Source of the DNA: an uncultured Desulfobacterales bacterium
GTDB taxonomy: Bacteria > Desulfobacterota > Desulfobulbia > Desulfobulbales > Desulfocapsaceae
DNA length: 64,000 nucleotides
Direction of reading: 5' to 3'
Assembly: GCA_937915545.1 (NCBI GenBank)
Contig: CALGIJ010000021.1
Coordinates: 36,815 to 100,814 of the forward strand
The notes under the pieces are model-generated. The model saw only the letters and a list, made by a program, of their open reading frames with translations, was not told the origin of the DNA and made no database searches. This document shows positions 1 through 64,000 of the stretch, piece after piece (positions within the stretch are counted from its first letter, which is position 1; every line of letters starts with the position of its first letter). A program made the position numbers and the translations under genes.

Positions 1-1
1 G

Positions 2-787
2 ATCGTCGTCGCCCCGCGCCAGCTGCTGCTGGTCCTCTTCTACCTTGGGGAGAACTGCGTCGACGCCACCCCCGAGGGTGGCGAAATCTCCTTGCGGGTG
101 GCTTTGCAGCCTGCCCCGTCCAATAGCTGCGGCGCCAGGGAAGAAGGCTCCGGCCACCGCGTCGTCTTCACCTTCCAGGACCACGGGCCGGGCTTCGCCC
201 GGGAGCAGGAGCTGGCCTTCGGCCGCCCCTTCAACTGCCGCCGGGGGGCAGCCTCCTGCCGCGGCCTCGGCATCTACGCCGCCGGCGTCCTCGCCGCCCG
301 CAGCGGGGGCAGCCTCGGCCTGCGCCGCGAGGACGACTGCACCCTGGTCAGCGCCGCCTTCCCCCTTCTCGTCGAGGAGCAGGCCGCCGACCCGCAACGC
401 ACCGGCACGGCCAGCCAGCGCTCCCGCCAGGTGGCGAGGCAATGCTTCCTCGTCGTCGAGGACGACGAGGCCCTGCGCACCCTGCTGCTCAACCGCCTGC
501 AGCGCCGCGGCCATATGGTCTTCTGCGTCGACAGCTGCGCCGAGGCGGAAGAGGAGTTCCACCACCTGCACGACATCATCACCATCGTGCTCATGGATGT
601 CGGCCTGCGCGACGCCAGCGGCTATGACTGCAGCCGCCGCCTGGCGGCCATCGCCCCCGACGTGCGGGTGATTTTCATGTCCGGCGAGCAGCAGCCCACG
701 GCAAACAGCGCCGAAGGCAATGTCTTCCTGCAGAAACCCTTCACCATGGATCAACTGGAACAGGCGATCATCGATGTCCACCTATAG
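2..787 (+). CDS. Hybrid sensor histidine kinase, C-terminal part only (end of HATPase_c plus receiver domain); the 5' end lies outside the window
   Basis: The frame is open from the window edge (IVVAPRQLLLVLFYLGENCVDATPEGGEISL looks like the N-box region). G-box-like GLGIYAAGVLAARSGGSL follows, then a receiver (CFLVVEDDEALR...IVLMDVGL...FLQKPF). The stop overlaps the next gene's start. Confidence 0.8.
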   Translation: MVVAPRQLLLVLFYLGENCVDATPEGGEISLRVALQPAPSNSCGAREEGSGHRVVFTFQDHGPGFAREQELAFGRPFNCRRGAASCRGLGIYAAGVLAARSGGSLGLRREDDCTLVSAAFPLLVEEQAADPQRTGTASQRSRQVARQCFLVVEDDEALRTLLLNRLQRRGHMVFCVDSCAEAEEEFHHLHDIITIVLMDVGLRDASGYDCSRRLAAIAPDVRVIFMSGEQQPTANSAEGNVFLQKPFTMDQLEQAIIDVHL

Positions 788-2174
788 CGCACCGGCAATC
801 AAGAACGCCCATATTCTCGTCGTCGACGACGAACCGAGCATCGTCGATTTCATCGCCGCCGCCCTCGGCGCCGGGGGCTATCAGGTGGAAGGCCACTGCG
901 ACCCCCGCGCCGCTTTGAAAAGCGCCAGGGGCAAGGTCTTCGATCTCGCCCTGGTGGATATCAACATGCCGGAGATGAACGGCATCGAGTTCTCCAAGAA
1001 ACTGCTCGAGATCTCCCTGGCCACCGAGATCGTCATCATCACCGGGGTCCCCGACGAGGAAAACCTCGACCCCTGCCTGCGCCTCGGCCTGACCCACTTC
1101 CTCTTCAAGCCCTTCAACGAGTCGCAGCTCATCTACACCATCTACGCCGCCCTGCACTTCAAGCGGCTGCGCAACGCCTTCGTCGCCTCCTCCGCCGGCG
1201 ACCGCAAGGGCAGCGGCTATATCGGCGTGTCGATGTCAACCCGCGATATCCGCGAGGAGATCGCCACCCTGGCCGGCCTCGACCTCCCGGTGCTCATTCT
1301 CGGCAAGTCAGGCACCGGCAAAGAGATCATCGCCCGCGACATCCACCGCAACAGCGGCCGCAGCACCGCGGTGTTCATGCCGGTCAACTGCGCCGTGCTC
1401 GGCAGCCTGGCCGAGACCGAGCTCTTCGGCCATGTCAGCGGCGCCTTCACCGGGGCGGTGAAGAGTACCAAGGGCTATATCGGCACCGCCGACGGCGGCA
1501 CCATCTTCTTCGACGAGGTCGGCGAACTGCCCCTCGACGTGCAGGCCAAGCTGCTGCGCTTTCTCGACGACGGCGAGTACAGCCGCGTCGGCGAGGCGAA
1601 GATCAGCCGCGCCGACGTGCGCATCGTGGCCGCCACTAACCGCGACCTCGAGGCGATGTGCACCGCCGGCACCTTCCGCGAGGACCTCTATTTCCGCCTC
1701 TCGGCCTCGATCATCCGCACCACCCCCCTCGACGAGCGCAAGGGCGACATCCTCCCCCTCATCTGGCATTTCCTCGACCTCTTCGGCACCGCCAAGAACG
1801 TCACCTACGAGATCTCCGCCGACGCCGCCTCGATGCTCATCGAAAAGGACTGGCCCGGCAATGTCCGCCAGCTCAAGCAGACCCTCTACCGCATCTCGCA
1901 GATGGCCACCAGCCGCAAGATCTCCGTCGCCGATGTGCGCCGCGTCCTCGGCACCGCCGGGCCGGTGGCGGCGATGACTTACAAGGACGCCAAGGACAAG
2001 GCCCTCGAGGAGTTCGACCGCGAGTATCTCCTCAAGATCCTCGGCCTCTCCCAGGGCAGCCTGCAGCAGGCCTTAAAGCTCTCCGGCATGCACAAGAAGA
2101 ACTTCTATACCAAGATCAAGGAACTCGGCCTGGCGATGAAGGACTTCGCCAGCCCCCGCCACCCCCGGGAGTGA
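774..2174 (+). CDS. Sigma-54-dependent response regulator (NtrC-family enhancer-binding protein: REC + AAA+ + Fis-type HTH)
   Basis: Receiver (HILVVDDEPS...DLALVDINMPEMNG...LFKPF). AAA+ core with Walker A GKSGTGKE and the GAFTGA loop (GHVSGAFTGA). C-terminal HTH (QQALKLSGMHKKNFYTKIKELGL). ATG 774 is preferred over 720 because it sits directly before the receiver and overlaps the upstream stop. Confidence 0.9.
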   Translation: MSTYSAPAIKNAHILVVDDEPSIVDFIAAALGAGGYQVEGHCDPRAALKSARGKVFDLALVDINMPEMNGIEFSKKLLEISLATEIVIITGVPDEENLDPCLRLGLTHFLFKPFNESQLIYTIYAALHFKRLRNAFVASSAGDRKGSGYIGVSMSTRDIREEIATLAGLDLPVLILGKSGTGKEIIARDIHRNSGRSTAVFMPVNCAVLGSLAETELFGHVSGAFTGAVKSTKGYIGTADGGTIFFDEVGELPLDVQAKLLRFLDDGEYSRVGEAKISRADVRIVAATNRDLEAMCTAGTFREDLYFRLSASIIRTTPLDERKGDILPLIWHFLDLFGTAKNVTYEISADAASMLIEKDWPGNVRQLKQTLYRISQMATSRKISVADVRRVLGTAGPVAAMTYKDAKDKALEEFDREYLLKILGLSQGSLQQALKLSGMHKKNFYTKIKELGLAMKDFASPRHPRE

Positions 2175-2188
2175 GCGTCGCCGGCAGG

Positions 2189-2209
2189 GGAGGCAAAGCT
2201 GCCTCCTTT
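2189..2209 (+). terminator. Possible intrinsic terminator after the EBP gene
   Basis: GGAGGCA-AAGC-TGCCTCC hairpin (7 bp) followed by only TTT; the T-run is weak. Confidence 0.35.
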
Positions 2210-2323
2210 CGCCCCGCTCTCTTCCCGCACAGCTGTCGCTCTGCTGGCAAGACACGCGCCGCACATTTTTTTTCGTTATCCTTTCATCTCGTTAGGCAAT
2301 TTCTGACCACCCTCCGACACCCT

Positions 2324-2339
2324 TGGAACGGGAGTTGCT
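2324..2339 (+). promoter_or_regulatory. Sigma-54 (-24/-12) promoter upstream of the pseudo-receiver gene
   Basis: TGGAACGGGAGTTGCT matches TGGCAC-N5-TTGCW with correct GG/GC spacing. It lies about 60 nt upstream of ATG 2400 and directly downstream of a sigma-54 activator gene. Confidence 0.55.
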
Positions 2340-2399
2340 TAGCCCTGTACTGTTGCGACCTCGTTTCACTCCAGGGCCTCTAACGCCTCTCTCAGAAAT

Positions 2400-2795
2400 A
2401 TGTCCCACGTCCTGCTCATCGTCGACACGCCCCAGACCGAGCCCATCGCCGCCGTGGCCCTGGCAGAACTGAACATCGCCCCGGTGCGCCTCGCCCTGGA
2501 AGACTTCGATCCCGATTTCCTGCTGGCCGAGATGTTCGACCTCATCGTCTTCGAACTCTTCGGCGAGAATCGCTCGTGCATCGCCATCCTGCAGAGCCTG
2601 GAGAGCATGGCGCAAACCTCGGGCATCGACCACCCGCCGATTATCGTCGTCACCTCCACCGAGAGCAATACCATCGAGCAGGCCCTGCGCACCGCCAAGG
2701 TCAGCTTCCTCCTCCTGCGACCTCTCCATAAAGAAGAGCTCATCTCCGCCATCCGCCAGGCGCTGCGTACCCTGCCGCGCCTGGAACCCCTTTAG
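2400..2795 (+). CDS. Single-domain CheY-like receiver with degenerate active site (pseudo-receiver)
   Basis: Receiver-fold periodicity: LLIVDT (instead of DD), DLIVFELFG (Glu at the phospho-Asp position), IIVVTST, FLLLRPL (Arg in place of the conserved Lys). Confidence 0.75.
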   Translation: MSHVLLIVDTPQTEPIAAVALAELNIAPVRLALEDFDPDFLLAEMFDLIVFELFGENRSCIAILQSLESMAQTSGIDHPPIIVVTSTESNTIEQALRTAKVSFLLLRPLHKEELISAIRQALRTLPRLEPL

Positions 2796-3175
2796 GACGC
2801 AGCCGCCACGGCCCCGGGAGGCAAATCGACCTCCTCCGCAACGGACCCGCCATTACCTGCCAAGATGCTTGAATCGCGAGATAATACCCAAAGCGCAACC
2901 ATCCTCCGTCACCCCACCTTTCTCCCGGCCCAGGCGGTGGTGGCAAGTTTACCTCCCCCTGTACTTTACCGCCGTCAGTCAAGGCCCGACAGCCGCCCGG
3001 GTCGCGGGCAGCGGAGGGCCGCAAAGGCCCCACGGGAAGAGAACTACGCCCCCAACTCCGTCCCCTTGCGCCCGGAACGTTTTTTGCAAGGCCATAATCA
3101 CCATACTTGCCCCGCAGGGCGCCCGACGGCCCCTGCCAACGCCCGTTATGCCAAACTTCCCGAAAGGAGCCCCCA

Positions 3176-4840
3176 ATGTTCACCAACATGAAGATCGGCA
3201 CCCGTCTCACTCTCGCCTTCGGTCTGCTGCTGCTCTTTCTGCTCGTCAATGGCGCCGTGGCCTTCAAGATGATCGAAGACCTGGCCGACGAGGTCACCGT
3301 GCTCGCCGAAGACCGCATGCCCAAGGTGGAACTGGCCAACGAAATCGTTGACAACATCAACGTCATCGCCCGCGCCCTGCGTAACATCTACATCGACGAG
3401 ACCAAGCAGGTCCAGGAGGCGGAGTACGCGCGCATCGTCAAGGCTCGCGAGACCATCGGTAAAAATGCCGAAACACTCAAGGCGGCCTCGCACAGCGGCG
3501 AGGGCCGCGACAAGGTGCAGGCCCTCTTCGACGCCCGTGCCGCCTATATCGACAACTACGAAAAATTTCTCGGCCATGTACGTGCGAACGAGCGCGACAA
3601 GGCCAAGGCCCTGTTGCTCACCTCCGTACGCGAAGCGCAGAGCAAGTACTTCGCCGCGGCCGAGGGGGTCATCGATTACCAGGGAAAAGCGGCCAGTGAC
3701 GCCGCCGCCCAGGCCGAACAGGGGGCGAAGCGGGCCGAAATGCTCATCGCCATCTTCTGCCTGGTTGGCCTGGTACTTGGCGCCGCCGCCACCTTCTTCA
3801 TCGTCCGCTCCATCACCGGCCCGGTGACCAAGACGGTCCAACTCGCCCAAACCATGGCCAAGGGGGATCTCACCGCCCGGCTGGATATCACCCAGCGCGA
3901 CGAGATCGGCATCATGGCCGGGGCGATGAACGACACCATCGCCCAGCTGAGCAAGATGATCGGCGAGATCGCCGGCGGCGTCAACACCCTCTCCAACTCC
4001 TCCTCCGACTTGGCCTCGGTATCGAAGCAGCTCTCCGCCTCGGCCGCCGAGACCGCCGGCAAGTCGAGCACCGTGGCCACCGCCGCCGAGGAAATGAGCA
4101 GCAACTTCCACTCGGTGTCGGCGGCCATGGAGCAGTCGTCGAGCAATGTCGGCCTGGTGGCCACCGCCACCGAGGAGATGACCGCCACCGTCAACGAGAT
4201 CAGCCGCAGCGCCGAGAAGGCGCGCGAGGTCTCGGAAAAGGCGGTCAGGCAGAGCCAGGAAACCTCGGAGAAGATCACCGCCCTCGGCGACTCGGCGCGC
4301 AAGGTTGGCAAGGTCACCGAGGCGATCACCGAAATCAGCGAGCAGACCAACCTGCTCGCCTTGAATGCCACCATCGAGGCGGCGCGGGCTGGCGAAGCCG
4401 GCAAGGGCTTTGCCGTCGTCGCCAACGAGATCAAGGAACTGGCACGGCAGACAGCGGCGGCGACGGTGGACATCAAGAACCAGATCGCCGAGATGCAGAC
4501 CACCACCTCCTCGACTATCAGCGACATCGAGGAGATCGCGGCGATCATCGCCGAGGTCAACAACGTCATCGCCACCATCGCCACGGCGGTGGTCGAGCAG
4601 TCCACCGCCACCGCCGAGATCGCCGGCAACATCTCCCAGGCCTCCCAGGGCATCATGGAGGTCAATGAGAACGTCGCCCAGAGCACGACAGTGGTGGCGG
4701 AGATCAGCAAAAACATCTCCGAGATCAATATCGAGGCCAACCAGGTCGGCGCCGGCAGCAGCCAGGTGCAGTCCAGCGCCCAGGAACTGGCAGCCCTGGC
4801 CGCCCGCCTGCAGGCGCTGATGAGCCGGTTCAAGGTGTGA
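3176..4840 (+). CDS. Methyl-accepting chemotaxis protein (4-helix-bundle-type sensor, HAMP, MA domain)
   Basis: N-terminal TM ([20 protein letters not shown]), second TM plus HAMP, and the signalling hairpin [42 protein letters not shown] lies 6 nt before ATG 3176. Confidence 0.9.
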
Positions 4841-4847
4841 GCCTGCC

Positions 4848-7800
4848 GTGACTCGCCCGGCTGCCATGGACAAGGCGAAAAGCGCACCTTCGCCCCGACT
4901 CGGCCACCTGTCGGTGGCGCTGCTGGCGCTGCTCGCTCTCGACCTGCTGGTCGGTGTCTGGCTCTTCCAGGAGCAACTGGGCGGACAGCGGCAGATGGTC
5001 GAGGAGCAGCTGCAGGCAATCGCCACCCTCAAGGCCGAAGAGATCGCCGAGTGGCGCCAGGGGTTGATTGACCAGGCCGCCCTGATCGGCGAGAGTCCCT
5101 TCTTCGCCCAGGGAGTACAGCGCTATCTCGCCACTGCCGGCCTCGACGACGCCCAGGCACTCCTGCAGCGGCTGCGCTCGATGACCGTCCACTACCACTA
5201 CCCCGGAGTGCTGGTCACCGACGTCAGCGGCAAGGTGGTGGTCTCCTATGGCCAGCTGGCCAACCTCGACAACAGCGGCACCCTGGCCACCCTGGTTTCC
5301 CGCGCCTTCACCGAGCGGGGCCCGGTGCTCGGCGACCTCTTCGCGGCCGGCGGCGAGGTGTTCATCGCCGTGTCGACGCCGCTGTTCGAAAACGGCCAGC
5401 CCGGGGGCCGCCTCCTCGGTGCGGCGGTGCTGGTCACCAACCCGCGGCGCTACCTCTTCCCCCTGCTGGAGAGCTGGCCGACGAAGAGCGACAGCGCCGA
5501 GTCGCTGCTGGTGCGTGTCGAGGGCGACAAAGTCCTCTACCTCAGCAACCTGCGCCACGCTGTTCATTTCCCGCTGACTCTCAGCCTGCCATTGCGCCGC
5601 GACACCACCCCGGAGGTCGGGGACGTCGCCAGGGATGGCGGCATCATCGTCGGCCCCGACTACCGCGGCAGCAAGGTCATCGCCTATGTCATACCCGTTG
5701 CCGGCTCACCCTGGTTCCTCGTTTCGAAGATGGATGACGACGAGGCCTTCGCCACCTGGCGCCGGCAGTCGGCCTTGCTCATCGTCGCCTTCGGCGGCAT
5801 CGCCGCCCTGCTGATAACCTTCGGTCTCGTCGCGAGGCAGCGCAACCGCCGTCTCCATTCCGACCAACTGCTGGCCGCGGAACAGACCCTGCGCCGCAAC
5901 GCCGAGCGTAGCGCCTTCGTCTTGCGCTCCATCAACGAGGCCATCGTCGTCACCGACGCAGAGGGCCGCATTGAGCTCATCAACCCGGCGGCCGTGGCCC
6001 TGCTCGACAGGGACAGGCGCCATCTCGTCGGCGTCCCCCTGGCAGAGGTCTTCACCCTCGTCGACGAAGAGAGCGGCCGACCGCTGCCCGATCCCGTGGC
6101 CACCGTCCTCGCCGGCGGCGACGGCACTGTTGCCCACGGCTCGCCGACCCTCGTCCTCGCCGATGAGGGCCGTGTCCCGGTGACCATCGACACCGCACCC
6201 CTGCATGACGGCCAGGGCAGGGTCAACGGGGCGGCGGTGGTCATCCACGACCAGAGCCGGGCGCGCTTTCTCGCCCGCCTCACCGAAAAACGCATCAAAA
6301 TCGGCGAGTTTGCGGCCACCATCCCTCTCGACCAACTGCTCGTCAAGATCCTCGACGAAACCTGCGAACTGGTCGGCAGCCCCATCGGCTTCTACCACTT
6401 CGTCCTCCCCGACCAGAAGACCCTCGCCCTGCAGGAGTGGTCAACGAGGACACGGCAGGAGTTCTGCCACGCCGAAGGCCAGAGCCTTCAATACGACATC
6501 GCCCTGGCCGGAGTCTGGGCGGATTGCATCGCCAGCCGTAAGCCGGTGATCCACAACGACTATGCCTCCCTCCCCCATGCCAAGGGGCTGCCCCCCGGCC
6601 ATGCCCCGGTGGTGCGGGAACTGGTGGTACCGGTACTGCACCAGGACAGGGTGGTGGCAGTCGTCGGTGTCGGCAACAAGGCCAGCGACTATGACGACCG
6701 CGATGTCGAGGCGGTCTCCTACCTCGCCGAGGTCATCTACCATCTCGTCGACGCCAAGAAGACCGAGGAGGCCCTGCGCCGCTCCCTGCAGACTTCCGAC
6801 GACCTGGTGCGGGCCATGCCAGCCGGCCTGTTCATCTTCCAGTACCGCGAACCGAGCCACCTCACCCTGCTCTCCGGCAACCCCGAGGCGGAGCGGCTCA
6901 CCGGCAGAACGATGGCCGACCTCGTCGGCCTCGACTTCGCGTCCATCTGGCCCACCGCCGACAGCAGCCTCGCCGCCAGGGTACTCGAAGTGGTGCGCAG
7001 CGGCAGGACCTTCGAGACCGAGGACCTCCATTACGCCGGCCAACACCTCGCCGCTGCCTTCCGCCTGCGCCTCTTCCGCCTCCCCGATTCCCGTCTCGGG
7101 ATGGCCTTCGAGAGCATCGGCGACCTCAAGCGGGCCGAGGCGGAAAAGGAGAAGATCCACTCGCAGCTGCAACAGGCGCAGAAGATGGAGTCGGTGGGCC
7201 GCCTCGCCGGCGGGGTGGCCCACGACTTCAACAACATGCTCAGCGTCATCATCGGCAACACCGAGCTTGCCCTCGAATACGCCAAGAAGGATTCGGCCAT
7301 GCAGCGCGAGCTGCTGGAGATCAAGGCTGCCGCCCTGCGCTCGGCCGAGCTGACGCGGCAGCTGCTCGCCTTCGCCCGCAAGCAGGCGGTGGCGCCGCGG
7401 GTCATCGACCTCAACGCCACCATCGAGGGCATGTTGAAGATGCTGCGCCGGCTCATCGGTGAGGATATTACCCTCGAGTGGCTGCCCCAGGCGGGGCTGC
7501 CGTCGATCTTCATCGACCCCTCACAGGTGGACCAGACCCTCGCCAACCTCTGCGTCAACGCCCGCGACGCCATCGACGGCGTCGGCAGGATCATCATCGA
7601 GACCGCCAGCGTCACGCTGAACGAGGAATACTGTCTGGAAGCCCCCGGCACCAGCCCCGGCGATTACGTCGTCCTCACCGTCAGCGACACCGGCATGGGC
7701 ATGGCGAGGGAGCAGCTGGGACATATCTTCGAGCCCTTCTACACAACCAAGCGGGCCGGCGAGGGCACCGGACTCGGCCTGGCGATGATCTACGGCATCG

Positions 7801-8309
7801 TCAAGCAGAATGGAGGCTATATCAAGGTGTACAGCGAACCCGGCCAGGGGGCCACCTTCCGCATCTACCTGCCGCAATACCTCGGCGACCGGGGCGAGGA
7901 CGAGGAGCGAGGCACAGAGCTCGAGGAGATCCCCGGCGGCCAGGGGCAGCTGATCCTCCTCGTCGAAGACGAGACGGTCATCCTCGAGATGAACAGCCGC
8001 ATCCTGCAGCGCCTCGGCTACCGGGTCATCGCCTCCAGTTCCGCCGCCGAGGCCATCGACCTGGCGCGCCGCCACCACGGCGAGCTGCGCCTCCTGCTCA
8101 CCGACATCATCATGCCGGAAATGAACGGCTACGATCTCGCCACCGCCATACAAAAGGAGGCCCCGGAGTTGCAGGTGCTCTTTATCTCCGGCTATACTGC
8201 CAACGTCATCGCCCGCCAGGGCATCATCCCGGAAGGTGTCAACTTCCTGCAGAAACCCTTCATGAAGCGGGATCTCGCCCTCAAGCTGCACCACATCCTC
8301 AACGGCTGA
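4848..8309 (+). CDS. Hybrid sensor histidine kinase (TM/periplasmic sensor, PAS, GAF, PAS, HisKA, HATPase_c, REC)
   Basis: H-box [23 protein letters not shown]. HATPase_c (DTGMGM...GTGLGLAMIYGIV). Receiver (LILLVEDETV...LLLTDIIMPEMNG...LQKPF). GTG start at 4848; ATG 4866 is an alternative. Confidence 0.9.
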   Translation: MTRPAAMDKAKSAPSPRLGHLSVALLALLALDLLVGVWLFQEQLGGQRQMVEEQLQAIATLKAEEIAEWRQGLIDQAALIGESPFFAQGVQRYLATAGLDDAQALLQRLRSMTVHYHYPGVLVTDVSGKVVVSYGQLANLDNSGTLATLVSRAFTERGPVLGDLFAAGGEVFIAVSTPLFENGQPGGRLLGAAVLVTNPRRYLFPLLESWPTKSDSAESLLVRVEGDKVLYLSNLRHAVHFPLTLSLPLRRDTTPEVGDVARDGGIIVGPDYRGSKVIAYVIPVAGSPWFLVSKMDDDEAFATWRRQSALLIVAFGGIAALLITFGLVARQRNRRLHSDQLLAAEQTLRRNAERSAFVLRSINEAIVVTDAEGRIELINPAAVALLDRDRRHLVGVPLAEVFTLVDEESGRPLPDPVATVLAGGDGTVAHGSPTLVLADEGRVPVTIDTAPLHDGQGRVNGAAVVIHDQSRARFLARLTEKRIKIGEFAATIPLDQLLVKILDETCELVGSPIGFYHFVLPDQKTLALQEWSTRTRQEFCHAEGQSLQYDIALAGVWADCIASRKPVIHNDYASLPHAKGLPPGHAPVVRELVVPVLHQDRVVAVVGVGNKASDYDDRDVEAVSYLAEVIYHLVDAKKTEEALRRSLQTSDDLVRAMPAGLFIFQYREPSHLTLLSGNPEAERLTGRTMADLVGLDFASIWPTADSSLAARVLEVVRSGRTFETEDLHYAGQHLAAAFRLRLFRLPDSRLGMAFESIGDLKRAEAEKEKIHSQLQQAQKMESVGRLAGGVAHDFNNMLSVIIGNTELALEYAKKDSAMQRELLEIKAAALRSAELTRQLLAFARKQAVAPRVIDLNATIEGMLKMLRRLIGEDITLEWLPQAGLPSIFIDPSQVDQTLANLCVNARDAIDGVGRIIIETASVTLNEEYCLEAPGTSPGDYVVLTVSDTGMGMAREQLGHIFEPFYTTKRAGEGTGLGLAMIYGIVKQNGGYIKVYSEPGQGATFRIYLPQYLGDRGEDEERGTELEEIPGGQGQLILLVEDETVILEMNSRILQRLGYRVIASSSAAEAIDLARRHHGELRLLLTDIIMPEMNGYDLATAIQKEAPELQVLFISGYTANVIARQGIIPEGVNFLQKPFMKRDLALKLHHILNG

Positions 8310-8328
8310 ACAGGCCAGGACGGTATCC

Positions 8329-9537
8329 ATGGAGATGTTCATCGCCCGGCAACCGATCTTCAACCAGCATAAGCGACTCTATGCCTACGAGCTGCTCTAC
8401 CGCGGCACCAAGACCTCGAACCTCGACAACACCAGCGGCAACCGCGCCACCACCAGCGTCCTCACCAGCGCCTTCCTCACCGAGGGGCTGGCCACCATCA
8501 GCGGCCTGCGTCCCTGCTTCATCAACTTTCCCCGCGACCTGCTGCTGCGCAACCTGCCGGCCTCCTTTCCCAAGAACCTGCTGGTGGTGGAGGTGCTCGA
8601 GGACGTGCCGCCGACCGCGGAGATCCTCGCCGTCTGCCGCAAGCTCAAGGACGACGGCTACCAGATCGCCCTCGACGACTTCGTCTACCACCACTCCCTG
8701 GACCCGCTCATCGCCCTCGCCGATATCATCAAGATCGACCTGCGCCTGACCCCGCTCGGCGGCCTCCTCCCCACCCTGCGCCGCCTCGCCGACTACGACC
8801 TCAAATTGCTCGCCGAAAAGGTCGAGACCTACGAGGAGTTCGATCAGGCGGCCAGGCTCGGCTTCACCCTCTTCCAGGGCTACTTCTTCAGCCGGCCGGA
8901 GCATATCCGCATCCAGGAAATCGCCTCGACGAAGATCGTCCTCGTGCAGCTGCTGGCCGAGGCCAGCGCCAAAAAGACCACCGTCCGGCGGCTGCAGGAG
9001 ATCATCGAGCGCGATGTCGGCCTCACCTACAAGCTGCTGCGCTATGTCAACTCCTCCTACTTCTACCGGTTGAGCAAGGTCGAGTCGGTGGGCCAGGCCA
9101 TTGCCTATCTCGGCGAACGGGAGATGCGCCGCTACCTCCTTCTCGTGCTCATCGCGGAGATGTGCAGCGAAAAACCCGAGGAGCTGGTGCGCCTGGCCAT
9201 CGTCCGCGCCAAGACCGCCGAGGGCCTCGCCCTGGCAAGCAGCCTCGCCGCCAAGAGCGACGATATTTTCCTCTTCTGCCTGCTCTCCCTGCTCGACGCC
9301 ATGCTCGACAGCAGCATGGCGCGCATCTGCGAGCGGCTCTCCCTGGGCGACCATATCAAGAATGGCCTCCTCCACGGCGCCGGCCCCTTCGCCCCCTTTC
9401 TCAAGGCGATCATCGCCCACGAGATTCACGACCGCCAGGGCTGCCTGGCCGCTCTCGAGAACATTGGCGCCACCCTCGACGATCTGCAGAAGAGCTACCT
9501 CGAAGGCTTGGCCTTCGTCGAACAGTTCCCGCAATGA
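8329..9537 (+). CDS. EAL + HDOD domain protein (c-di-GMP signalling, YuxH/COG3434-like)
   Basis: EAL-domain landmarks with variant residues (QPIFN...YELLYRG, FINFPRD, EVLE, IALDDFV, KIDLRL, AEKVET...FQGYFFSRP), followed by an HDOD-like C-terminal half. Confidence 0.85.
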   Translation: MEMFIARQPIFNQHKRLYAYELLYRGTKTSNLDNTSGNRATTSVLTSAFLTEGLATISGLRPCFINFPRDLLLRNLPASFPKNLLVVEVLEDVPPTAEILAVCRKLKDDGYQIALDDFVYHHSLDPLIALADIIKIDLRLTPLGGLLPTLRRLADYDLKLLAEKVETYEEFDQAARLGFTLFQGYFFSRPEHIRIQEIASTKIVLVQLLAEASAKKTTVRRLQEIIERDVGLTYKLLRYVNSSYFYRLSKVESVGQAIAYLGEREMRRYLLLVLIAEMCSEKPEELVRLAIVRAKTAEGLALASSLAAKSDDIFLFCLLSLLDAMLDSSMARICERLSLGDHIKNGLLHGAGPFAPFLKAIIAHEIHDRQGCLAALENIGATLDDLQKSYLEGLAFVEQFPQ

Positions 9538-9560
9538 AGCTTTGCCGCCAGAGCTGTGTC

Positions 9561-9665
9561 GGGCGGGAGGGAGTGTCGAGAGAGGGGACGAACGAGGCGA
9601 CGGGGCAAAGGACAGGGACGGCGAGAAGGGCGCACAAAGAGGGGCCAGGGGAGGAAGGCAAGGCA
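9561..9665 (+). repeat. About 105-nt purine-rich (roughly 80% G/A) G-run tract in a convergent intergenic region
   Basis: gggcgggagggag...gagagggg...cgacgggg...cagggacgg...agaggggccaggggaggaagg; many G3-G4 runs on the plus strand. Confidence 0.6.
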
Positions 9666-9688
9666 GCCGCGCCGCCAGCGGCCTCTCT

Positions 9689-10402
9689 CTACAGGGAAAC
9701 GACCTCGCGGCCGACTTCGTTGGCCAGGCAGGCGTAGAGCTCTTCCAGCTGGCGATCGTCGAGAGTGGCGAAGGACAAGGCCAGCACCCCATCCCCCTCC
9801 CTGACGATGCGCGCCGCGGTCTCGAACATCAGGCTCTCCTCGCCACCCTTATGGAGGCGGACGACCAGCGTCAGCTCATCGTCGCAACGCAAGGGGATGG
9901 TGGCCTCGGCGATGGCGCAACCGCCGATGGAGATATCGACCAGCATGGCACTGCCGCTCTCGCCCTTGCTGCGCACTTCGACCTGGCGCCTCTCGATGGC
10001 AAAGCGGATGGCCTTGCGCCGCGGCGAGGAGGAGAACCACTCCTCGGCCTCCTCGAGGCTGCTCACATAGGCCACTTTGTAGCCGGGAAAGACGGTGGTG
10101 AAGCGCACCAGCTGCTTGATGAGAAAGCTCGTCTTGCCGACGACGCGCACCACCTCGCCGACATGGTGGGTGACGAGGTACTTCATGATCTTGCGGAAGG
10201 TGCTGAGGCCGTTGAGATGGGCGATGGCGCACTGACGGAGGTCGGTGATGACTGCGAAGCCGGGCTGCAGGTCGGCGACGCAGAAGCGCACGTCGGTATA
10301 GACCTTTTCCAGCTCTTCGCGGCGCGGGTCCACCGAAATGGTGATATAGAGCCGATTTTTTTTGACATCGGCGTTGACCTGCGATTTCTTCCCGGCGGCC
10401 AT
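9689..10402 (-). CDS. PilZ-domain c-di-GMP receptor with uncharacterised N-terminal domain
   Basis: The C-terminal half carries both PilZ motifs: RRKAIR (RxxxR) and DISIGG (DxSxxG). I could not place the N-terminal 125 aa. Confidence 0.8.
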   Translation of the reverse strand: MAAGKKSQVNADVKKNRLYITISVDPRREELEKVYTDVRFCVADLQPGFAVITDLRQCAIAHLNGLSTFRKIMKYLVTHHVGEVVRVVGKTSFLIKQLVRFTTVFPGYKVAYVSSLEEAEEWFSSSPRRKAIRFAIERRQVEVRSKGESGSAMLVDISIGGCAIAEATIPLRCDDELTLVVRLHKGGEESLMFETAARIVREGDGVLALSFATLDDRQLEELYACLANEVGREVVSL

Positions 10403-10410
10403 AGGGGAAC

Positions 10411-10456
10411 CAGAGGAGGAGGGAGACGGCTCGAACCTGTCACAATTCCTCCTCTG
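10411..10456 (-). promoter_or_regulatory. Perfect 10-bp hairpin in the PilZ 5' leader that pairs an SD-like AGAGGAGGA with UCCUCCUCU
   Basis: CAGAGGAGGA (10411-10420) and TCCTCCTCTG (10447-10456) are exact reverse complements. No SD sits next to the ATG at 10402. Confidence 0.4.
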
Positions 10457-10627
10457 TTTATGCCCTTCCCCCTCGTGGTGTCAAGGACTATCTCTTCTGG
10501 TCAGGCCAGGGACCTTTAAAAGACAGGCGTAACTGCTCTCTGACCGGGGCTGCCGATCTGGTCGGGAACTGGCCCTGGCCGAGTTCCGCGTAAGCGGCAT
10601 CGAGTCCACTGGCCAAGCGGCAAAGGC

Positions 10628-12589
10628 CTACAGCGAGTATTTACCCAGGGCGGCGCGCATCTCCTCGGCCATGGCCAGCCCCGACTGGGACTCCCCGGCA
10701 ACGCCATGGCCATCGGCCGACAGCTCCTCGATGGCCCGGCTGAGCTTGGCCATACGGTCGGCGATCAGGGTCAGGGAGGCGGCATTGCGGGCAACGTTCT
10801 CCGTGACTTCACGGATGCCCAGCGAGGCCTGACCGACCCCGCCGGAGATCTCGTCGGTGGCCTTCGACTGCTGTTCAACGGCGGCGGCCACCGAGGAGAT
10901 GTTGTCGTTGACCTCGCCGATAACCGTGGCGATGCTGCCGATGCTCGCCACCGCCTGCTCGGTGGTGGTGCGGATGGCATCGATCTTGTGTTTGATATCC
11001 CCGGTGGCCAGCGCCGTTTGCTTGGCCAGTTCCTTGATCTCGTTGGCGACGACGGCAAAGCCCTTGCCGGCCTCGCCGGCGCGGGCGGCTTCGATGGTGG
11101 CGTTCAGGGCAAGCAGATTGGTCTGTTCGGAGATCTCCTCAATGGCCTCGGTGACCCGGCCGATCTCCCCCGCCGCCTGGCCGAGCTGGGAGATCTGCGC
11201 CGAGGCCTCGCCGGAGCGGCTGACCGCTGCCCCGCTGACGCGAAGGGCCCGCTCCATGCTTCCGGCGATCTCGCGGATGGTGGCCGACATCTCCTCGGCG
11301 GCCGCGGCGATGGCGCCGACATTGGCCGCCGTCTCCTCGACGGCGGCGGCCGTAATCTGCAGGTTGTCGTTGACCCTGGCGGTTTCGCCATCGATCTCCT
11401 CGCCATCGCGGTTGGCCGACTCGACCTTGGCGAGCATCTTGTCCGACACCTCGCGCAGGGTCGCCGAACGCTCGCGGAGATTTTGCGAGCGCTCCTTCAT
11501 GCCGGTGAGCATAGTCGAGAGATCCTCGAGAAACTGGTCGATATCATCCCCCAGCTGCCCCATTTCATCCCTGCTAGCGATATTCACTCGTCCTTTGAGG
11601 TCACCAAGCGACGCCTTCTGCAGCACCTCGGTGATGCGGCGGAAGCGCTTGATGAGGTAGTGATTGAAGAACCACGCGCAGATGGCGATGACGATGACGA
11701 TCATCGCCAGGCCAACGCCGACATAGAGCCACAGCAGCCGCTTGAGGCTGGCGACCTGATGTGAATAGTCCATGCGCACCAGCACCAGCCCGGCGGTCTT
11801 GCCGCTGAAATCGGCCAGTGGCCCGGCGAGGAGCAGCAGGTGGCGGTCATCCGTAGAGACGTCGCACAGCCGGCGCGTGCCGTCGGCCAGAACCTGGGCA
11901 AGCAGGGGCCGGCAGGGCTCGGCGATATCGACCCCGCCCGACTGGGCGAGCAAGGCGGGCTTGCCCCCTTTATCGATGGCGATGGCCGCGTTGATGCCAT
12001 AGCGCTCGTGCAGGGGCTGGAGCAGGCGGTCGTTGACGGCGATGCCGAACTCGACGACGCCGATAAACCTGCCATCGGATGACACCGGGGCAACCCCGCG
12101 AATGCCCATGCCGAAGGGGCCGGTGTCGAGGCCGAGGACCGGCTGCTGCGTGCCGCTGGCCTTGACGATGGTCGGCCGCGTCGCCGACAGGTCGTCGCCG
12201 AACTTGGTCGGCTCATGGAGACGCAGGAAGGACGTCGCCGGGGGGAGGTGGAACTGGAACTGGTGGATGTTGAGCCTCGCCTTGCCCACCCCATGGAGGG
12301 GGGCGGTGAGGGCCATCAGCCGCTCCCGCTCCCCGGCGGCGAAAGTCTTCTGCACCTCGGGCAGGGTGGCCACCGTCTCAGCCAGGCCATAGGCCTTCTC
12401 CGCCGAGAGAGATATCAGTTCGATGACGCTCTGGTAGTCCTTGAGAAGCTGCCCCTCGACGCTGGCCATTATCGCCTTCTTTTCCTGGAGATAGGCATTG
12501 CCGACGAGCATGGCGATGGTCGCCGTGAACAGTGTCGAGATGATGAGGATGAGCTTGCCCCGCAGACTGAGGCTCCGAGTCTTCGCCAT
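10628..12589 (-). CDS. Methyl-accepting chemotaxis protein with large Cache-like periplasmic sensor
   Basis: TM, roughly 280-aa periplasmic region, TM, HAMP, then the MA domain with [38 protein letters not shown] 12589 has AAGGA 6 nt upstream; the longer ORF reaches 12652. Confidence 0.9.
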
Positions 12590-12782
12590 ATGGTGTCCTT
12601 GCATGTCGTCGCTGATGGAGTGAGTGTCGGCCGCTGCCGGCAAGACTGACAAAGAAAGGGACCTTAGCTTGGCCTAGAGCCTTTTGCAACCGCGTTTTTT
12701 GTCGCCAGGCATTTTCCACAGCTTTTTCTCTTACAAGGCTATCACGGCGTCACAGGAAAATCGTGCAAGCACCTTTTAACCG

Positions 12783-15700
12783 CTAGGACACGGAAGTGCA
12801 GAGACTCTGTCGAGAGCCGTCAAAGGACTCCGCGGTCACCACCACTTCCGGGGTATCGCCCGAATCCCTCTCCGCCCCACCCGACTGCAGGATCTCCCTG
12901 ATCTTCGCCCCCAGCTCGTCTCTCATGAACGGTTTCTTGATGAAATTCACGCCGGGGTCGAGCACGCCATGGCTGGCGATGATCTCGGCGGTATAGCCGG
13001 ACATGTAGAGACAGCGCAGCCCTGGGCACAGGGAGGTGAGGTTGCCGACGAGATCGCGGCCGTTCATCTCGGGCATGATGACGTCGGTGAGCACCAGGTC
13101 GATGGCCGCGCCATGGGCGCGCGCCAGGCTGATCGCCTCGCCGGGGGTGGGCGCGGCCAGCACCTTGTAGCCCATGCGCTGCAGCATCAGCGTGGCCATG
13201 GTGAGGATCGACGGCTCGTCCTCGACGACGAGAATGGTCTCGCTGCCGCGCAGCGTCGTCTGCGCCGGGGCCATGCCCAGGCCTGAGTCCTCGCCTTCGC
13301 TGTGGCGGGGCAGGTAGATCTCGAAGACGCTGCCCTGGCCGGGCCGGCTGTTGACATAGATGAAGCCGTTGTTCTGCTTGATGACGCCGTACACCGTGGC
13401 CAATCCCAGGCCGGTGCCCTTGCCGACCTCCTTGGTGGTGAAGAAGGGCTCGAAGATATGGGGCAGGGTGTCATCGTCCATGCCGCAGCCGTTGTCGCTC
13501 ACCGCCAGGCGCACATAGTCGCCGGGGAAGAAGCCCTCGTGCCTGGCGCACTGACGGTCGTCGAGGCTGACGTTGCCGGTGGCGATGGTCACCTTGCCGA
13601 CGCCGCTGATGGCATCGCGGGCATTGACGCAGAGGTTGGCGAGGATCTGATCGATCTGCACCGGGTCCATGCGCACCGGCCAGAGGTTCTTGCCCGGCAT
13701 CCACAACAGGCCGATATCCTCGCCGATCAGCCGCCGCAACAGCCGCAGCATGGCCTCGATGGTGCTGTTGAGGTTGAGCATCCGCGGCGAGACCACCTGC
13801 TTGCGGGCGAAGGCGAGCAGTTGCTTGGTGAGGTCGGCGGAACGCCGCGCCGCGGTTTCGATCTCCGTCAGGGCGGTATGCAGCGGGTCCCCGGGAGTGA
13901 GGCGCTCCAGGGACATGCCGGTATAGCCGAGGATGACCCCGAGCATGTTGTTGAAGTCGTGGGCAACGCCCCCGGCCAGCCGCCCCACCGATTCCATCTT
14001 CTGTGCCTGAATGAGCTGCGAGTGGAGCTTCTCGCGCTCCTCCTTGGCTTTCTTATGGGCGGTGATATCCTGGGTAACGCCGAAGAAGTGGCTGGGCAGG
14101 CCGAGGCTGTCGCGGAAAACCATCCCGTAGGAATAGTGCCAGCGCACCTCGCCGCCGGGAGGGACGACGCGGTAGACGCTGGAGAACGGCGCCTTCTCCT
14201 CCAGGGCCCGGCACAGGGTGTGCAGGCCATGGTCCTGGTCTTCGGGGTGGACGAGGAGGCGCACAGCCTCGAGGCTCTCGCCACAACGCTCCCGATCGAC
14301 GCCGAACAGCGTCTCGTGCCCGGGCGACCACTCCATGCGCCCGCTCTGGCAGTCATAGCGCCAGTACCCCATCCTCGCCACTCTCAGGGCCATGGTGAGG
14401 CGCATCTCGCTCTCGCGCAGGGCCTCCTCGGCCTGGCGCCGCGTGGTGATGTCCTGGTTGACGCCGAAGATGCATAGCGGCCGCCCCCGCCGCGAGCGGA
14501 TATGCATCGCCAGGTAGCCGCCGGCGCCATCGCCGAAGATGACACGATGTTCGAGGTAGGCATAATGTTCCTCATCATCGCTGCAGCGTGCCCGCTCCAG
14601 CTCGAGCAGCACCCGGCCGCGGTCGTCGGGGTGGAGAAAGCGCCGCGCGTAGTCGGCGACGGTCATCTCATAGCCGCCGGCTGCCACGGCGGTGACGCGC
14701 AGCATGGTGTAGATCTCGTCGGAGAAGGTGAAGACATTGACCGACCGGTCCAGTTCCCAGTGACCGAGCTTGGCGATGCGCAGGGCTTCCGAGAGGCGCT
14801 CCTCGCTCTGCCGCAGCCGCTCCTCGGAGCGCTTGCGCCCGCTGATGTCGTCATAGAGGGTATAGACCTGGCCGGGCAGTTTCTCCCCTCTGGCAAAGAG
14901 CGGCACTGACGAAATCGACAGCCAGATCGGCCGCCCCGTTTCCGGGGAGGGCAGTCCGCGCAGCATCGGCCCGACGCTCTCCCGGGTGCGCAGGGCGATC
15001 ATCGCCGGGTGTTCGTCGTCCTCGAGCACCCGGCCGTTTTCGGTGATCAGACCGTGCTGCAGCTCCTTGAGGCTGCGCCCGCGGCACTCCTCCACCGACA
15101 GGCCGTGCAGCGCCGCCGCCGCCGGGTTGATGCAGAGGATCTCCCCCGTCGCCGAGGAGTAGATCACCGCCGAGGGCAAGGTCTCGAAGAGGGTACGGAA
15201 CTTCTCTTCGCTGTGGCGCATGGCGGCCAGGGCCTTCTCGCTGACCAGAAGCGCCCTGGCAAGAATCAGCCGGCTCTGGCCCTGCAGGGCCATGCGGGCG
15301 ACGAGGGTGGAGAAGAAGCCCATGATGCGGTCGATCTTGTCACGCGTCCAGCGCGGCACCCGGTCGAAGGCGCTCAAATAGGCCTCCTCGTCGAAGCCGT
15401 GGCACCTCGCCTGGCGGCGGAACCGTTCACGGTCGGGCTCTTCGTCCTCATAGAAGAACTGCCCGAAGACGAAGTTGCCGAGGTGCTCGCCGCCGATGCG
15501 GATCGGGAAGACGACATCGAACATGCCATTGCCGCAAGGCACGACTCGCCGCTCTCCCGGCGCCACCAGGGCGGTGTCGCTCTCCAGACAGTGACACCGC
15601 GTCCCCGGGTGGACACGGTGGAAATAGGCACATATATCCTGCCAGCCGCAGGAGACGAGGACCTCGCCGCCTCCGTCGACAATCGTCGCGGCCACCCCGG

Positions 15701-15917
15701 TCACGCCATGGCACTCGTCCATCAACTCCTGCAGTCCTTCCCTGTCGATGATCTCGGCCAGTGTCACCCCACCCGCGCCCCTGCCCGGGCCAGGGTCACC
15801 GCGAAGACAGCCGGCGATGGCGGCCCGCCCGCCGCAAGGCGCCATGATGCCCTCGCCGAGCCACCCTCTCTCATCCTTGCCGCTGGCGCAGCCCATCGCC
15901 TCCCCCACGAAGTTCAT
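12783..15917 (-). CDS. Cytoplasmic hybrid histidine kinase with PocR-like N-terminal sensor, 3 PAS, HisKA, HATPase_c, REC
   Basis: PocR-like Cys/His-rich block ([27 protein letters not shown]...[13 protein letters not shown]). H-box [24 protein letters not shown]. Receiver (ILVVEDEPS...[13 protein letters not shown]...IKKPF). ATG 15917 forms an ATGA overlap with the upstream stop. Confidence 0.9.
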
Positions 15918-16165
15918 GACATGTCCTCCCCATCTTCGGACAGTTCCGGATACAGTCTTTTCATACACGGCGGACAGAGGCCGTGGCTGAACCAGCCCCC
16001 ATCGTGGTCGCCGCCAGCGCTCTGCGGCCAGGCCCAGTTGCCCTCCGGGTCGCGGATCCTGCCACAGCTGACACAGGCACAGGCGATGGCGGCGGGCGGC
16101 GGCATGCCGGCCGCAGACCCCGAGGGAGCCACCCCGAGGACCACCGACATGCAGAGGGCGTTCAT
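15914..16165 (-). CDS. 83-aa Cys/His-rich protein (putative zinc-ribbon module, function unknown)
   Basis: MNALCMSVV...CACVSCGRIRDPEGNWAW...FSHGLCPPCMKRLYPEL. There are ATGA overlaps at both ends, with CheY upstream and the kinase downstream. The same motif ends the protein at 34044-35222. Confidence 0.6.
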   Translation of the reverse strand: MNALCMSVVLGVAPSGSAAGMPPPAAIACACVSCGRIRDPEGNWAWPQSAGGDHDGGWFSHGLCPPCMKRLYPELSEDGEDMS

Positions 16166-16557
16166 GCCACCAGCTGCAACTTGCGCAGCTCCTCCAACAC
16201 CTGGGTCTTGCGGATGGGCTTGCTGAGATAGCCGTCGCAGAGGCGCTTCACCCCCTCGACGACATGACGCGGGAGGTCCATGGCAGTGGTGACGACGATC
16301 TTCGCCGCCGGCCACGGGCGTTCGCCCTGACCGGCCTCCCGCTCGCGGATGCGGCGCAGGGCATCCTGGCCGGTCCTGCGCGGCAGCATGACATCGAGGC
16401 AGATGAGGTCGTAGGGTTCCTCGTCGGCCATGGCGTCGCAGACCGCTTCCACTGCCTCCCGCCCGTTGACGACGATATGGCTTGGCCCGAAGCTCTTCAA
16501 AAACCCCTGCAGTTGTAAGCAACTGGTGAAATCATCTTCGACGATCAGTGTTTTCAT
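16162..16557 (-). CDS. CheY-like single-domain response regulator
   Basis: MKTLIVEDDF...DLICLDVMLPRRTG...KIVVTTA...YLSKPI. The ATG at 16557 overlaps the upstream kinase stop (ATGA). Confidence 0.9.
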   Translation of the reverse strand: MKTLIVEDDFTSCLQLQGFLKSFGPSHIVVNGREAVEAVCDAMADEEPYDLICLDVMLPRRTGQDALRRIREREAGQGERPWPAAKIVVTTAMDLPRHVVEGVKRLCDGYLSKPIRKTQVLEELRKLQLVA

Positions 16558-19127
16558 GGCGTGTCTCCTTGAATGGCCGTTTTCGACTCGGGAGTCGGCG
16601 GGGCAAGCTCCCCCGCCGCCATCTCCATGTTCTCCTCCGGCAGCCAGCGGTTGAGCACCTCGGTGAGGCTGCACAGGGAGAAGGGCTTAGCGAGAAAATC
16701 GTTCATGCCGGCGGCGAGGCACATCTCCCGGTCACCGGGCGCTGCGCTGCCGGTCATGGCGATAATGGGAACGGCGGATACCAGCGGCAACGGGCAGGCG
16801 CGGATCTCCCGGGTGGCGGCGATGCCGTCCATGCCGGGCATCTGCAGGTCCATGAGGATGAGGTCATAGGGCGGTGAGGCCAGCAAGGTGTCGACTGCCT
16901 CCCGACCATCGACGACACCGTCGGCAACGAGGCCCAGTGCCTCGAGGAGCCCCTCGGCGACCTTGCGATTGGTGGCGTTGTCGTCGGCCACCAGGATGCG
17001 GCAGAGCGCGCCTCCGGGGTTGGCCAGGAAGCGTCGCCTTTTGCAACCGTTAGCCCTCTGTCCGTAGGGGCGTTGCGCTTCCCCGGCCTGGATCGGCCGC
17101 TCGGTTCCGGCCGATTCATCCTCGCTGCCCACCTGACAGGCGGCACCGAAACGGGTGATGAACGAGAACTCGGCGCCCTCGCCGGGGACACTGCGCGCGC
17201 ATATGGTGCCGCCCATCAGCTCCACCAGCTCCCTGGCGACAATCAGGCCCAGCCCGGTGCCGCCGCAGGCCCGCCGCAGCGCCAGATCACCGCTGGTGAC
17301 CGGAGCCAGGAGCGTGTCGAGCACGTCCGCGGCGATGCCGACACCACTGTCGGCGACGGTAAAGCGCAGCGGCACCTCTCCGCCCGCCTCTTTCTCATCG
17401 GCCAATGCCACGCAGAGCCTAACCGTCCCGCGAGCGGTAAACTTGATCGCATTCTGCAACAGACGCACCAGAATCTGGCGCAGCCGACGGGGGTCGCCAC
17501 GCAGGCTGGATGGCAGCTCCGGGGCGATGGAGACCTGCAGCTCGAGCCTTTTGTCGCCAGCCTTGACAGCCATGGCGGCGACGACCTCGTCGAGAAGATG
17601 GCTCAGGCTGAAGTCGACCGTGTCGAGCACGATGGTTTCTTTTTCCATCCTCGCCACCTCGTCGATGTCGTCGAGCACGCCGAGCATCGATTGAGCGCAA
17701 CGGCAGAGCAGCTCGGCGAGACGCGCCCTGCACTCGCCGCGGCTGTCGTCGCGCAGCTGCGCGGTCAGGCCGGCCATGGCGTTGAGCGGCGTGCGCAGCT
17801 CGTTGCTGACCGTGGCGAGGAAGTCGCTCTTGCCCCTGGTGGCCGCCTGCGCCACCTCGGCCATGGCTCGCGCCCGGCCAAGTTCCTCCTGCAGCCTGCG
17901 GCACACCTCGACCAGTTTCGCTTCCGCCCTGCTGCGCCGGGAATTGTCGACGATACACTCGAGGACCTTCTCGCGCTGGCCGAGTTGGAAAGGCAGCACC
18001 GTCCTCGTGACGGGCAGGAGGCTGCCGTCGGCGCGCAGCATGAGGACTTCATCCCCCCCCCCTTCGCTGCCGCCGGCATCGACCCGGGCGTGATGCGGCG
18101 CAACCGCGCGCAAGAGGGCCTGGCAGCGCTGGCCGAGGAGATGGCTCGGCGGGGCGCCGAAGAGTTCGGCGACATGGCTGGAGACCCGTTCGATGCGCTG
18201 CGTCTCCGCATCGACGATGACCAGCCCCAGCGGCAGATGGTCGAAGAGGGCCTGCTGCAAGGCCATCGCCTCCTTGAACGCCTCGCGCCGCCGCCACTCC
18301 TCGCTGATTTCGCGCACCGTGACCGCCGCCCCCAGCACCATTCCGGAGCCGTCGCGAATGGGGGCGCAGCGCCCTTCCACCCGCCGCAGCGCACCGTCCC
18401 TGGCCACCAGCGCCACCGCCTCGCCGCTGACCACCACCTCGCCGTCGCGCAAGGCCCTGTTCACCGCCAGATCCGCACTCTGCCGGGTGCGCGCGTCGAC
18501 CAGCGGCAGGACATCGTGCAGGGGCCGCCCCACCGCTTCCCAGCCGCTCCAGCCGGTCAGGCGCTCGGCGATGTGGCTCATCGTCACCACCCGGCCCTGG
18601 CGGTCGCAGGCGATGACCGCCTCGTCGATGGAACGAAGCGTGGCGAAGAGGTACTGCTCGCTGTCGAAGAGGGAGGCGGAGCGCACCCGCAGTAAGCCCT
18701 CCACCGTCTGGCGGCGCCGCCCCACGGCGGAGACGATCACCGCCAGCACCACCGACAGCAGCAATCCGCAGAGCCCGAGGGATAGCGTCGTGCGCAGCGT
18801 GGCGGCGACGGCGGCCTGGCGCACCGCCTCGATGCCAGCAGAGCGGGTCGCCTCGGCAATGGCCCACCGAGAAGACGTGGTGTGCGGCAGAGGTGCCTCG
18901 CGGAAAAGGTCGCCGCTGCCGGCAGGAACTGCGGTACCGTATACTGTATCCGTCAAGGCTGGCGGGGAGTCTCCCCGGCCGACAGTGCCAAAGGTCAGCC
19001 CCCAGACCGAAAGGAAGGTCAGGAGAAAGACGAGGAGGAACAGGTGGCGAGAGATCATGGCAGCGACCAGCGAAGGCCAGCGGCAAAGCCATCGGCAGCA
19101 TGTCTGAGCAAGGTTTTGCGGTATCAT
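16554..19127 (-). CDS. Membrane hybrid histidine kinase (TM, 2 PAS, HisKA, HATPase_c, REC)
   Basis: SNELRTPLNAM H-box. GTGLGLIVARELVELMGG. Receiver (RILVADDNATN...DLILMDLQMPGMDG...FLAKPF). ATG 19127 has a GAGGAG SD; the longer ORF begins with TTG at 19166. Confidence 0.85.
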   Translation of the reverse strand: MIPQNLAQTCCRWLCRWPSLVAAMISRHLFLLVFLLTFLSVWGLTFGTVGRGDSPPALTDTVYGTAVPAGSGDLFREAPLPHTTSSRWAIAEATRSAGIEAVRQAAVAATLRTTLSLGLCGLLLSVVLAVIVSAVGRRRQTVEGLLRVRSASLFDSEQYLFATLRSIDEAVIACDRQGRVVTMSHIAERLTGWSGWEAVGRPLHDVLPLVDARTRQSADLAVNRALRDGEVVVSGEAVALVARDGALRRVEGRCAPIRDGSGMVLGAAVTVREISEEWRRREAFKEAMALQQALFDHLPLGLVIVDAETQRIERVSSHVAELFGAPPSHLLGQRCQALLRAVAPHHARVDAGGSEGGGDEVLMLRADGSLLPVTRTVLPFQLGQREKVLECIVDNSRRSRAEAKLVEVCRRLQEELGRARAMAEVAQAATRGKSDFLATVSNELRTPLNAMAGLTAQLRDDSRGECRARLAELLCRCAQSMLGVLDDIDEVARMEKETIVLDTVDFSLSHLLDEVVAAMAVKAGDKRLELQVSIAPELPSSLRGDPRRLRQILVRLLQNAIKFTARGTVRLCVALADEKEAGGEVPLRFTVADSGVGIAADVLDTLLAPVTSGDLALRRACGGTGLGLIVARELVELMGGTICARSVPGEGAEFSFITRFGAACQVGSEDESAGTERPIQAGEAQRPYGQRANGCKRRRFLANPGGALCRILVADDNATNRKVAEGLLEALGLVADGVVDGREAVDTLLASPPYDLILMDLQMPGMDGIAATREIRACPLPLVSAVPIIAMTGSAAPGDREMCLAAGMNDFLAKPFSLCSLTEVLNRWLPEENMEMAAGELAPPTPESKTAIQGDTP

Positions 19128-19361
19128 GGCGACGCAGTCTCCTCTCGTTGATGGTTGTTGTATCAATCCCTTGCGCTCGGCCCCGTTTCATGCCCGGCAA
19201 GGCCATCCGGCGTCACGCGCCCAGGGGCCGGCGTAGAAATCCTCGCAACTCGTTTCTTCCCGGCACCCCGCTCAGCACCTCGAGGCAAGGTACGAGCGTC
19301 AACTTTTCTGGGGTACCGTCGACCACAGATCCCCGGGGTTTGCCGCCTCCAGCGAGAAGGT

Positions 19362-22300
19362 TCAGCCTGGGCCGCAGTCCGCCGCAGGGTATGGGATGCT
19401 GATGACCACCCTGGTGCCACGCCCCGGCTCGCTCGACAGATCGATGCACCCGCGCAGTCTTTCCAGGGCGAGCCGGACAATGGGCAGGCCGAGCCCCATG
19501 CCGCGCCTGCCCAGACTGTTGCTGCCGCGCACGAAGGGTTTGAAAACCTTGGAAACATCCCCGGGCGAAATGCCAACCCCACTGTCCTCTATGGTGCACG
19601 TCAGGCAGGAGCCGTCATTGACCGCCGCCAGGCGGACAACGCCGCCGCCGGGGGTAAACTGAAAGGCGTTGGCGAGAAGATTGCCGAGAATGGCGCGCAG
19701 CAGGCTCTCGTCGCTGGAGATGGTGGCCACCGGACTGACGATGTCGAGGCGAAACTCCTGCCCATTGCCCCAGGTGAGCTCCATCTCCCTGGCCACCTTG
19801 CCGATAAACGCCTCAAGGGCGATATCGGTGTGCTGCGTCTCGCCGGTGTCGCTGCGCAGCCAGTCGTAGGAGCGCGACATCTCGACGAGGAAGGCAAGCT
19901 GCGAGGCGGCGCTGCGGATATGTCGCTCCTGGAGGAGGATTTCCTTCTCGTCGAGCCTCTCGCGATAGCGGGAGAGGATGTCGAGGCTGCTGTTGATCAG
20001 CGTCAGCGGGGTGCGGAATTCGTGGGCGACCAGCGACAGCATGCTCGCCTTCTCGGTGGCGGCGCTCTGCAGACGCTGGCGGGTGAAGAGCAGGTCGCGT
20101 TCGATGCGCATGCGCTCGCTGAGGTCGATCATGACGGTGAGAAAGTACTCGCGCCCCTGCGCGTTGACCACCTCGCCGCAGAAGAGGCCATGGAGGATAG
20201 TGCCGTCCTTGCGGCGGATGCGATGCAGGTGGTCGGTAATGCGCTTGTTACGCAACATTTCCTCGACCGAGGCGGTCATCTCGCCGGGATCAACGAAGAG
20301 GTTGAGTTCCGTGACCGTCTTGCCGACCACCTCCTGGCGCTGGTAGCCGAGGGTGCGCAGGAAGGTGTCGTTGACATCGAAGAAGACTTGCTGCGCGGCC
20401 GAGGTGATGGCCATGAGCGCCGGGTTGCGGCGGAACAGCGCCTCGAAGCGCTGCCGCTCCTCGCGCTCCGCGCTGAGGTCGCGCACCAGGCCGAAAATGG
20501 CCGGCGCGCCGCTCCAGCTGCCCAGCCACAAGCGTGTCTCCACCGAAAGGATGAGGCCGCTGCCGGTGAGTATCGGTAAGGGGCAGACCTCGCGCTCGCC
20601 ACTCAGCATGGCGGCGAAGAGCTTCTCGGCTTCCTCGCGCAGCAGCGGGGCGTAGAGATCGAGGAGGCGGACCCGGCCGAGCTCTGCCGCCACAAGCCCC
20701 ATGGTGTCGAGGAAGCGCCGGTTGGCGGCAAGGAGCTGGCCTTCCGGGGAAGCGACCACCACCATGTCGGAGATGGTCTCGAAGAGGTTGCGGAAGTTCT
20801 GTTCGTTCTCGCGCAGCCGCTCTTCGGCCAGCTTGCGCACGGTGATATCGGTGCGCGAACCGCGGGCGCGCCGTGGTCGCCCATCCTCGCCCCACTGCAC
20901 CACCTTGCCGCGGATATGCACCCAGACCCAGCGCCCGTCGCGGTGGCGCATGCGGCACTCGCTGTCGTAGACCTCGATCTCGCGGCGAGCGAGACGCTGC
21001 AGTTGCCCGAGGTTCTTCGCCAGGTCATCGGGGTGGACGAGCCTCTTCCAGCCCTCCAGGGTAATGGGGACGAGTTCCTCGCGGCGGTAACCGATCATCT
21101 CCGCCCAACGCTCGTTGACATCCATCTCGCCACTGTCGAAATCCCAGTCCCAGATGCCCGCCTGGGTCCCCTCGAGGACGCTCTCGAGGCGCTCGGCGGC
21201 CTGCCGCAAGGCATCGGCATTCTCGCTATGGCGGAGGAGGTGGCTCGTCTCCACCCTGGCCGCCAGCGCCTTCGCGCGGCTGCGCTGCACATCGCGCACC
21301 AGCAGCGCCACGCCGAGGCTGACGAGAAAGAAGATGCAGAACTGCAGCAGCTGCGAGGCCAGCGAGGGCGGCGCGCCCACAGCATTGAGATGAGGAAAGG
21401 TCAGCACCAGCGCCCCTGACAGCAGAAAGGCGAGGAGGCCCGCGCCGCCGCCGCCGAGAATGATGGCGAACATTACCGCCGGCACGAAGGTAAGCAGGTC
21501 GACATGGCCCCTGGCCGAGTCGAGCACGAGGAAGTGCAAAGCCCCGGTGAACAGCACCCCGACGAGGGCGATGGCGGAGAGAATCGGCAGGCGCAGCGAC
21601 GGCGCCAGTTCCTCGAGGGTGGTGGAGTTGAGGCGCCATGCCCCCTCGCGGGCCGCGCAGGTGGCGGCGACGAACATGAACAGGCCGGCGAGGTACTGCA
21701 CGCCGCGCCCGTACCAGCCGAGCAGCCCGCCGGTAGCTTTCTGCAGCAGGATGCAAAGCAGGCCGAGGGCCATGAGCTGCAGGCCGCGTTCGTACCAGGC
21801 CGCCGCGGCCTCAGGTTTCTCCAGCCACTGGGGCAATAGCAGGGCGGCGAGGGCGAACATGGCGACTGCCGAGGCAACGACAAACTGGCGCACCACGGTG
21901 CCACCGACACCGGCAACGAAGAACGGCGGCAGCAAGTCGCCGGCCGTCGCCAGGGCGATGAGCAGCGCCATCAAGGCGACCGCCCCGAACCCCATGCACA
22001 GCCACCAGCCCCGCCCGTCGGCGATCGTGCTACCGCTGAGCGAGGCGGAGAGCACCGCAGCCAGGTGGCACAGGGCGGCCACCCAGATGCAGCAGTTATG
22101 GATGGTGACCAGGGCGTTATCATCGAAGCGGCCTGATTCTTCCGGGAAGATGGCAACGATGGCGCCGAGCAGACCGGAAACACCCCACACCGCCGCCCCG
22201 CAGGCGAGGAGGAGGATGCCCGGCCTCCCTTCGCGAAGGAAGATGGTGGCGAACCGTGCCGAGACGACCACCGCTACCCCCTGATAAAAGATGGCATTGA

Positions 22301-22478
22301 GGAGCAGCAGCAGGTGCGGATTTTCGTATGACACGCCGCGGTCGAGGACGGCTGCAAGAGCCGCGGCGACCATCAGCCCGACAAGGATCGCGCCATGGCG
22401 CCGCCGACACGACGCTTCGCAGCGCGCCGTCCAGGGGACACCGCTCCGTGACTCAATGACCGGCGCAGTTGATTCCAT
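19362..22478 (-). CDS. Sensor histidine kinase with a roughly 10-helix integral-membrane sensor, 3 PAS, HisKA, HATPase_c
   Basis: About 400 aa of hydrophobic helices, then PAS repeats, H-box AHEFRTPLT and GMGLGLPIVRLALE. No receiver. ATG 22478 has AAGGA 8 nt upstream. Confidence 0.85.
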   Translation of the reverse strand: MESTAPVIESRSGVPWTARCEASCRRRHGAILVGLMVAAALAAVLDRGVSYENPHLLLLLNAIFYQGVAVVVSARFATIFLREGRPGILLLACGAAVWGVSGLLGAIVAIFPEESGRFDDNALVTIHNCCIWVAALCHLAAVLSASLSGSTIADGRGWWLCMGFGAVALMALLIALATAGDLLPPFFVAGVGGTVVRQFVVASAVAMFALAALLLPQWLEKPEAAAAWYERGLQLMALGLLCILLQKATGGLLGWYGRGVQYLAGLFMFVAATCAAREGAWRLNSTTLEELAPSLRLPILSAIALVGVLFTGALHFLVLDSARGHVDLLTFVPAVMFAIILGGGGAGLLAFLLSGALVLTFPHLNAVGAPPSLASQLLQFCIFFLVSLGVALLVRDVQRSRAKALAARVETSHLLRHSENADALRQAAERLESVLEGTQAGIWDWDFDSGEMDVNERWAEMIGYRREELVPITLEGWKRLVHPDDLAKNLGQLQRLARREIEVYDSECRMRHRDGRWVWVHIRGKVVQWGEDGRPRRARGSRTDITVRKLAEERLRENEQNFRNLFETISDMVVVASPEGQLLAANRRFLDTMGLVAAELGRVRLLDLYAPLLREEAEKLFAAMLSGEREVCPLPILTGSGLILSVETRLWLGSWSGAPAIFGLVRDLSAEREERQRFEALFRRNPALMAITSAAQQVFFDVNDTFLRTLGYQRQEVVGKTVTELNLFVDPGEMTASVEEMLRNKRITDHLHRIRRKDGTILHGLFCGEVVNAQGREYFLTVMIDLSERMRIERDLLFTRQRLQSAATEKASMLSLVAHEFRTPLTLINSSLDILSRYRERLDEKEILLQERHIRSAASQLAFLVEMSRSYDWLRSDTGETQHTDIALEAFIGKVAREMELTWGNGQEFRLDIVSPVATISSDESLLRAILGNLLANAFQFTPGGGVVRLAAVNDGSCLTCTIEDSGVGISPGDVSKVFKPFVRGSNSLGRRGMGLGLPIVRLALERLRGCIDLSSEPGRGTRVVISIPYPAADCGPG

Positions 22479-23175
22479 GGCCACGTCCTTGTTTATTGAG
22501 CGCCGCCGCGCTCCCCTTGGGCTTGCCGAGGAGCCCCTGGCGAGAGGCCAGCTCGGCCAGCTCGGCCCACCTGGAGAGCGTCGCCGCATTGGACGCGCCG
22601 AGCTTGCGCATCAGGCGGGAGCGATGCACTTCGACGGTCTTGGGGCTGATGAAGAGCCTCTCGGCGATCTCCCGCGAGGTGATCCCGGAGGCCACCAGCA
22701 GAAGGATCTCTAACTCGCGCTGGGATACCAGACGCAGTGCCTTGAGTTCCGCTTCGCCAAGCGCCTCGGCCTCCTTGGCAGCGGCCAGGGCGGCAAAGCG
22801 CCGCAGGCGCGACCGCACCGAGGCGATCAGCTCCTCGGTGGTGAACGGCTTGCAAAGGTAGTCATCGGCCCCGGCTTCCATGCCGCGGCGTTGATGGTGA
22901 TGCTCGTTCAAGGCGGAGATGAAGATGAACGGCACCGACGACATGGACGGTATCTCCTTGACCTGGCGATGCAACTCAAACCCATCGATATCCGGCATGA
23001 GGATGTCGCAGAGCACCAGGTCGGGCGGCATGGCGGAGATCGCCTCAAGCCCCTCGCGGCCATTTTCAGCAACCGTCACCTGGTAGCCTTCCATGCGCAG
23101 GATCAGGGCGATATTGTCACAGAGCAGCTGATCGTCCTCGACCACGAGAACCTTTGCACCTTTTGCTGTTTCCAT
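22453..23175 (-). CDS. LuxR/FixJ-family response regulator (REC + GerE HTH)
   Basis: KVLVVEDDQ...DLVLCDILMPDIDG...YLCKPF, plus SQRELEILLLVASGITSREIAERLFISPKTVEVHRSRLMRKLG. Confidence 0.9.
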   Translation of the reverse strand: METAKGAKVLVVEDDQLLCDNIALILRMEGYQVTVAENGREGLEAISAMPPDLVLCDILMPDIDGFELHRQVKEIPSMSSVPFIFISALNEHHHQRRGMEAGADDYLCKPFTTEELIASVRSRLRRFAALAAAKEAEALGEAELKALRLVSQRELEILLLVASGITSREIAERLFISPKTVEVHRSRLMRKLGASNAATLSRWAELAELASRQGLLGKPKGSAAALNKQGRGHGINCAGH

Positions 23176-23234
23176 AGTATTTCCCCTTTCCTCGGTTTCC
23201 CTGCCTCCACCGCCGTCACAGCGATGGCCGTGTT

Positions 23235-24956
23235 TTACAGGGTGAATTTCCCCATCAACTGCTCAAGCTGCCCGGCCAGTCCGAGCAGTTTTTCGACATT
23301 GTCGCGGACCTGGTCGCTGCCGCGGCCGACCTCCGCCGCCTGACGGGTGATGACGGAGATATCGTCGCAGATGTGTTGCGACATGAGGCTGTTCTGCGCC
23401 ACGTTTTCATTGACGTCCCCCAGCCCCATCGATGCCTGGGCGATATTGCCGGCGATCTCGCTGGTGGCCGCCGACTGCTGTTCGACGGCGGAGGCAATGC
23501 CGCCGATGACCTCGTTGATCTCGGCGATGACCGCGCTCACCTTGACGATGTCCTCGACGGTCGAATCGGTGATCGTCTGCATCTCGCTGATCTGCTCCTT
23601 GATATCGACGGTCGCCGTCGCGGTCTGCTTGGCCAGCTCCTTGATCTCGTTGGCGACCACGGCAAAACCCTTGCCGGCGCCACCGGCCCGTGCCGCCTCG
23701 ATGGTGGCGTTCAGGGCGAGCAGGTTGGTCTGGTCGGAGATCTCGGTGATGGTCTCGGTGACCATGCCGATCCTTTTCGCCGAGTCCCCGAGGATGTTCA
23801 TCTTCTGCGAAGCCTGCTGCGACTGCTGCACCGCGCTCTCGGCAATGGTCCGCGCCCGCTCGGCACTCTGCCCGATCTCCCGCACCGTCGACGACATCTG
23901 CTCGGCGGCGGTGGCCACCAGGGTGACATTGCTCGATGACTGTTCCATGGCCGCCGACACCGACTGCGAGCTGGCGTTCATCTCCTCCGCCGCCGCCGCC
24001 ACGCCGGCCGATTTTTCCGCCGTGTCCCGCGCCGACTGCGACAGCTGCTGGCTGACCACGGCCATCTCCCCGGACGAGCGGGTCAAGGTCTCCACCCCTT
24101 CGGCGACCTTGGCGAACATGACCTTGAGGTTGCCGACCATGGTGTCCAGAGAGTGGAGCAGCTGCCCGGTCTCGTCAGCGCTGTCGACAACGACGGAAAC
24201 GGTGAAATCGCCCTGGCCCATGACCTCGGCCGCCCCGACGGCGCGACGCAGGGGAAGGGTGATGGTGCGCACGGCGACAAAGGCGATGCTCCCCCCCCAG
24301 AGCAGCCCGCAGATGCCCAAAACGGCGCTGATCTTGCCGAGGATCGACGAAGATTTGCTCGCCGTCTGCAGTTCCTCGGCTACCGACAGGGCGCTCTGTT
24401 CAATGAGCTTATCAAGCATTGCAGTGGCCTGCACCTGAATCTCCCGCGAGGTGTAGAGAATATGCCTGGCCGCCTCGGCCTTGAGCTGCGCCTGGGCCTT
24501 TTTCCCATCGGTCCCGCTGCCTTCGAGGCGATCGATCTGGTGCCACAGATCGAGCGCGGTGTTGTTGGTGTCGCGCCAGCGCTGCCAGGTGGGGACGAAC
24601 TTCTCCCACAGGACTTCCGTCTCACCCTGCTGCGGCAGCTTCTCATAGACCTGCCAGGCAGCCTCGTATTTTTCGCGGGCGCTGTTGATCGCCTGGTAGA
24701 ACTGCTGGCGCATGGTGCTGTCGACCCCGGGAAGCAGCAGGCCGAACATTGCCGATTTGATTTCATTGGCGTTGTCCCTGATGACCATGAGGCTCTCGAC
24801 GCTGGGATAGCGCACCGTCCCGATCTCAGCCATATGGCGATCGGCGCTGGTGATGCCAAAATATCCGATGGCGCCGAGGACAAGGGATGTCCACGCCATC
24901 AACCCGAAGGCAATATACATCTTGGTGGCCAGGCTGCTGTTCGACAGAATCTTCAT
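23235..24956 (-). CDS. Methyl-accepting chemotaxis protein (4HB-type sensor, HAMP, MA)
   Basis: Two TM segments, HAMP, and signalling hairpin [35 protein letters not shown]. Confidence 0.9.
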
Positions 24957-25790
24957 TCCACTCTCCCCGAAAGACCCTTGATGGTTGGCGGCAGCGCCAG
25001 GAACGAAAAGCGCTGCACCGGCGCGCGAAGACTGACCCGGTGGAGGCCCCGGCGCGCTTTCCTTCGCCCCCGAGCCCTGGCGAGCGGCAAGGGGGAAAGA
25101 GGCGCAGGACCGGAAACCTTGTCTCGGCAGCGCTCACCGTGCGCCGGGACCACGTGACCCACCTCGTCTTCCTGGGCTCAGTATGGCTGAGGAACTTTCC
25201 TCTGTCCATTGGGGGAATCCCGTAATTTGAGAATCTCCAGGCAAAAAAGCGAGAAACGGTGCCTTCCCCGGCCTCTTTCGGCAAACGCCGGCGGGGTGGC
25301 ATGGAGTCTCTCCAGGGCCCTTTTCGAAAGGGTGGCCAAGAGATTTCACAGGCTTACAGAAGGCATGAACGGACCGGGGGAGATCTCCGGCGACGGGTGT
25401 CCAGGATGCGCAGGCCGAAGAAGATGTCCACCTCGAGGAGGTCTTCGGGCAGGCCATGGTGGATCCATCGCGAACAGCGGCGACGCCAGCCACCCTCGTC
25501 CTGGCGCCACTCGGGGTTGTTGGCGCTGTTGCCGGCATCGCAGGGGGTATGCCGGCTGCGGCCGCCTCGACGACGAGTGTACCTCAGCATGAAGGGAAGA
25601 AGAACAAAGGATTGGCCAGGAAGGGCGGCATCACCGCCCACCCCGTGGAGCGGCACGGTCCGGCGGCGATTGTCGCATCCCTCCCGGCAGAGAGAGCGGC
25701 GGGAAAAAGGTTTGCGACAATCGCCGCCGCCCTTTATGCTGTCCTTGTGGCTGCAGCTCCCATCCCAACCCCGCTTGAGGAGAACGATTC

Positions 25791-26714
25791 ATGAACGCCT
25801 ATCGCTCGGTGCTGTCCGTCCCCGGACACCTGGCCAGGATGCACGACAAGGCAGCGGCCAGCGTCGCCGATGTCATCATGCTCGACCTCGAGGACAGCGT
25901 CCCCGTCGAGGCCAAGGAAGAGGCGCGGCGGCGGGTGCGCGACGCCCTGACCCTCATCTCCTGGGGGGAAAAGGAGGTCGCCGTGCGCATCAACGGCCTC
26001 GACACCCCCTTTGCCTACCGCGACCTCCTCGAGATCGTCGAGGGGGCCGGCGCCGCAGTCGCCGCGGTGGTGGTCCCCAAGGTCGACCACCCTGGCGACA
26101 TCCATTTCGTGGCGCGCATGCTCGACGGCATGGAGATGGCCCTCGGCCTGGACAGGCCCATCGCCATCGAAGCCTCCATCGAGACCGCCCGCGGCCTGGC
26201 CGAGGTGCGGGCCATCGCCGGCGCCAGCACGCGGCTGCGCAGCCTGGTCTTCGGCATCGCCGACTACTCGGCCTCGGTGGGGGCGCGTCTGGTGTCGCTG
26301 TCCGGCCACGGTGAGGGAGAGGCCGACATCTACCCCGGCCACCGCTGGCACTTCGCCTTGAGCCGCATGGTCATGGCTGCCAAGGCCGCCGGCCTGATGG
26401 CCATCGACGCCCCCTACGGCTACTTCAAGGATCAGCCCGGCCTGGAGCGCGCCAGCGCCATGGCCTGCGCCCTCGGTTGCGACGGCAAGTGGGCCATCCA
26501 CCCCGACCAGCTGGCGACCATCAACCGTGTCTTCTCGCCCTCCCGGGAGGATATCGCCCGCGCCGCCGCCATCCTCGCCGCGGCGCGGGAAGGAGCCGGC
26601 CAGGGCCGCGGCGCGGTGGCGGTGGAGGGCAGGATGATCGACCAGGCCACCGTGCGCCTGGCGATGAGGCTCGACGAGCAGGCCCGCCGCCTCGGGCTGC
26701 ATGGCCGGGACTGA
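25791..26714 (+). CDS. CitE/HpcH-family CoA-ester lyase (citrate lyase beta / malyl-CoA lyase-like)
   Basis: RSVLSVPG...DVIMLDLEDSVP...AVRINGLDT...IEASIETARGL...FGIADYSASVG is the typical HpcH/HpaI-CitE pattern. SD GAGGAG lies upstream. Confidence 0.85.
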   Translation: MNAYRSVLSVPGHLARMHDKAAASVADVIMLDLEDSVPVEAKEEARRRVRDALTLISWGEKEVAVRINGLDTPFAYRDLLEIVEGAGAAVAAVVVPKVDHPGDIHFVARMLDGMEMALGLDRPIAIEASIETARGLAEVRAIAGASTRLRSLVFGIADYSASVGARLVSLSGHGEGEADIYPGHRWHFALSRMVMAAKAAGLMAIDAPYGYFKDQPGLERASAMACALGCDGKWAIHPDQLATINRVFSPSREDIARAAAILAAAREGAGQGRGAVAVEGRMIDQATVRLAMRLDEQARRLGLHGRD

Positions 26715-26833
26715 GCCGGCCACCGCCTTCCCCTGCACCATGGGATCGCCCATGGCTTTCCCCATGGCGAGCGGCGGGCAACGCGACGCTCTCGCCGCAA
26801 CCTCCCTCACACCTCTTCTCTGCAACGACGCCG

Positions 26834-27601
26834 ATGGCTCCCGACTGGCCCCTCTCTCTGCTGACCCTCATGTTCCTTGCCGCCCTGCTCGCCGGCTGGG
26901 TCGACACCCTGGCCGGGGGCGGCGGCCTGCTCACCCTGCCCGCCCTGCTCCTTGCCGGCCTGCCACCGGTGGCCGCCCTGGCCACCAACAAGGCACAGGG
27001 CTTTATCGGGCCACTCACCGCCACGCTCATGCTGACCCTGAAGGGCCGCCTGCCGCTCGTCCGCCTCGCCGGGCCGGTTGCCGCGGCGGCCTTTGCCGCC
27101 CTGCTCGGGGCGCAGCTCATCCGCCACGTCGACACCTCCTGGCTGCACTGGATCATTCCTGTGCTCTTGCTTGGAGTGGCAGTCTATTTCTTCGTCAACC
27201 CCGGCCTCGGCCGGCTGGCTGGCCAGGCCCGTCAGGGTGAAGCCGGCTATACCCTCACCACGGTGCCGCTGATCGCCTTCTATGACGGCGCCATCGGACC
27301 GGGGGCCGGCTCCTTTTACGCCGCCGCCGGGGTGGTGCTGCGCGGCCAGACCCTGCTCGAGGCGACCATCCATGCCAAGCTGTTCAACTTCACCTCCAAC
27401 GTCGCCGCCATGGCGCTCTTCGCTGCCGCCGGGCAGGTCGCCTGGCCCCTGGCGTCGGCAATGATGCTCGGCCAGTTCTGCGGCGCCACCCTGGCCAGCC
27501 GCACCATGCTGCATGGCGGCGAGAAGCTTATTCGCCCCCTGGTCATCCTCATGTGCGTCCTCATGTCGGCCGCCCAGCTCTACCGGCTGCTCGGCCGCTG
27601 A
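26834..27601 (+). CDS. TSUP (TauE/SafE) family anion exporter/permease
   Basis: Eight hydrophobic segments and the GGGGLLTLPALL motif. ATG 26834 was chosen because the 119 codons upstream in the ORF are Arg/Pro/Gly-rich and look like non-coding shadow. Confidence 0.85.
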   Translation: MAPDWPLSLLTLMFLAALLAGWVDTLAGGGGLLTLPALLLAGLPPVAALATNKAQGFIGPLTATLMLTLKGRLPLVRLAGPVAAAAFAALLGAQLIRHVDTSWLHWIIPVLLLGVAVYFFVNPGLGRLAGQARQGEAGYTLTTVPLIAFYDGAIGPGAGSFYAAAGVVLRGQTLLEATIHAKLFNFTSNVAAMALFAAAGQVAWPLASAMMLGQFCGATLASRTMLHGGEKLIRPLVILMCVLMSAAQLYRLLGR

Positions 27602-27809
27602 TCCGGCCCAAAGAGCCTGACCGCTTCCTTTCATTGTCGGGCAGGAGAAAACATCCGCGGCGCATTGTCTTCGCGGCGTTTTTCCGCTATGCTGAAAAAA
27701 ACGCAAGAACCGGCGGACCCAGCCCCATCCACGAAGACGAGAAAAGCATGCTGCAGGCAACGACAGCCTACCGCCAGGGTGGTGCGGGCCCCATCGGCCG
27801 GAGGGAACG

Positions 27810-30734
27810 ATGAGCCTCTCCCCCCGGCGCCGCTTCATCCTCCGTGCCACTGTCCTCTATCTCCTCTTCGGCAGCTGCTGGATATTCCTCTCCGACCAAC
27901 TGCTGCTCGCCTTCACCGACATCACCAGGCTGACCCGGCTGTCCACCGCCAAGGGCATCACCTTCATTCTCCTCACCAGCCTGCTCCTCGCCCTGGCGCT
28001 GACCGCCATCCCCGACCGCCGGGAAAGTGACGGCATCCGTCTGCGCAGCCGCAACCTCTTCCTCGCTGGTGGCGGCCTGCCCCACAGGGTGGCCTACCTC
28101 TTCGCCGTGGCGTCCTCCCTGCTGATGCTCGTGCTGCGCATGCACATCGCCGTTTCCTTCGACGAGCGCCCCCTGCTCATCCTCTTCATGCTGCCGATCA
28201 TCCTCAGCTCGGTGCTCGGCGGTTTCGGCCCCGGAGTCGTCGCCACGGTCATTTCCTCGGCCGGTATCGCCTTTCACGGCATTCCCCCGCGAGGCAGCTT
28301 TGCGATCGATGCCCCCCACGACCTCTTCCAGTGGTGCATGCTCGTCGCCACCGGCCTGCTCACCAGCTACCTCAACGACCTCCTGCACCGCGCCCGGCTG
28401 CAGGCGGAAGAATTGAACGAGCGGCGCGAACAGGCCCAGGAGGAGCTGCGGCAGAGCGAGGAAAGGTTTCAGCTGGCCATGCGGGGGGCCAACGACGGCC
28501 TGTGGGACTGGGATTTGCGCAGCGACGCGCTCTATCTCTCGCCGCGCTGGAAAGCCATGCTTGGCTATGCCGAGGACGAACTCGCCCACCATCTCGACAC
28601 CTGGCTCACCCTGGTGCACCCCGAGGACCGGCAACGCACCCTCGACCTGGTCGAGGACCTGCGCGCCGGACGCAGCGAGCGTTTCGAGACCGAGTTCCGC
28701 ATGCGTCACAAGGACGGCAGCTACCGCGAGATCCTCTCGCGCGCCTTTCCCGCCCGCGACGATCAGGGCGAGGTGGTGCGCCTGGTCGGTACCCATATCG
28801 ACATGACCGAGCGCAACCATGCCGCGCTGAAGATGGCCGAGCAGGCCAGCCTGCTGGAGAGGACCAGCAGAATGGCCAAGGTCGGCGGCTGGCGCTTTGC
28901 CATCGCCGACGGCAAAGGCACCTGGACGGCGGAGGTGGCGCGCATCCACGATGTCGACCCGGAGCGGGAGACGAGCAGGGAGTTCGGCCTGAACTTCTAC
29001 CAGGGCGAACACCGCCAGGCCATCGAGAACGCCATCGCCCGGGCGGTCAGCGACGCCATCCCCTACGACCTCGAACTGGAAATGACCACCGCCAGTGGAG
29101 CGACCAAATGGGTGCGCACCATCGGCCAGCCGGTCGTCGAGGACGGCCGGGTGACCGCCCTCGAAGGCGTTCTGCTCGACATCAGCGAACGCAAGCGGGC
29201 GGAAGCGGCGGTGCGCGAGAGTGAAGCGCGGCTGCGCGCCATCATCGACAACGTCCCCGACGGCATCATCCACCTCTCGCCCGCCCTCGAAGTACGCTGG
29301 GTCAACCTCGCCGCCAGGCGCCTCTTCACCCTCGACGACGATGCTACCGCCCTGGGCCTGCCCTGCCACCACACCTTCTGGGACAAGACGCAACCCTGCC
29401 TGTCCTGCCCGGTGACGCGCTGCGCCACCTCCCTGAAAAACGAGACCGGCACCCTCAAGCCCCTCGATGAACAGGGACCGGAGTTCGAGGTACGGGCCGT
29501 GCCGATCCTCGGCGGCAGCGGGCGGCTCGAAGGCATCATCGAGATCGTCCGCGACACCACCACCTTAAAGCGCCTCGAGGAGCAGGTGCGTCAGGCACAG
29601 AAGATGGAATCGGTGGGCACCCTGGCCGGAGGCATCGCCCACGACTTCAACAATATCCTCTCGGCGATCCTCGGCTATGGCGAGCTGGCCCTCGAGGAAC
29701 TGCCCGCCGACAGCCCCGGCCGGGCCAGCGTCACCACCATCATCGAAGCCGGCCAGCGTGCCGCCCACCTCACCAAAGACCTGCTGCTCTTCAGCCGCAA
29801 GCAGAGCAGCCAGAAGCAACTCGTCGACCTCAACGAGGTGGTGGTGAGAATCGAGAAATTCATCAAGCGCATCATCGGCGAGGACATCCTCTGCCATACC
29901 GACCTCGCCAAGGAGGCGCTACCCCTGCGCGCTGATCCCCACCAGCTCGAGCAGGTGCTGATGAACTTCGCCACCAACGCCCGAGACGCCATGCCCCACG
30001 GCGGCACCCTGACCATCACCACCAGCCGTCTGACCCTCGACCGCGACTTCGTCGACCTGCACGGCTTCGGCACGCCGGGGAGCCACGCCCTGCTTACCGT
30101 CAGCGACAGCGGCAAAGGCATGGACAAGGCCACCGCGGCCAAGATCTTCGAGCCGTTCTTCACCACCAAGGGCATCGGCCAAGGCACCGGCCTCGGCCTG
30201 GCGGTGGTCTACGGCATCGTCCATGACCACCAGGGCCATATCAACGTCTACAGCGAACCGCTCAAAGGCACGGTGTTCCGCGTCTACCTGCCGCTGTCAG
30301 AGGACACCACCGAGGCTGTCGGCGCCGTCCTGCCCGCCGAAAACCCCCGGGGCGGCAGCGAGACCATCCTCCTCGCCGAGGACGAACCGGCGGTGCGCGC
30401 CCTCTTTTCCCGCGTCCTCCGAGCCGCCGGCTATCGGGTCATCGAGGCCGCCAGCGGCGACGAGGCGGTACGCATCTTCGAGGGACAGGCCAGAGAAATC
30501 GACCTGCTGCTCTTCGACCTGATCATGCCGAAGATGGACGGTCGCCACGCCATGGAACTGATCACCGCCCAAAAGCCACAGGTCGGCTTTCTCTTCGTAA
30601 GCGGCTACGCCCCGGAAAACCTGCGCCGGCCGGAGATGCAGCACCTCCAGGAAGCGGTGCTCTACAAGCCGGTATCGCCGCGCGAGCTCCTCCAGAGAGT
30701 GCGCCAGACCCTCGATCGCCGCCACCACCACTAG
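27810..30734 (+). CDS. Hybrid histidine kinase (multi-TM N-terminus, several PAS, HisKA, HATPase_c, REC)
   Basis: H-box [36 protein letters not shown]. Receiver (ILLAEDEPA...[13 protein letters not shown]...LYKPV). One PAS carries a 4-Cys insert ([20 protein letters not shown]). SD GGAGGG lies upstream. Confidence 0.9.
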
Positions 30735-30812
30735 GCTGACGCGGCCCCATCGACGTGCCGCTGCCTGCAGTCATCCTCGAGCAAACCGCGGCATGCCCCG
30801 GGCAGACGACCC

Positions 30813-31820
30813 TCACCCCTCCCGCGCCGCCTCCCCCTTTGCCTTATGCCCAGCAGTACGCTCCTGCCCGGTCTCTTCACCCGCGCCAGCACCTCCGACG
30901 CGGGCAAAAAGGTAGAGACCGAGACCGGCGAGGGTGACGGCGATGCCGAGGAGGCCGAGGGGCGTCGGCGGCACTGCCTCGAGCAAGAGCATCTCCAGCG
31001 CCAGGGCAAAGAGCACCTCGCTGGCCTGGGTGGCGTCGACCGCGGTCAGCTGGTAGGCATTGCCGGCCAGCTGCCGCGCGTGAAGAAAAAAGCCGGTGGC
31101 GATGAGCCCCGAACAGAGGGCCACCAGAGCGGTCTGGCCCAGCTGCCCGGCGCTTGGCCAGGGGGGCCTCACCAGCAGCAGCAAGGCTACCCAGAAGGGC
31201 AGCGAGCCGAGGGTGAGGAGAAAGACCTTGACGAAGGGGCGGGCCAGCTCAGGGTCGGAGAGCCGTGGCAAGGCGGGGCGGTGGCGGTTTTCCGCCTCCC
31301 ACACCAGCTGATTACCGAGCGGATAGCAGATGGCGGCGAGGAAGACGGGGATGGCGCCTCGGAGGATTTCCGCCGCCGCGGCCTGCTCGGCGCGGCTGAG
31401 GTTGATCAGCACCACGCCGGCGAAGATGAGCAGCGAAAAGAGCAGGGCGCGCCAGGAGAGACGGTGCCCGAAGAGGCGCAGCACCAGGGGGGTGGCAAGA
31501 ATGGTCGACTGCCAGGTGGCGGCGACCACCCAGGCCGGGGCGTAGCTGGCGCTGTAGGTGATCAGGGCGTAGAAGAAACCGAAGCCGACCGTGCCGGAGA
31601 GGGTCCAGAAAAGAAAATGGCGCCGATAGAGGGCGAGGACCGGTCGGAGACGGCCGCGGCAGGCGGCGAAGCCAAGCCAGAGGAAGAAGGCCATGAAGAA
31701 GTAGCGCAGGGCGGCGCTCCACAGCCAGTGGCCGCCCTGCAGGCTCATCAGCCGGTTGAGGACGAAGGTCGAACTGAAGAAGAGCCCGGCGAGGGTGCCG
31801 AAGGCGATCAGTGGCAGCAT
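30813..31820 (-). CDS. DMT-superfamily 10-TM membrane transporter (multidrug-efflux-like family)
   Basis: Ten hydrophobic helices in two 5-TM halves. No soluble domains. Charged Lys/Glu/Gly tail. Confidence 0.7.
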   Translation of the reverse strand: MLPLIAFGTLAGLFFSSTFVLNRLMSLQGGHWLWSAALRYFFMAFFLWLGFAACRGRLRPVLALYRRHFLFWTLSGTVGFGFFYALITYSASYAPAWVVAATWQSTILATPLVLRLFGHRLSWRALLFSLLIFAGVVLINLSRAEQAAAAEILRGAIPVFLAAICYPLGNQLVWEAENRHRPALPRLSDPELARPFVKVFLLTLGSLPFWVALLLLVRPPWPSAGQLGQTALVALCSGLIATGFFLHARQLAGNAYQLTAVDATQASEVLFALALEMLLLEAVPPTPLGLLGIAVTLAGLGLYLFARVGGAGAGEETGQERTAGHKAKGEAAREG

Positions 31821-31882
31821 GGGGGTATGGGGGCGGAAGGAGGAAATCGGCCGTGGCCGCGGCTCAGGGAGACAAATGGCTC

Positions 31883-31911
31883 ATTAAGCCCGATGCCGCC
31901 ATCGAGGTCAA
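31883..31911 (-). promoter_or_regulatory. Candidate sigma-70 promoter for the DMT transporter gene
   Basis: On the minus strand: TTGACC, a 17-nt spacer, then CTTAAT, about 60 nt upstream of ATG 31820. Confidence 0.3.
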
Positions 31912-32079
31912 CCCTTTCCTGGCAATAATGGGTATTTGCAAAAAACTGCTGCCTTTTTCGCCGCGATATGGCTAAATATCCCCGACCCCGCGGGGCTACA
32001 CGATACTACTGGCCTGCTCGCCACCATGACGCCGGCCCTGGCCCCCAGTCCACCGCAACGAGCCATCAGGAGAAGTTCC

Positions 32080-32559
32080 ATGACCATTACCATCGACGCC
32101 ATAGGCACCATCCGCAGCCCATTTTTCGATCTGGAAAACATGCCGATCCAGCCCGCCGGGGCGGCGGAGGTGGTCGGCACCCTGGAGATCCTGCCGCAGT
32201 ACGCCGAGGCCCTTGCCGACCTCGACGGCTTCAGCCATATCTACCTCATCTACCACTTCCACCGCGCCAGGCGCACCGCCCTGCAGGTCGTACCCTTCCT
32301 CGACACCGTGCAGCGCGGCGTGCTCGCCACCCGTTCACCGCTGCGCCCCAACCATCTCGGCCTGTCCATTGTCCGGCTGCTCGGGGTGCACGGCACGGAA
32401 GTGCGGGTGCAGGGCATCGACGTCCTCGACGGCACGCCGCTCATCGATATCAAGCCCTATATCGCCAACTTCGACCATGTCGCGGAGAGCACCTCGGGCT
32501 GGATGACCGCGGGAAGGAAAGAGGTTGCCGGCAAGCTCTCCGACGACCGCTTCGTCTGA
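32080..32559 (+). CDS. trmO: tRNA (t6A37-N6)-methyltransferase TrmO/TsaA family
   Basis: IGTIRSPF...FSHIYLIYHFH...RSPLRPNHLGLSIVRL...IDVLDGTPLIDIKPY is the hallmark TsaA-like fold signature. SD AGGAGA lies before ATG 32080. Confidence 0.85.
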   Translation: MTITIDAIGTIRSPFFDLENMPIQPAGAAEVVGTLEILPQYAEALADLDGFSHIYLIYHFHRARRTALQVVPFLDTVQRGVLATRSPLRPNHLGLSIVRLLGVHGTEVRVQGIDVLDGTPLIDIKPYIANFDHVAESTSGWMTAGRKEVAGKLSDDRFV

Positions 32560-32653
32560 GCGAGCGGCAAATCACTCCACCCCCGAGTCTTGTCAACCGG
32601 GCGGCCCATGCATATCATGGCGAGATCAAAAGAACCCCAGCGGAGGAACAGCG

Positions 32654-32920
32654 ATGAGCGAAGGCAAACACCGGCACGAACACACCCATAACCACGACCA
32701 CCACCATCAGCACGAGCACCCCCACAAGCACAGCAACGAGGAACATAGCCACCCCCATCACCACCACCACAGCCACCCCCATACCTTCGCGCATGAGCAC
32801 GACCATGCCCATGAGGGCGGCAGCCATGGCCACGACCATCTGCACGAGCCCCATAACGAGGGTCCCCATGACCATGAACACCCCGAACACCACCTCGACG
32901 ACCACTTCCATAAGCATTGA
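32654..32920 (+). CDS. Histidine-rich small protein (88 aa, about 43% His), putative Ni/Co-binding or storage protein
   Basis: MSEGKHRHEHTHNHDHHHQHEHPHKHSNEEHSHPHHHHHSHPHTFAHEHDHAH... (38 His of 88 by hand count). Strong SD GGAGGA lies 7 nt upstream. Paralogue at 50649-50921. Confidence 0.75.
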   Translation: MSEGKHRHEHTHNHDHHHQHEHPHKHSNEEHSHPHHHHHSHPHTFAHEHDHAHEGGSHGHDHLHEPHNEGPHDHEHPEHHLDDHFHKH

Positions 32921-32994
32921 GCGGCGAGAAGCGGAAGCGACGGCAATGACCGTCGCCTCTCCGCGCTGAGCGGCCCACCCCGCCTGATTATTTT

Positions 32995-33046
32995 CCGAAA
33001 ACCCGAAAATATTCGACAGATATTCGGGTTTTCGGATTCGTTTTTG
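32995..33046 (+). terminator. Perfect 13-bp inverted repeat plus T-run: terminator of the His-rich gene and/or enhancer site for the downstream sigma-54 promoter
   Basis: CCGAAAACCCGAA (32995-33007) pairs with TTCGGGTTTTCGG (33023-33035). TTTTT follows at 33041-33045. The repeat lies about 100 nt upstream of the -24/-12 element. Confidence 0.45.
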
Positions 33047-33126
33047 CCGACAACCCACCCCGACGCGGAACCCTCTTGATCCATAACTTCTTGAAACCGC
33101 AAAGGTAGCTAAGAAAGCCCTGAAGA

Positions 33127-33142
33127 TGGCAGCTTTCTTGCT
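33127..33142 (+). promoter_or_regulatory. Sigma-54 (-24/-12) promoter of the PEP-CTERM gene
   Basis: TGGCAGCTTTCTTGCT is a near-perfect TGGCAC-N5-TTGCW match. It lies about 73 nt upstream of ATG 33215. Confidence 0.65.
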
Positions 33143-33214
33143 TATGTCTCCCCCAAATCTCGTTCTCCGGAGAAAATTCCGGAGGTGGTTCTGTTCGCAA
33201 CCCAAGGTATCCTC

Positions 33215-33901
33215 ATGAAAAAGCACGTCATTGCAACATTTGCGGCCGTCCTTATGCTCTTCGGGGCCAGTTCCTCGTTCGCTCTCCCCGTTAAGGGTGC
33301 AACGGTGACCATCCTCGAAGGCCCCTATGGATCTACATCTGGGGGGGAGTTTCGCATCGTCGATCAAGCTGTCAGTGACCAAGAGTGGATTGGCTTCTGC
33401 CTGGAACTGAACGAAACGTTGAACTACAACACTCCCTATACGGTGAAAAGTGTCGCCAACTTTGCAGAGCAAGGAGGAGTGGGCGGGGCTGTCGATCACG
33501 ACAACGATGACGATACACCAACACGCGATGGATTGAGCCAGAGGTCCAAATGGCTCTACTACAACTATATGTTCGGAGATTACGAGTGGTCCCGCGATAA
33601 TTCACGTAACGACGCGTCGGCTAATATCGTGCAGAACCTGCTCTGGTATTTCGAGGATGAGATGGATCTAGACCGATCTTCAGATGCCTGGCAATTTTTC
33701 AGAAATGTTTTCCGCGACCAATACAGAGCAGATCCTTCCATATCCGGAACGGTAAAGGTGCTCAACATCATGGACGGCGAAACCTTCAAACAGAGCCTTA
33801 TCGTCGGCGAACAGCAACCGGTTCCGGAGCCGGCAACCCTGCTGCTAATGGGCAGCGGCCTGATGGGCATCGTCGGTCTGGCGAGGAGAAAGAAAAAATA
33901 A
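33215..33901 (+). CDS. Secreted PEP-CTERM-anchored protein with thioester-domain-like Cys and Gln motifs
   Basis: Signal peptide MKKHVIATFAAVLMLFGASSSFA. C-terminal VPEPATLLLMGSGLMGIVGLARRKKK is a PEP-CTERM sorting signal. Internal GFCLE (Cys62) and NIVQNLLWYFEDE (Gln140). GC is visibly lower than in the neighbours. Confidence 0.85.
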   Translation: MKKHVIATFAAVLMLFGASSSFALPVKGATVTILEGPYGSTSGGEFRIVDQAVSDQEWIGFCLELNETLNYNTPYTVKSVANFAEQGGVGGAVDHDNDDDTPTRDGLSQRSKWLYYNYMFGDYEWSRDNSRNDASANIVQNLLWYFEDEMDLDRSSDAWQFFRNVFRDQYRADPSISGTVKVLNIMDGETFKQSLIVGEQQPVPEPATLLLMGSGLMGIVGLARRKKK

Positions 33902-34043
33902 GGTCACTCGTCGCCCACTCAAGACAGCCGCCCCGCCCCTGCCCTGAACGCAGGCTCACACGCCTTGGATCGCCTGACCACCAGCGATTCAGGGCGTTGT
34001 TGTTCCACCAAGACTGTTGCTCATTTTCCCCCGCCCACCCCCC

Positions 34044-35222
34044 TCACTCATCCTCCACCCCTGGATAGAACCTGGCCAGGCAGTCGGGGCAGAGGCCATG
34101 GCTGAACTCGGCCTCGGTATGGTTGCGCACATAAACCTCGACCTGGTTCCAGAAGCCCTTATCGTCGCGGATCTTCTTGCAGTGCATGCAGATGGGGACG
34201 ATGCCGCGCAGGGTCTTGACCTGCTCCATGGCCCGCCGCAGCTGGTCGTTGGCCTCCCGCAGCCTGGTCTCGGCCTCCTTGCGCTCGGTGATGTCGATGA
34301 TGGCGCTATAGGAGCCACGAACACTGCCATCCGTGGCAAAGAGCGGCGAGGCCGAGACGATGGCCCATACACTCTTCCCTTCCCTGGTACGAAAGCGCCG
34401 TTCGAAACGCTCGTCGCGCCCCTGCTGGCGCTGCTCCTGGCGACGGTGGAAATCGGCCACGTCTTCGGGGAAGAAAAAGGATTCAAAGGGCCTGCCAAGC
34501 ACCTCTTCGACCCGATAGCCGAGCATGGCGGCAAAAGAGCGGTTGGCAAAGGCGATACGATGTTCCCCGTCGAGCTGCACGATGCCCTCGCCCACCGCGG
34601 TGACGATGCGGCGGAATTTCTCCTCGCTCTCGCGCAGGGCGTCGTCGACGCGCTTGCGCTCGATGGCGATGGCCGCCATATCGGCCACCGCGGCAAGTAC
34701 CTGGAGATGGTTCTCGTCATACCGCAACGGATCACTGTAACTCTGCACGGCCATCACCCCGACCGCCCCACGCGGTGTCTTCAAGGGGGCGCCGAGCCAG
34801 ATCTCAGAGGGAGTGCAGGGCGGCACGGTCAGGCCGCAGCTCTCGCGGAAAAGGCTGATCTCCGCCCGGCGCAGCAGCATCGGCCGCTGTTCGCGGATCA
34901 CCCAGGCGCTGAGCGAGGCGGTGTTGCTGACATTGAGGGCGATCGGGTAGCAGCTGTCGACCTTGTCGACAAAATAGGGAAAGGTCAGGCTGTCGTCCCC
35001 GGGGTGGTAGAGGGCGATAAAGAAGTTTTCGGTATCGATGACCGGCGCCAGCGCCCGGTGGATGGTGGCGAACAACTCCTGCAGGGAGGCGGTGGTACTG
35101 ACCGCCTCGGCTATGGTTTGAAACACGCTGACGATGGCCTGCCAGCGCCGGTTGCGGCCGGCCTCCTCGGCAAGGCTCGCCACCTGCCGCTGCAGCTTGC
35201 GCATGGCTCTCGTTTCCCTCAT
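34044..35222 (-). CDS. GAF + PAS sensor protein ending in a Cys/His zinc-ribbon-like output motif
   Basis: N-terminal GAF-like region, then a PAS domain (FRRIVTAVGEGIVQLDGEHRIAFANRSFAAMLGY...), then the C-terminal ICMHCKKIRDDKGFWNQVEVYVRNHTEAEFSHGLCPDCLARFYP. The ATG overlaps the upstream kinase stop (ATGA). Confidence 0.85.
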   Translation of the reverse strand: MRETRAMRKLQRQVASLAEEAGRNRRWQAIVSVFQTIAEAVSTTASLQELFATIHRALAPVIDTENFFIALYHPGDDSLTFPYFVDKVDSCYPIALNVSNTASLSAWVIREQRPMLLRRAEISLFRESCGLTVPPCTPSEIWLGAPLKTPRGAVGVMAVQSYSDPLRYDENHLQVLAAVADMAAIAIERKRVDDALRESEEKFRRIVTAVGEGIVQLDGEHRIAFANRSFAAMLGYRVEEVLGRPFESFFFPEDVADFHRRQEQRQQGRDERFERRFRTREGKSVWAIVSASPLFATDGSVRGSYSAIIDITERKEAETRLREANDQLRRAMEQVKTLRGIVPICMHCKKIRDDKGFWNQVEVYVRNHTEAEFSHGLCPDCLARFYPGVEDE

Positions 35223-37492
35223 CGCGCACCTCCCCTTCCCTGCAAAGCCCGCCGTACGGCGCGGCCAAGGGATTCGAGGGTAAATGGTTTCTGGAGAAAA
35301 CAGACATCCTGGTCGATGACGCCATGCCGGGCGATGACATCGGCGGTATAGCCGGAGACGAAGAGGCTGCGTAGACCGGGATCAAGGCCCTTCAGCCGCC
35401 GCTCCAGTTCCCGGCCGTTCATCTCCGGCATGACCACGTCGGTGATGAGCAGGTCGAACCTCTCCCGCCCGCTGCCTACCAGGGCGATGGCCTCCCGGGG
35501 CGACTGGGTGGAGGTCACCTGGTAGCCCGTGGTGGTAAGGATCTCCCGGGCGAGGGCGAGCAGGCCGGCGTCGTCCTCCACCAGCAGGATCCTTTCGCCC
35601 TGCCCCTGCAGGGCTTCGCCCCCGGCACCGGCCGCCGCGCCATCCCCCTCGCCGCCACCGCGCGGGAAATAGAGCCTGAAGGTAGTCCCCCGGCCCGGCG
35701 CGCTGTGCACATCGATGAAGCCGCCATTCTGCCGCATGACCCCATAGACCGTGGCCAGGCCCATGCCGGTGCCCTTGCCGGGCTCCTTGGTGGTGAAGAA
35801 CGGCTCGTAGATCTGCGCGATGGTGGCCTCATCCATGCCGCAGCCGTTGTCGCTGACCGTCAGCGCCACATATTGTCCCGGCTGGCTCTCGGCGATATGG
35901 CGGCAGGCGGAGGCGTCGACGTCGACGTTGCAGGTTTCGAGGACGATGGCGCCCGAGGCGCCGATGGCGTCGCGGGCGTTGACGCAGAGGTTGATGAGCA
36001 ACTGGTCGAGCTGGCTGGGGTCGATCCACACCGACCACCCTCCCGCCCCACCTCGCCACTCGATGGCGATATGCTCGCCGATGAGGCGGCGCAGCATGGG
36101 CAGCATATCCTCCACCGCCTTGTCGAGATCGATGGTCTGCGGGGCGATGTTCTGCTTGCGGGCGAAAGCGAGGAGCTGGCCGACCAGGCTCGCCGAGCGC
36201 AGGGTGGTCTCCTCGACGACGCGCAGACGGTTCGCCATGGGGTCGTGGGGAGGCAACTTCATCAGGGTGAGCTGCACCATGCCGAGGATGACCGTCAGCA
36301 TATTGTTGAAGTCGTGGGCGATGCCCCCGGCGAGACGGCCCACCGACTCCATTTTCTGTGCCTGCAGAAGCATCTCGCGCAGCCGCTCCTTTTCCGTCTC
36401 GGCACTCTTGAGGTCGGAGACGTCGCGGATCATCTCGATGGCCCCGATGCGTTCCCCGGCACGATTGTAGATCGGCGCCGCCACTCCCCAGAGGTAAGCG
36501 CCCCGCCCCTGGTGGAGCGTCGGCACGAAAGATTCGGCGTGGATCGCCTGATGCTGCCGGTGCACGGAGAGATAGGCCGCCTCGCAGCGGGCGTCGGGTT
36601 GATCGAGCAGGTCGACGAGGATCGGCCGCCGTTCACCGAAAAAGGGCTCGGCATAGATATAGTCGCCCTTGCCGATGACCGCCTCTCGACCGACGCCGGT
36701 GAGCTCCTCCGCCGCCCTGTTCCAGATGACCACCCGCCGCCCGGTGTCGACGATGAAGGTGGCGTCGGGAAGGAAGTCGATGATATCGACGAGGAACTGC
36801 CTCTCGGCGGCGAGCTTTTGCTCGGTGCGCCGCTGCTCGTCGCTCTTGGCGGCGATATGCCCAACCATGTCGTTGAAGTGAGAGATGAGCCGATTGACAT
36901 CGGCATAGCGGGTCAGCGGGATGACCGTGGTGTAGTGCCCGGCAGCCACCGTCTCCATGGTGCGAAAGAACTCGTAGAAGGGCCGCTGCACGCGGCGGCC
37001 GACGAGACGGCTGACAATCACGTTGGCGACCAGCACCGCCAGGCAGACCGCCAGGGCGACGAGAAAACCGAGCCGTTGACTGGCCCTGACCGCCTCATGG
37101 CTGAAGGTGATGGTGAAGGCGCCGAGTTCCATGCCCTTCGCTTCTATAGTGCGCGAGATCGGCCTGATGCGCGACGAGGCAGCGCCCAGAGATTTCTCGA
37201 GGAGGATGCCGCCGGCGGTGGAGCTGAGCGAGATGCCGACGATCTTCTCCGAGGCGAGAAAGGTCTCGGCGATGCGCACCGCCGTCTCGTGGTCGACATT
37301 GTAGAGCGGGTATTCGAGGAGCGAGGCCAGGTCGTCGGCGGTGGCCGCCGCCTCCTGGCGCAGCTCGTTCAGCAGCGACTCGGAGATGAGCACGGTGGCG
37401 GCCACCGCCACCAACGCCATGATCGCCAGAGAGACGGCGACGATCAGCGCCTGCACCTCGCCGAGCAGGGTCTTGGGCGTGCCGAAGGCCAT
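35219..37492 (-). CDS. Hybrid histidine kinase (TM, HAMP, PAS, HisKA, HATPase_c, REC)
   Basis: H-box [36 protein letters not shown]. Receiver (ILLVEDDAG...LLITDVVMPEMNG...LQKPF). ATG 37492 lies 2 nt after the SBP stop; the ORF track's 37498 is a TTG. Confidence 0.9.
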   Translation of the reverse strand: MAFGTPKTLLGEVQALIVAVSLAIMALVAVAATVLISESLLNELRQEAAATADDLASLLEYPLYNVDHETAVRIAETFLASEKIVGISLSSTAGGILLEKSLGAASSRIRPISRTIEAKGMELGAFTITFSHEAVRASQRLGFLVALAVCLAVLVANVIVSRLVGRRVQRPFYEFFRTMETVAAGHYTTVIPLTRYADVNRLISHFNDMVGHIAAKSDEQRRTEQKLAAERQFLVDIIDFLPDATFIVDTGRRVVIWNRAAEELTGVGREAVIGKGDYIYAEPFFGERRPILVDLLDQPDARCEAAYLSVHRQHQAIHAESFVPTLHQGRGAYLWGVAAPIYNRAGERIGAIEMIRDVSDLKSAETEKERLREMLLQAQKMESVGRLAGGIAHDFNNMLTVILGMVQLTLMKLPPHDPMANRLRVVEETTLRSASLVGQLLAFARKQNIAPQTIDLDKAVEDMLPMLRRLIGEHIAIEWRGGAGGWSVWIDPSQLDQLLINLCVNARDAIGASGAIVLETCNVDVDASACRHIAESQPGQYVALTVSDNGCGMDEATIAQIYEPFFTTKEPGKGTGMGLATVYGVMRQNGGFIDVHSAPGRGTTFRLYFPRGGGEGDGAAAGAGGEALQGQGERILLVEDDAGLLALAREILTTTGYQVTSTQSPREAIALVGSGRERFDLLITDVVMPEMNGRELERRLKGLDPGLRSLFVSGYTADVIARHGVIDQDVCFLQKPFTLESLGRAVRRALQGRGGAR

Positions 37493-37494
37493 GG

Positions 37495-38343
37495 TCAAGG
37501 CTCCCCGGTGTACCTGGCGACAATGCCGCGGACGACGCCCTCACCCACCAGGCGATCCAGGGCCTCGGCCACGCGGTCGGCGAATTCGAGGTGCGGCGAC
37601 TTGCGCGAGAAGGCCAGAAAGAGGTCTGTTTGCCGGTTAGGCTGGTATGCGGTTGGCTCCACCGCCCCGCCCAGCCCCAGCCGCGCGATATCGTAGGAGA
37701 GGTTCGGCTCGGTGCCGATGATCAGGTCGAGACGCTTTAAAGCCAGCGCCTGGAGCAGCTGGGTCTCGGTGGAAAGGCCTTTCTTGTCGAGGCTTGTATC
37801 CGAATCGAAGGGCTCGAAATAGGCGGAATGCAGGGAATAGCCGATGGTCTTGCCACGAAGATGCTCGTAGATGGCGATCTCTCCGCCCCTGCCCCCAGTG
37901 GTGAAAAAACGCGGCCGCACGGCGCAATAGCTGGTGCCGACATAGCGCATGAAGATTTCGCGCTCCGCGGTGCGGGCGACGCCGCTGAGCAGATCGACCT
38001 GGCCGCTGCGCATCATCTCCAGGGCGCGGGCCCAGGGGTGGCGCTCGATGAGGATCTTCACCCCGAGGCGCTCTTGCAGAGCGGCGACCACATCGATATC
38101 GATGCCGCGAAAGCCGCTTTCGCTCTGCGGGTTGTTGATGCGAAACGGCGGCCACTCCTCGGTGGCCATGCGCAAGGCCGGCGCTGACTCGGCGGGAACA
38201 GCTCCAACGCAGTACGGCACCGCCGCCGCGGCCAGCGCGGCAAGGAGCCAAACCACCGTGGCGAGCCTTCGCTCTCCGTTCTTCCCGGCGCCCATACCCC
38301 CTCCCCTTGGCCGTACCAGCCGCGGCGAGCCGCTTCTCTCCAA
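37495..38343 (-). CDS. Periplasmic solute-binding protein, family 3 (amino-acid-ABC-type SBP), probably a co-sensor for the downstream kinase
   Basis: Signal-like LATVVWLLAALAAAAVP, then an SBP_bac_3 pattern (WPPF...GIDIDVV...RLDLIIG). Tightly coupled to the kinase gene. The start could be ATG 38295. Confidence 0.8.
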   Translation of the reverse strand: MERSGSPRLVRPRGGGMGAGKNGERRLATVVWLLAALAAAAVPYCVGAVPAESAPALRMATEEWPPFRINNPQSESGFRGIDIDVVAALQERLGVKILIERHPWARALEMMRSGQVDLLSGVARTAEREIFMRYVGTSYCAVRPRFFTTGGRGGEIAIYEHLRGKTIGYSLHSAYFEPFDSDTSLDKKGLSTETQLLQALALKRLDLIIGTEPNLSYDIARLGLGGAVEPTAYQPNRQTDLFLAFSRKSPHLEFADRVAEALDRLVGEGVVRGIVARYTGEP

Positions 38344-38562
38344 CAGCCTGACATGCCTGGTTCAAGTATAGAGGGGAGCCATCAGGAAGCAAGAATAATT
38401 TTCAAAAAACCCGTCACCGCTTCCCAATAACAGTCACAGCGAAGACCACGAGCCACTTTCGGACAGCAATTGGGCAGGATGGTCATCCGCCCAGGCCTCT
38501 TGCTGTCGATGAGTATGGTTGCCAGGGACACGGAAAGCCTCCACCTTCCCGGCCAATTCCTC

Positions 38563-40209
38563 CTAGGCGCCGATGGAGCCGTTCTGCAGGGCGAGGATGC
38601 GGGTTCCGCACTCCATCTTATAGCTGTAATCGAGGCCATTGATGGAATGGAGATGCTCGTCGGTAAGGAAATGGGTGGTGCGGTAGTCGCGGATGATAGC
38701 TCCCTGGTGCATGACCACGGTGCGCTCGCTCAGCTCGCCGATAAAAAAGAGATCGTGGCTGATGAGGACCGTGGTCAGGTCGAGCTCGCCGAGGATGCCG
38801 AGGAGCAGCTCCTCGCCGTGGGGGTCGAGGCCGGCGGTGGGCTCGTCGAGAATGAGCACCTCCGGTTCCATGGCCAGGGCGGCGGCGATGGCCAGGCGCT
38901 TGCGCTCGCCGCCGCTCATGTTGAGCGGCACCTTGTCGGCGAAGCCCTCCAGTCTGACCCGGGTCAGGGACTCCTCGACGCGGCGCTGCAGTTCCGCGCC
39001 GCGCAGGCCAAGGCGTTGCGGGCCGAAGGCCACCTCCTCGCGGCAGGAGGGGTTGAACAGCTGGTCGGCGGCGTTCTGGAAAACGATGCCCACCCGCCGC
39101 CACAGCTCGCCGGGGCGGCCCCTGTTCGGCACCAGCTGCCCGTCGAAGAAGAAGTAGCCCTCGCCGCGCTGCAGGCCGAGCAGGCAGGCGGCCAAGGTCG
39201 ACTTGCCGGCACCGTTCTCGCCGACCAGGGCGAGGCGGTCCCCGCGATGCACGGCGAGGTTGACGTCATCCAGCCCCAGGGTGCCATCGGGATAGCGGAA
39301 ACTGTAGTGCTGCAGTTCGAGCAGGGGTGTCTGCACGGCGGCGGGCGGGGTGTGCTGCCGCCCGTCGCCGTGGTCGTGGGAGGGCAGATGGTGGCTGTGC
39401 CGCTGGCCGTCACCGTTGCTGTGGGAATGGTGATGGCCGCCGCAGCAGCTGAAGCGGAAAGTGAAGTCGAGGCCGTGCTCGCGCAAGTAAGCGGGCTGCG
39501 ACACCAGCTCGGCGAAGGAATAGTCGTGATGCACCTCGCCCTTACTCATCACCACCGCCCGCTGGCAGAGGTCGTAGAGGAAGAGCAGGTCGTGGTCGAT
39601 GACCAGCAGGGTGCCCTGATAGTCGCTGAGCAGCTCTTTGAAGACCTGCTCCTGGCGGGGGTCGAGGTTGGCGGTTGGCTCGTCGAGGATCAGCACCTCG
39701 GGTTCCATGGCCATGATGGCGGCGAAGGCGGCGCGCTTCTTCTGCCCGTAGCTGAGGTGGTGGGCCGGTTTGTAGCGCAGGGCGAGCAGGCCGACCTGCT
39801 GTAGGCAACGCACGACGCGGCGCTCGACCTCATCCTCGCCAAGGCCGAGGTTGAGCGGCCCGAAGGCCACGTCGTCGTTCAAGGTATTGCAGAACAGCTG
39901 GTCGTCCGGGTCCTGAAAGAGGACGCCCACCCGGGCCCGCTGCTGCGGCGAGAGCTCCCCCTGGAGCACCTGCCCGCGGCAGCGGATCTCGCCTTCGCCG
40001 CAGGGCAGCAGGCCGGCGAGGAGACGGACCAGGGTGGTCTTGCCTGAGCCATTGCGCCCCACCAGGGCAACGCGGTCCCCCCGGTACAGGCCCAGGGAGA
40101 CGTCGCGCAGGGCCTGGGTCCCATCGGGGTAGCGGTGCGAGACATGGTCGAGGCGGTAGAGCGGCTCCTCATGCAGCCGGCGGATAGTGTCGTCGCGGAT
40201 AAAGTGCAT
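38563..40209 (-). CDS. cbiO: Tandem (fused) ECF/CbiO-type ABC ATPase with a Cys/His-rich inter-domain linker
   Basis: Two complete ABC modules (GRNGSGKTTL...LSYGQKKR...LILDEPTANLD, and GENGAGKSTL...MSGGERKR...LILDEPTAGLD) joined by FSCCGGHHHSHSNGDGQRHSHHLPSHDHGDGRQH. Confidence 0.9.
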   Translation of the reverse strand: MHFIRDDTIRRLHEEPLYRLDHVSHRYPDGTQALRDVSLGLYRGDRVALVGRNGSGKTTLVRLLAGLLPCGEGEIRCRGQVLQGELSPQQRARVGVLFQDPDDQLFCNTLNDDVAFGPLNLGLGEDEVERRVVRCLQQVGLLALRYKPAHHLSYGQKKRAAFAAIMAMEPEVLILDEPTANLDPRQEQVFKELLSDYQGTLLVIDHDLLFLYDLCQRAVVMSKGEVHHDYSFAELVSQPAYLREHGLDFTFRFSCCGGHHHSHSNGDGQRHSHHLPSHDHGDGRQHTPPAAVQTPLLELQHYSFRYPDGTLGLDDVNLAVHRGDRLALVGENGAGKSTLAACLLGLQRGEGYFFFDGQLVPNRGRPGELWRRVGIVFQNAADQLFNPSCREEVAFGPQRLGLRGAELQRRVEESLTRVRLEGFADKVPLNMSGGERKRLAIAAALAMEPEVLILDEPTAGLDPHGEELLLGILGELDLTTVLISHDLFFIGELSERTVVMHQGAIIRDYRTTHFLTDEHLHSINGLDYSYKMECGTRILALQNGSIGA

Positions 40210-41126
40210 TACCAGGGGAGGAGGCGGAGGAGGTCGAGGGTGATGAGGGCGGCGCCCAGCATCACCCAGCAGAAGGTCTTGGCGTAATCTGACGCAGTGG
40301 CCGTAAAGGTTGCCGAAGAGGGAAAGGTGCCGCGGTAGCCGCGGCAGAGCATGGCCTCGTAGACGCGGCCGGTGCGCTCGAAGGAACGCACGAAGAGCAT
40401 GCCGAGGAAGTTGCCGACGGCGTTGGCGGTGGCAAGGTCGGTGGCCGGGACGAAGCCGCGGACCCGCATGGAGCGGTACATGCGGCTCATCTCGTGAAGG
40501 AAGACGAAGATGTAGCGGTGGCAGAGCAGCACCATGCGGCCGAGGGACTCGGGCACGCCGAGCCGGGCGCAGGCGGCCAGGGTCACCGTCAGCGGAGCGG
40601 TGGCAAAAAGCGGCTCCATGAGCAGGGCCACGGCAGAGGCCTTGCAGACGATGGTCAGAGCCAGCAGCAGGCCGCCGACATGAAAGGGCAGACCAGGCAG
40701 GCCGGGGAAATACAGCAACGTTTCCCCGGGGCGCGATGCCGCAGTAAAGGGGATGACCAGGAGCAGCATGAGAAGAAAGCCGCTCATCGCCAGCAGTCGT
40801 CGCAGGGCGCCGCGCATGGGGATGCGGCAGGCCAGAGCCGCCGCCAGGGAGATGGCGAGGGCCGCCAGCGCCAGGGCCAGGGAGGAGAGCGCGGCGGCGG
40901 CAAAGGCGAAGAGCAGCAGGCCGATCAGCTTGCAGCGCGCGTCCCAGCGGTGGAAAGAGGAGCTGCCGTGGCCATGGTCGTCGACGGCCGACACCGTCCA
41001 GTCGCTTTCGCCGTCACGCCGCCCCGCGCGAACGAAGCGGCGCAGGAGGAACAAGGCCAGCGCCAGCGGCAGAGCGACGGCGAGGGTCCCGCCCAGCGCC
41101 TGGACCCATGAGAGGTGAATCTCCAT
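40209..41126 (-). CDS. cbiQ: ECF transporter transmembrane (T) component CbiQ
   Basis: Multi-TM protein with the CbiQ-type C-terminal Arg-rich loops (MRVRGF...SFERTGRVYEAMLCRGY). One-nt TAATG overlap with cbiO. Confidence 0.85.
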   Translation of the reverse strand: MEIHLSWVQALGGTLAVALPLALALFLLRRFVRAGRRDGESDWTVSAVDDHGHGSSSFHRWDARCKLIGLLLFAFAAAALSSLALALAALAISLAAALACRIPMRGALRRLLAMSGFLLMLLLVIPFTAASRPGETLLYFPGLPGLPFHVGGLLLALTIVCKASAVALLMEPLFATAPLTVTLAACARLGVPESLGRMVLLCHRYIFVFLHEMSRMYRSMRVRGFVPATDLATANAVGNFLGMLFVRSFERTGRVYEAMLCRGYRGTFPSSATFTATASDYAKTFCWVMLGAALITLDLLRLLPW

Positions 41127-41134
41127 AGCCGCCC

Positions 41135-41746
41135 CTAGCGCCCAGGCCCTCCGCCTGCGAGCAGTTCCGGCTTGACGCGAAAGAGGAAGGTGACGGCAAA
41201 GGCCGACACCCCGGCCTCGATGAAGAACACCGGGATATGGGCAAGCAGGGCGATCTTGGCGACACCGAAGAAGTCCTCGCCGGCCAGGGCGAGGAGGGCG
41301 GCGAGGATCAGGGCCGCCAGCAGGGTGCCGAGGCCGCCGCAGACCGCCCCGGCGATGCCATGCCGCACCAGGGTGGTGCCGCGCAGGGTCTGGAAGAGCA
41401 GGCCGCAGAGCAGGGCTGGCAGGCCCATCATCAGGGTGTTGGCGCCGAGAGCCGTCAGCCCGCCGAACTGAAAGAGCAGCGACTGCAGAAAGAGCCCGAG
41501 GGCGATGGAGAGGAAAGAGGCCGGGCCAAGCAAGGCGCCGACCACTCCAGGAAGAATAAGATGGACGCTGGTCGGGCCGAAGGGCAGGTGCACCAAGGAG
41601 GCGACGAAAAACGACGAGGTGACCACGGCGATCTTGGGCAGTTCCTCGTTGCGCACCCTGCGCAGGCTCAGGGCGACCCCGGCCAACGACACCACGGCGG
41701 AGGCGAGGGTCACCGACATCGGCAGGACGCCATCGGAGATATGCAT
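41135..41746 (-). CDS. cbiM: Ni/Co ECF substrate-capture component CbiM/NikM
   Basis: Starts MHISDGVL, the conserved N-terminal Met-His metal-ligand motif of CbiM/NikM, followed by 6-7 TM helices. Confidence 0.9.
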   Translation of the reverse strand: MHISDGVLPMSVTLASAVVSLAGVALSLRRVRNEELPKIAVVTSSFFVASLVHLPFGPTSVHLILPGVVGALLGPASFLSIALGLFLQSLLFQFGGLTALGANTLMMGLPALLCGLLFQTLRGTTLVRHGIAGAVCGGLGTLLAALILAALLALAGEDFFGVAKIALLAHIPVFFIEAGVSAFAVTFLFRVKPELLAGGGPGR

Positions 41747-41750
41747 CGCC

Positions 41751-42095
41751 CTACTTCCCCCTGTCGCCGTCGCGGCGGCGCGAAGCGACATAGGCTGCCA
41801 CCCCGAAGATGCCGAGGATATAGCCGATGCCGCCAAGAATCTCACTCATCCCCGGCTCCTCTATCTGCTGGCTGAGGGCCGCCAAGTCGCGTTTCAGCTG
41901 CTTGAGCTCGCGGGAGGTGTGTTCCTCCTGGCGAACGAGAAGGGCGGCCAGATCGGCGCAGCTCTCGACCGGAGGCTGAGCGGCGGCGGGTTTCTCCTGC
42001 GCCGCCGCCGGCAAGGCAGGCAACAGCCAGCACAGCACCAGCAGCAGCGCCGCCTGCCATGACATGCGAGTGCATTTGCCTGTGATCATACTCAC
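41751..42095 (-). CDS. Small bitopic membrane protein, CbiN/NikL-like accessory component
   Basis: N-terminal signal/TM (WQAALLLVLCWLLPALPAAA), a coiled segment, and a C-terminal TM (ILGGIGYILGIFGVAAYVA). It lies directly upstream of cbiM, and its ATG overlaps the preceding stop. Confidence 0.6.
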   Translation of the reverse strand: MSMITGKCTRMSWQAALLLVLCWLLPALPAAAQEKPAAAQPPVESCADLAALLVRQEEHTSRELKQLKRDLAALSQQIEEPGMSEILGGIGYILGIFGVAAYVASRRRDGDRGK

Positions 42096-42430
42096 ATCTC
42101 CGTTTTTTTGAGAAGATAGCTCGCCTTATGGCCCATTGAAGCATTGACGACGATATTGAGATTGTCCTTGACCGCCGGCAGAGGGAAGGAAAAGCGCCCT
42201 TCGTGGTCGGTTTTCCCCTCAGCAACTTTGATCCCCGCCTTGTCGAAGACCTCGATGGCGCCTTCCTCGACCTTCCTGCCGTCGGGGAAATAGCTCTCGG
42301 TATAGACGGTGCCGTTTTCGACGTAGGCGAAGACATTGACCTTATGGGCCAGAGCCGGCGATTGCAGCAGGAGGAGTGTGGCAACCAGCGTCACCACTCC
42401 ACCCAACATCCGTAGAAATGAATCGTTCAT
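42092..42430 (-). CDS. Small periplasmic beta-sandwich-like protein of the Ni/Co uptake operon
   Basis: Signal peptide ending ALA-HK, then KVNVFAYVE...AEGKTDHEGRFSFPLP (carboxypeptidase-regulatory/transthyretin-like motif). Confidence 0.6.
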   Translation of the reverse strand: MNDSFLRMLGGVVTLVATLLLLQSPALAHKVNVFAYVENGTVYTESYFPDGRKVEEGAIEVFDKAGIKVAEGKTDHEGRFSFPLPAVKDNLNIVVNASMGHKASYLLKKTEM

Positions 42431-42440
42431 CGTGTAGCAC

Positions 42441-43244
42441 CTATTTTGGATCAATGTTATGTACCCAATACACGGCACCGATTTCAATGCCTTTCTCGAC
42501 ATCGTCCTTCTTCATTTTCCACGAGGCTTCGCTGAGGGCGGCAAAGCCCCACCAGCCGGCCTTCGGCATAGCATAGGAGAAGACGCCGTTGGCGTCGGTC
42601 TTGACCACCTGGGTGATATAGGGGTCGCTGGGCGGCTTGAGATGCCCTTTCTTGCCCGCGGCCGGGTTGAGATACTCCACCTCGACCGGAACATTTGCCG
42701 CCGGCTGCCCCTTGACCAGCACCTGACCGGTGAAGAGGTTGCCGGTCCACAGCCCGTAGGGGCGGCTCAGGGGGACGATCTCCGTTTCCAGGCCCACCGG
42801 CTGGTCCCAGCCCTCCTCGAGACCGAGGGCGTTGACGCACACCTTGGTGTAGTGGATGATGAAGACATCTTCGGCCGGCTCCCAGTACGGGGCCGGCTCG
42901 AGGAAGAAGGTGTAGTCACCGGGCCGCTTGATCTGGTAGTTGCCCTGCCAGTAGGTGAAGCTCTCCGTCTGCTCGGCGCTCTTGCCCTTTTGGGCGGCGA
43001 GCGAGGCCAGCAGGTCGGTTTTTTCTCCTCCTGCCATCACCCCGAACTGCCTGGGTTTTGCCATCTCCATATAGGGCCCCTCCATGGGGTGAATGAACTT
43101 CACCGCCAGACCGAGCTTCTTGTCATCGTCCTGGGTAACGATATCATCCGAGGGGGTAATGACGCCGAAATGGGCCAGGGCCTGCGTAGCGACGAAGAGC
43201 GAAGAGGCGGCGGCAAGGGCCACGACAGTAAAATTGTTACTCAT
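42441..43244 (-). CDS. Periplasmic DUF4198-type (NikK/CbiK-like) metal-binding component
   Basis: Signal peptide ending [11 protein letters not shown], with the N-terminal His after cleavage typical of DUF4198 Ni/Co binders. SD CAGGAG lies before ATG 43244. First gene of the operon. Confidence 0.75.
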
Positions 43245-43910
43245 GGGAGTCTCCTGGGATTTATTGTTCAATTTCAAATACATTGCACAGCGGGAAAGCC
43301 AATTGCGACCAACTCATACGATATTTTTTCGTTTCGTGTGCGTACCATGCATGATATACATGCCCCTGTCAACGGTTTTCTCGACCGCTGCAGACCGGGC
43401 GCCAGCGAAGATTTCTCATATTTTCAACGAGCCAGGGAGAAAGCGGAGATGCGTTGCAGGCACATCACAGTGACCATCACCACCGGCCTGCTGATCCTCG
43501 CCAGGCTGCAACCGGCGCTGGCCAGCGACAAAGGAGAAGAGGCGGCAGCCGCGTTGCAGGAGCCTACCACCATCAACGGCACCATCGCGGAATTCTCCCC
43601 GAGAGCCGCCTGGCGGCTGTGGTCGGGGTAACACTCAGCGAAGGACTCGGAGGCAAGATCGAATCCGGCCACGACACCGATTACGGCAGTGCCGACGGCG
43701 TAGCGGCGAAGGGGCCGACGCGGTGACCGCGCAGCTTTCCGACGAATTTTCCTTCCCAAAATACTCCGTACCAGAGGCCCCCGCACAGGTCTCGCCCTCA
43801 TCGCCCCACCGGCCATGCGTCCCTTGCTGCGCATGACCGATGGGGCGGGCCTCTTCGTACCTCCCGGTGCAGCTTCGATTTTCCTTGACTTGATAATTAC
43901 AACAGGATTA

Positions 43911-43941
43911 CTGTAACACGGATTCGTTTTGAGTGTTACAG
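43911..43941. promoter_or_regulatory. Perfect 9-bp inverted repeat CTGTAACAC-N13-GTGTTACAG (candidate metalloregulator operator) next to a TTGACT -35-like box
   Basis: The exact palindrome lies 50 nt upstream of the FmdE-like gene. TTGACT is at 43885-43890. Confidence 0.45.
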
Positions 43942-43991
43942 GGCCTTGCGGCAAGGAGCGCAACATCGATTGCACACCCTCATGATTACAG

Positions 43992-44957
43992 ATGGATAAG
44001 TCCGAAGCTCTGCGAGCTATCCACCATGACCAGCTTGAGTATATCCAGAAGAACGTGGCAGTCGACTTCGACAATACTCGCCAGATGCCGCTTACCTTTC
44101 ACTACCGTGGCCGCAGGTATGCCGTTGAAGAAATTGTCTGCAGTTGCCGCACCAACCTGGAACACGCTACGGCAGGCTACCTCGTCCAGGTCCAGGGCGA
44201 TGAGGTTTTTTATCTTTACATGCAAGCCGAGCGTCTGGCCTTCCCGAAATCCATACAACCGGCGTTCTGGGTACTCTCCTTTCGCATCCACAATCGTAAT
44301 GAACTGATGACCTGGTTTACAGAGGAGCGCACAATGCTGGCCAATATCTCTCTCAAACGGGTCGTTGACTTTCACGGCCATATATGCCCAGAACTGGCGA
44401 TGGGGGGCAAGTTCTGCGAATTCGTGCAAGGTTTGATCAACAGCGGCGATATCCCCACCAGCGGCATCGCCATCGTTGCCGAGAACACCACCTCGGCGCT
44501 GGACGCCATCCAGATCTTGCTCGGCGCTACCGTCGGCAACCGCCGCCTGGCAGTCATGGATTTCGGCAAGCACAACTACACCGTCTTCAGCCGTCCTGCA
44601 AACAGAGGGTGGCGGCTTCGTCAAAAGGTGTTGCACTTCGGCGACGAGGAGAACTTTCAGGCGCTCGAGGAGAAGATCGCCAAAAACCTGGCATTGATCG
44701 AGGATGTCGTTCGTTTTCAGCAACTCATCGATGACCGGGTGCGAAGGCTCCTTGAGATTACCCCGCAGGAACTCTTCCTGATAGAGGAAGTGGCGCCCTC
44801 CCCCCCGCCACCGGAATCCGCCAGCACCTATCTGATCTGTTCCGCCTGCGGCGAACAGGTGCTGGCCGGTCACAGTATCAAGAGCCGGGAGGCGGTGCTC
44901 TGCCTGCCCTGCTACCAGAAGATGGCACTGGAAGTCAGCTCGCCTGCCATCCACTAA
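43992..44957 (+). CDS. FmdE-domain protein with a roughly 110-aa N-terminal extension and C-terminal zinc ribbon
   Basis: FHGHICPELAMGG is the FmdE signature. AIVAENTTSALDAIQILLGATVGNRRL follows. C-terminal CSACGE...CLPC. I did not recognise the N-terminal 110 aa. No clear SD. Confidence 0.8.
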   Translation: MDKSEALRAIHHDQLEYIQKNVAVDFDNTRQMPLTFHYRGRRYAVEEIVCSCRTNLEHATAGYLVQVQGDEVFYLYMQAERLAFPKSIQPAFWVLSFRIHNRNELMTWFTEERTMLANISLKRVVDFHGHICPELAMGGKFCEFVQGLINSGDIPTSGIAIVAENTTSALDAIQILLGATVGNRRLAVMDFGKHNYTVFSRPANRGWRLRQKVLHFGDEENFQALEEKIAKNLALIEDVVRFQQLIDDRVRRLLEITPQELFLIEEVAPSPPPPESASTYLICSACGEQVLAGHSIKSREAVLCLPCYQKMALEVSSPAIH

Positions 44958-44979
44958 CTTCTTTCCTAGGACCTTATTC

Positions 44980-45741
44980 ATGCACCGCACAATCCTCACC
45001 GCGCTGGCGGTGATGCACTTCGCGCTCTCGGCAGGGCCGCTGGCGGCGGTTGAAACCGACCAGATCAAAAAACCGCTGGCCGAATCGATCCGTATCCGCC
45101 AGACCACCCAGCAGGACGAAGAAAGATGGCGTGACGACAAAGAAAAATTATTAGCCCGCTATGATCAATTGACCGAAAGCAAAAAACACATGAGCGAGCG
45201 CCAGGCCGCCCTGGAAGAGCGGGTAAGCGGGGCCAAGGCTCGTATCGCCACGAAAGAAAAGGAACTTGCCGACAGCGAACGGTTGCAGCAGGAAATCACC
45301 CCGCTGATCCACAGCCTGACCGTCGAACTTCAGGAATTCGTCGCCGGCGACCTGCCCTTTCTCGCCGAGGAACGGGCCACGCGCCTGCGGCGCCTTGCTG
45401 AACTGCGCGACGACCCGGAAGTGAGCACCAGCGAAAAATTCCGCAAGGTCCTCGAAGCGATGCTGGTCGAGGTCGAGTACGGCAATACCATCGAGGTGAC
45501 CCGCGAGACCATTGCCTTGGAAGGCCGCGACACCCTGGTCGATATCTTCCGCCTTGGCAGGGTGGCCCTCTTTTTTCAGACCCTCGACCAGAAAAGCAGC
45601 GGTTATTACGATGTCGCCGCAGGGGCCTGGAAGCCCCTGGCCGAGGAGTATACCCGCGACCTGACCACGGCCATGGAGATCGGCGCTAAACGCCGCCCGG
45701 CGGAATTGCTGGCCCTGCCCCTGGGGAGGTTGCAACGATGA
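44980..45741 (+). CDS. DUF3450-family periplasmic coiled-coil protein (TonB2-system TtpB-like)
   Basis: Signal peptide, a long coiled coil, and a C-terminal region (VEVEYGNTIEV...VDIFRLGRVALFFQTLD) typical of DUF3450. First gene of the ExbB/ExbD/TonB cluster. Confidence 0.8.
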   Translation: MHRTILTALAVMHFALSAGPLAAVETDQIKKPLAESIRIRQTTQQDEERWRDDKEKLLARYDQLTESKKHMSERQAALEERVSGAKARIATKEKELADSERLQQEITPLIHSLTVELQEFVAGDLPFLAEERATRLRRLAELRDDPEVSTSEKFRKVLEAMLVEVEYGNTIEVTRETIALEGRDTLVDIFRLGRVALFFQTLDQKSSGYYDVAAGAWKPLAEEYTRDLTTAMEIGAKRRPAELLALPLGRLQR

Positions 45742-47183
45742 AATCTTCTCTAATTCTTCCCATCACTTTTGCCATACTCTTCACCCTGGGGGTCGGCGCC
45801 GCAAGCGAGGCTGCCGACGACATGCGCCGGCAGCAGGCCGAGGCCCGCGAGACCTTGCTGCAGCTCAAGGCCAAGGCTGCCGCCGAGGAAGAGGCGGCGA
45901 GAGAGGAGGCCGCGCAAAGCCGGGCAAAAATCGCCGCCGACCGTGCCGCCCTGGAACAGGCGGTGCGACAGCTGGAAGAGCAGACAGCCTCCCTGGAACG
46001 GAAGGTGAGCTCCCTCGACGAAGAGGAAAAGCGCCTGGCGGAACAGGAAAAAGGCCTCCTCGCCCAGCTTGCCGCCACCGACGCGATGGTCCGCGAGTTG
46101 GTCGGGGTGCTGCGCATCCACGCCAAGGACCTGCAAAGCCTCTTGGCCGGCAGCCTGCAGTCGGCCTTCGGCGACCAGGCCGGCCCGGCGCTTTCGGCAA
46201 TCGCCGAGCAAGCGCAGTTCCCCGGGATGGAGGAGATCGCCGCCATGAATGCCGCCCTGCGCCGGCAACTTGGTGATGGCGGCGCGGTGCGTATTACCAG
46301 GGGGCCGATCGTCGACCGCTCTGGCAACGCCGTGGACGCGGAAATTCTCGTCCTCGGCAATTTCACCGCCGCGTATCGCCTCGGAGACGAAGTCGGCTTT
46401 CTCAACTACTCCCCTGCCGGCAGGAAGCTCTTCGCCCTCTCCCGCCTGCCCTCACGGGCCCAGCAGAAGATGATCCGCGACTATATGGACGGCAAGAGCG
46501 AGGCGGTGGTGATCGATGTCACCCGGGGCGCCGCCCTTGGCCAGATGACCCGCACCCCGACCTTCTGGCAGCAGGTGCAAAGCGGCGGCCCTCTGGTCTG
46601 GCCGATTCTCGCCATTTTTGCGATCGCCTCTCTGCTCATCGCCGAGCGCCTGGTCTTTTTGTTGAGAAACCGGCAGAACGCTCATCTCCTCTTCGAAAGC
46701 CTGGCGGCCATGGCGGAGCGGGGAGACTGGCAGGCTTGCCGCGACCAGTGCTTCAAGCTGGCTGGCAAGCCCCTGGCGCGGGTACTCGCCGCCGGCATCG
46801 ATCATTGCCAGGGTGGTCGCGACCTCATGGAGAATGGCCTGCAGGAGGCTATTCTCAGGGAAATTCCGCCGATGGAACGATTTCTCTCCAGCCTGGCCAT
46901 GCTCGCCGCCATCGCCCCGCTCCTCGGCCTGCTCGGCACGGTGACGGGCATGATCGACACCTTTCACGTCATCACCCAATACGGTACCGGCGACCCGCGG
47001 ATGATGTCCGGCGGCATCTCGGTGGCCCTGGTCACCACCATGCTCGGCCTGGGGGTGGCCATTCCCATCATGCTCGTCCATACCCTGCTCAGCCGGGCGG
47101 TGGACAATCGCATCGCCGAACTCGAGGAAAAGGCGGTGGCCCTGGTCAACCTCCGCTTCAGCAAAGGCCATGGTTCCTGTTGA
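45738..47183 (+). CDS. Large MotA/TolQ/ExbB-family proton-channel protein (TtpC-like)
   Basis: Signal peptide plus a roughly 280-aa periplasmic coiled region, then three TM helices with the ExbB signature (APLLGLLGTVTGMIDTF...GGISVALVTTMLGL). Confidence 0.85.
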   Translation: MKSSLILPITFAILFTLGVGAASEAADDMRRQQAEARETLLQLKAKAAAEEEAAREEAAQSRAKIAADRAALEQAVRQLEEQTASLERKVSSLDEEEKRLAEQEKGLLAQLAATDAMVRELVGVLRIHAKDLQSLLAGSLQSAFGDQAGPALSAIAEQAQFPGMEEIAAMNAALRRQLGDGGAVRITRGPIVDRSGNAVDAEILVLGNFTAAYRLGDEVGFLNYSPAGRKLFALSRLPSRAQQKMIRDYMDGKSEAVVIDVTRGAALGQMTRTPTFWQQVQSGGPLVWPILAIFAIASLLIAERLVFLLRNRQNAHLLFESLAAMAERGDWQACRDQCFKLAGKPLARVLAAGIDHCQGGRDLMENGLQEAILREIPPMERFLSSLAMLAAIAPLLGLLGTVTGMIDTFHVITQYGTGDPRMMSGGISVALVTTMLGLGVAIPIMLVHTLLSRAVDNRIAELEEKAVALVNLRFSKGHGSC

Positions 47184-47844
47184 AGCCCTGCTGAACAGCT
47201 GGCACCAGTTCCTTGGCTTCATGGACGCCGGGGGACCGGTGATGTGGCCACTCGCTATGGTCAGCGTGGTGATGTGGTTTTTGATCATCGACCGGGCGCT
47301 GTTCATCGGCCGCCTCTATCGCCACCCCTTAAGCTTTGCGCAAGCGCACCGCCTCATCGCAACAGGGGCCCTGCCGGAAAAGCGCCAAAAAGGTGGCGCC
47401 CTAGGGCGACTGGTCACCCTGGTGCTGCTTTCCAGCCAGGATCCGCACCACTCCGCCGCGGAGGTTCTCGACCCTGCCGTCCGCGTTCTACAACGATCGC
47501 TGACCAACCACCTGGCGACCATTGGCGTGCTGGCGGCGGTGGCACCGCTGCTCGGTCTGCTCGGCACGGTCACCGGGATGATCACCACCTTCGATGTCAT
47601 GGCGCTGTTCGGCACCGGTAACGCCCGCGCCATGGCCGGCGGCATCTCCGAGGCCTTGATCACCACCCAGACCGGCCTTTTGGTGGCCATTCCCGGTCTC
47701 TACATGAAAACGTTTCTCGAGCGGCGCGCCGCCAATCTCGCCAGGCGCCTCAGCGCCGCCGCCCTCTATCTGCAACGGCATCTGCCAGTGGCCATAACCC
47801 CAACTGCAGCCCTCCCACAGGCTGCCCGCGAGACCCGATGCTGA
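47170..47844 (+). CDS. exbB: ExbB (MotA/TolQ/ExbB proton channel)
   Basis: GGPVMWPLAMVSVVMWFLI...APLLGLLGTVTGMITTF...GGISEALITTQTGLLVAIP. Confidence 0.85.
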   Translation: MVPVEALLNSWHQFLGFMDAGGPVMWPLAMVSVVMWFLIIDRALFIGRLYRHPLSFAQAHRLIATGALPEKRQKGGALGRLVTLVLLSSQDPHHSAAEVLDPAVRVLQRSLTNHLATIGVLAAVAPLLGLLGTVTGMITTFDVMALFGTGNARAMAGGISEALITTQTGLLVAIPGLYMKTFLERRAANLARRLSAAALYLQRHLPVAITPTAALPQAARETRC

Positions 47845-48263
47845 ACATCACCGCCTCCCGACGGAAAAACCGCGCCAGTGTCGAGCTGAACATGGCCCCG
47901 CTGATCGATATGGTCTTCATCCTGCTCATCTTTTTCCTGGTCACCACCAGCTTTATCAAGGAGACCGGCATCGAGGTCAGCCGGCCGACGGCGACCACCG
48001 CCGAACAAAAGGAGAAGGCCACGCTGCTCGTCGGCGTCGATGCCGACAACCGCATCTACTTCGACCACCGCGAGATCGATATACGCGCCGTGCGCGCCAA
48101 TATCGAGCGCGGGCTGGCCGAGAACCCGGAAGGGTCGGTAGTTATCGTCGCCGACAAGGCCAGCGCCACCGGCGTGGCCATCGAGGTCATGGACGGCTGC
48201 CGCCTGGCCGGGGCCAAAAACGTCTCCATCGCCGCCAAGCTGCCGCAAGGAGACGCCAGGTGA
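47838..48263 (+). CDS. exbD: ExbD/TolR biopolymer transport protein
   Basis: ELNMAPLIDMVFILLIFFLVT is the hallmark ExbD N-terminal TM. 141 aa. Confidence 0.9.
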   Translation: MLNITASRRKNRASVELNMAPLIDMVFILLIFFLVTTSFIKETGIEVSRPTATTAEQKEKATLLVGVDADNRIYFDHREIDIRAVRANIERGLAENPEGSVVIVADKASATGVAIEVMDGCRLAGAKNVSIAAKLPQGDAR

Positions 48264-48949
48264 GCTGCGCCGTCATTGCCCCCGAACAACTCGAAGGACG
48301 ATGGCCGCAACGCCTGCGAAAACTGCTGGCGCCGGCCGCGGCCGCCCTGCTGATCAACTTCGCCCTGTTCGGGCTGATGCCCTACCTGCTCACCAGGGAT
48401 GGCGGTGAAGCCAAGAACCAGGATATGGCGATTCCGGTGAACGTCATCCGTCTCAAACAACCCGAGTCACCGGTCAAACGCACCCCGGAGAAGCCGCCGG
48501 AGCCGCCGCCGCCCAAGAAAACGGTGAAGCCACCGCAGGCAAAAGCCGTCCCCACCAAGCTTTCCTTGCCCTTCGCCATCAACCCGCGCCTGCCCTCCTC
48601 CCCGTCGACCCTCAACCTGCCGGTGATGCCGCCGGGCCGCATCGGGGTGCCCACCGATATCGTGGGCGACGACGACCTCGACGCCCCGCTCAGCGTAGTA
48701 GTGCGCGTGCCGCCGGTCTACCCCCTGGGAGCGAAGAATCGCGGCACCGAGGGCTGGGTCAAGGTGCGCTTTATCGTCAATGAAGACGGCACGGTCCACG
48801 GGGTGACCGTGGTTGACAGCCAGCCGCAGAAGACCTTCGACGAAGCGGTCATCCGCGCCGTCTCCGGCTGGCGCTTCAAGGCCGGCACGGTCGGCGGGGT
48901 GCCGGTGAAGAGCCAGGCCGAAACTGTGGTGCGCTTTAAACTCGATTAA
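48260..48949 (+). CDS. tonB: TonB-family energy transducer
   Basis: N-terminal TM, a Pro/Lys-rich spacer (EKPPEPPPPKKTVKPPQAK), and a C-terminal TonB_C (PVYPLGAKNRGTEGWVKVRFIVNEDGTV...AVSGWRFK). The GTG start overlaps the exbD stop. Confidence 0.85.
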   Translation: MSCAVIAPEQLEGRWPQRLRKLLAPAAAALLINFALFGLMPYLLTRDGGEAKNQDMAIPVNVIRLKQPESPVKRTPEKPPEPPPPKKTVKPPQAKAVPTKLSLPFAINPRLPSSPSTLNLPVMPPGRIGVPTDIVGDDDLDAPLSVVVRVPPVYPLGAKNRGTEGWVKVRFIVNEDGTVHGVTVVDSQPQKTFDEAVIRAVSGWRFKAGTVGGVPVKSQAETVVRFKLD

Positions 48950-48963
48950 GCGGAGTCCCAGCC

Positions 48964-50205
48964 ATGCCTACCCACCCTCTCATTGTCAGTACCCTGCTGC
49001 TCCTCTTCCTCCTCACGTCCGCCATGCCACCGCAAGCGACGGCAGCAGAGAGCAAGAAGAACGACCTCCCCCCCGCGGCCCGGGCCATCCTCGTAAAAGC
49101 ACACCAATTGATCAACGACAAAGCCTATGCCCAGGCAACCCAAGTCCTAGCCGACTTTCAGCGCACCGCGCCCGCAGGTCAGGCCAGGACTGGCGAAGAC
49201 AAAGGTTGGTTCCATGCCGAAGTCTGCAACACTCTGGGCATCTGCCTGCTCTATCGAGAAAAATACAGCGAGGCCGCCGAAGCTCTGACCAAGGCGGTGG
49301 AGAGTGACCCCAACCACCAGGGAGCCCAGGTCAACCTTGGCAAGGCACTGTACGAACTCGGCCGGCACGGGCCGGCCGCCGAGTGCTTTCTTTCCGCCTA
49401 TACCATTGGCGGCAACACCAACCCGGAATACCTCTATTTTGCCGCCGTCGCCCGCATGCTCGACAAGCACTACGCCCAGGCCGTCCCCCTGTTCGAGCGA
49501 CTCCTCGCCGAACACCCGGCCAAGGTACAGACAGAATGGCGGGAAAATCTCATCCATGCCCTGCAGGGCGCCGGAGAACACCGCCGTGCCCTGCCCCATA
49601 TCAAAAGCCTCGGCGAGAGCCTGACTGGCGACAAGCAGCGCCAATGGCAGGAGATTCTTCTGCACCAGTACCTGTATCTCGGCATGGACGAGGAGGCCCT
49701 GGTCTACGCCGAGAAGCTGTGCGCCACAACCCCGGCAGAGCCAAAGTGGTGGCGTGCCCTGACCCATATCCACCTGCAGCACAACCGTTATAAGGAGGCC
49801 CTCTCCAGCCTGCTGATCACCAGCTATCTCAGTCCACCCACCCCCGAAGAAGCACGGCTCACCGCCGATCTCTACCTCCAGCTCGGGGTACCGCGACAGG
49901 CGGTGTCTCGCTACAAAGCTATGATCGGCGAAAAGTTCACCCCACAGTTGCTCACAAATCTGCTGGTTGCTCTGCAGCAGACGGGAAATACGGAAGAGGC
50001 CCTCAATGCCCTGGAGAAATTCGCCCCCTCGCCTCTCGCCCCCGACTTGGCGCTGCAAAGAGCCGATCTCCTCTTTACCCTTGGCCGTTACCAGGAAGCC
50101 GCCAAACTCTATAACAAAATTGCCTCCACCAGCACCGGGAAACAACGAGACCGGGCCCTACAGATGGTGGAGTATGCCAAGGCACGACTCGCAGAGAACG
50201 GGTAG
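48964..50205 (+). CDS. Secreted TPR-repeat protein (TtpD-like last gene of the TonB2-type cluster)
   Basis: Signal peptide, then repeated 34-aa TPR-like units (YSEAAEALTKAVESDPNH..., YKEALSSLLITSYL..., YQEAAKLYNKI...). Confidence 0.8.
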   Translation: MPTHPLIVSTLLLLFLLTSAMPPQATAAESKKNDLPPAARAILVKAHQLINDKAYAQATQVLADFQRTAPAGQARTGEDKGWFHAEVCNTLGICLLYREKYSEAAEALTKAVESDPNHQGAQVNLGKALYELGRHGPAAECFLSAYTIGGNTNPEYLYFAAVARMLDKHYAQAVPLFERLLAEHPAKVQTEWRENLIHALQGAGEHRRALPHIKSLGESLTGDKQRQWQEILLHQYLYLGMDEEALVYAEKLCATTPAEPKWWRALTHIHLQHNRYKEALSSLLITSYLSPPTPEEARLTADLYLQLGVPRQAVSRYKAMIGEKFTPQLLTNLLVALQQTGNTEEALNALEKFAPSPLAPDLALQRADLLFTLGRYQEAAKLYNKIASTSTGKQRDRALQMVEYAKARLAENG

Positions 50206-50289
50206 CTTCCCCGTCATGAAGGAGCAGCAGCGGTCAGGACACACCCGCCATGCTTCCTCTTCGCCACCGGCATGGGCCAGCCAGCACTC

Positions 50290-50577
50290 TCAGATCATCT
50301 CCTCGTTGCCCCATTCCTCGCCTATGGAATAGAGCGGGTCTCCCTGCTCTCCCCGGTCGCAGGCAGAAGAGAACTGCGCCACCTTACGAAAGACGCCGGC
50401 GGGGGTGTCGGCACCGCCCGACTCCTGGTAGCGGCGACAGGTTTCTTCCCGGGTGGCGCCACGATTCCATCCAGCCAGACCACCTGTGAGAGCCGCCACC
50501 CGCCGTTCTATCCACCCGCCGTGGGCGCGCCGCAGTTCATAACGCAGTTGTTTCCGCGCCGCGGCGAGAGCAGCCAC
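50290..50577 (-). CDS. Hypothetical protein (weak call; GTG start)
   Basis: The codon usage looks coding, but I recognised no motif. Confidence 0.25.
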   Translation of the reverse strand: MAALAAARKQLRYELRRAHGGWIERRVAALTGGLAGWNRGATREETCRRYQESGGADTPAGVFRKVAQFSSACDRGEQGDPLYSIGEEWGNEEMI

Positions 50578-50648
50578 CCATTCATTGCACCAGGCGTAGC
50601 CGACTCTCTTTACAGAAGAGTCGGCCTGGCATGAATTCGGCGAGTTAT

Positions 50649-50921
50649 CTACTTCTTGTGCTTATGCTCGTGGGGCTCGTGCTCATGTCCGGGATGGTCG
50701 TGATGATGAGCGGCACCCCCCTCGGGGTGGTGCTGGTGCCCGTGGGTGCTGCCATCACCGCGATGGGCATGGTCATGCTCATGTTGATAAGTGTGGGGAT
50801 GATTGTGGTGATGGTGGTGCGGATGGGAATGCTCCTTACCATCATGCTGGTGGGCATGGTCATGGTCGTGCTCATGCTCGTGGCTGTGGGTATGGCTGTG
50901 CGGGTGTTTTCCCTGGCTCAT
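50649..50921 (-). CDS. Histidine-rich small protein (90 aa, about 41% His), paralogue of 32654-32920
   Basis: MSQGKHPHSHTHSHEHEHDHDHAHQHDGKEHSHPHHHHHNHPHTYQHEHDHAH... aligns block for block with the other copy. SD GAGGAG lies 7 nt upstream of ATG 50921. Confidence 0.75.
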   Translation of the reverse strand: MSQGKHPHSHTHSHEHEHDHDHAHQHDGKEHSHPHHHHHNHPHTYQHEHDHAHRGDGSTHGHQHHPEGGAAHHHDHPGHEHEPHEHKHKK

Positions 50922-51204
50922 AATCGTTCTCCTCTGCAATTGGGGTGTTGTCGTCGATCCTCTTGCAAGTCACCCTATGCACGGTGGCCTCCCAACGCAA
51001 GGACCGAGCCGGCGCATCGCACCACCTGTGCACGGCCCTTTCTCCTGCCACAGCCTTGCCGTAACGCAACGGAAAATTTCCCCTGCCAAGCCCAGGCCAT
51101 GCCATTGTTGTTGTTCTTTTCCGGTCGACCAGATAATAATATTGCACGTGTTTTTGTGTGCAGCATGATGGTGCCTTTGGCCACCAACCTTCACGGAGAG
51201 AGCA

Positions 51205-52083
51205 ATGACCACCAACACTTATCACTTCTGGGAAAAGCACTGGCAAGAGGCGCTGACAGCCTCGCCAATGCGACGGCGTCGCCACGGTGAGGCCATGACC
51301 CGCTGGAACAAGATGGCGGGAGATTTTGCCGAACGAACCGGCGACAAGGAAAATAACGACAAGCGAGAAAAGATCCTCGCCTGGTTGAGGGACAGCGGAG
51401 CCTTGTTCCCCGGAGCCAGAACGGTCGATATCGGCGCCGGACCCGGCAACTGGGCCATTCCCCTGGCCGAAGCGGGAGCCGAGGTGGTGGCCCTGGAACC
51501 GGCTCTGGGGATGATAGAAATCCTCCGCCGCCGTATTGCTGATTCACAGGCCAACGTCACCATCCATCAGGCGACCTGGCAGGAAATCGATCTCGAAGTC
51601 CTCGGCTGGCGGAGCGGCTTCGACCTCGTCTTCGCCTCGATGACCCCCGGCGTCGACGGGCCGGAAATGCTCTATAAGATGCTGGCCGCGGCTAAGGACA
51701 GCGGCGCCTTCTGCTACCTCTCGGCGTTCGCCGGACGAGCCTGGCAGGAATGGTACGGCCCGCTCTGGCGCATTCTTTTCAACGAAGAACTCGGCGGCCA
51801 TGTCAACGACATCATCTATCCCTTCAACCTGGTTTACGCCCTCGGCTATCGGCCGGAGTTGCGCTTCGAGCAGTGGGAACGCCATGTTTCCTGGCCACGG
51901 GACAAGGCCATAGAGGATTTCAGCAATCACCTGGCAGGCTTCACTGAAATGACCGAGGAGGTGCAGGCGACCATCTCCGACTATGTCGATTCCCGTATGG
52001 TAAACGGGCGCTTCACCGAAACCCGCCGCGGTTGCCGGGGCATGATGCTCTGGGACACCCGGCTCCGCATCGACGGAAAGTGA
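51205..52083 (+). CDS. Class I SAM-dependent methyltransferase
   Basis: Motif I VDIGAGPGNWAIPLAEAGAEVVALEP. Post-I/II DLVFASMTP. Confidence 0.85.
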   Translation: MTTNTYHFWEKHWQEALTASPMRRRRHGEAMTRWNKMAGDFAERTGDKENNDKREKILAWLRDSGALFPGARTVDIGAGPGNWAIPLAEAGAEVVALEPALGMIEILRRRIADSQANVTIHQATWQEIDLEVLGWRSGFDLVFASMTPGVDGPEMLYKMLAAAKDSGAFCYLSAFAGRAWQEWYGPLWRILFNEELGGHVNDIIYPFNLVYALGYRPELRFEQWERHVSWPRDKAIEDFSNHLAGFTEMTEEVQATISDYVDSRMVNGRFTETRRGCRGMMLWDTRLRIDGK

Positions 52084-52499
52084 GCAGGCAGCGTCGGCAG
52101 CGATGATCCCGCTCTTCTCCCTCTTGGCGCTCGTGACGCTGCCGGCCGCGACAGTACGCCTCTATCCCCGGATCGAGAACCAGCGAAAACGATGGCAGCA
52201 TTACCGGTTCTTCTTCCCGAAGGAGGGAACTGGGGAGACCCAACCCCTTTCACTGATTACCCTCGCGGGCCTGGGGGTGGGTGACAATGGCTCTTGTCGT
52301 CGACAGCCTGCCGCAACGCGACGAAAAGGCCCTGCTGGCCAGGCTGGCAAAAAGTTGCCCGGTTGAAAACGGTAGACCGCCAAACGTTTCCCGCTGCCCC
52401 TCGTCGTTGACATGACAATCTGCAGGGGACTGCGGCCGAGGTCGTCTTTTCCCTCGACTATGCCAGGCAACACGCCCCAACCTGGTCCTCTTCCCAAGG

Positions 52500-52720
52500 T
52501 GAGGTGACTGCCATCAGCGGTGAAGATTTGGCGATCATGGTGCGGCTGGGCCGGCCGCTGGCCTTCACACTCGACAAGGTTGACCGGTCCCGCATCATCC
52601 CAAGCAAACGGCAAGGATAATCGCCGACCAGATTGCTATCCTCAACCAGGGCGAAATCACCCAACCGGGGCCACCACAGAGATATTCGCCACAAGGGCAG
52701 AGGTCTCGGCCCCCCTCCGT
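52500..52720 (+). pseudogene. Possible remnant of an ABC-transporter ATPase (degenerate signature and C-terminal block, internally deleted)
   Basis: ISGEDLAIMVRLGRPLAF resembles LSGGxxQRVxLARAL. ARIIADQIAILNQGEITQPGPP, in another frame, resembles A..ADRIAIL..G.I.Q.G.P. Stops and frame changes lie between them. Confidence 0.3.
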
Positions 52721-52778
52721 AACGGGAGGTTCGAGCCACCACCTCTGCAACAATATCCACCACCAGCAAGGAGCGTGA

Positions 52779-52990
52779 CAATGTCCGCCCGAGCGATCAC
52801 CGAAAGTGAACTGTTCAAAAGATGTCTGGAGTCTCATGGCCATCTCTGCCCAGGGCTCTCCCTGGGCTACCAGGCGGCGATGGCCAGCATGATATCGCCG
52901 CCCGGTGCGATGTCGATCAGCACCTCTACGACAGCATGACACAAGCTGGCGCCAACCCCTGCCACGAGGCCGGCCTAACGAGAAAGTAAC
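52779..52990 (+). pseudogene. Frameshifted FmdE-like gene fragment
   Basis: MSARAITESELFKRCLESHGHLCPGLSLGYQAAMA matches the FmdE HGHxCPxL motif. After a frame change it continues as DIAARCDVDQHLYDSMTQAGANPCHEAG (compare E..C.VDAIQ..TGC..GKG), then hits stops. Confidence 0.45.
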
Positions 52991-53317
52991 GCTACACCGC
53001 GACGTCAGAAAGGGCGGTGCAGCCGCAGCGCTCGGTATGAGACCACCAGCAAATGCCACGGAACCGGGTATTTTGCCTGTGCGACTAAACCTGAGCGCCG
53101 GAGATGCGCAACCGGCCGTACCGATAAACCTTGTCGATGCTGGCACTTTGCAGTACTCTGGTTTCCCAACAATTCCTGACTCGCCGACAAAACACAACAC
53201 CGCCCAGACATTGCACAAGGATCATCGATGAGAGACCCCCACGCCCTTTCGAAGGAAACGGCCCCACACGGTGGCGACGGCCCCCCATCGTCGAGGAGCG
53301 GAGCCCGCCTGCTCTTT

Positions 53318-54505
53318 ATGACCTCCGTCCCCTTTTTCCAGTGGCGCGGCTCCTCAATCCGCATCGCCTTCAACGTCCAGGCCCTGGCGGAACTCGGTTA
53401 CGAGGTCGACCTGCTCACCATCCCCGTGGGCGAGACGAGGGACATCCCCGGGGTCAGGGTGCATCGCGTCGCCAACCCCCTGGGAGTGAAAAACATCCCC
53501 ATCGGCCCGTCGGCGCACAAGCTGATCTTCGACCTGCTCATCCTCCTCAAGGCCCTCCGCCTCATCTTCCACCATCGCTATAAGGTAGTGCACGCGGTGG
53601 AGGAGGTCGGCATCATCGGCCTGCTTGTCGGCCGGCTGTGCGGGGCACGGGTCATCTTCGAGAAGCACTCCGACCCCACCTCCCACAGGAAGAGCCCTCT
53701 CGTCGATCTGGTCCTCGCCCTCTACCGCCGTGTGGAATCCCTGGTCATCCGCGCCGCCGACGTGGTCATCGGCACCGGCGAGAGCCTGGTCGAGCAGGCC
53801 ATGACGGTGGCCCCGCAGCAGCGCGTGCACCATATCTTCGATATCCCCTCCTCGCTGCAAGAGGCTGACGGGGAGCGGCAGGGGGAGATCGCCGCCGCCA
53901 TGCGCCGCTGCCCCCAGGAAGTGGTCGCCCTCTATGTCGGCTCCTTTGCCGTCTACCAGGGCATCGATCTGATGTTCGCCAGCCTGCCGCTGGCCCTGCA
54001 GAGCCAGCCGCGGCTGCGTCTGGTGGTCATTGGCGGCAGCACCGAGCAGATCGCCGAGCGCCAGCGGTGGCTCACCGAGCGGGGCATCGCCGACTCGGTG
54101 CAGTTTCTCGGCCTCGTTTCCCCCGACCGCCTGCCGGATTACCTCGGCGCCGCCGATTTCCTCCTCTCGCCACGGGTCTCGGGGATCAACACCCCCTTGA
54201 AACTGCTCGACTATCTCAAGGCCGGCAGGGCAATCCTCGCCACCGACAATGTCGCCAACCGGCGCATCGTCGACGAAGAGGTAGCACTGCTCACCGAGGC
54301 CCAGCCCCAGGCCTTCGCGGCGGGAATGATCGAGCTGGCCGGCTGCCGCAGGCGCCGCGAGGCCCTCGGCATGCGGGGACGCCGCCTGGTGGACGAGAAA
54401 TACAACTTCGCCCGCTTCAAACGGCTGCTGCAGAACTGCTACGATAAGCTGCTGGTCAGCCTCGCCTGCTGCCAGGAGAGCATTTTCGGCTTCTTTCTCG
54501 TCTAA
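53318..54505 (+). CDS. Glycosyltransferase, GT4/GT1-type (GT-B fold)
   Basis: Glycos_transf_1 features LYVGSFAVYQGIDL, FLGLVSPDRLPDYLGAADFLLSPR...NTPLKLLDYLKAGRAILAT. An alternative upstream start lies at 53228. Confidence 0.85.
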   Translation: MTSVPFFQWRGSSIRIAFNVQALAELGYEVDLLTIPVGETRDIPGVRVHRVANPLGVKNIPIGPSAHKLIFDLLILLKALRLIFHHRYKVVHAVEEVGIIGLLVGRLCGARVIFEKHSDPTSHRKSPLVDLVLALYRRVESLVIRAADVVIGTGESLVEQAMTVAPQQRVHHIFDIPSSLQEADGERQGEIAAAMRRCPQEVVALYVGSFAVYQGIDLMFASLPLALQSQPRLRLVVIGGSTEQIAERQRWLTERGIADSVQFLGLVSPDRLPDYLGAADFLLSPRVSGINTPLKLLDYLKAGRAILATDNVANRRIVDEEVALLTEAQPQAFAAGMIELAGCRRRREALGMRGRRLVDEKYNFARFKRLLQNCYDKLLVSLACCQESIFGFFLV

Positions 54506-54543
54506 GGAGAGGGCGCAGGCGCTCCCTCTGCCCGGCCGGCGGC

Positions 54544-55680
54544 TCACACAGCGAACTCCATATGGAAGGCCGCCCCCTTGTCGACCTCGCTTTCCACCCA
54601 AATGCGCCCGCCATGGGCCTCCACCGCCATCTTGCAGAAGGCCAGGCCAAGGCCGGAGGAGTACTTTTTGCGGTTGGCGCCGTCGCCAACCTGGCAGAAC
54701 TTCTCGAAGATCTTCTCATGATAGGACGGCGGGATGCCGGGGCCGTCGTCACGCACATAGAGGTGCACCTTGCCCGGGTCTTCGATGATGCCGAGAGTGA
54801 TCGCCGACCCCCGCGGGGTGTGCTTCAGGGCGTTGAAGACCAGGTTCTGGATCACCCGCGCGACGAGTTCGGCGTCGCAATGCAGCGTGACGGTCTTGTC
54901 GGGGAAGTTGACGAAGATGACATGGCTGTCGACGGCACCATCGAGCAGGCTGGCGATCCCCGAAACCAGGGCCTTGAGGTCGGTCTCCTGACGATTGAGG
55001 GTCAACTCGCCTGACTCCATGCGGTGGGTGTCGAGGAGGGAGGAGACCATCTCGATGAGGTATTCGGTGGAGACTTTCACCCTCCTGACATAATCCATGC
55101 TCTTCTGGGCCGAAAGGCACTCCTCTTCGAGGAACATGGTCAGCAGGTCGATACAGCCGCGGATCGTCGTCAAGGGGTTGCGCATGTCGTGGACGATCAT
55201 GTGGATGAGGTTGTCGCGCAGGGTCTGCAACTCGAGCAGTTTCTCATAGCTCTCCTCGATTTCCCGCTTCTGCTCTTCCAGCTGCAGCTTCTGCCGGCTG
55301 AGCTTGAGATGTACGGAAATGCGCGCCAAGACCTCCCGCTCCTGAAAGGGCTTGGCGATATAGTCGATGCCCCCGACCTCGAAGGCCTTGACCTTGTCGA
55401 GGGTTTCGTTCATGGCGCTGATAAAGATGACGGGTATCTCCCTGGTCTTCTCCGTCGCCTTGATGCGCCGGCAGACCTCGTAACCGTCCATCCCCGGCAT
55501 CTTGATATCGAGCAGGATGAGGTCCGGCTGGGAAATCTCCAGCACTTTCAGCGCCATCCTGCCGCTCTGTACGGGATGGACCTTGTAGCCGAAATCCCCG
55601 AGCATCTCCATCAGCAGCTGGAGGTTGGCGACGGTGTCGTCGACGACGAGAATGCTTTGCTTGCCATAGTGTTCTTTCAC
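54544..55680 (-). CDS. Response-regulator/histidine-kinase fusion (REC + HisKA + HATPase_c)
   Basis: ILVVDDTVANL...DLILLDIKMPGMDG...YIAKPF, then VHDMRNPLTTI and GLGLAFCKMAVEAHGG. The GTG start overlaps the stop of the giant upstream gene (GTGA). Confidence 0.9.
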   Translation of the reverse strand: MKEHYGKQSILVVDDTVANLQLLMEMLGDFGYKVHPVQSGRMALKVLEISQPDLILLDIKMPGMDGYEVCRRIKATEKTREIPVIFISAMNETLDKVKAFEVGGIDYIAKPFQEREVLARISVHLKLSRQKLQLEEQKREIEESYEKLLELQTLRDNLIHMIVHDMRNPLTTIRGCIDLLTMFLEEECLSAQKSMDYVRRVKVSTEYLIEMVSSLLDTHRMESGELTLNRQETDLKALVSGIASLLDGAVDSHVIFVNFPDKTVTLHCDAELVARVIQNLVFNALKHTPRGSAITLGIIEDPGKVHLYVRDDGPGIPPSYHEKIFEKFCQVGDGANRKKYSSGLGLAFCKMAVEAHGGRIWVESEVDKGAAFHMEFAV

Positions 55681-58600
55681 GAAGGATTCTCCTGCTCAAG
55701 GATGTTCAAGATGGCCTCGTAATCGAAGCGCTCCGCGAGAAAGAGCAGATCGCGGGCGGCGGATTCGTTGTACTGCTGCATCTCACGCAGGGCCTCGACG
55801 AGTTTCTCGATATCCGCGGAAATGGTCGCGGACATCATTCTCTGGCGCAGTTCGTCGGGAATGAGCAGCAGCGAGGCGTCGTAGGGCTCCGCTGGGCGCG
55901 CTTCTCCCTCCTGGCGTCTCGGCAGCGGGGACTGATAGTCGTACTCGGCCCCGAGATGCTTGCGAATGAGCATGAAGAGACTGTTCAGCTTGATTGGCTT
56001 GGTGACGAACTCATTGAAGCCTTTCTGGCTGATCATCTCCTCCTCATGCTTGAAGGCGCTGGCCGTCACCGCGATCAGCGGCACCTCCTCGCCCCCGGGA
56101 AGGGCCCTGATCTCCCTGGCCGCCTCGATACCGCCAAGCACCGGCATGCGGATATCCATGAAGACGAGATGGGGCCTGCGTTCGCCGAACAGCCGCACCG
56201 CCTCGGCGCCGTTTTCGGCCTCGAGGAGTTCAAACCCGGGCTTATCGAGGGCCTCGCGCAGCAGCTGGCGGTTGACGGCATCGTCGTCGACGACGAGGAT
56301 GCGGTATGGTCCGCAGCCCGGCCGCAGGGCCTTGACCTCGCCCATCTCCTCGCCCACCCAGGCCTCAGCCTCCTCGACCTCATCGACGATGATGGCGAAG
56401 CGGAAACAGCTGCCCAGGCCCTCAACGCTGGTGGCGGTGATATCACCACCCATCATGCGGGCGAACTCGCGGCTGATGATCAGCCCCAGGCCGGTTCCCT
56501 CCTGGGAGCGGATACCCGCCGCCGCCTGCTGGAATTGCTTGAAGAGCTTGCCCATATCCTCTGGCGAGATGCCCTCGCCGCTATCCTCCACCTCGCCGCA
56601 GAGCCGTATCCGCCCGCTCTCCCTGAGCGCGTCGACGCGCAGGACAATGCCCCCCTGGTGGGTGAACTTGACGGCATTGCCGAGAAGATTGATAAGAATC
56701 TGCCCCAGTTTGCCGGCATCGCTGCGGATGAGTCGCGGCGTCGCCGGGGAAATCGACAAGCTGAAGCGGAGTCCCTTCTGGCCGGCGCGCTCGCAGAATA
56801 TGGCCTCCATATCCTCGAGCAGGGCATAGAGATCGAATACCACCGGCTTGAAGGTCATCCGGCCGGCCTCGATCTTGGAAATCTCCAGGATATCGTTGAT
56901 GATGTTCAGCAGGTGTTCGCCGCTGCGACTGATGGTGTTGATCTGCCGGCGCTGTTTTTCATTGAGACCTGCATCTGACTGAAGAATCTGCGAAAAGCCG
57001 AGGATGGCATTCATCGGTGTGCGGATCTCGTGGGACATGTTGGCGAGGAAGACGCTTTTTGCCTGATTGGCCGAGACGGCCTCTTCCTGGGCCCGCTTGC
57101 GCTCCTCGATTTCCAGGTTGAGGGCCGCGGTGCGCTCGCCGACGAGCTTTTCGAGATGTTCCTGGTAGGTCTTCAGCTCCCCGTAAAGGCGGGCGTTCTC
57201 GATGGAGATAGCCGCCTGGGAGGCGAGAATGGTCAGCAGCTCCACCATCTGGTCGGTAAAGGCCCCCGGGGACAGGTTGTTTTCCAGGTAGAGAATGCCG
57301 GTCAGCGTCGCCTTGTTCATGATCGGCATGCACAGGATGGAGCGCGGCCTGGTGCGCCGCACATAGTCATCCTGGGTGAAGTTGCCCTGGTGCGCCGCAT
57401 CGGCCAGGACCAGGGTCTTCAAGGTCCTCTCGACATAGCGGACGACCGCAGCACAGAGCTGCTCGCTGCCCTCGAGCTCCACCGACCGTATCTCGGGCTC
57501 CTCCCTGGACTCGATGGACCCCTGGGCCTCGATGCGCAAGCGCCCCTTGTGGTTGAGGATGAGGAAGCCGCGCTGCGCGCCGGCATTCTCCATGATGATC
57601 TTGATCATCTCGGCGAGCAACCTGTCGAGGCGGATCTCCCGGGATATGGCCCCGGCTGCCTTGACGACCGAATTGAGGTCAAAGCGGGCCGTCGCCGTCG
57701 ACGACAGCGTATCGACCGTTTCCTCCGCGACAGACGGCTCGCCCCGGCCGGTGCGTCGGACGAGCAGCTCTCCATATATCCCATCGAGCTGCGCCACCTT
57801 GCCGGCGGCTCCCCAGCGCTTATAGAGATAGCGGGCCTCACGCAGGTAGGTGGCGGCCTCAACCGATTTGCGCGTAGAGAGGAGAAAACGTCCCGCCAGT
57901 TCGTTGGCGAGGGCTTCTTCATGGAGGAACTGCTCTTTCCCCGCCAGGGCGATAGCCCGGTCGTAACACTCCCGGGCGGTGACGAGGTCCCCGAGAACCC
58001 GACTGCGTTCCGCCTCGACGAGGAAGATCTTATGCTCGTTGTTCATCGGAGCATGTTTGCTCCAGGCTTTCAGCACCTTCTGGTTGCGGTCGACGCGCTT
58101 CAGGGCGAGGCGGATCTCGCCTCTCGTCCTGCCGCCGGTGTCGGCGAGCTGCACCAGGGAATCCAAGAAATGGTAATAGCCGGTGACGACCTGACCGGGC
58201 TGCCCCTCTCGGTACTTCTCGAGCCGGGTGGCATGCTCACGCGCCTCTTCGTGCCGACCGAAGAGCAGGCAGAGCATGGCCCGGGTGAGATGAAAATCGA
58301 AGAGGAAGGAGATGTCGCCGCGACGCTGGAACAGCTTCAACACCTCATCCTCCTCCATGAACTCGCCCTGCAGGCGCCAGGGGTCCTCGCTCCGCCCCTG
58401 CAGACTGCGGATGCACTGCAGGCGCATGCGCAAGATATACACCGCCTTCTCGTGCTTGATCCTGACCAGCGTGGGAAGATGCTCCGTCAGGGTCGTTTCG
58501 ATCTCGGCCAATTCCACCCCGGCGAGGAACATCGCCTTTTGCAGGATGGTGATGGCGAGACCGCTATACAACAGGTCGCCGTTTTCCATACCTGACCGAA

Positions 58601-61583
58601 AGGCACGGTGACAGAGCTTGAACGTGCTGCGCAGATGCCCGATGCGATGCAGGTAGAAGGAGGCGTAGGAAAAATGGATCACCGCATCGCTTTGCCGGGC
58701 GTCGGCACGCTTGGTGAGCAGATCCCCCACCAGCCGCATCAGCTCGCTGCCACGCTCCACCTTGTTCATCACGCCAAGGAGGAACACCGCCCCGTAGACA
58801 CCCCAGAGGATCCTGCTCGCCGGACAGGAGACCCGATGGCGGGCCAGCAAGGCGACCATCTTGAAGTCGAGGATGGCGAGGACCTGCGGGGCGATGGCAT
58901 AGACCGGGGCCACCAGGCTGTCGGCAAGACGCAGCAACGCTTCCAGCCAGGGATCGCGCACCTCGGGGAAGGCCGCGATCTCCTCGGGGCTCAAGCCCCG
59001 TGCCATGAACTGCACCTGCATGAAGGCCATCATGACATGGATCTTTTTCGGCTGGCGAGGAATGTTGACGCCAAGATCGGCCAGGACGCGCAAGCCCATG
59101 TCGAGGGCCTCCAGGTTCTTGGCCGCATTGCCGAGCGCCCTGATCTTGGTGATGTAAAACGACACCTTGTCGACGATGGTACGGGCTTTGGCGAGGATCA
59201 CCTCGCCAAAGCCTTCCATGGTCGTGTAATCGCTCATCAGATACGCCGCTTCGGCGGCCTGGTCATGGATGGCGAGGGTGAAGTCGTACTCGCTTTCCCA
59301 TGCATCTTGCGGCAGGAGCTCGATGCCGATGGCGAGAAACTGCCAGGCGGAGGTATAGGCCGCCGACGCTTTGGCCTTGCCACCGGCCTGGTAATTGAGT
59401 CTGGCCAAGTGCGCCCGCTCCCCTGTTTCGGACAGCAGGCGCCGGCCCTTGTTGAGCTGATCGACAATGACGAACAGGTTTTCGTCACGTTTTTCCTCGC
59501 CACAGGCGGCCAGAAGGAGTCGCCCCGCCCGCAGATGCTGCGCCTCACGCTCATCGGGGGCAATCATGTTATAGGCGCCCTGCTGGATGCGGTCATGGGA
59601 GAATGCGAAACGGGACCTGGTCTGCTGGACGATAAAGCCTTCCTGAAGGGCCGCGCGCAGGTCGAGAAGGAGTTCCTCCTGCGGTCTCTCGCTGACCATG
59701 GCCAGCTTCTCGAGGTCGAAGACATTGCCCAGCATCGCCGCATAGCCAAGTAGCTGCCGCGTCTGATCGGGCAGCCTGCCGAGATTGTCGATGACCAGCT
59801 CGACGACATTGTCCGTAAAACCCTTGGCGGCTATCGCCGCGAGGTCCCATTGCCAGGAAAGCGTGTCGACGGCGAAGGCCAGCAGCCTTTCCTTATGCAG
59901 AGTTTTGAGAAACTCGCCGACGAAGAAAGGGTTGCCCCTGGTCTTCTGTTCGATGAGGTGACAGAGCGGCCTGATTGCGACGAGCGGGCAGTGGACCATG
60001 TCGGCGACCATGTCCTCGATATGGCTGGGATCGAGGGGGCCAAGGTCGAGAACGTTCTTCTGCTCGTCGGGGATACGCTGCAGCAGGCCGATGAAAGGGT
60101 GGCCCGCGTCCACCTCGTTGTCACGGTAGGCGCAGATGATCAGCAGTGCGCCGTCGTCGAGGCTCATCATCGTGGCGATCAGCTCGAGGGATGGCTGGTC
60201 GACCCACTGCAGGTCGTCGAGAAAGATCACCAGGGGGTGTTCGCGTCTGCAAAAAAGGGCGATGAAATCGTAGAAGACGAGGCGAAAGCGGTTCTGGGCC
60301 GCGTCGGGCGAGAGATCGGCCACCGGCGGCTGGGGGCCGATGATCAGCTCCAGGTCGGGGATGAGCTCGACCATCATCCCGCTGTTGGGGCCCAATGCCG
60401 CGACGATCCTCTCGCACCACTGCTCGAGTTTGGCCCGCGGTTCGGCGAGCAGCTGGTTGACCAGCTCCTGCAAGGCGCCGATAATCGCCGAATAGGGGAT
60501 GCTGCGCACGAACTGGTCGAATTTCGAGGAGATGAAATAGCCGTGTCGGGCGATGACCAGATTGTGCATCTCGCGGACCAGCGAGGTCTTGCCGATGCCC
60601 GGGCCGCCGCGCACGAGCAGCATCTCTCTTCTGCCGCCGCAGATTCCCTCAAGCAACGACTGCAACCGTGCCAGCTCGGCATCGCGTCCATAGAGCCTGG
60701 TCGGCAGGACAAACCTCTCCGAGACGTCCTGGCTGGCGATGGCAAAGGGTTCGATGGCATTGTCGCCGCTGAGCGTGGCCAGACAGCGCCTGAGGTCGGC
60801 ACTGATGCCGATGGCGCTCTGATAGCGGCCATCGGCGTTCTTGGCAAGCAGCTTCAACACCATAGCGGAGAGCACGGCGGGAATGCGCCGGTCGATGACC
60901 TGCGGTGGAACCGGGCTGCGCGCGATATGATCGTAAATGAGCTGCTGCTGGTCGTCGCTCTCGAACGGCCGCCGACGGGTGAGCATTTCATAAAAGATCA
61001 CCCCGAGGGAGTAGAGGTCGGAGCGCCAATCGACACGGCGGCTCATGCGGCCGCTCTGCTCCGGCGCCATGTAGCCCAGGGTCCCTTCGATCCTGTCGCC
61101 CGTGTCGACATTCGCCGGCTGCCCGTCGTCGGATACGGCAAGGCCGAAATCGATGATTCTCAGCTCGCCGCTGCGCTGATTGTAGACGATATTCGCCGGG
61201 TTGATGTCGCGGTGAACGATCCCGGCGGCATGAATATCGTGCAAGGCGCCGCAGATCTTGATACCCAGTTGGAGAACTTCGCGGAGGGCGAGTTTTTTGC
61301 TGCCGAGAAGCGCTTTCAGCGAAGTGCCGCCAAAGTCGTGAAGGACGAGAAAGAGCGAAGAACCGCGCCTGGCGAGCTCACGGGCCCTGACCACTCCCTC
61401 GGAATCGAGGGCCGTGATGGTTTCGTATTCCTGACGAAGCTTGCGAATGATGGCGTCGCCGGGGTGTTCCTCGCGCGGCGCCTTGACGATCACCGGCACG
61501 CCATCTTCGCTTACCGCCCGGTAGACGATATGCTCGGCCCCTTCATGAAGAACGGAAAAATCGGAATAGCCAGCTACATTCAT
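55677..61583 (-). CDS. Giant multidomain sensor: Ser/Thr protein kinase + AAA_16/STAND NTPase + long helical/TPR-like region + GAF + HisKA + HATPase_c + REC
   Basis: HRDINPANIVY...DFGLA...GTLGYMAPEQ. P-loop VRGGPGIGKTSL. GAF. SHEIRTPMNAILGF. GTGLGLIISREF. RILVVDDDAVN...VFMDIRMPVLGG...VTKPI. ATG 61583 has an AAGGA SD; the ORF extends to 61706. Confidence 0.9.
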   Translation of the reverse strand: MNVAGYSDFSVLHEGAEHIVYRAVSEDGVPVIVKAPREEHPGDAIIRKLRQEYETITALDSEGVVRARELARRGSSLFLVLHDFGGTSLKALLGSKKLALREVLQLGIKICGALHDIHAAGIVHRDINPANIVYNQRSGELRIIDFGLAVSDDGQPANVDTGDRIEGTLGYMAPEQSGRMSRRVDWRSDLYSLGVIFYEMLTRRRPFESDDQQQLIYDHIARSPVPPQVIDRRIPAVLSAMVLKLLAKNADGRYQSAIGISADLRRCLATLSGDNAIEPFAIASQDVSERFVLPTRLYGRDAELARLQSLLEGICGGRREMLLVRGGPGIGKTSLVREMHNLVIARHGYFISSKFDQFVRSIPYSAIIGALQELVNQLLAEPRAKLEQWCERIVAALGPNSGMMVELIPDLELIIGPQPPVADLSPDAAQNRFRLVFYDFIALFCRREHPLVIFLDDLQWVDQPSLELIATMMSLDDGALLIICAYRDNEVDAGHPFIGLLQRIPDEQKNVLDLGPLDPSHIEDMVADMVHCPLVAIRPLCHLIEQKTRGNPFFVGEFLKTLHKERLLAFAVDTLSWQWDLAAIAAKGFTDNVVELVIDNLGRLPDQTRQLLGYAAMLGNVFDLEKLAMVSERPQEELLLDLRAALQEGFIVQQTRSRFAFSHDRIQQGAYNMIAPDEREAQHLRAGRLLLAACGEEKRDENLFVIVDQLNKGRRLLSETGERAHLARLNYQAGGKAKASAAYTSAWQFLAIGIELLPQDAWESEYDFTLAIHDQAAEAAYLMSDYTTMEGFGEVILAKARTIVDKVSFYITKIRALGNAAKNLEALDMGLRVLADLGVNIPRQPKKIHVMMAFMQVQFMARGLSPEEIAAFPEVRDPWLEALLRLADSLVAPVYAIAPQVLAILDFKMVALLARHRVSCPASRILWGVYGAVFLLGVMNKVERGSELMRLVGDLLTKRADARQSDAVIHFSYASFYLHRIGHLRSTFKLCHRAFRSGMENGDLLYSGLAITILQKAMFLAGVELAEIETTLTEHLPTLVRIKHEKAVYILRMRLQCIRSLQGRSEDPWRLQGEFMEEDEVLKLFQRRGDISFLFDFHLTRAMLCLLFGRHEEAREHATRLEKYREGQPGQVVTGYYHFLDSLVQLADTGGRTRGEIRLALKRVDRNQKVLKAWSKHAPMNNEHKIFLVEAERSRVLGDLVTARECYDRAIALAGKEQFLHEEALANELAGRFLLSTRKSVEAATYLREARYLYKRWGAAGKVAQLDGIYGELLVRRTGRGEPSVAEETVDTLSSTATARFDLNSVVKAAGAISREIRLDRLLAEMIKIIMENAGAQRGFLILNHKGRLRIEAQGSIESREEPEIRSVELEGSEQLCAAVVRYVERTLKTLVLADAAHQGNFTQDDYVRRTRPRSILCMPIMNKATLTGILYLENNLSPGAFTDQMVELLTILASQAAISIENARLYGELKTYQEHLEKLVGERTAALNLEIEERKRAQEEAVSANQAKSVFLANMSHEIRTPMNAILGFSQILQSDAGLNEKQRRQINTISRSGEHLLNIINDILEISKIEAGRMTFKPVVFDLYALLEDMEAIFCERAGQKGLRFSLSISPATPRLIRSDAGKLGQILINLLGNAVKFTHQGGIVLRVDALRESGRIRLCGEVEDSGEGISPEDMGKLFKQFQQAAAGIRSQEGTGLGLIISREFARMMGGDITATSVEGLGSCFRFAIIVDEVEEAEAWVGEEMGEVKALRPGCGPYRILVVDDDAVNRQLLREALDKPGFELLEAENGAEAVRLFGERRPHLVFMDIRMPVLGGIEAAREIRALPGGEEVPLIAVTASAFKHEEEMISQKGFNEFVTKPIKLNSLFMLIRKHLGAEYDYQSPLPRRQEGEARPAEPYDASLLLIPDELRQRMMSATISADIEKLVEALREMQQYNESAARDLLFLAERFDYEAILNILEQENPS

Positions 61584-62745
61584 CCGACACGATCCTTTGC
61601 GGCCACAGAAACATCGCCGCCGTTTCCATTTCAACCGAGTTTCCGCACTATCAGTCAGACAGGGCGACCGGCGCCTCGCTGCGAACGAGAAAAGACTCGT
61701 CCCCAACGCGGCTCCCCGTTTTCACTCTCGCAGCCTTTCTCAGGGCAAGGTGCAAAAAGACCTCGCTTCCCCTGAAGATCATGCTTGCGGCAGGATGCCC
61801 TTCTTAGCTTTTTGCTCCATCAATGCGTTGCACGAAGCGAGCTTACTCCAGGCATGACAGGCGATGGTCGCCACGGGGACGGTATCTGACGAAAGCCGTT
61901 CCCGCCTCCCGTCCTGCCCGGCAATCCCCCTGAGGGAACGGGTTCTGCCGGCTGGCACTGGTCATGGGGGAGCCAGTCCTGTCACCTCTTCCAGCGCCAC
62001 TTCTTCTTGCCATCACGCAGTGCTGCAGGCACCGCCACCCTTGAACAGAAGCAACGGCCCCCTCCCGTCGGTGCGGTAAGAGCACGAATGCGATGCGAAA
62101 TCCGCCCGCACTTTCGAACCACCTGACATGGAGGGTGAAGCGATACCATGAATCACACCACGAACACCGCTACGGTACGCAACGGACATGAACAGAAGCG
62201 GTTTTGCGGGAGGCGCGACACATCCTCTCCCAAAGGCCCGTGGTATTGAACTCAATTGGTATGCTGCATGGGATAGGAAAATGCTATCAGCAATTTTTTG
62301 AGAGAGCAAGTTTTTCCTCGCCATATTTTCATCGCAGTATTTTTTTCTCCCCACAATGTGCTCCATCTTTACCTGAGGTGGACTGGGTCCACGTCCCTGA
62401 TGGTCACACCATTCACCACCAGCGGCCCCATATCCCCGATGCACGGGGCATCTCAGGCAGTCCTGGCAGCGCGGGAAGTGCGCCATTGTGGCGCACGGGA
62501 GAAGGCCGGCATCGCCGCCTGGAGGGGGTATTGACCCACGCCACCCCGCCAGCGCCCACGGCAAGGCCCTGGCGCAGAGGAAGAGATGGCGGATCGCAAG
62601 GTATGTCAGGGTGGGAGTCCTGGCCATGGACGGAAAAGCGCGGCCCTGTCCATGGCCAGAGGAGGTCGATCTTGTGGCTGTGATGAGAGGCAGGCAGCGA
62701 CCGGGCAAAAATCGCCGGAGCGGGGATCGGCCTGTCAGCGGGAAC

Positions 62746-63237
62746 TCATTCCATATGGCGCTCGATGCGCTTTCTGAGGTGGGCGGAGATGTCCTCGTCG
62801 CGGTAGCTGATCACCGTCACCGGGCAGCGCTGGAAGACGCGCTCGGCCACCGAGCCGGTGAACAGGGTGCGGATATCGCGGTTCTTGACCCCCATGACCA
62901 CCGCGTCGAAGTTCTCCTTGACCACCAGCTGCAGCAATTTTTCGGCCGGGTTGCCGACCTCGAAGTGGAAGTCGACCGCCTCCTCGTCGAGGCCGACCCG
63001 GGCGAGCAGCTTGCTCAGTTCATCGCGCCGCTCCTGGATGAGCGTCTGCAGATAGTGTTCGGTATCTACCTTGTAGCCGAAAGCGGTGATCTTGCGCACC
63101 GCTTCGAGATCGCGCTCGTTGATGACATTGACCACTGCCAGCTGCGCCCCAAAGGCCTTGGCCAGATCGGCGGCAAAGCGCAGGATGCCTTCGGCGTAGG
63201 GGGAAAAGGCCAGCGGGGCGAGAATCTTCTTGATCAT
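62746..63237 (-). CDS. Universal stress protein (UspA family)
   Basis: MIKKILAPLAFSPYAEG...VVMGVKNRDIRTLFTGSVAERVFQRCPVTV is the Usp ATP-binding-type C-terminal motif. Confidence 0.9.
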   Translation of the reverse strand: MIKKILAPLAFSPYAEGILRFAADLAKAFGAQLAVVNVINERDLEAVRKITAFGYKVDTEHYLQTLIQERRDELSKLLARVGLDEEAVDFHFEVGNPAEKLLQLVVKENFDAVVMGVKNRDIRTLFTGSVAERVFQRCPVTVISYRDEDISAHLRKRIERHME

Positions 63238-63267
63238 GGCGTCGTCTCCTGCATAGGGTTGAGATGC

Positions 63268-64000
63268 TCAGCCGACGGTGCCCAGGGCCGGGCCTGACTG
63301 ACGTTTTCCGTTACCGTTGCAGCGCCTTTTCTGGGCAAGCCATACCAGGGCGAGCAACACCAGGGCGGGGATGAACATCCACTGTTTGGGCGGCCGGTCG
63401 GTCAGGGTCTGAAAGTTGACGACCTCTTGATCCCAGTCGATACCCGCCTTCTGCGCCGGGCTGTTAAAGACGACGTTGTCGATGAGCACACGGCCGTCCT
63501 CGCTGCGCGTGGCGAAACCGATGTTTTGCAGCCGCTCCGCCACCGGCGCCTGATCCCCGGCAGCCAGCGAAACCACCATGGTGAACTCTTCGCCGTTCAT
63601 CTTCTCGCCCTTGAGGGTCAGCCGCAGCTGCCGGCCCGAGGGCAGGTCGGCGAGGAACTGTTCGAGTTCGGTGGCTGGCCTGGTCTCCAGTTCCGGGTAG
63701 ATCATGTCCCAGAAGAAGCCAGGGCGGAACATGGTGAAGGCGACCAGCAGCAGAAGCGCGCTCTCCCAGAGCTTGTTGCGGGTCAGCATATAGCCCTGGG
63801 TGGCGGACGCAAACACCATGATGGCGATGAAGGCCCCTGCCACCACCACCATAAAATGCAGCGGGGAGCCGATACCGATCATCAGCAGTTCGGTGTTGTA
63901 GATGAAGACGAAGGGCAGGATGCCGGTACGGATATCGTACATGAAGCCCTGGATGCCGGTGCGGATCGGGTCGCCGCCGGAGATGCCGGCGGCGGCGAAG
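63268..64000 (-). CDS. TRAP-transporter fused permease, C-terminal part (includes a DUF3394-like tail); the 5' end lies outside the window
   Basis: The frame stays open to the window edge (FAAAGISGGDPIRTGIQGFMYDIRTGILPFVFIYNTELL...). TM helices are followed by a soluble tail and a final TM (WMFIPALVLLALVWL). Confidence 0.7.
   Translation of the reverse strand, partial: FAAAGISGGDPIRTGIQGFMYDIRTGILPFVFIYNTELLMIGIGSPLHFMVVVAGAFIAIMVFASATQGYMLTRNKLWESALLLLVAFTMFRPGFFWDMIYPELETRPATELEQFLADLPSGRQLRLTLKGEKMNGEEFTMVVSLAAGDQAPVAERLQNIGFATRSEDGRVLIDNVVFNSPAQKAGIDWDQEVVNFQTLTDRPPKQWMFIPALVLLALVWLAQKRRCNGNGKRQSGPALGTVG

Follow-up and report, generated by a model that had tools for sequence, protein, structure and literature searches.

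The outputs usually listed for bacterial signaling proteins are DNA binding, kinase activity, cyclic-nucleotide turnover, chemotaxis and phosphatase activity. For the domain family described here, which is unnamed, spans roughly 50 residues and will be called ZnR, the nearest concept in the literature is that of HalOD2 and TackOD1, Cys-rich output domains of archaeal response regulators that are predicted to be Zn fingers (Galperin et al. 2018, PMC5847659). Like ZnR, these are small CXXC-based domains that lie C-terminal to REC and are predicted to bind metal (PMC5847659). Compared by description, however, 20-25 residues separate the CXXC pairs of HalOD2, which is restricted to a few halobacteria, and TackOD1 has 11 Cys (PMC5847659), whereas ZnR is bacterial here and is found after PAS, GAF, HAMP and MASE6 domains as well as after REC. 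A second likeness is to the Zn(Cys)4 sites of Fur, PerR and Zur, in which two CxxC pairs hold one metal. These sites were the top, non-significant Foldseek matches (E > 1, TM 0.2-0.3) of the 83-residue ZnR protein on which our analysis centers (hereafter the mini-protein), and PerR was also a weak sequence match in a profile search of the PDB; unlike ZnR, the site belongs to the dimerization domain of a DNA-binding repressor. The knuckles of rubredoxin (PF00301), which we take to be CxxCG and CPxC, look alike too, and CVSCGRIRDPEG of the mini-protein resembles what is presumably the rubredoxin pattern CxxCGYxYDPxxG; rubredoxin nevertheless has a different Cys spacing, ZnR has an added invariant His, and rubredoxin was absent both from the Pfam matches, even at E ≤ 10, and from the Foldseek matches. 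The ZAS anti-sigma motif is H-x3-C-x2-C, in a helical fold encoded adjacent to an ECF sigma gene. We rejected this assignment for the mini-protein: its spacing is H-x2-C-x2-C, it has no match to Pfam zf-HC2, and no ECF sigma gene stands beside it, its neighbors encoding a receiver and two hybrid kinases.

What is new here is that ZnR is a very large, unmodeled family, with sensor and receiver proteins in the tens of thousands ending in a Cys4/His domain of ~50 residues that has no Pfam or NCBIfam model, and that the mini-protein represents it in a stand-alone form that is both rare and atypical.

An 83-codon gene within a phosphorelay operon

The window analyzed, a stretch of 64,000 nucleotides from an uncultured Desulfobacterales bacterium, contains on its minus strand an ORF of 83 codons (15914..16165) whose translation is identical to that reported in the first-pass annotation. 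Independent gene callers have called the same gene, with the same 4-nt overlaps, on at least 12 public contigs. Its predicted metal-binding core, located by regular expression and profile, comprises residues 31-67 (15965..16075, minus strand) and reads CVSC-x29-CPPC with the IRD, G-x-W and FSHG motifs in between; the candidate metal-site residues are C31, C34, H61, C64 and C67. The N-terminal 30 residues (16076..16165, minus strand) are Ala/Gly/Pro-rich and are predicted by AF2 to be disordered.

The gene is the third of four, all on the minus strand. Operon gene 1 encodes a PAS-HisKA-HATPase-REC hybrid histidine kinase of ~858 aa (16554..19130), and gene 2 a single-domain receiver of 131 aa, REC131 (16162..16557), in which Pfam recognizes Response_reg only; gene 4 encodes a PocR-PAS-PAS-HisKA-HATPase-REC hybrid kinase of 1044 aa (12783..15917), assigned from Pfam and the sequence. 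The kinase and REC131 genes overlap by 4 nt (gene calls of 857-858 aa on related contigs). The ATGA overlaps that had been claimed for both ends of the ORF can be read directly: in GCATGA (16162-16165) the stop of REC131 overlaps the ATG of the mini-protein, and in TCATGA (15914-15917) the stop of the mini-protein overlaps the ATG of the PocR kinase. For its Shine-Dalgarno sequence this kinase has a GGAGG (15925..15929, minus strand; the upstream sequence is ...GATGGGGAGGACATGTC followed by ATG) that falls within the final codons of the mini-protein (EDGEDMS). The mini-protein gene's own Shine-Dalgarno sequence is a weak GGTGG, which agrees with translational coupling.

The mini-protein and seven variants from public assemblies are 87-93% identical and all 83 aa long, and in all eight the order is kinase (857-858 aa), REC (131 aa), mini-protein (83 aa) and PocR kinase (1044 aa) with 4-nt overlaps; the closest genome is a Desulforhopalus sp. 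MAG. When the ORF is compared with three diverged copies, its own frame gives a dN/dS of 0.24-0.26 as against 1.1-1.7 for the other two frames, with 10-11 non-synonymous and 13-14 synonymous changes, a departure from neutrality with a binomial p of ~5e-4 to 1e-3. Constraint is equally strong over the N-terminal 30 codons and over the core (dN/dS 0.25-0.28); because the N-terminal codons are thus under purifying selection, translation probably starts at M1. The neighbors are tighter than the mini-protein (~0.25), at 0.09-0.10 for REC131 and 0.13-0.15 for the kinase. Across the eight variants, amino-acid replacements are confined to residues 6-33, a loop at 47-55 and positions 59 and 83, and the motif residues are all invariant. 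GC3 is 0.80 against 0.62 for GC1 and 0.60 for GC2, as in the neighboring genes. The contrast between frames, together with the GC3, bears out the earlier contention that this is not a GC-shadow ORF, and by these measures the 83-aa ORF is a real gene under selection.

Size and signature of the ZnR family

A word-indexed search with the mini-protein matched its own cluster alone; the family becomes visible only with a canonical tail and a profile. The window supplies such a tail: a six-frame search by regular expression found just two copies of the motif, the mini-protein and the C-terminus of a GAF-PAS protein (34044..35222, minus strand), in which Pfam models the GAF and PAS domains only and leaves the tail, with its canonical ZnR core at 34080-34190 (minus strand), unmodeled. 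The recurrence of the motif at this C-terminus, first noted from the sequence alone, holds in a gapless BLASTP alignment (19/48 identities, that is 40% over 48 residues; pairwise E = 4e-13). This copy and a further canonical one, in a REC-coiled-coil-ZnR protein (L026:5411-6019), have the same Cys spacing as the mini-protein and the same IRD, G-x-W, FSHG-x-CP-x-C and YP elements. Using the 70-residue tail of the GAF-PAS protein as query, we recovered 114 short proteins with identities of up to 77%. A search of 1.84 billion proteins with a profile of 34 sequences then gave representatives of 24,565 clusters (50% identity) at E ≤ 1e-3, and of 20,192 at the stricter E ≤ 1e-10. Conserved homologues of the short ORF are thus present at two levels, as eight near-orthologues in conserved synteny and as a family whose clusters number over 24,000.

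Membership was assessed with a separate profile built from 101 canonical domains, both copies in the window being left out. Against it the mini-protein scores 42.2 bits (E = 5e-6 at Z = 1.84e9) and the GAF-PAS protein 143.6 bits, and the next-best unrelated segment of the window scores 5 bits. The signature of the family is C-x2-C-x29-C-x2-C and, three positions ahead of the third Cys, an invariant His, within the consensus L-x-G-x-x-P-I-C-x-x-C-K-K-I-R-D-D-x-G-x-W-x-Q-V-E-x-Y-x3-H-x-E-A-x-F-S-H-G-x-C-P-x-C-x4-Y-P. The first-pass annotation had written the motif with a gap of 13-16 aa, which has to be corrected: the spacing between the CxxC pairs is fixed at 29 residues, in 262 of 265 family domains and in the mini-protein. 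The Cys and His positions are conserved, as it had supposed: in the canonical alignment C24, C27 and H54 are invariant and C57 and C60 are at least 90% conserved, and the corresponding residues are invariant in the eight mini-protein variants. I-R-D, G-x-W, F-S-H-G, C-P-x-C and Y-P are all present in the mini-protein. Given the match to an independent profile and the identical x29 spacing, the mini-protein is a true though outlying member, and on the strength of these comparisons we classify it as a divergent, free-standing ZnR protein. The domains have a mean net charge of -0.7 (265 domains), and that of the whole mini-protein is -5. Their identity across phyla is 55-75%, over many paralogous contexts, and they occur in MAGs or contigs assigned to Desulfobacterota, Bacteroidota, Acidobacteriota, Lentisphaerae, Fermentibacteria, Marinimicrobia and Delongbacteria.

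The suggestion that the motif lies outside characterized families has held up in searches of Pfam, NCBIfam, PADLOC and the PDB, the last by both sequence and fold. The mini-protein has no Pfam or NCBIfam match at E ≤ 10, and none of 106 family members scores above threshold against Pfam. Sub-threshold Pfam matches were to DUF3039 (PF11238; 43/106), zf-C4pol (18/106) and Zn_ribbon_HMPTM (11/106). We rejected DUF3039, whose match spans 11 residues (PICxxCKKIRD) and, at 13-15 bits, falls short of the cut-off of 22.7, as generic knuckle similarity and not homology. In NCBIfam and PADLOC, no model was matched above threshold by the mini-protein or by canonical members, the best hit of the PDB sequence profile search (E = 0.07) was to unrelated proteins, and Foldseek searches of the PDB with mini-protein and canonical models returned no match at E < 1. 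Full-text searches of the open-access literature, including the literal motif strings, found no description of ZnR.

In canonical members the domain typically follows a coiled-coil linker, ending L-x-G-x-x-P-I-C, which is missing from the mini-protein: there is no L-x-G, and A-C-A-C stands for P-I-C. The N-terminus that occupies the linker's place has no similarity to the LxxALxxVKTLxG linker. Likewise, the internal helix W-x-Q-V-E-x-Y-x3-H is replaced by a Gly-rich loop, AWPQSAGGDHDGG, which is the most variable stretch among the mini-protein variants. The mini-protein is also a separate gene, without fusion to a sensor or receiver module. This atypical form, lacking both the linker and the internal helix, had gone unmentioned in the first-pass annotation. 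AF2 models the canonical tail at a pLDDT of 88.8, as a linker helix, a beta-hairpin knuckle and a helix, with CPxC at a helix start. For the mini-protein the overall pLDDT is 71.7; the block means reach 91-92 at residues 31-40 and 61-70 but drop to 66-81 in the intervening loop and to ~50 in the N-terminus. From the motif and the predicted fold, ZnR domains probably bind zinc.

Architecture and neighborhood of ZnR genes

We examined domain context in two samples. A Pfam census of 124 high-scoring family proteins placed PAS (~60), MASE6 (16), GAF (11), REC (10) and HAMP (5) beside ZnR, and PocR, dCache, CHASE5, PilJ and Peripla_BP once each; HisKA, HATPase, GGDEF, EAL and HTH were absent from these 124 proteins by Pfam. 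The census also contained a few single matches to unrelated families, for example Acyl-CoA dehydrogenase. In genomes, fusions to Reg_prop/Y_Y_Y-TM and HAMP modules were seen. The end of ZnR lies at most 53 residues from the C-terminus in 141 of 148 proteins, and some proteins have two copies. The independent sample consisted of 80 metagenomic ZnR loci, 70 of them with complete ORFs of 104-984 aa (mode ~205-230 aa). REC shares the ORF with 20 of these 80 copies and a kinase core with none; among the 50 loci flanked by 3 kb or more, 26 have a kinase or REC gene within 3 kb, a raw count made with home-made HMMs and without a matched background. The domain thus deserves the description "portable" that it had been given, being fused to PAS, GAF, REC, HAMP, MASE6, PocR, Cache and Reg_prop/Y_Y_Y, and the link to two-component systems drawn at the same time is likewise seen in the REC fusions and nearby kinase or REC genes.

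In sensor and receiver proteins that have, as far as domain models tell, no other output, ZnR is thus the module at the C-terminus. Since the co-occurring signaling domains are all sensors or receivers, with no kinase, cyclase or HTH, ZnR is by elimination the output domain, and it is from this architecture that we infer the effector or adaptor role proposed in the first-pass annotation. An output end often linked to two-component systems matches the second ZnR locus of the window, in which an SBP_bac_3 gene (37495-38343) precedes, with a 4-nt overlap, a PAS-HisKA-HATPase-REC hybrid kinase gene (35219..37498, minus strand), and this in turn is start/stop-coupled to the GAF-PAS-ZnR gene; the ORF coordinates (34044..35222 and 35219..37498) agree with the coupling reported earlier, and the domains are those assigned by Pfam.

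Free-standing copies are rare, about 1 in 70 complete ORFs in a sample biased to the canonical motif, and that one, of ~100 aa, looks like a PAS remnant. Several short matches in the databases that appeared to be free-standing were set aside as contig-end fragments, PAS-remnant ORFs or split or frameshifted genes in error-prone assemblies. The plasmid collection yielded one match, the remnant of a GAF-ZnR gene disrupted by IS21 on a Dongshaea plasmid. Three cases are convincing: a coiled-coil-ZnR gene of 100 aa that on 10 contigs comes directly behind genes for REC and REC-HisKA-HATPase proteins, a TM-coiled-coil-ZnR gene of 102 aa directly after the gene of a Tll0287-like sensor, and a copy of 77 aa that abuts a GAF gene of 133 aa. 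Judging by such cases, stand-alone ZnR genes tend to have a sensor or receiver gene immediately upstream, an arrangement consistent with a two-piece version of the fused architecture.

Proposed action and competing readings

To the reading that we favor, taken as a whole, we give a probability of about one half. The four Cys would bind one Zn in a zinc-ribbon or treble-clef-like arrangement, with the invariant His functional or serving as an alternative ligand. In canonical proteins, where a coiled-coil signaling helix with the terminal L-x-G-x-x-P-I-C joins the sensor or receiver module directly to the first predicted zinc knuckle, a signal would move this dimeric helix and so reposition the two ZnR fingers. 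The partner bound by ZnR would be a conserved protein and not DNA; the near-neutral to acidic charge and the high identity across phyla suggest such a target, and the membrane anchoring of many ZnR proteins may be counted toward it as well. The mini-protein would be made stoichiometrically with REC131 through the ATGA translational coupling and would act in trans, as a detachable output or adaptor of REC131 in a relay driven by the two hybrid kinases. Without the linker and the E-x-Y-x3-H helix, however, its action may differ from that of canonical domains. A bolder version, which we advance tentatively and hold to be possible but doubtful, is that ZnR is a major unrecognized class of signaling output through which PAS, GAF, REC, HAMP and MASE6 sensors all address one universal, conserved target in the cell, with the mini-protein acting in trans as the detachable partner of a single-domain receiver, perhaps by His phosphotransfer. 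ZnR proteins are currently annotated by their input domains only ("PAS domain S-box protein", "response regulator"), and the binding target of ZnR, once found, would give an output to a large set of signaling proteins, now without a function, in sulfate reducers, Bacteroidota, Acidobacteriota and others. For this the mini-protein is a convenient experimental handle, being small, soluble-looking and part of a defined four-gene phosphorelay operon.

The same departures from the canonical form, namely the missing coiled-coil linker and the Gly-rich loop in place of the internal helix, would also suit a decaying relic of a once-fused sensor-ZnR or REC-ZnR gene, still translated, without a function of its own and kept mainly for the coupling and for the Shine-Dalgarno sequence of the PocR kinase, which lies inside its last codons. 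The rarity of free-standing copies points the same way, as do selection more relaxed than on the neighbors (a dN/dS of 0.25, about twice 0.09-0.15) and orphan remnants elsewhere, such as the one left after the IS21 insertion in the Dongshaea plasmid. We nonetheless consider a relic unlikely: this dN/dS is significantly off neutrality, the replacements all fall outside the motif residues and the changes in the core are synonymous, the x29 spacing is exact and none of the five Cys/His residues has been lost, and the N-terminal 30 codons are constrained too.

The favored reading further takes the metal site to belong to an output. If the Cys4/His site were instead a thiol-zinc or iron (rubredoxin-like) switch, ZnR would be a redox or metal sensor and hence an input. 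The CxxCG...CPxC knuckles presumably recall those of rubredoxin, PerR, Fur and Zur, with their structural Zn(Cys)4 sites, are the weak top neighbors by fold and sequence, and the host is an anaerobe-type member of the Desulfobacterota. Neither kind of likeness reaches significance, however (Foldseek E > 1, no Pfam rubredoxin), and the domain is C-terminal, behind a signaling helix, in proteins otherwise without output, so that we place a sensor role next in order among the unlikely readings.

Small Cys4 fingers often bind nucleic acids. With its conserved KKIR patch, ZnR might accordingly be a nucleic-acid-binding finger, and ZnR proteins one-component regulators of transcription or translation; in favor of this we also count the DNA or RNA binding proposed for HalOD2, the CXXC-x20-25-CXXC output of archaeal response regulators (PMC5847659). 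The net charge speaks against it, at a mean of -0.7 for the domains and -5 for the mini-protein, as does the membrane anchoring of many members through MASE6, HAMP or Reg_prop-Y_Y_Y-TM, and an identity of 55-75% across phyla suits one shared target better than diverse DNA sites. We judge nucleic-acid binding to be improbable.

The composition of the operon raises one more option, that H61 in FSHG takes phosphate from the RECs of the hybrid kinases and that the mini-protein is a non-canonical substitute for HPt. Two hybrid kinases and a REC are encoded side by side, Pfam finds an Hpt domain in none of the 13 window proteins scanned, some homologues of REC131 are fused to Hpt, and the His is invariant. 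An HPt domain proper (PF01627), a four-helix bundle with a His of the HxxKG type, was rejected, there being no Pfam match and AF2 predicting a beta-hairpin with short helices and not a four-helix bundle. Phosphotransfer by H61 is very improbable given this small zinc-finger fold in place of a helical bundle, the many members that are PAS, GAF or HAMP proteins and the absence of a kinase core from the ORFs of all 80 metagenomic copies; the His may be merely structural or a metal ligand. That the ORF arose by chance in GC-rich DNA and is no gene, as a genome of 64% GC with many long shadow ORFs (one, 15009-16226 on the plus strand, spans the same spot) and the weak GGTGG might suggest, is excluded as far as sequence analysis goes, and retains a negligible probability, in view of the dN/dS contrast between frames, the GC3, the profile match and the conserved synteny.

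Finally, the favored reading pairs the mini-protein with REC131, which belongs to a conserved family of 131-aa RECs with 55-62% identity in named MAGs of several phyla, among them MAGs named Geobacteraceae, Tepidisphaerales, Chloroflexota and Delongbacteria. We considered the possibility that a REC-ZnR regulator had recently been split by gene fission. When REC131 and the mini-protein were concatenated as a query, the best 120 matches were stand-alone RECs of 130-135 aa, with a few longer forms and two Hpt-REC fusions, and no REC-ZnR fusion was among them; because the relatives of REC131 are stand-alone RECs, the split was rejected. In two of three contexts examined, the REC131 homologue follows a hybrid kinase as the final gene, and no ZnR lies close by. 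As its homologues are usually without a nearby ZnR, the pairing of REC131 with ZnR is not general. On a Delongbacteria contig, a REC131 orthologue is followed directly by a REC-coiled-coil-ZnR gene.

ZnR family members in the databases

Two fragments of 57-67 aa that consist only of ZnR, the unnamed Cys4/His domain family to which the free-standing mini-protein belongs, carry the JGI name "sigma-B regulation protein RsbU (phosphoserine phosphatase)" (P0056 and P0068). This label was probably transferred from multidomain sensor proteins, and it exemplifies the present mis-labelling of the ZnR domain. Some family members contain two ZnR copies: these are in tandem in P0143 (REC-coiled-coil-ZnR-ZnR), alternate with receivers in P0125 (REC-ZnR-REC-ZnR) and form part of duplicated membrane-sensor-ZnR units in P0123 and P0127. 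All four double-ZnR proteins could represent gene fusions or mis-joined gene calls.

Mobile elements at mini-ORF and ZnR loci

A related contig from a metagenome (L015:648-3004) has the first kinase separated from the REC gene by a DDE_Tnp_1 insertion sequence; the REC is cut down to 112 aa, and the mini-ORF and PocR kinase are undamaged. An IS21 element splits a GAF-domain gene on the Dongshaea marina plasmid NZ_CP028898 (L110:1-3117), and an unannotated orphan ZnR-coding remnant is found downstream.

Receivers and kinases of the window

REC131 (16162-16557, minus strand) is a member of a strikingly conserved family of single-domain REC proteins (55-62% identity; relatives P0271-P0390), and its relatives include MAGs named Geobacteraceae, Tepidisphaerales, Chloroflexota and Delongbacteria. 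The gene for such a receiver typically overlaps a hybrid kinase gene's end; an N-terminal Hpt fusion is occasionally present (P0304 and P0364). No Hpt domain was detected among the 13 window proteins scanned. Within the 64 kb there are six hybrid histidine kinase genes, each encoding a C-terminal REC (4848-8309, 12783-15917, 16554-19130, 27810-30734, 35219-37498 and 55677-61706); the last of these, on the minus strand, specifies a giant signalling protein of 2009 aa with the order Ser/Thr protein kinase-AAA_16-GAF-HisKA-HATPase-REC. Two MCPs are also encoded (10628-12652 and 23235-24956). Separately, the 238-aa product of 33185-33901 (plus strand) has the C-terminal end VPEPATLLLMGSGLMGIVGLARRKKK, which looks like a PEP-CTERM-type sorting signal.

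Follow-up and report, generated by a model that had tools for sequence, protein, structure and literature searches.

Introduction

Does a small PEP-CTERM surface protein of a Gram-negative relative of sulfate reducers contain an internal thioester, and if so, which two residues would form the bond? Thioester domains (TEDs) were discovered in 2010, and work on them has concerned virulence adhesins directed at a host. Walden et al. (2015) described their occurrence as 'exclusively in Gram-positive bacteria' (PMC4450167), and as late as October 2026 a paper in Sci Adv assigned them to Firmicutes and Actinobacteria (PMC13685950). A TED joined to a PEP-CTERM tag in a Gram-negative bacterium is an unusual combination. 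The initial annotation of the locus had proposed a thioester warhead on this protein, linking Cys62 to Gln140. Here the gene, the predicted fold of its product, the conserved motifs and the wider protein family are analysed with respect to this proposal.

Results

A low-GC gene encodes a predicted secreted protein of 228 residues

The open reading frame at the locus is a real gene according to the ORF list and its translation, and full-length homologues begin at the same MKK as the 228-residue product. The protein consists of a predicted signal peptide, a core of about 176 residues and a PEP-CTERM tag (Table 1).

Table 1. Coordinates of the gene, its upstream region and the features of its product, numbered from the first nucleotide of the window (the whole 64-kb stretch of DNA that was analysed).
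Feature	Position	Strand	Basis
Upstream intergenic region, 53% GC	32921..33214	+	Composition, repeat search
Likely terminator of upstream gene	32994-33036		Inverted repeat
Hairpin with T-run, 30 nt before start codon	33164-33185		Putative element
TED-PEP-CTERM gene, 228 aa, complete, stop included	33215..33901	+	ORF, translation; homologue starts
Predicted Sec signal peptide, residues 1-23 (MKKHVIATFAAVLMLFGASSSFA, then LP)	33215..33283	+	Read from sequence
TED core, residues 24-199	33284..33811	+	AlphaFold2 model, Foldseek, profile, Pfam
C-motif [YFL]CΦζ, F61-C62-L63-E64	33395..33406	+	Conservation, alignment, model
T-motif TQxxΦWΦxζ, V139-Q140-N-L-L-W144-Y-F-E147	33629..33655	+	Conservation, alignment, model
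Q-motif ΦQζΦΦ, K192-Q193-S-L-I196	33788..33802	+	Conservation, alignment, model
PEP-CTERM sorting tag, residues 202-228	33818..33898	+	PF07589, TIGR02595

The gene lies in a low-GC patch, as had been noted earlier: its GC content is 52.1% versus 64.1% for the window, and its GC3 is 61.6% versus 81-89% in most flanking genes, a His-rich flanking ORF (GC3 68%) being the exception. The lowest-GC 687-nt stretch in the whole 64 kb starts at position 33101. Nothing credible emerged when the locus and the region 5' of it were scanned with Rfam. The neighbouring genes differ at every locus examined and no neighbour from the window recurs, so there is no conserved gene neighbourhood and the idea of an operon partner was rejected. 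Horizontal acquisition, proposed in the initial annotation, is plausible in view of the anomalous composition, the lack of synteny with relatives and the patchy distribution of the gene; the insertion scars looked for around the patch (flanking direct repeats, tRNA or IS) were not found.

Sorting signals and a single exosortase

The signal peptide, judged by eye, has a basic N-terminus, a hydrophobic core and a small-x-small site from which the cleavage position was inferred. A Sec-type N-terminus is also kept in homologues, and AlphaFold2 modelled this region as a detached helix (residues 2-16). The C-terminal tag (VPEPATLLLMGSGLMGIVGLARRKKK) comprises a PVPEP motif, a hydrophobic helix and RRKKK; its earlier identification as PEP-CTERM is supported by PF07589 (31.9 bits, cut-off 20.7) and TIGR02595 (25.9 bits, cut-off 16). 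Among the NCBIfam PEP-CTERM families no model matches the core, all of the approximately 14 matches being confined to the tag.

The genome encodes one exosortase (PF09721, 243.8 bits; TIGR02602, 200 bits against a cut-off of 105.6). It is XrtA-like, scores 202.4 bits against the XrtA model, whose cut-off is 208, and is flanked by EpsI and an XrtA-system polysaccharide deacetylase. About 15 further PEP-CTERM ORFs are present in the genome. The protein thus resembles PEP-CTERM substrates in its small size, in the presence of one exosortase beside EpsI and a deacetylase, and in the scattered location of its gene outside the EPS locus. Its predicted signal peptide, PEP motif, transmembrane helix and Arg/Lys cluster are likewise those of XrtA-EpsH substrates, for instance Zoogloea PepA (NF033554).

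An unannotated family of PEP-CTERM proteins

Homologues were collected in a family alignment of 148 sequences, most of which stand for distinct clusters at 50% identity; the family as a whole comprises at least 406 such clusters. Lengths range from 177 to 283 residues. The PEP-CTERM tag occurs in 148/148 sequences, and all members examined have one domain followed by this tag. Named hosts belong to Desulfobacterota, Planctomycetota and Pseudomonadota. Databases annotate the family as hypothetical or PEP-CTERM protein only, and LPXTG models match it weakly, through the hydrophobic tail. A profile search of genome contigs was swamped by tag-only PEP-CTERM matches; when its 78 loci were scanned with a core-only HMM, two (L011 and L013) were recognised and one (L016) was recognised weakly.

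The predicted core matches solved thioester domains

The better of the AlphaFold2 models built (from 148 sequences; pLDDT 89.8, pTM 0.83) contains six β-strands and three helices in its core, as assigned by DSSP. A Foldseek comparison of an AlphaFold model with TED structures had been suggested as a check, and the PDB matches obtained were solved TEDs only. Ranks 1-15 are all TEDs with probabilities of 0.89-1.00, and the probability falls to 0.09 at rank 16; the 15 entries represent three proteins, namely SfbI (5a0l), Cpa (4c0z) and CpTIE (5a0g/5a0d). The target-normalised TM scores of these matches are 0.48-0.57, with large RMSD values (5.5-8.4 Å) and an identity of 11-14%. A shallower AlphaFold model gave a similar outcome. 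Neither a hydrolase or transglutaminase fold nor a class II TED structure was found among the Foldseek matches in the PDB.

The topology of the model is that published for class I TEDs, the Cys residing on the third strand, the Q/W motif on the second helix and the Gln on the last strand. The linker from α3 to the following strand (residues 168-178) has 11 residues in the model and is class-I-like, the corresponding linker to strand P being about 10 residues long in class I. Unlike in class I TEDs, helix α0 between strand D and α1 (residues 86-108) is not predicted, pLDDT in this region being 69-83; its absence from the model is a trait shared with class II TEDs (BaTIE, SaTIE, EfmTIE86; 6fwv/6fwy/6fx6; the pLS20 conjugation adhesin). 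Class II TEDs also have the same upper-lobe fold and the same logic of C-, T- and Q-motifs, but their Gln is supplied by a seven-stranded β-sandwich insertion of about 75 residues, in the place of which the present protein has the 11-residue linker. Assignment to class II was rejected because the insertion is absent. The most fitting description of the protein is that of a minimal core shared by classes I and II.

Sequence profiles agreed with the structural comparison. The four top matches of the 148-sequence family profile in the PDB were TEDs, aligned residue-to-residue at the C-, T- and Q-motifs, with weak E-values of 0.17-1.1. TEDs surfaced only with this profile; a 10-sequence profile and single-sequence phmmer searches with P0001 and with the family member P0012 returned noise from the PDB. 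The Pfam TED model (PF08341) covered residues 60-156 of the protein at 15.4 bits (E = 0.026), below the gathering threshold of 22, and matched 37/148 family members at E<=1. It was the only core-domain model to recur, other non-tag families matching at most two members. P0012, which matches the 228-residue protein over its full length (E = 1e-38), was the sole member above the gathering threshold (27.8 bits versus 22). The model NF012162, 'thioester-forming surface-anchored protein', matched 10 members with a best E-value of 4.7e-7 and scored 20 bits on the protein itself, below the cut-off of 40.

Three conserved motifs point to Gln193 as the probable thioester glutamine

Cys62 (TGC at 33398-33400, in WIGFCLELNE) and Gln140 (CAG at 33632-33634, in VQNLLWYFEDE) are located as initially annotated, and a survey of homologues, also suggested as a check, found each invariant in 148/148 sequences. 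The protein has all three TED motifs in the same order as in TEDs. The C-motif lies where the third strand of the model (β-strand C, residues 57-62) ends; it aligns with YCFN of the SfbI TED (5a0l) and retains, besides its Cys, the Phe in 147/148 and the Glu in 145/148 members. The T-motif resides on the second helix (α2, residues 133-146) and aligns with TQRAVW of CpTIE and TQNAIWYY of SfbI; Trp144 is found in 148/148 and Glu147 in 147/148 members, while the Thr of TQxxΦW is replaced by Val or Leu in the family. The stretch WLYYNYMFG, previously described as LYNGYP-like, does align with V(I)YNGYPSN of solved TEDs. With Cys62, Gln140 and Trp144 invariant in these 148 sequences, the motifs are far beyond chance.

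The Q-motif had been overlooked. Gln193 (CAG at 33791-33793) lies within KQSLIV on the last β-strand segment and is conserved in 146/148 sequences by alignment column; the two exceptions carry KKQDVL and VSQDLL, and correcting these alignment slips brings the count to 148/148. The preceding residue is Lys or Ala, which fits the first Φ of the motif only weakly. The segment aligns with YYQNLL of CpTIE, whose Gln is Gln267 by the construct numbering (Ser92-Pro277), the residue shown by crystallography to form the thioester.

All solved TEDs have their bond-forming Gln on the last strand; the helical T-motif Gln hydrogen-bonds the Cys backbone, and both it and the α2 Trp are dispensable for thioester formation (PMC4450167, PMC6194298). 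On the basis of the aligned sequences, the thioester partner of Cys62 should be Gln193. Gln140, to which this role had been given, belongs instead to the helical TQxxΦW motif. A half-size domain with a thioester between Cys62 and Gln140 of VQNLLWYFEDE would agree with the invariance of Gln140 and with its expected position next to Cys62, where the α2 Gln of solved TEDs makes its hydrogen bond, as well as with a T-motif stricter than that of Gram-positive TEDs, in which the Gln and Trp are not invariant as they are here. We nevertheless consider such a domain very improbable, because solved TEDs form the bond through the last-strand Gln, VQNLLWYFE fits TQxxΦWΦxζ at each position and lines up with the T-motifs of CpTIE and SfbI, a separate and equally conserved Q-motif is present at the canonical place and spacing, and the core, at about 176 residues versus 186 for the CpTIE construct, is of full size. 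Adjacency of Cys62 and Gln140 in a model, the check first suggested, would be a misleading positive, since in real TEDs the T-motif Gln adjoins the thioester without forming it.

The Cys-to-Gln spacing changes accordingly. The distance of 78 residues, earlier read as half that of known TEDs, arose because the real Q-motif was missed and two motifs were merged; from Cys62 to Gln193 it is 131, compared with 129 in CpTIE, 152 in SfbI and 153 in PnTIE (129-153 in solved class I TEDs). The family median is 126, with a range of 101-152 in the 148 members. With Gln193 the protein is therefore a full-size class-I-like TED, and the earlier choice between a minimal version and convergence falls away.

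Homology with thioester domains is favoured over convergence. An unrelated small β/α surface protein that resembles TED motifs by chance could account for the low identity to solved TEDs (11-14%) and the weak E-values of the family profile. Known TEDs, however, share only about 12% identity with one another. Moreover, the three motifs agree with those of TEDs in their order, their spacing and the secondary-structure elements that carry them, the Pfam TED HMM matches a quarter of the members with one above threshold, and the structure search returned TEDs exclusively before a sharp drop. Convergence is accordingly judged highly unlikely.

Conserved residues beyond the thioester pair

A set of further residues is invariant or nearly so, namely E64, E67, D105, E147, E149, N184 and GGEF at 43-46. 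No need for them is known in canonical TEDs, so that the chemistry could differ. They would suit a TED fold in which no thioester is formed or used, the protein acting instead as a Cys-nucleophile enzyme on exopolysaccharide or peptidoglycan, binding a metal or binding a ligand non-covalently, and the sub-threshold scores on curated TED models point the same way. Against this stand the universal presence of both bond partners at canonical positions and spacing, these being the residues stated in the literature as the only ones universally conserved in TEDs, the lack of a conserved His or other classic catalytic partner in the family, and the absence of hydrolase and transglutaminase folds noted above. 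A TED fold that forms or uses no thioester is thus judged unlikely. A disulfide role for Cys62 was rejected, since the mature protein contains only one Cys in 117/148 members.

Comparison with known systems

The same barrel and three-helix-bundle fold is found in class I TEDs (CpTIE 5a0g, SfbI 5a0l, Cpa 4c0z; PF08341), which carry the C-, T- and Q-motifs on equivalent elements and are likewise secreted and surface-directed. The present family differs from them in its hosts, which are diderm environmental bacteria, in its PEP-CTERM/exosortase anchor in place of LPXTG/sortase, and in its single-domain architecture lacking a stalk of isopeptide or ester domains. In the A-B 'specificity loop' the final part (GGEF) is conserved family-wide rather than variable, and extra acidic residues are conserved. 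TIE fibrillar adhesins are recognised by a stalk tipped with a TED together with an LPXTG anchor, neither of which is found here. Complement C3/C4 and α2-macroglobulin, including bacterial α2M, share the Cys-Gln thioester chemistry and the covalent capture of nucleophiles, but are large, multidomain, proteolysis-activated proteins of unrelated fold with a CGEQ motif in which the residues are adjacent; no structural or sequence match of the protein to them was seen. We found no PEP-CTERM family linked to a thioester domain or to covalent-adhesion chemistry in the literature searched.

Discussion

Sequence profiles and the predicted structure indicate that the protein is a genuine relative of the Gram-positive 'chemical harpoon' TEDs in a Gram-negative sulfate-reducer relative. 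The gene probably encodes a stand-alone class-I-like TED directly fused to a PEP-CTERM sorting tag. The original proposal of a thioester warhead on a Gram-negative PEP-CTERM protein is upheld by structure, profile and motifs, while its residue assignment was wrong: the invariant helical Gln resembles the partner residue but is not, a trap that the present analysis corrects.

A mechanism can be proposed for the class-I-like TED. Judging from its N-terminal sequence, the protein would be exported by Sec and its signal peptide removed. The core is predicted by the model to fold as the TED six-strand barrel and three-helix bundle, in which the Cys62 thiol and the Gln193 side-chain carbonyl would form the internal thioester with loss of ammonia; Gln140 and Trp144 on α2 would, as they do in solved TEDs, pack on the bond and hydrogen-bond the Cys62 backbone. 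The XrtA-like exosortase may then recognise and remove the tag, as the definition of the PEP-CTERM family implies, the protein being kept at the surface or in the exopolysaccharide layer. By analogy with SfbI, Cpa and FbaB, the thioester would react with a target nucleophile, most likely a primary amine, giving an amide bond to Gln193 and a freed Cys62, and hence covalent adhesion or matrix cross-linking. Gln193 lies about nine residues before the PEP motif and no stalk intervenes, so that a captured target would be tethered at the anchoring point. The conserved specificity loop and the absence of a stalk may point to a target that is shared across the family and does not belong to a host. Amines on de-N-acetylated exopolysaccharide are an attractive though speculative candidate, because the exosortase locus encodes an XrtA-system deacetylase.

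Whether the protein is the founding member of a large diderm family, so far unannotated, of functional thioester 'covalent adhesins' delivered by exosortase is, in our estimate, an evenly balanced question. To our knowledge, most PEP-CTERM families have no known function, and for this reason such a family, in anaerobic, environmental Gram-negative lineages, would be among the first to offer a mechanistic handle on the function of any of them; it would also tie exosortase sorting to a reactive warhead. A very small TED scaffold of about 176 residues without a stalk would be a possible protein-ligation tool in the style of the SpyTag family. In such a family the thioester would covalently staple surface proteins to the matrix of a biofilm or floc, or to partner cells in syntrophic aggregates. 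Spontaneous covalent-adhesion chemistry would then reach diderms as well as places away from a host, among them sediments, digesters and syntrophic aggregates.

Gene, tag and surroundings

The ORF encoding the TED-PEP-CTERM protein is real and translates into 228 residues, with both motif residues where the initial annotation had placed them: Cys62 (TGC, 33398-33400) lies inside WIGFCLELNE and Gln140 (CAG, 33632-33634) inside VQNLLWYFEDE. The proposed PEP-CTERM tag was also verified, as the C-terminus PVPEPATLLLMGSGLMGIVGLARRKKK scored above the curated cut-offs of PF07589 (31.9 bits, cut-off 20.7) and TIGR02595 (25.9 bits, cut-off 16). By its sequence, the N-terminal stretch MKKHVIATFAAVLMLFGASSSFA (then LP) resembles a Sec signal peptide.

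The TED gene stands alone without operon partners. TrmO, a His-rich ORF and a terminator-like inverted repeat lie upstream; a GAF-PAS protein and a hybrid histidine kinase are encoded downstream on the opposite strand. Flanking genes at the homologue loci examined elsewhere were unrelated, and no shared neighbours were found among them. The inverted repeat probably serves the His-rich gene as its intrinsic terminator, so the TED gene would be an independent transcription unit. The hairpin in its presumed 5' UTR, which matched no Rfam family, might act as an attenuator or other regulatory element. The His-rich ORF, directly downstream of the TrmO-like gene and overlapping its end, is internally repetitive in its DNA (32675-32904, repeat families D1-D3) and matched no Pfam family; its product may serve in metal binding or storage. 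A 4-nt overlap between the GAF-PAS gene start and the histidine kinase stop suggests that these two genes are translationally coupled.

Features of the TED gene, its product and its surroundings. Strands, helices and the linker are from the AlphaFold2 model; fractions are column counts in the 148-sequence family alignment.
Feature	Position	Strand	Remarks
His-rich ORF, ~88 aa	32654-32920	+	mostly HxH/HHHH runs (…HEHTHNHDHHHQHEHPHKH…HPHHHHHSHPH…)
Inverted repeat, 17 nt	32994-33036		94% complementary (TCCGAAAACCCGAAAAT / ATATTCGGGTTTTCGGA), then T-rich run
Hairpin, 9 bp	33164-33185		then T-rich tail (TGGTTCTGTT); 30 nt 5' of TED start codon
TED-PEP-CTERM gene	33215-33901	+
GAF-PAS protein	34044-35222	-	C-terminal Cys/His-rich tail (…CMHCKKIRDD…HGLCPDC…)
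Hybrid histidine kinase	35219-37498	-	PAS-HisKA-HATPase-REC; upstream of GAF-PAS gene
Strand	residues 30-35
Strand	residues 45-50
Strand	residues 57-62		C62 at its end
Strand	residues 74-85
Helix	residues 109-120
Helix	residues 133-146		contains Q140 and W144
Helix	residues 157-167
Linker, 11 residues	between helix 157-167 and strand 179-187
Strand	residues 179-187
Strand	residues 190-199		contains Q193
F61	residue 61		147/148
E64	residue 64		145/148
E67	residue 67		140/148
D105	residue 105		146/148
E147	residue 147		147/148
E149	residue 149		145/148
N184	residue 184		147/148
Q193	residue 193		146/148

The core is very likely a thioester domain homologue

Four independent lines, namely HMMs, profile, structure and topology, agree that the core is very likely a TED homologue, which supports the original idea of a thioester domain on a PEP-CTERM protein. 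Pfam TED (PF08341) matched residues 60-156 at 15.4 bits (E = 0.026), under its 22-bit threshold. It matched 37 of the 148 family members, other non-tag families at most two each; P0012, a member matching our protein over its full length (phmmer, E = 1e-38), scored 27.8 bits, over the threshold. NF012162 ('thioester-forming surface-anchored protein') matched 10 members, at best with E = 4.7e-7. When the family profile was compared with PDB sequences, the best four matches were the TEDs 5a0d, 5a0g (CpTIE), 5dcq and 5a0l (SfbI); E-values against PDB TEDs were weak (0.17-1.1), and the motifs nonetheless aligned residue to residue.

An AlphaFold2 model built from the family alignment reached a pTM of 0.83 and a mean pLDDT of 89.8. 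In the Foldseek comparison that the initial annotation had proposed, ranks 1-15 against the PDB were TEDs only (SfbI 5a0l, the Cpa N-terminal TED 4c0z and CpTIE 5a0g/5a0d), with target-normalised TM of 0.48-0.57 and probability of 0.89-1.00, dropping to 0.09 at rank 16. With a weaker model, built on 10 sequences, the outcome did not change. The predicted topology agrees with that of a class I TED, a three-helix bundle and a six-stranded barrel (Miller et al., PMC6194298).

Gln193 is the predicted thioester partner of Cys62

The initial annotation had paired Cys62 with Gln140, at about half the Cys-Gln spacing of known TEDs, and neither point was borne out. According to Walden et al. (PMC4450167), the strand motif [YFL]CΦζ carries the bond-forming Cys and the weak strand motif ΦQζΦΦ the bond-forming Gln, while Gln and Trp of the helical TQxxΦWΦxζ motif make hydrogen bonds with the backbone of the Cys, and the thioester can form without them. 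VQNLLWYFE, the site of Gln140, fits the helical motif throughout (V for T, then Q, N, L, L as Φ, W, Y as Φ, F and E as ζ) and was paired by HMMER with TQRAVW of CpTIE and TQNAIWYY of SfbI. KQSLIV (family consensus [AK]-Q-[SD]-[QLM]-[LI]-[VI]) instead aligned with YYQNLL of CpTIE. The CpTIE Gln aligned there, at chain position 176 of 5a0d and 178 of 5a0g, corresponds for both chains of the Ser92-Pro277 construct to residue 267, the Gln that crystallography has defined as the thioester former (PMC4450167). We therefore predict that the thioester is probably formed by Cys62 and Gln193. Their spacing of 131 residues (family median 126, range 101-152) is near that of CpTIE (129; SfbI, 152; PnTIE, 153), and the core of ~176 aa compares with a 186-aa CpTIE construct. 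Thus, the domain has the full size of a TED and is class-I-like. A model with Cys62 next to Gln140 would have been a misleading criterion, falsely confirming Gln140, because in solved TEDs the helical-motif Gln really adjoins the thioester.

Searched exhaustively with phmmer, 1.84 billion cluster representatives yielded 406 proteins with E<=1e-10, of which nearly all have 210-250 aa. The alignment of 148 sequences, mostly representatives of separate 50%-identity clusters, has C62, Q140 and W144 as its only invariant core residues (148/148), so the originally noted motif Cys and Gln are indeed kept across homologues. Both exceptions at Q193 are alignment slips, the sequences there reading KKQDVL and VSQDLL. 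A disulfide role for Cys62 was ruled out because it is the sole Cys of the mature protein in 117/148 members. The PEP-CTERM tag is present in each of the 148, with the PEP motif a median of 9 residues past the Gln193 motif, and member lengths of 177-283 aa indicate a fixed single-domain architecture. Some genomes (G490, G301, G183 and G210) hold 2-3 paralogues, with three in the Planctomycetota genome G490; most genomes of the phyla concerned have no copy.

A diderm variant of Gram-positive TEDs

Canonical TEDs belong to Gram-positive hosts, LPXTG anchors and isopeptide/ester stalks, whereas members of the present family come from diderm hosts, carry PEP-CTERM and have no such stalk. The helical-motif Gln and Trp, invariant in the PEP-CTERM family, are not invariant in Gram-positive TEDs (PMC4450167); the first residue of that motif is V or L instead of T, no α0 helix is predicted in the model, and the near-invariant acidic residues E64, E67, D105, E147 and E149 are extra. 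The A-B 'specificity loop', variable in Gram-positive TEDs (PMC4450167, PMC6194298), has a conserved end here, G43-G44-E45-F46 (GGEF, 33341-33352). This conservation hints at a common target within the family rather than diversified host receptors.

Databases list the members under no other names than 'PEP-CTERM sorting domain-containing protein' and 'hypothetical protein', only 1 of the top 120 has been given a precomputed Pfam TED label, and no NCBIfam model was found that covers the TED core. TEDs were described as Gram-positive in 2015 (PMC4450167), in 2018 (PMC6194298) and still in October 2026 (PMC13685950), and a 2022 adhesin survey reported new TED clusters, none of the PEP-CTERM kind. 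We found no article joining PEP-CTERM/exosortase with a thioester domain, in a search that covered subscription journals thinly, so that an earlier mention is possible.

Distribution and possible lateral transfer

The low-GC patch from which horizontal acquisition had been proposed was confirmed: the gene has 52.1% GC against 64.1% for the window, and the lowest-GC 687 nt in the whole 64 kb start at 33101. GC3 is 61.6% in the TED gene, 68% in the His-rich ORF and 81-89% in most flanking genes. Housekeeping proteins of the window are nearest Desulfopila and Desulfobulbaceae (57-67% identity). Named members come from Desulfatitalea, Geobacteraceae, Syntrophotaleaceae, Smithella, Sedimentisphaerales/Phycisphaerae and Pseudomonadota MAGs. 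The distribution is cross-phylum but sparse, with carriers in 9/301 species genomes of the host's phylum and 10/201 of the phylum to which the Sedimentisphaerales genome belongs. Another genome of the host's order holds a copy that is non-syntenic and only 36% identical. Acquisition by lateral transfer fits this compositional anomaly and sparse, non-syntenic distribution; no insertion scars were found around the low-GC patch.

Sorting system and proposed mechanism

The host genome (4.7 Mb, 41 contigs) holds a single copy of the family and no other TED, together with ~15 further PEP-CTERM ORFs and one exosortase (PF09721, 243.8 bits). The exosortase locus (contig C19, ~550-552 kb) encodes, in this order, EpsI, the EpsH/XrtA-like exosortase and an XrtA-system polysaccharide deacetylase (TIGR03006, 388.8 bits, cut-off 276.2). 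The exosortase scored 202.4 bits with the XrtA model, slightly below the 208 cut-off; its scores on the first half of the XrtD model and of the XrtW model are about equal to that, and the separate upstream EpsI ORF matches the C-terminal half of these fusion models.

In the mechanism we propose, the protein would be exported by Sec and fold, whereupon the Cys62-Gln193 thioester would form spontaneously with loss of NH3. The exosortase would then process the PEP-CTERM tag, and the protein would be retained at the surface or in EPS, where a nucleophile on the target could attack the thioester to leave an amide on Gln193. Since the XrtA locus encodes a polysaccharide deacetylase, one might speculate that the target is an amine on de-N-acetylated exopolysaccharide. 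We give an even chance to the TED-PEP-CTERM protein acting as a covalent adhesin or cross-linker.

Follow-up and report, generated by a model that had tools for sequence, protein, structure and literature searches.

TorT/TorS and LuxP/LuxQ are sensor kinase systems that depend on a solute-binding protein (SBP) and end in Hpt and a DNA-binding regulator. In the rubredoxin of Clostridium pasteurianum, the ligands are C6/C9/C39/C42. Outputs coupled through a signalling helix have been described under the S-helix concept (Anantharaman et al. 2006, PMC1592074). A Cys-rich output named HalOD2 is a predicted Zn-finger of haloarchaeal response regulators with unknown function; it has two CXXC motifs 20-25 residues apart and a HalX-like N-terminal part, and it occurs in a few halobacteria only (Galperin et al. 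2018, PMC5847659). HalOD2 is the only case in the literature searched that is loosely comparable with the C-terminal module reported here. Both are Cys-rich putative zinc fingers with two CXXC motifs, C-terminal on REC proteins, but the spacing of our module is 29 and its carriers are bacterial, which sets it apart from the published description of HalOD2. The module itself was not found in that literature, which was searched in full text with the motif letters included; a description may exist beyond that library.

The window, which means the whole stretch of 64,000 nucleotides analysed here, derives from an uncultured Desulfobacterales bacterium. It carries a three-gene unit consisting of an SBP gene as the first, a hybrid histidine kinase gene and a GAF-PAS sensor gene (Table 1). 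The SBP has a signal-peptide-like N-terminus, and the kinase has two TM segments followed by PAS (236-360), HisKA (387-450), HATPase_c (493-613) and REC (637-748) domains, with no Hpt domain by Pfam. This operon, though not the module, is similar to TorT/TorS and LuxP/LuxQ in that the gene for a periplasmic binding protein immediately precedes that for a membrane hybrid kinase; one of the orthologous loci encodes SBP and kinase as a fusion. It differs from them in that the kinase lacks Hpt and the downstream gene encodes a REC-less GAF-PAS-Cys4 protein. L025 and L002 are orthologous loci with the same order of SBP and kinase genes, and in these two and in G003 a kinase orthologue of 752-761 aa is encoded upstream of the sensor.

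Direct reading of the sequence agreed with the earlier note that the ATG of the sensor overlaps the stop codon of the kinase, and GGAGG is present 6 nt upstream of this ATG. The spacing of 2 nt between the SBP and kinase genes, as given there, is right for the ATG start of the kinase, and the SBP gene directly abuts the alternative TTG start. The ATGA overlap is not conserved, and the gaps between kinase and sensor genes are 69-92 nt in the orthologous loci. A hairpin ahead of the SBP gene might mark the beginning of the SBP-kinase-sensor transcription unit, as a weak consensus match would suggest.

Table 1. Coordinates of the features in the window.
Feature	Position	Strand	Basis or remark
GAF-PAS-Cys4 sensor gene	34044..35222	(-)	392 aa, stop codon included in coordinates
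GAF domain, residues 44-188	34659..35093	(-)	Pfam GAF_2, E 3e-11
PAS domain, residues 201-316	34275..34622	(-)	Pfam PAS E 9e-18; TIGR00229 E 1.5e-27
Signalling helix, residues 312-338, from PAS to Cys module	34209..34289	(-)	AF2
Cys4-His module, residues 339-392	34047..34208	(-)	alignments A1/A2, fragment model, family clusters
ATGA overlap of sensor start and kinase stop	35219..35222	(-)	direct sequence reading
Hybrid histidine kinase gene	35219..37498	(-)	759 aa from TTG 37498, or 757 aa from ATG 37492
SBP_bac_3 periplasmic solute-binding protein gene	37495..38343	(-)	282 aa; Pfam PF00497, E 2e-14
Terminator-like hairpin	38411..38433	(-)	consensus scan only, weak; between upstream Ni/Co ECF operon and SBP gene
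Divergent free-standing module copy	15914..16165	(-)	genome-built HMM, E 6e-27

The sensor starts with a long helix (residues 2-43, AF2 secondary structure) ahead of the GAF domain, in which Cys136 is invariant among orthologues (alignment A2). The PAS domain terminates in a D310-I311-T312 motif, and the translated C-terminal peptide is IVPICMHCKKIRDDKGFWNQVEVYVRNHTEAEFSHGLCPDCLARFYPGVEDE, exactly as quoted in the earlier note. That note had placed a Cys/His motif at the end of a 392-aa GAF-PAS protein free of kinase, GGDEF and HTH domains; the motif was confirmed as C-x2-C-x26-H-x2-C-P-x-C, and Pfam bore out the rest, identifying GAF and PAS only and no kinase, GGDEF, HTH, REC or Hpt domain. 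Residues 335-392 showed no match in Pfam and the tail none in NCBIfam, and the tails of eight paralogues matched no entry of these two databases either. There were 36 full-length orthologues with identity of 48-92%, and the start codon is supported because orthologues align from residue 1 to residue 392. The AF2 model of the full-length protein had a pLDDT of 86.

Between the cysteines, the pattern of the module is C-x2-C-x29-C-P-x-C. The codons in the sensor are C345 (34188-34190), C348 (34179-34181), C378 (34089-34091), C381 (34080-34082) and H375 (34098-34100). These five residues and W358 are invariant in 55 diverse sequences and 37 orthologues, as C30, C33, W43, H60, C63 and C66 of alignment A1 for the diverse set, with the Trp at +10 after the second Cys and the His at -3 before the third. 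Conservation extends to K-x-I-R-D-D-x-G-x-W, E-x-Y, F-S-H and Y-P, each conserved at 90% or more across phyla (A1). Among the 37 orthologues of alignment A2, 28 of the 62 invariant columns fall in residues 337-387, and the identity of the tail is 83-90% in orthologues whose overall identity is 57-71%. The module is predicted by AF2, as a monomer without metal, to form short beta-hairpins around the knuckles with two helices inside; the fragment model (pLDDT 89.9) has a helix at residues 2-19 of the fragment.

The module family was defined by a profile and alignment A1. Ten copies are present in the source genome (E 1e-21 to 1e-31 with a profile built from its own copies; 1.4e-31 for the sensor), and among the 50%-identity clusters of public data phmmer matched the tail to 21,482 at E<=1e-3 and to 15,702 at E<=1e-10, so the module is not a chance resemblance. 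A word-indexed search gave 2,006 matches. The sensor shows the Cys4/Trp/His pattern, the sequence match and the C-terminal place after a heptad-phased helix that characterise the family. The module was detected in 94 of 201 sampled genomes of the phylum, with 1-16 copies each, and named genome records bearing it belong to about a dozen phyla. The carriers include anaerobes (Desulfobacterota, Anaerolineae, Syntrophales) as well as aerobic Nitrospira and Gemmatimonas. This family is very common, and it has no name.

Copies in the source genome are attached to GAF-PAS, REC, PAS, dCache with TM, SBP with TM, or bare TM segments, and across the family the module comes after PAS, GAF, REC, HAMP, Cache or bare TM segments. 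Many members are anchored to the membrane directly via the helix, and minimal members are composed of two TM helices and the module with nothing else. Two copies of the module were found in 39 of 254 proteins, and module genes frequently lie side by side, for example at C16:17755-18799 in the source genome. Rare forms are a natural PAS-module-REC fusion (P0099/P0100) and members in which the module is followed by a separate winged helix (P0119, L095).

In 240 of 254 proteins the module stops no more than 20 residues short of the C-terminus (11 residues ahead of the stop codon in the sensor), and HATPase_c was absent from all 144 module-bearing ORFs of the sampled loci. The module thus occupies the slot of the sensor that is normally held by an output enzyme. 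The view of the earlier note that the Cys/His tail is the sole candidate effector of the protein is supported. The tail is also the best-conserved part of the sensor. In the sampled loci, 15 of 28 genes encoding REC-module proteins directly follow a same-strand kinase gene, and three of the six kinases examined have a HisKA-HATPase-REC-REC-Hpt layout. REC-module proteins are placed behind kinases, some of these with Hpt, which makes the module a true output of two-component systems.

Between the PAS DIT motif and the first Cys, 147 of 161 family proteins have a distance of 35, 28, 21 or 14 residues, all multiples of 7; from the REC KP motif it was 41, 48, 55 or 62 in 25 of 43. These counts take in related sequences and are not independent events. 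In the sensor the DIT distance is 35 residues or five heptads, which is the modal value (125/161), and helix 312-338 runs into the module in the AF2 model. Spacing in multiples of 7 indicates that a coiled coil couples the module to its inputs, as with HisKA or GGDEF outputs. The likeness with HisKA/DHp and with PAS- and Rec-GGDEF outputs includes the same architectural place behind many input types, the long helix starting from PAS DIT or REC alpha5 with a heptad-quantised linker, and mutual exclusion with other outputs. However, the module has about 50 residues, too small for such enzymes, with four Cys and a His instead of a catalytic site, and no kinship in sequence or fold with these domains.

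Known metal-binding folds were also compared. With rubredoxin and zinc ribbons the module shares two CxxC knuckles, the second being CPxC, and the short beta-hairpins around them, but it has two internal helices, an extra invariant His and Trp, and no Gly after the knuckles. Rubredoxin (PF00301) was rejected since only the spacing matches: there was no Pfam match at E<=0.1, hhalign gave 12% against the rubredoxin of the genome itself, and Foldseek gave none. The ZAS/zf-HC2 anti-sigma motif, part of a helical domain, was rejected by its H-x3-C-x2-C pattern (here H-x2-C-x2-C) and the DksA/TraR finger (PF01258), which belongs to a globular domain next to a coiled coil, by its C-x2-C-x17-C-x2-C spacing (here 29), both without Pfam match. 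TraR appeared in Foldseek only at E 8.8 and TM-score 0.28, and binding in the RNA polymerase secondary channel as by DksA/TraR is incompatible with membrane-anchored members. The best hit of a sequence-profile search in PDB had E 0.15, which is at chance level.

We consider it fairly probable that the module is a metal-stabilised dimeric output head on a heptad-locked helix which contacts an unlinked protein target, and that kinase pairing is facultative. Residues 339-392 are a canonical member of a group of C-terminal output (transmitter) modules of about 50 residues which bacterial sensors and response regulators carry. A single metal ion, Zn or possibly Fe, is most likely bound by the four invariant cysteines, giving a mini-fold of two knuckles, and the module hangs from a continuous coiled-coil signalling helix. 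Since the length of this helix is fixed in heptads, a ligand bound in GAF or PAS of a parallel dimer would shift the relative position of the two module heads. Most likely, the heads are thereby brought into contact with, or released from, a protein target encoded elsewhere. At this locus the sensor appears to be co-expressed and translationally coupled with the SBP-dependent hybrid kinase, and the SBP-kinase pathway probably gains a cytoplasmic branch through it, either for input or for output.

A closer role of the kinase was also considered, in which the module is a dedicated hybrid-kinase partner that docks on the kinase or its REC or acts as phosphorelay connector, and the pair is a functional unit. 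The earlier note had argued for such a conserved pairing from two pairs within 20 kb. The second pair is real: the motif proper of the free-standing copy spans 15965-16075(-), 18 kb from the sensor, flanked by a REC gene (16162-16674) and a gene for a PocR-type hybrid kinase (12783-15968). Within the lineage the conservation also stood, as an adjacent same-strand hybrid kinase, usually with SBP, is kept in five of nine orthologous loci and divergent hybrid kinases are found in a sixth. Four of the ten copies in the source genome abut a same-strand hybrid kinase, compared with 5.6% of random positions (P=0.0016). A hybrid kinase precedes 8 of 19 REC-module genes in a diverse sample from other phyla, and the ATGA overlap and the rare PAS-module-REC fusion also point to this pairing.

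Across the family, however, the pairing did not hold. We sampled 140 loci from relatives and other phyla, including 116 non-REC family members, of which 8 had any kinase within 250 bp, 3 a hybrid kinase and 1 a same-strand hybrid kinase. In two syntenic orthologues with 70% identity, TonB-receptor genes replace the SBP-kinase pair. REC-only genes of the source genome abut a hybrid kinase in 17%, and the 4/10 is not significant against this signalling-gene baseline (P=0.07). The kinase link of REC-module proteins is explained by REC, not by the module. Direct phosphotransfer from the kinase to the sensor is unlikely because the latter has no REC or Hpt domain by its domain content. Clustering of 919 neighbouring ORFs (90 aa or longer, about 150 loci) revealed no universal partner; the largest cluster was a generic HK/REC/PAS signalling supercluster (64 loci), and the others were small and lineage-specific (for example ABC ATPases, a B12-binding/UroD pair, Hcp, pirin). 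No conserved small ORF partner emerged among 2,242 small ORFs clustered, with only one genus-specific 54-aa membrane protein. The pairing is a facultative habit of the source lineage and no rule of the module, and we regard a dedicated kinase partner as unlikely.

It is quite unlikely that the module is itself a sensor, namely a redox- or metal-responsive Cys4 centre (a rubredoxin-type Fe site or a Zn-thiolate switch as in Hsp33/RsrA) whose state other parts of the protein, or partners, would read. The rubredoxin-like spacing, the invariant His near the third Cys and the many anaerobic carriers are matched with this idea, but the missing Gly after either knuckle and the failure of rubredoxin in all three comparisons speak against it, and aerobic Nitrospira and Gemmatimonas also have the module. 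In addition, REC-module and Cache-TM-module proteins would be left with two inputs and zero output, and the heptad-locked linker is typical of outputs.

We find it very doubtful that the module is a structural metal clamp, comparable with the Zn(Cys)4 site of Fur/PerR, which caps and dimerises the coiled coil while PAS, GAF or the helix give the signal, for example in mixed dimers with kinases. PerR (4i7h) appeared in the PDB profile search with a non-significant E of 3.8 and was not among the Foldseek matches; the side-by-side genes and the proteins with two copies would also be in line with a clamp. However, conservation extends far beyond the metal ligands, which is unusual for a pure clamp, and the minimal members with two TM helices have no other signalling part.

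The least probable reading is a nucleic-acid-binding zinc finger, which would make these proteins one- or two-component regulators of transcription or RNA. It has in its favour that DNA/RNA binding is frequent among small Cys4 fingers, that the Foldseek matches, weak and all with E>1, are mostly DNA-binding or ribosomal zinc fingers, and that DNA-binding response regulators usually consist of REC followed by a small C-terminal domain. The reading ranks low on account of the module's net charge (median -2, mean -1.4, positive in only 20% of 293 copies) and of the membrane-anchored members; in addition, rare members carry a separate winged-helix domain after the module and no palindromic operator context was seen.

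For the output head on a heptad-locked helix, a wider meaning can be proposed tentatively. The helix and the Cys4-His head may constitute a general unrecognised transmitter domain beside HisKA, GGDEF/EAL, MCP and HTH, by which more than 20,000 clusters of PAS, GAF, REC, Cache, SBP and bare-membrane sensors, spread over at least a dozen phyla, would converge on one conserved unlinked target; at this locus it might form a second, phosphorylation-independent arm of the SBP-dependent hybrid-kinase pathway.

The value of the locus is more modest: it shows one lineage that ties the module to an SBP-dependent hybrid kinase, by which the function of the module is not revealed, and it supplies a concrete kinase-sensor pair for testing. 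The module is accessible to experiments, being small, soluble and nearly invariant, with minimal and free-standing members and with REC-module proteins that have defined kinases. Putative carriers among tractable species are Geobacter sulfurreducens, Desulfovibrio vulgaris, Leptospira biflexa and Bdellovibrio. About half of the sampled genomes of the phylum bear the module, in up to 16 copies each. If it is a real output device, an untraced signalling route is used by a large share of the bacterial sensors that at present are annotated as no more than 'PAS domain S-box protein' or 'response regulator'. Tens of thousands of genes would become interpretable once its target is identified.

The 392-residue sensor was found again in the window with the C-terminal peptide quoted in the earlier note. 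Pfam recognized its GAF and PAS domains but left residues 335-392 unmatched and detected no kinase, GGDEF, EAL or HTH domain, and NCBIfam added only a PAS S-box. A GGAGG lies 6 nt 5' of the sensor ATG. The gene upstream encodes a membrane hybrid kinase (PAS-HisKA-HATPase_c-REC, without Hpt) and is preceded by an SBP_bac_3 gene, the gap being 2 nt or 0 nt according to the kinase start chosen. A terminator-like hairpin gives a hint that this SBP-kinase-sensor trio is set apart from the upstream Ni/Co transporter operon. Because the ORF, the domain calls, the start-stop overlap, the SBP spacing and a second, divergent motif copy were all recovered, the earlier description of a Cys/His tail as the only visible output of the sensor is confirmed in every detail. 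In the GAF domain, Cys136 is invariant in 37 orthologues, as are P134, W142, L143 and G144; this cysteine is a candidate for ligand or cofactor binding by the input domain.

Positions of the sensor, its neighbours and related module genes (window coordinates unless a contig, locus or protein is named)
Feature	Position	Strand	Remark
Sensor ORF	34044-35222	-	392 residues
GAF	residues 44-188 of sensor		Pfam
PAS	residues 201-316 of sensor		Pfam
Cys136 codon	34815-34817		motif P-x-C-T-P
ATGA overlap	35222-35219	-	sensor start shared with stop of upstream kinase gene
PEP-CTERM protein	33185-33901	+	downstream of sensor
TrmO-like	31936-32559	+	downstream of sensor
EamA	30813-31820	-	downstream of sensor
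Large PAS-containing (hybrid) kinase	27810-30734	+	
Large PAS-containing (hybrid) kinase	12783-15968	-	
Large PAS-containing (hybrid) kinase	16554-19166	-	
Large PAS-containing (hybrid) kinase	19362-22589	-	
Second motif copy	15965-16075	-	between REC gene and PocR hybrid kinase
Minimal paralogue, own genome	C16:17755-18195	+	
Minimal paralogue, own genome	C16:18197-18799	-	
B12-binding/methyltransferase/module trio, own genome	C30:25860-28232		
Proteins with a domain after the module	P0119, L095:5596-6402, P0099/P0100		

The tail of the sensor is a domain family rather than a motif. Its last 58 residues matched 2,006 proteins, whose N-terminal parts include PAS, GAF, REC, HAMP, MASE3, CHASE, Tll0287-like, SBP, CheR and others; precomputed Pfam domains covered the tail in none of them. 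When all 1.84 billion cluster representatives were scanned, 21,482 clusters passed E<=1e-3 and 15,702 passed E<=1e-10. Named genome records with the module belong to Thermodesulfobacteriota, Nitrospirota, Chloroflexota, Spirochaetota, Acidobacteriota, Verrucomicrobiota/Kiritimatiellia/Lentisphaerae, Planctomycetota, Bacteroidota, Calditrichota, Gemmatimonadota, Hydrogenedentes, Myxococcota and others. Of 201 genomes sampled evenly across the window's phylum, 94 have 1-16 copies each. The window's own genome has 10, joined to GAF-PAS, REC, a PAS-like domain, dCache with TM, SBP_bac_3 with TM, an ArcB-like TM part, an unknown 160-aa domain and, in two small proteins, 2 TM helices, with one free-standing copy. 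Two convergent paralogues on contig C16, 1 nt apart, encode two TM helices and the Cys4 module and no more; these minimal members could serve experiments. Double-module proteins (P0122-P0159; 39 of 254 family proteins) have the layout [sensor-module][sensor-module] and represent tandem fusions or else gene calls that were merged.

Across 55 diverse sequences the invariant residues are C30, C33, W43, H60, C63 and C66 (positions in a 77-residue fragment), with the cysteine spacing C-x2-C-x29-C-P-x-C. Conserved at >=90% are L-x-G-x-x-P-I before the first Cys, K-x-I-R-D-D-x-G past the second, E-x-Y, A-x-F-S before the His, P past the third Cys and a terminal Y-P. The AlphaFold2 model of the fragment from this alignment (pLDDT 89.9) shows a long helix, knuckle, short hairpin, helix, second knuckle and final helix; that of the full-length sensor (pLDDT 86) shows helix 2-43, GAF, helix 170-207, PAS, helix 312-338 and the module, built of four short strands plus two helices. 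Residues 337-387 hold 28 of the 62 columns invariant among 37 orthologues, and tail identity between orthologues is 83-90% against 57-71% overall; no other part of the protein is as constrained as the tail. Rubredoxin has the same cysteine spacing, but it has Gly after the knuckles where the module lacks it at both; with Pfam silent and an hhalign probability of 12% against the rubredoxin of the same genome, membership was rejected. Neither the ZAS motif (H-x3-C-x2-C) nor the DksA/TraR finger with its x17 spacing fits. In our search a resemblance to Fur/PerR did not reach significance. We found no description of the module in the literature, of which our coverage was incomplete; among published domains HalOD2, from haloarchaeal regulators, is the closest analogue.

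The module is a signalling output. In 240 of the 254 family proteins it stops <=20 residues short of the C-terminus, HATPase_c was absent from all 144 ORFs that carry the module in the 140 sampled loci, and no kinase, cyclase or MCP domain occurred in the architectures of the 2,006-protein search. Receiver-module proteins make up 28 of the 144 ORFs, 15 of them directly behind a same-strand kinase, and three of six such kinases examined are HisKA-HATPase-REC-REC-Hpt phosphorelay kinases; the module is therefore what the phosphorylated receiver controls. In rare fusions a further domain follows the module (REC-module-winged helix, of IclR-type HTH, in P0119 and L095; PAS-module-REC in P0099/P0100). 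Counted from the PAS 'DIT', the first Cys is 35 residues away in 125 proteins (the modal value, shared by the window protein), 28 in 19, 21 in 2 and 14 in 1, which makes the spacing divisible by seven in 147 of the 161, and from the receiver 'KP' the preferred distances are 48, 55, 41 and 62, all 6 mod 7 (25 of 43); these counts come from related sequences and not independent events, though the pattern spans phyla. Such heptad quantisation marks a rigid connection through a coiled coil, as in PAS-HisKA and REC/PAS-GGDEF proteins (S-helix; PMC1592074). This implies a parallel dimer, with the signal carried by the relative position of the two heads.

The earlier note also proposed a conserved pairing with hybrid kinases. 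There are 36 full-length orthologues of the sensor (identity 48-92%), and nine loci were readable; of 60 related genomes, only two have such an orthologue. The order SBP, hybrid kinase, sensor is found in the window, L025 and L002; in G003 the kinase precedes the sensor and the contig stops at the kinase start. An SBP-fused hybrid kinase lies immediately downstream on the same strand in L028, and three divergent hybrid kinases lie beside the sensor in L001. L026 and L027 (70% identical) have TonB-receptor/DUF4198 genes in place of the SBP-kinase pair, and L003 (=G013) has a divergent TetR gene. The ATGA overlap is not conserved (gaps 69-92 nt). The downstream PEP-CTERM/TrmO/EamA synteny is kept in three orthologous loci, even in L026 and L027, which shows gain or loss of the SBP-kinase pair as one block.

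The window's genome (4.7 Mb) has about 118 kinase ORFs, about 75 of them hybrid, and the window itself is very rich in large PAS-containing (hybrid) ones, which inflates any adjacency argument. Four of the genome's ten module genes abut a same-strand hybrid kinase, against 5.6% for random positions (P=0.0016) or 17% for REC-only genes (P=0.07). Within 250 bp of any kinase were four of 53 non-REC members (62 module genes, 60 loci of relatives) and four of 63 (82 module genes, 80 loci from many phyla), with one and two (one same-strand) near a hybrid kinase, by kinase and REC profiles built from the window's genome, which divergent kinases may escape; the same profiles gave one kinase per ~30 kb in the sampled loci, near genomic background. 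It means that the pairing is real for the window's orthologue group and frequent in its genome, yet facultative and no property of the module, being nearly absent among non-REC members (3/116); the kinase link of receiver-module proteins is due to the receiver. A dedicated kinase partnership of the module is unlikely.

Clustering of 919 neighbouring ORFs of >=90 aa from about 150 loci gave only a generic HK/REC/PAS supercluster as widespread (64 loci), every other cluster occurring in <=9 loci. Among small ORFs the only group was a genus-specific membrane peptide: 54 aa, two TM helices (MNINNLH...GGSNFHMR), conserved immediately 3' of ~960-1026-aa module-bearing sensors at five loci of the window's genus (L034, L038, L039, L040, L057). 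The target gene is therefore not beside the module, and this, with near-invariant surface-type residues across phyla, leads us to favour a conserved, unlinked partner. One trio, made up in this order of a B12-binding-domain protein, a UroD/MtaA-like methyltransferase and a ~214-aa protein that joins an unknown N-domain to the module, lies on contig C30 of the same genome, outside the window, and recurs at L077, L111 and L114 (a relative plus Desulfotignum and Actinomycetes MAGs); it may be a corrinoid-linked sensory unit.

That the module itself senses redox state or metal seems rather improbable to us, and a purely structural clamp slightly more so. Nucleic-acid binding is the least credible, since the module's net charge (median -2, positive in only 20% of 293 copies), the many members held at the membrane by the helix itself and the separate winged helix of rare members together argue against it.

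We consider it reasonably probable that the module is instead an effector head acting in the following general way; the odds of these five readings partly overlap and need not sum to one. A ligand would alter the GAF/PAS dimer, the change would pass down the five-heptad helix into two metal-stabilised heads, and their arrangement would set the binding of a cellular partner. In the operon of the window the sensor would be co-produced with the SBP-dependent hybrid kinase, and probably combines a signal from the cytoplasm with the pathway of that kinase.
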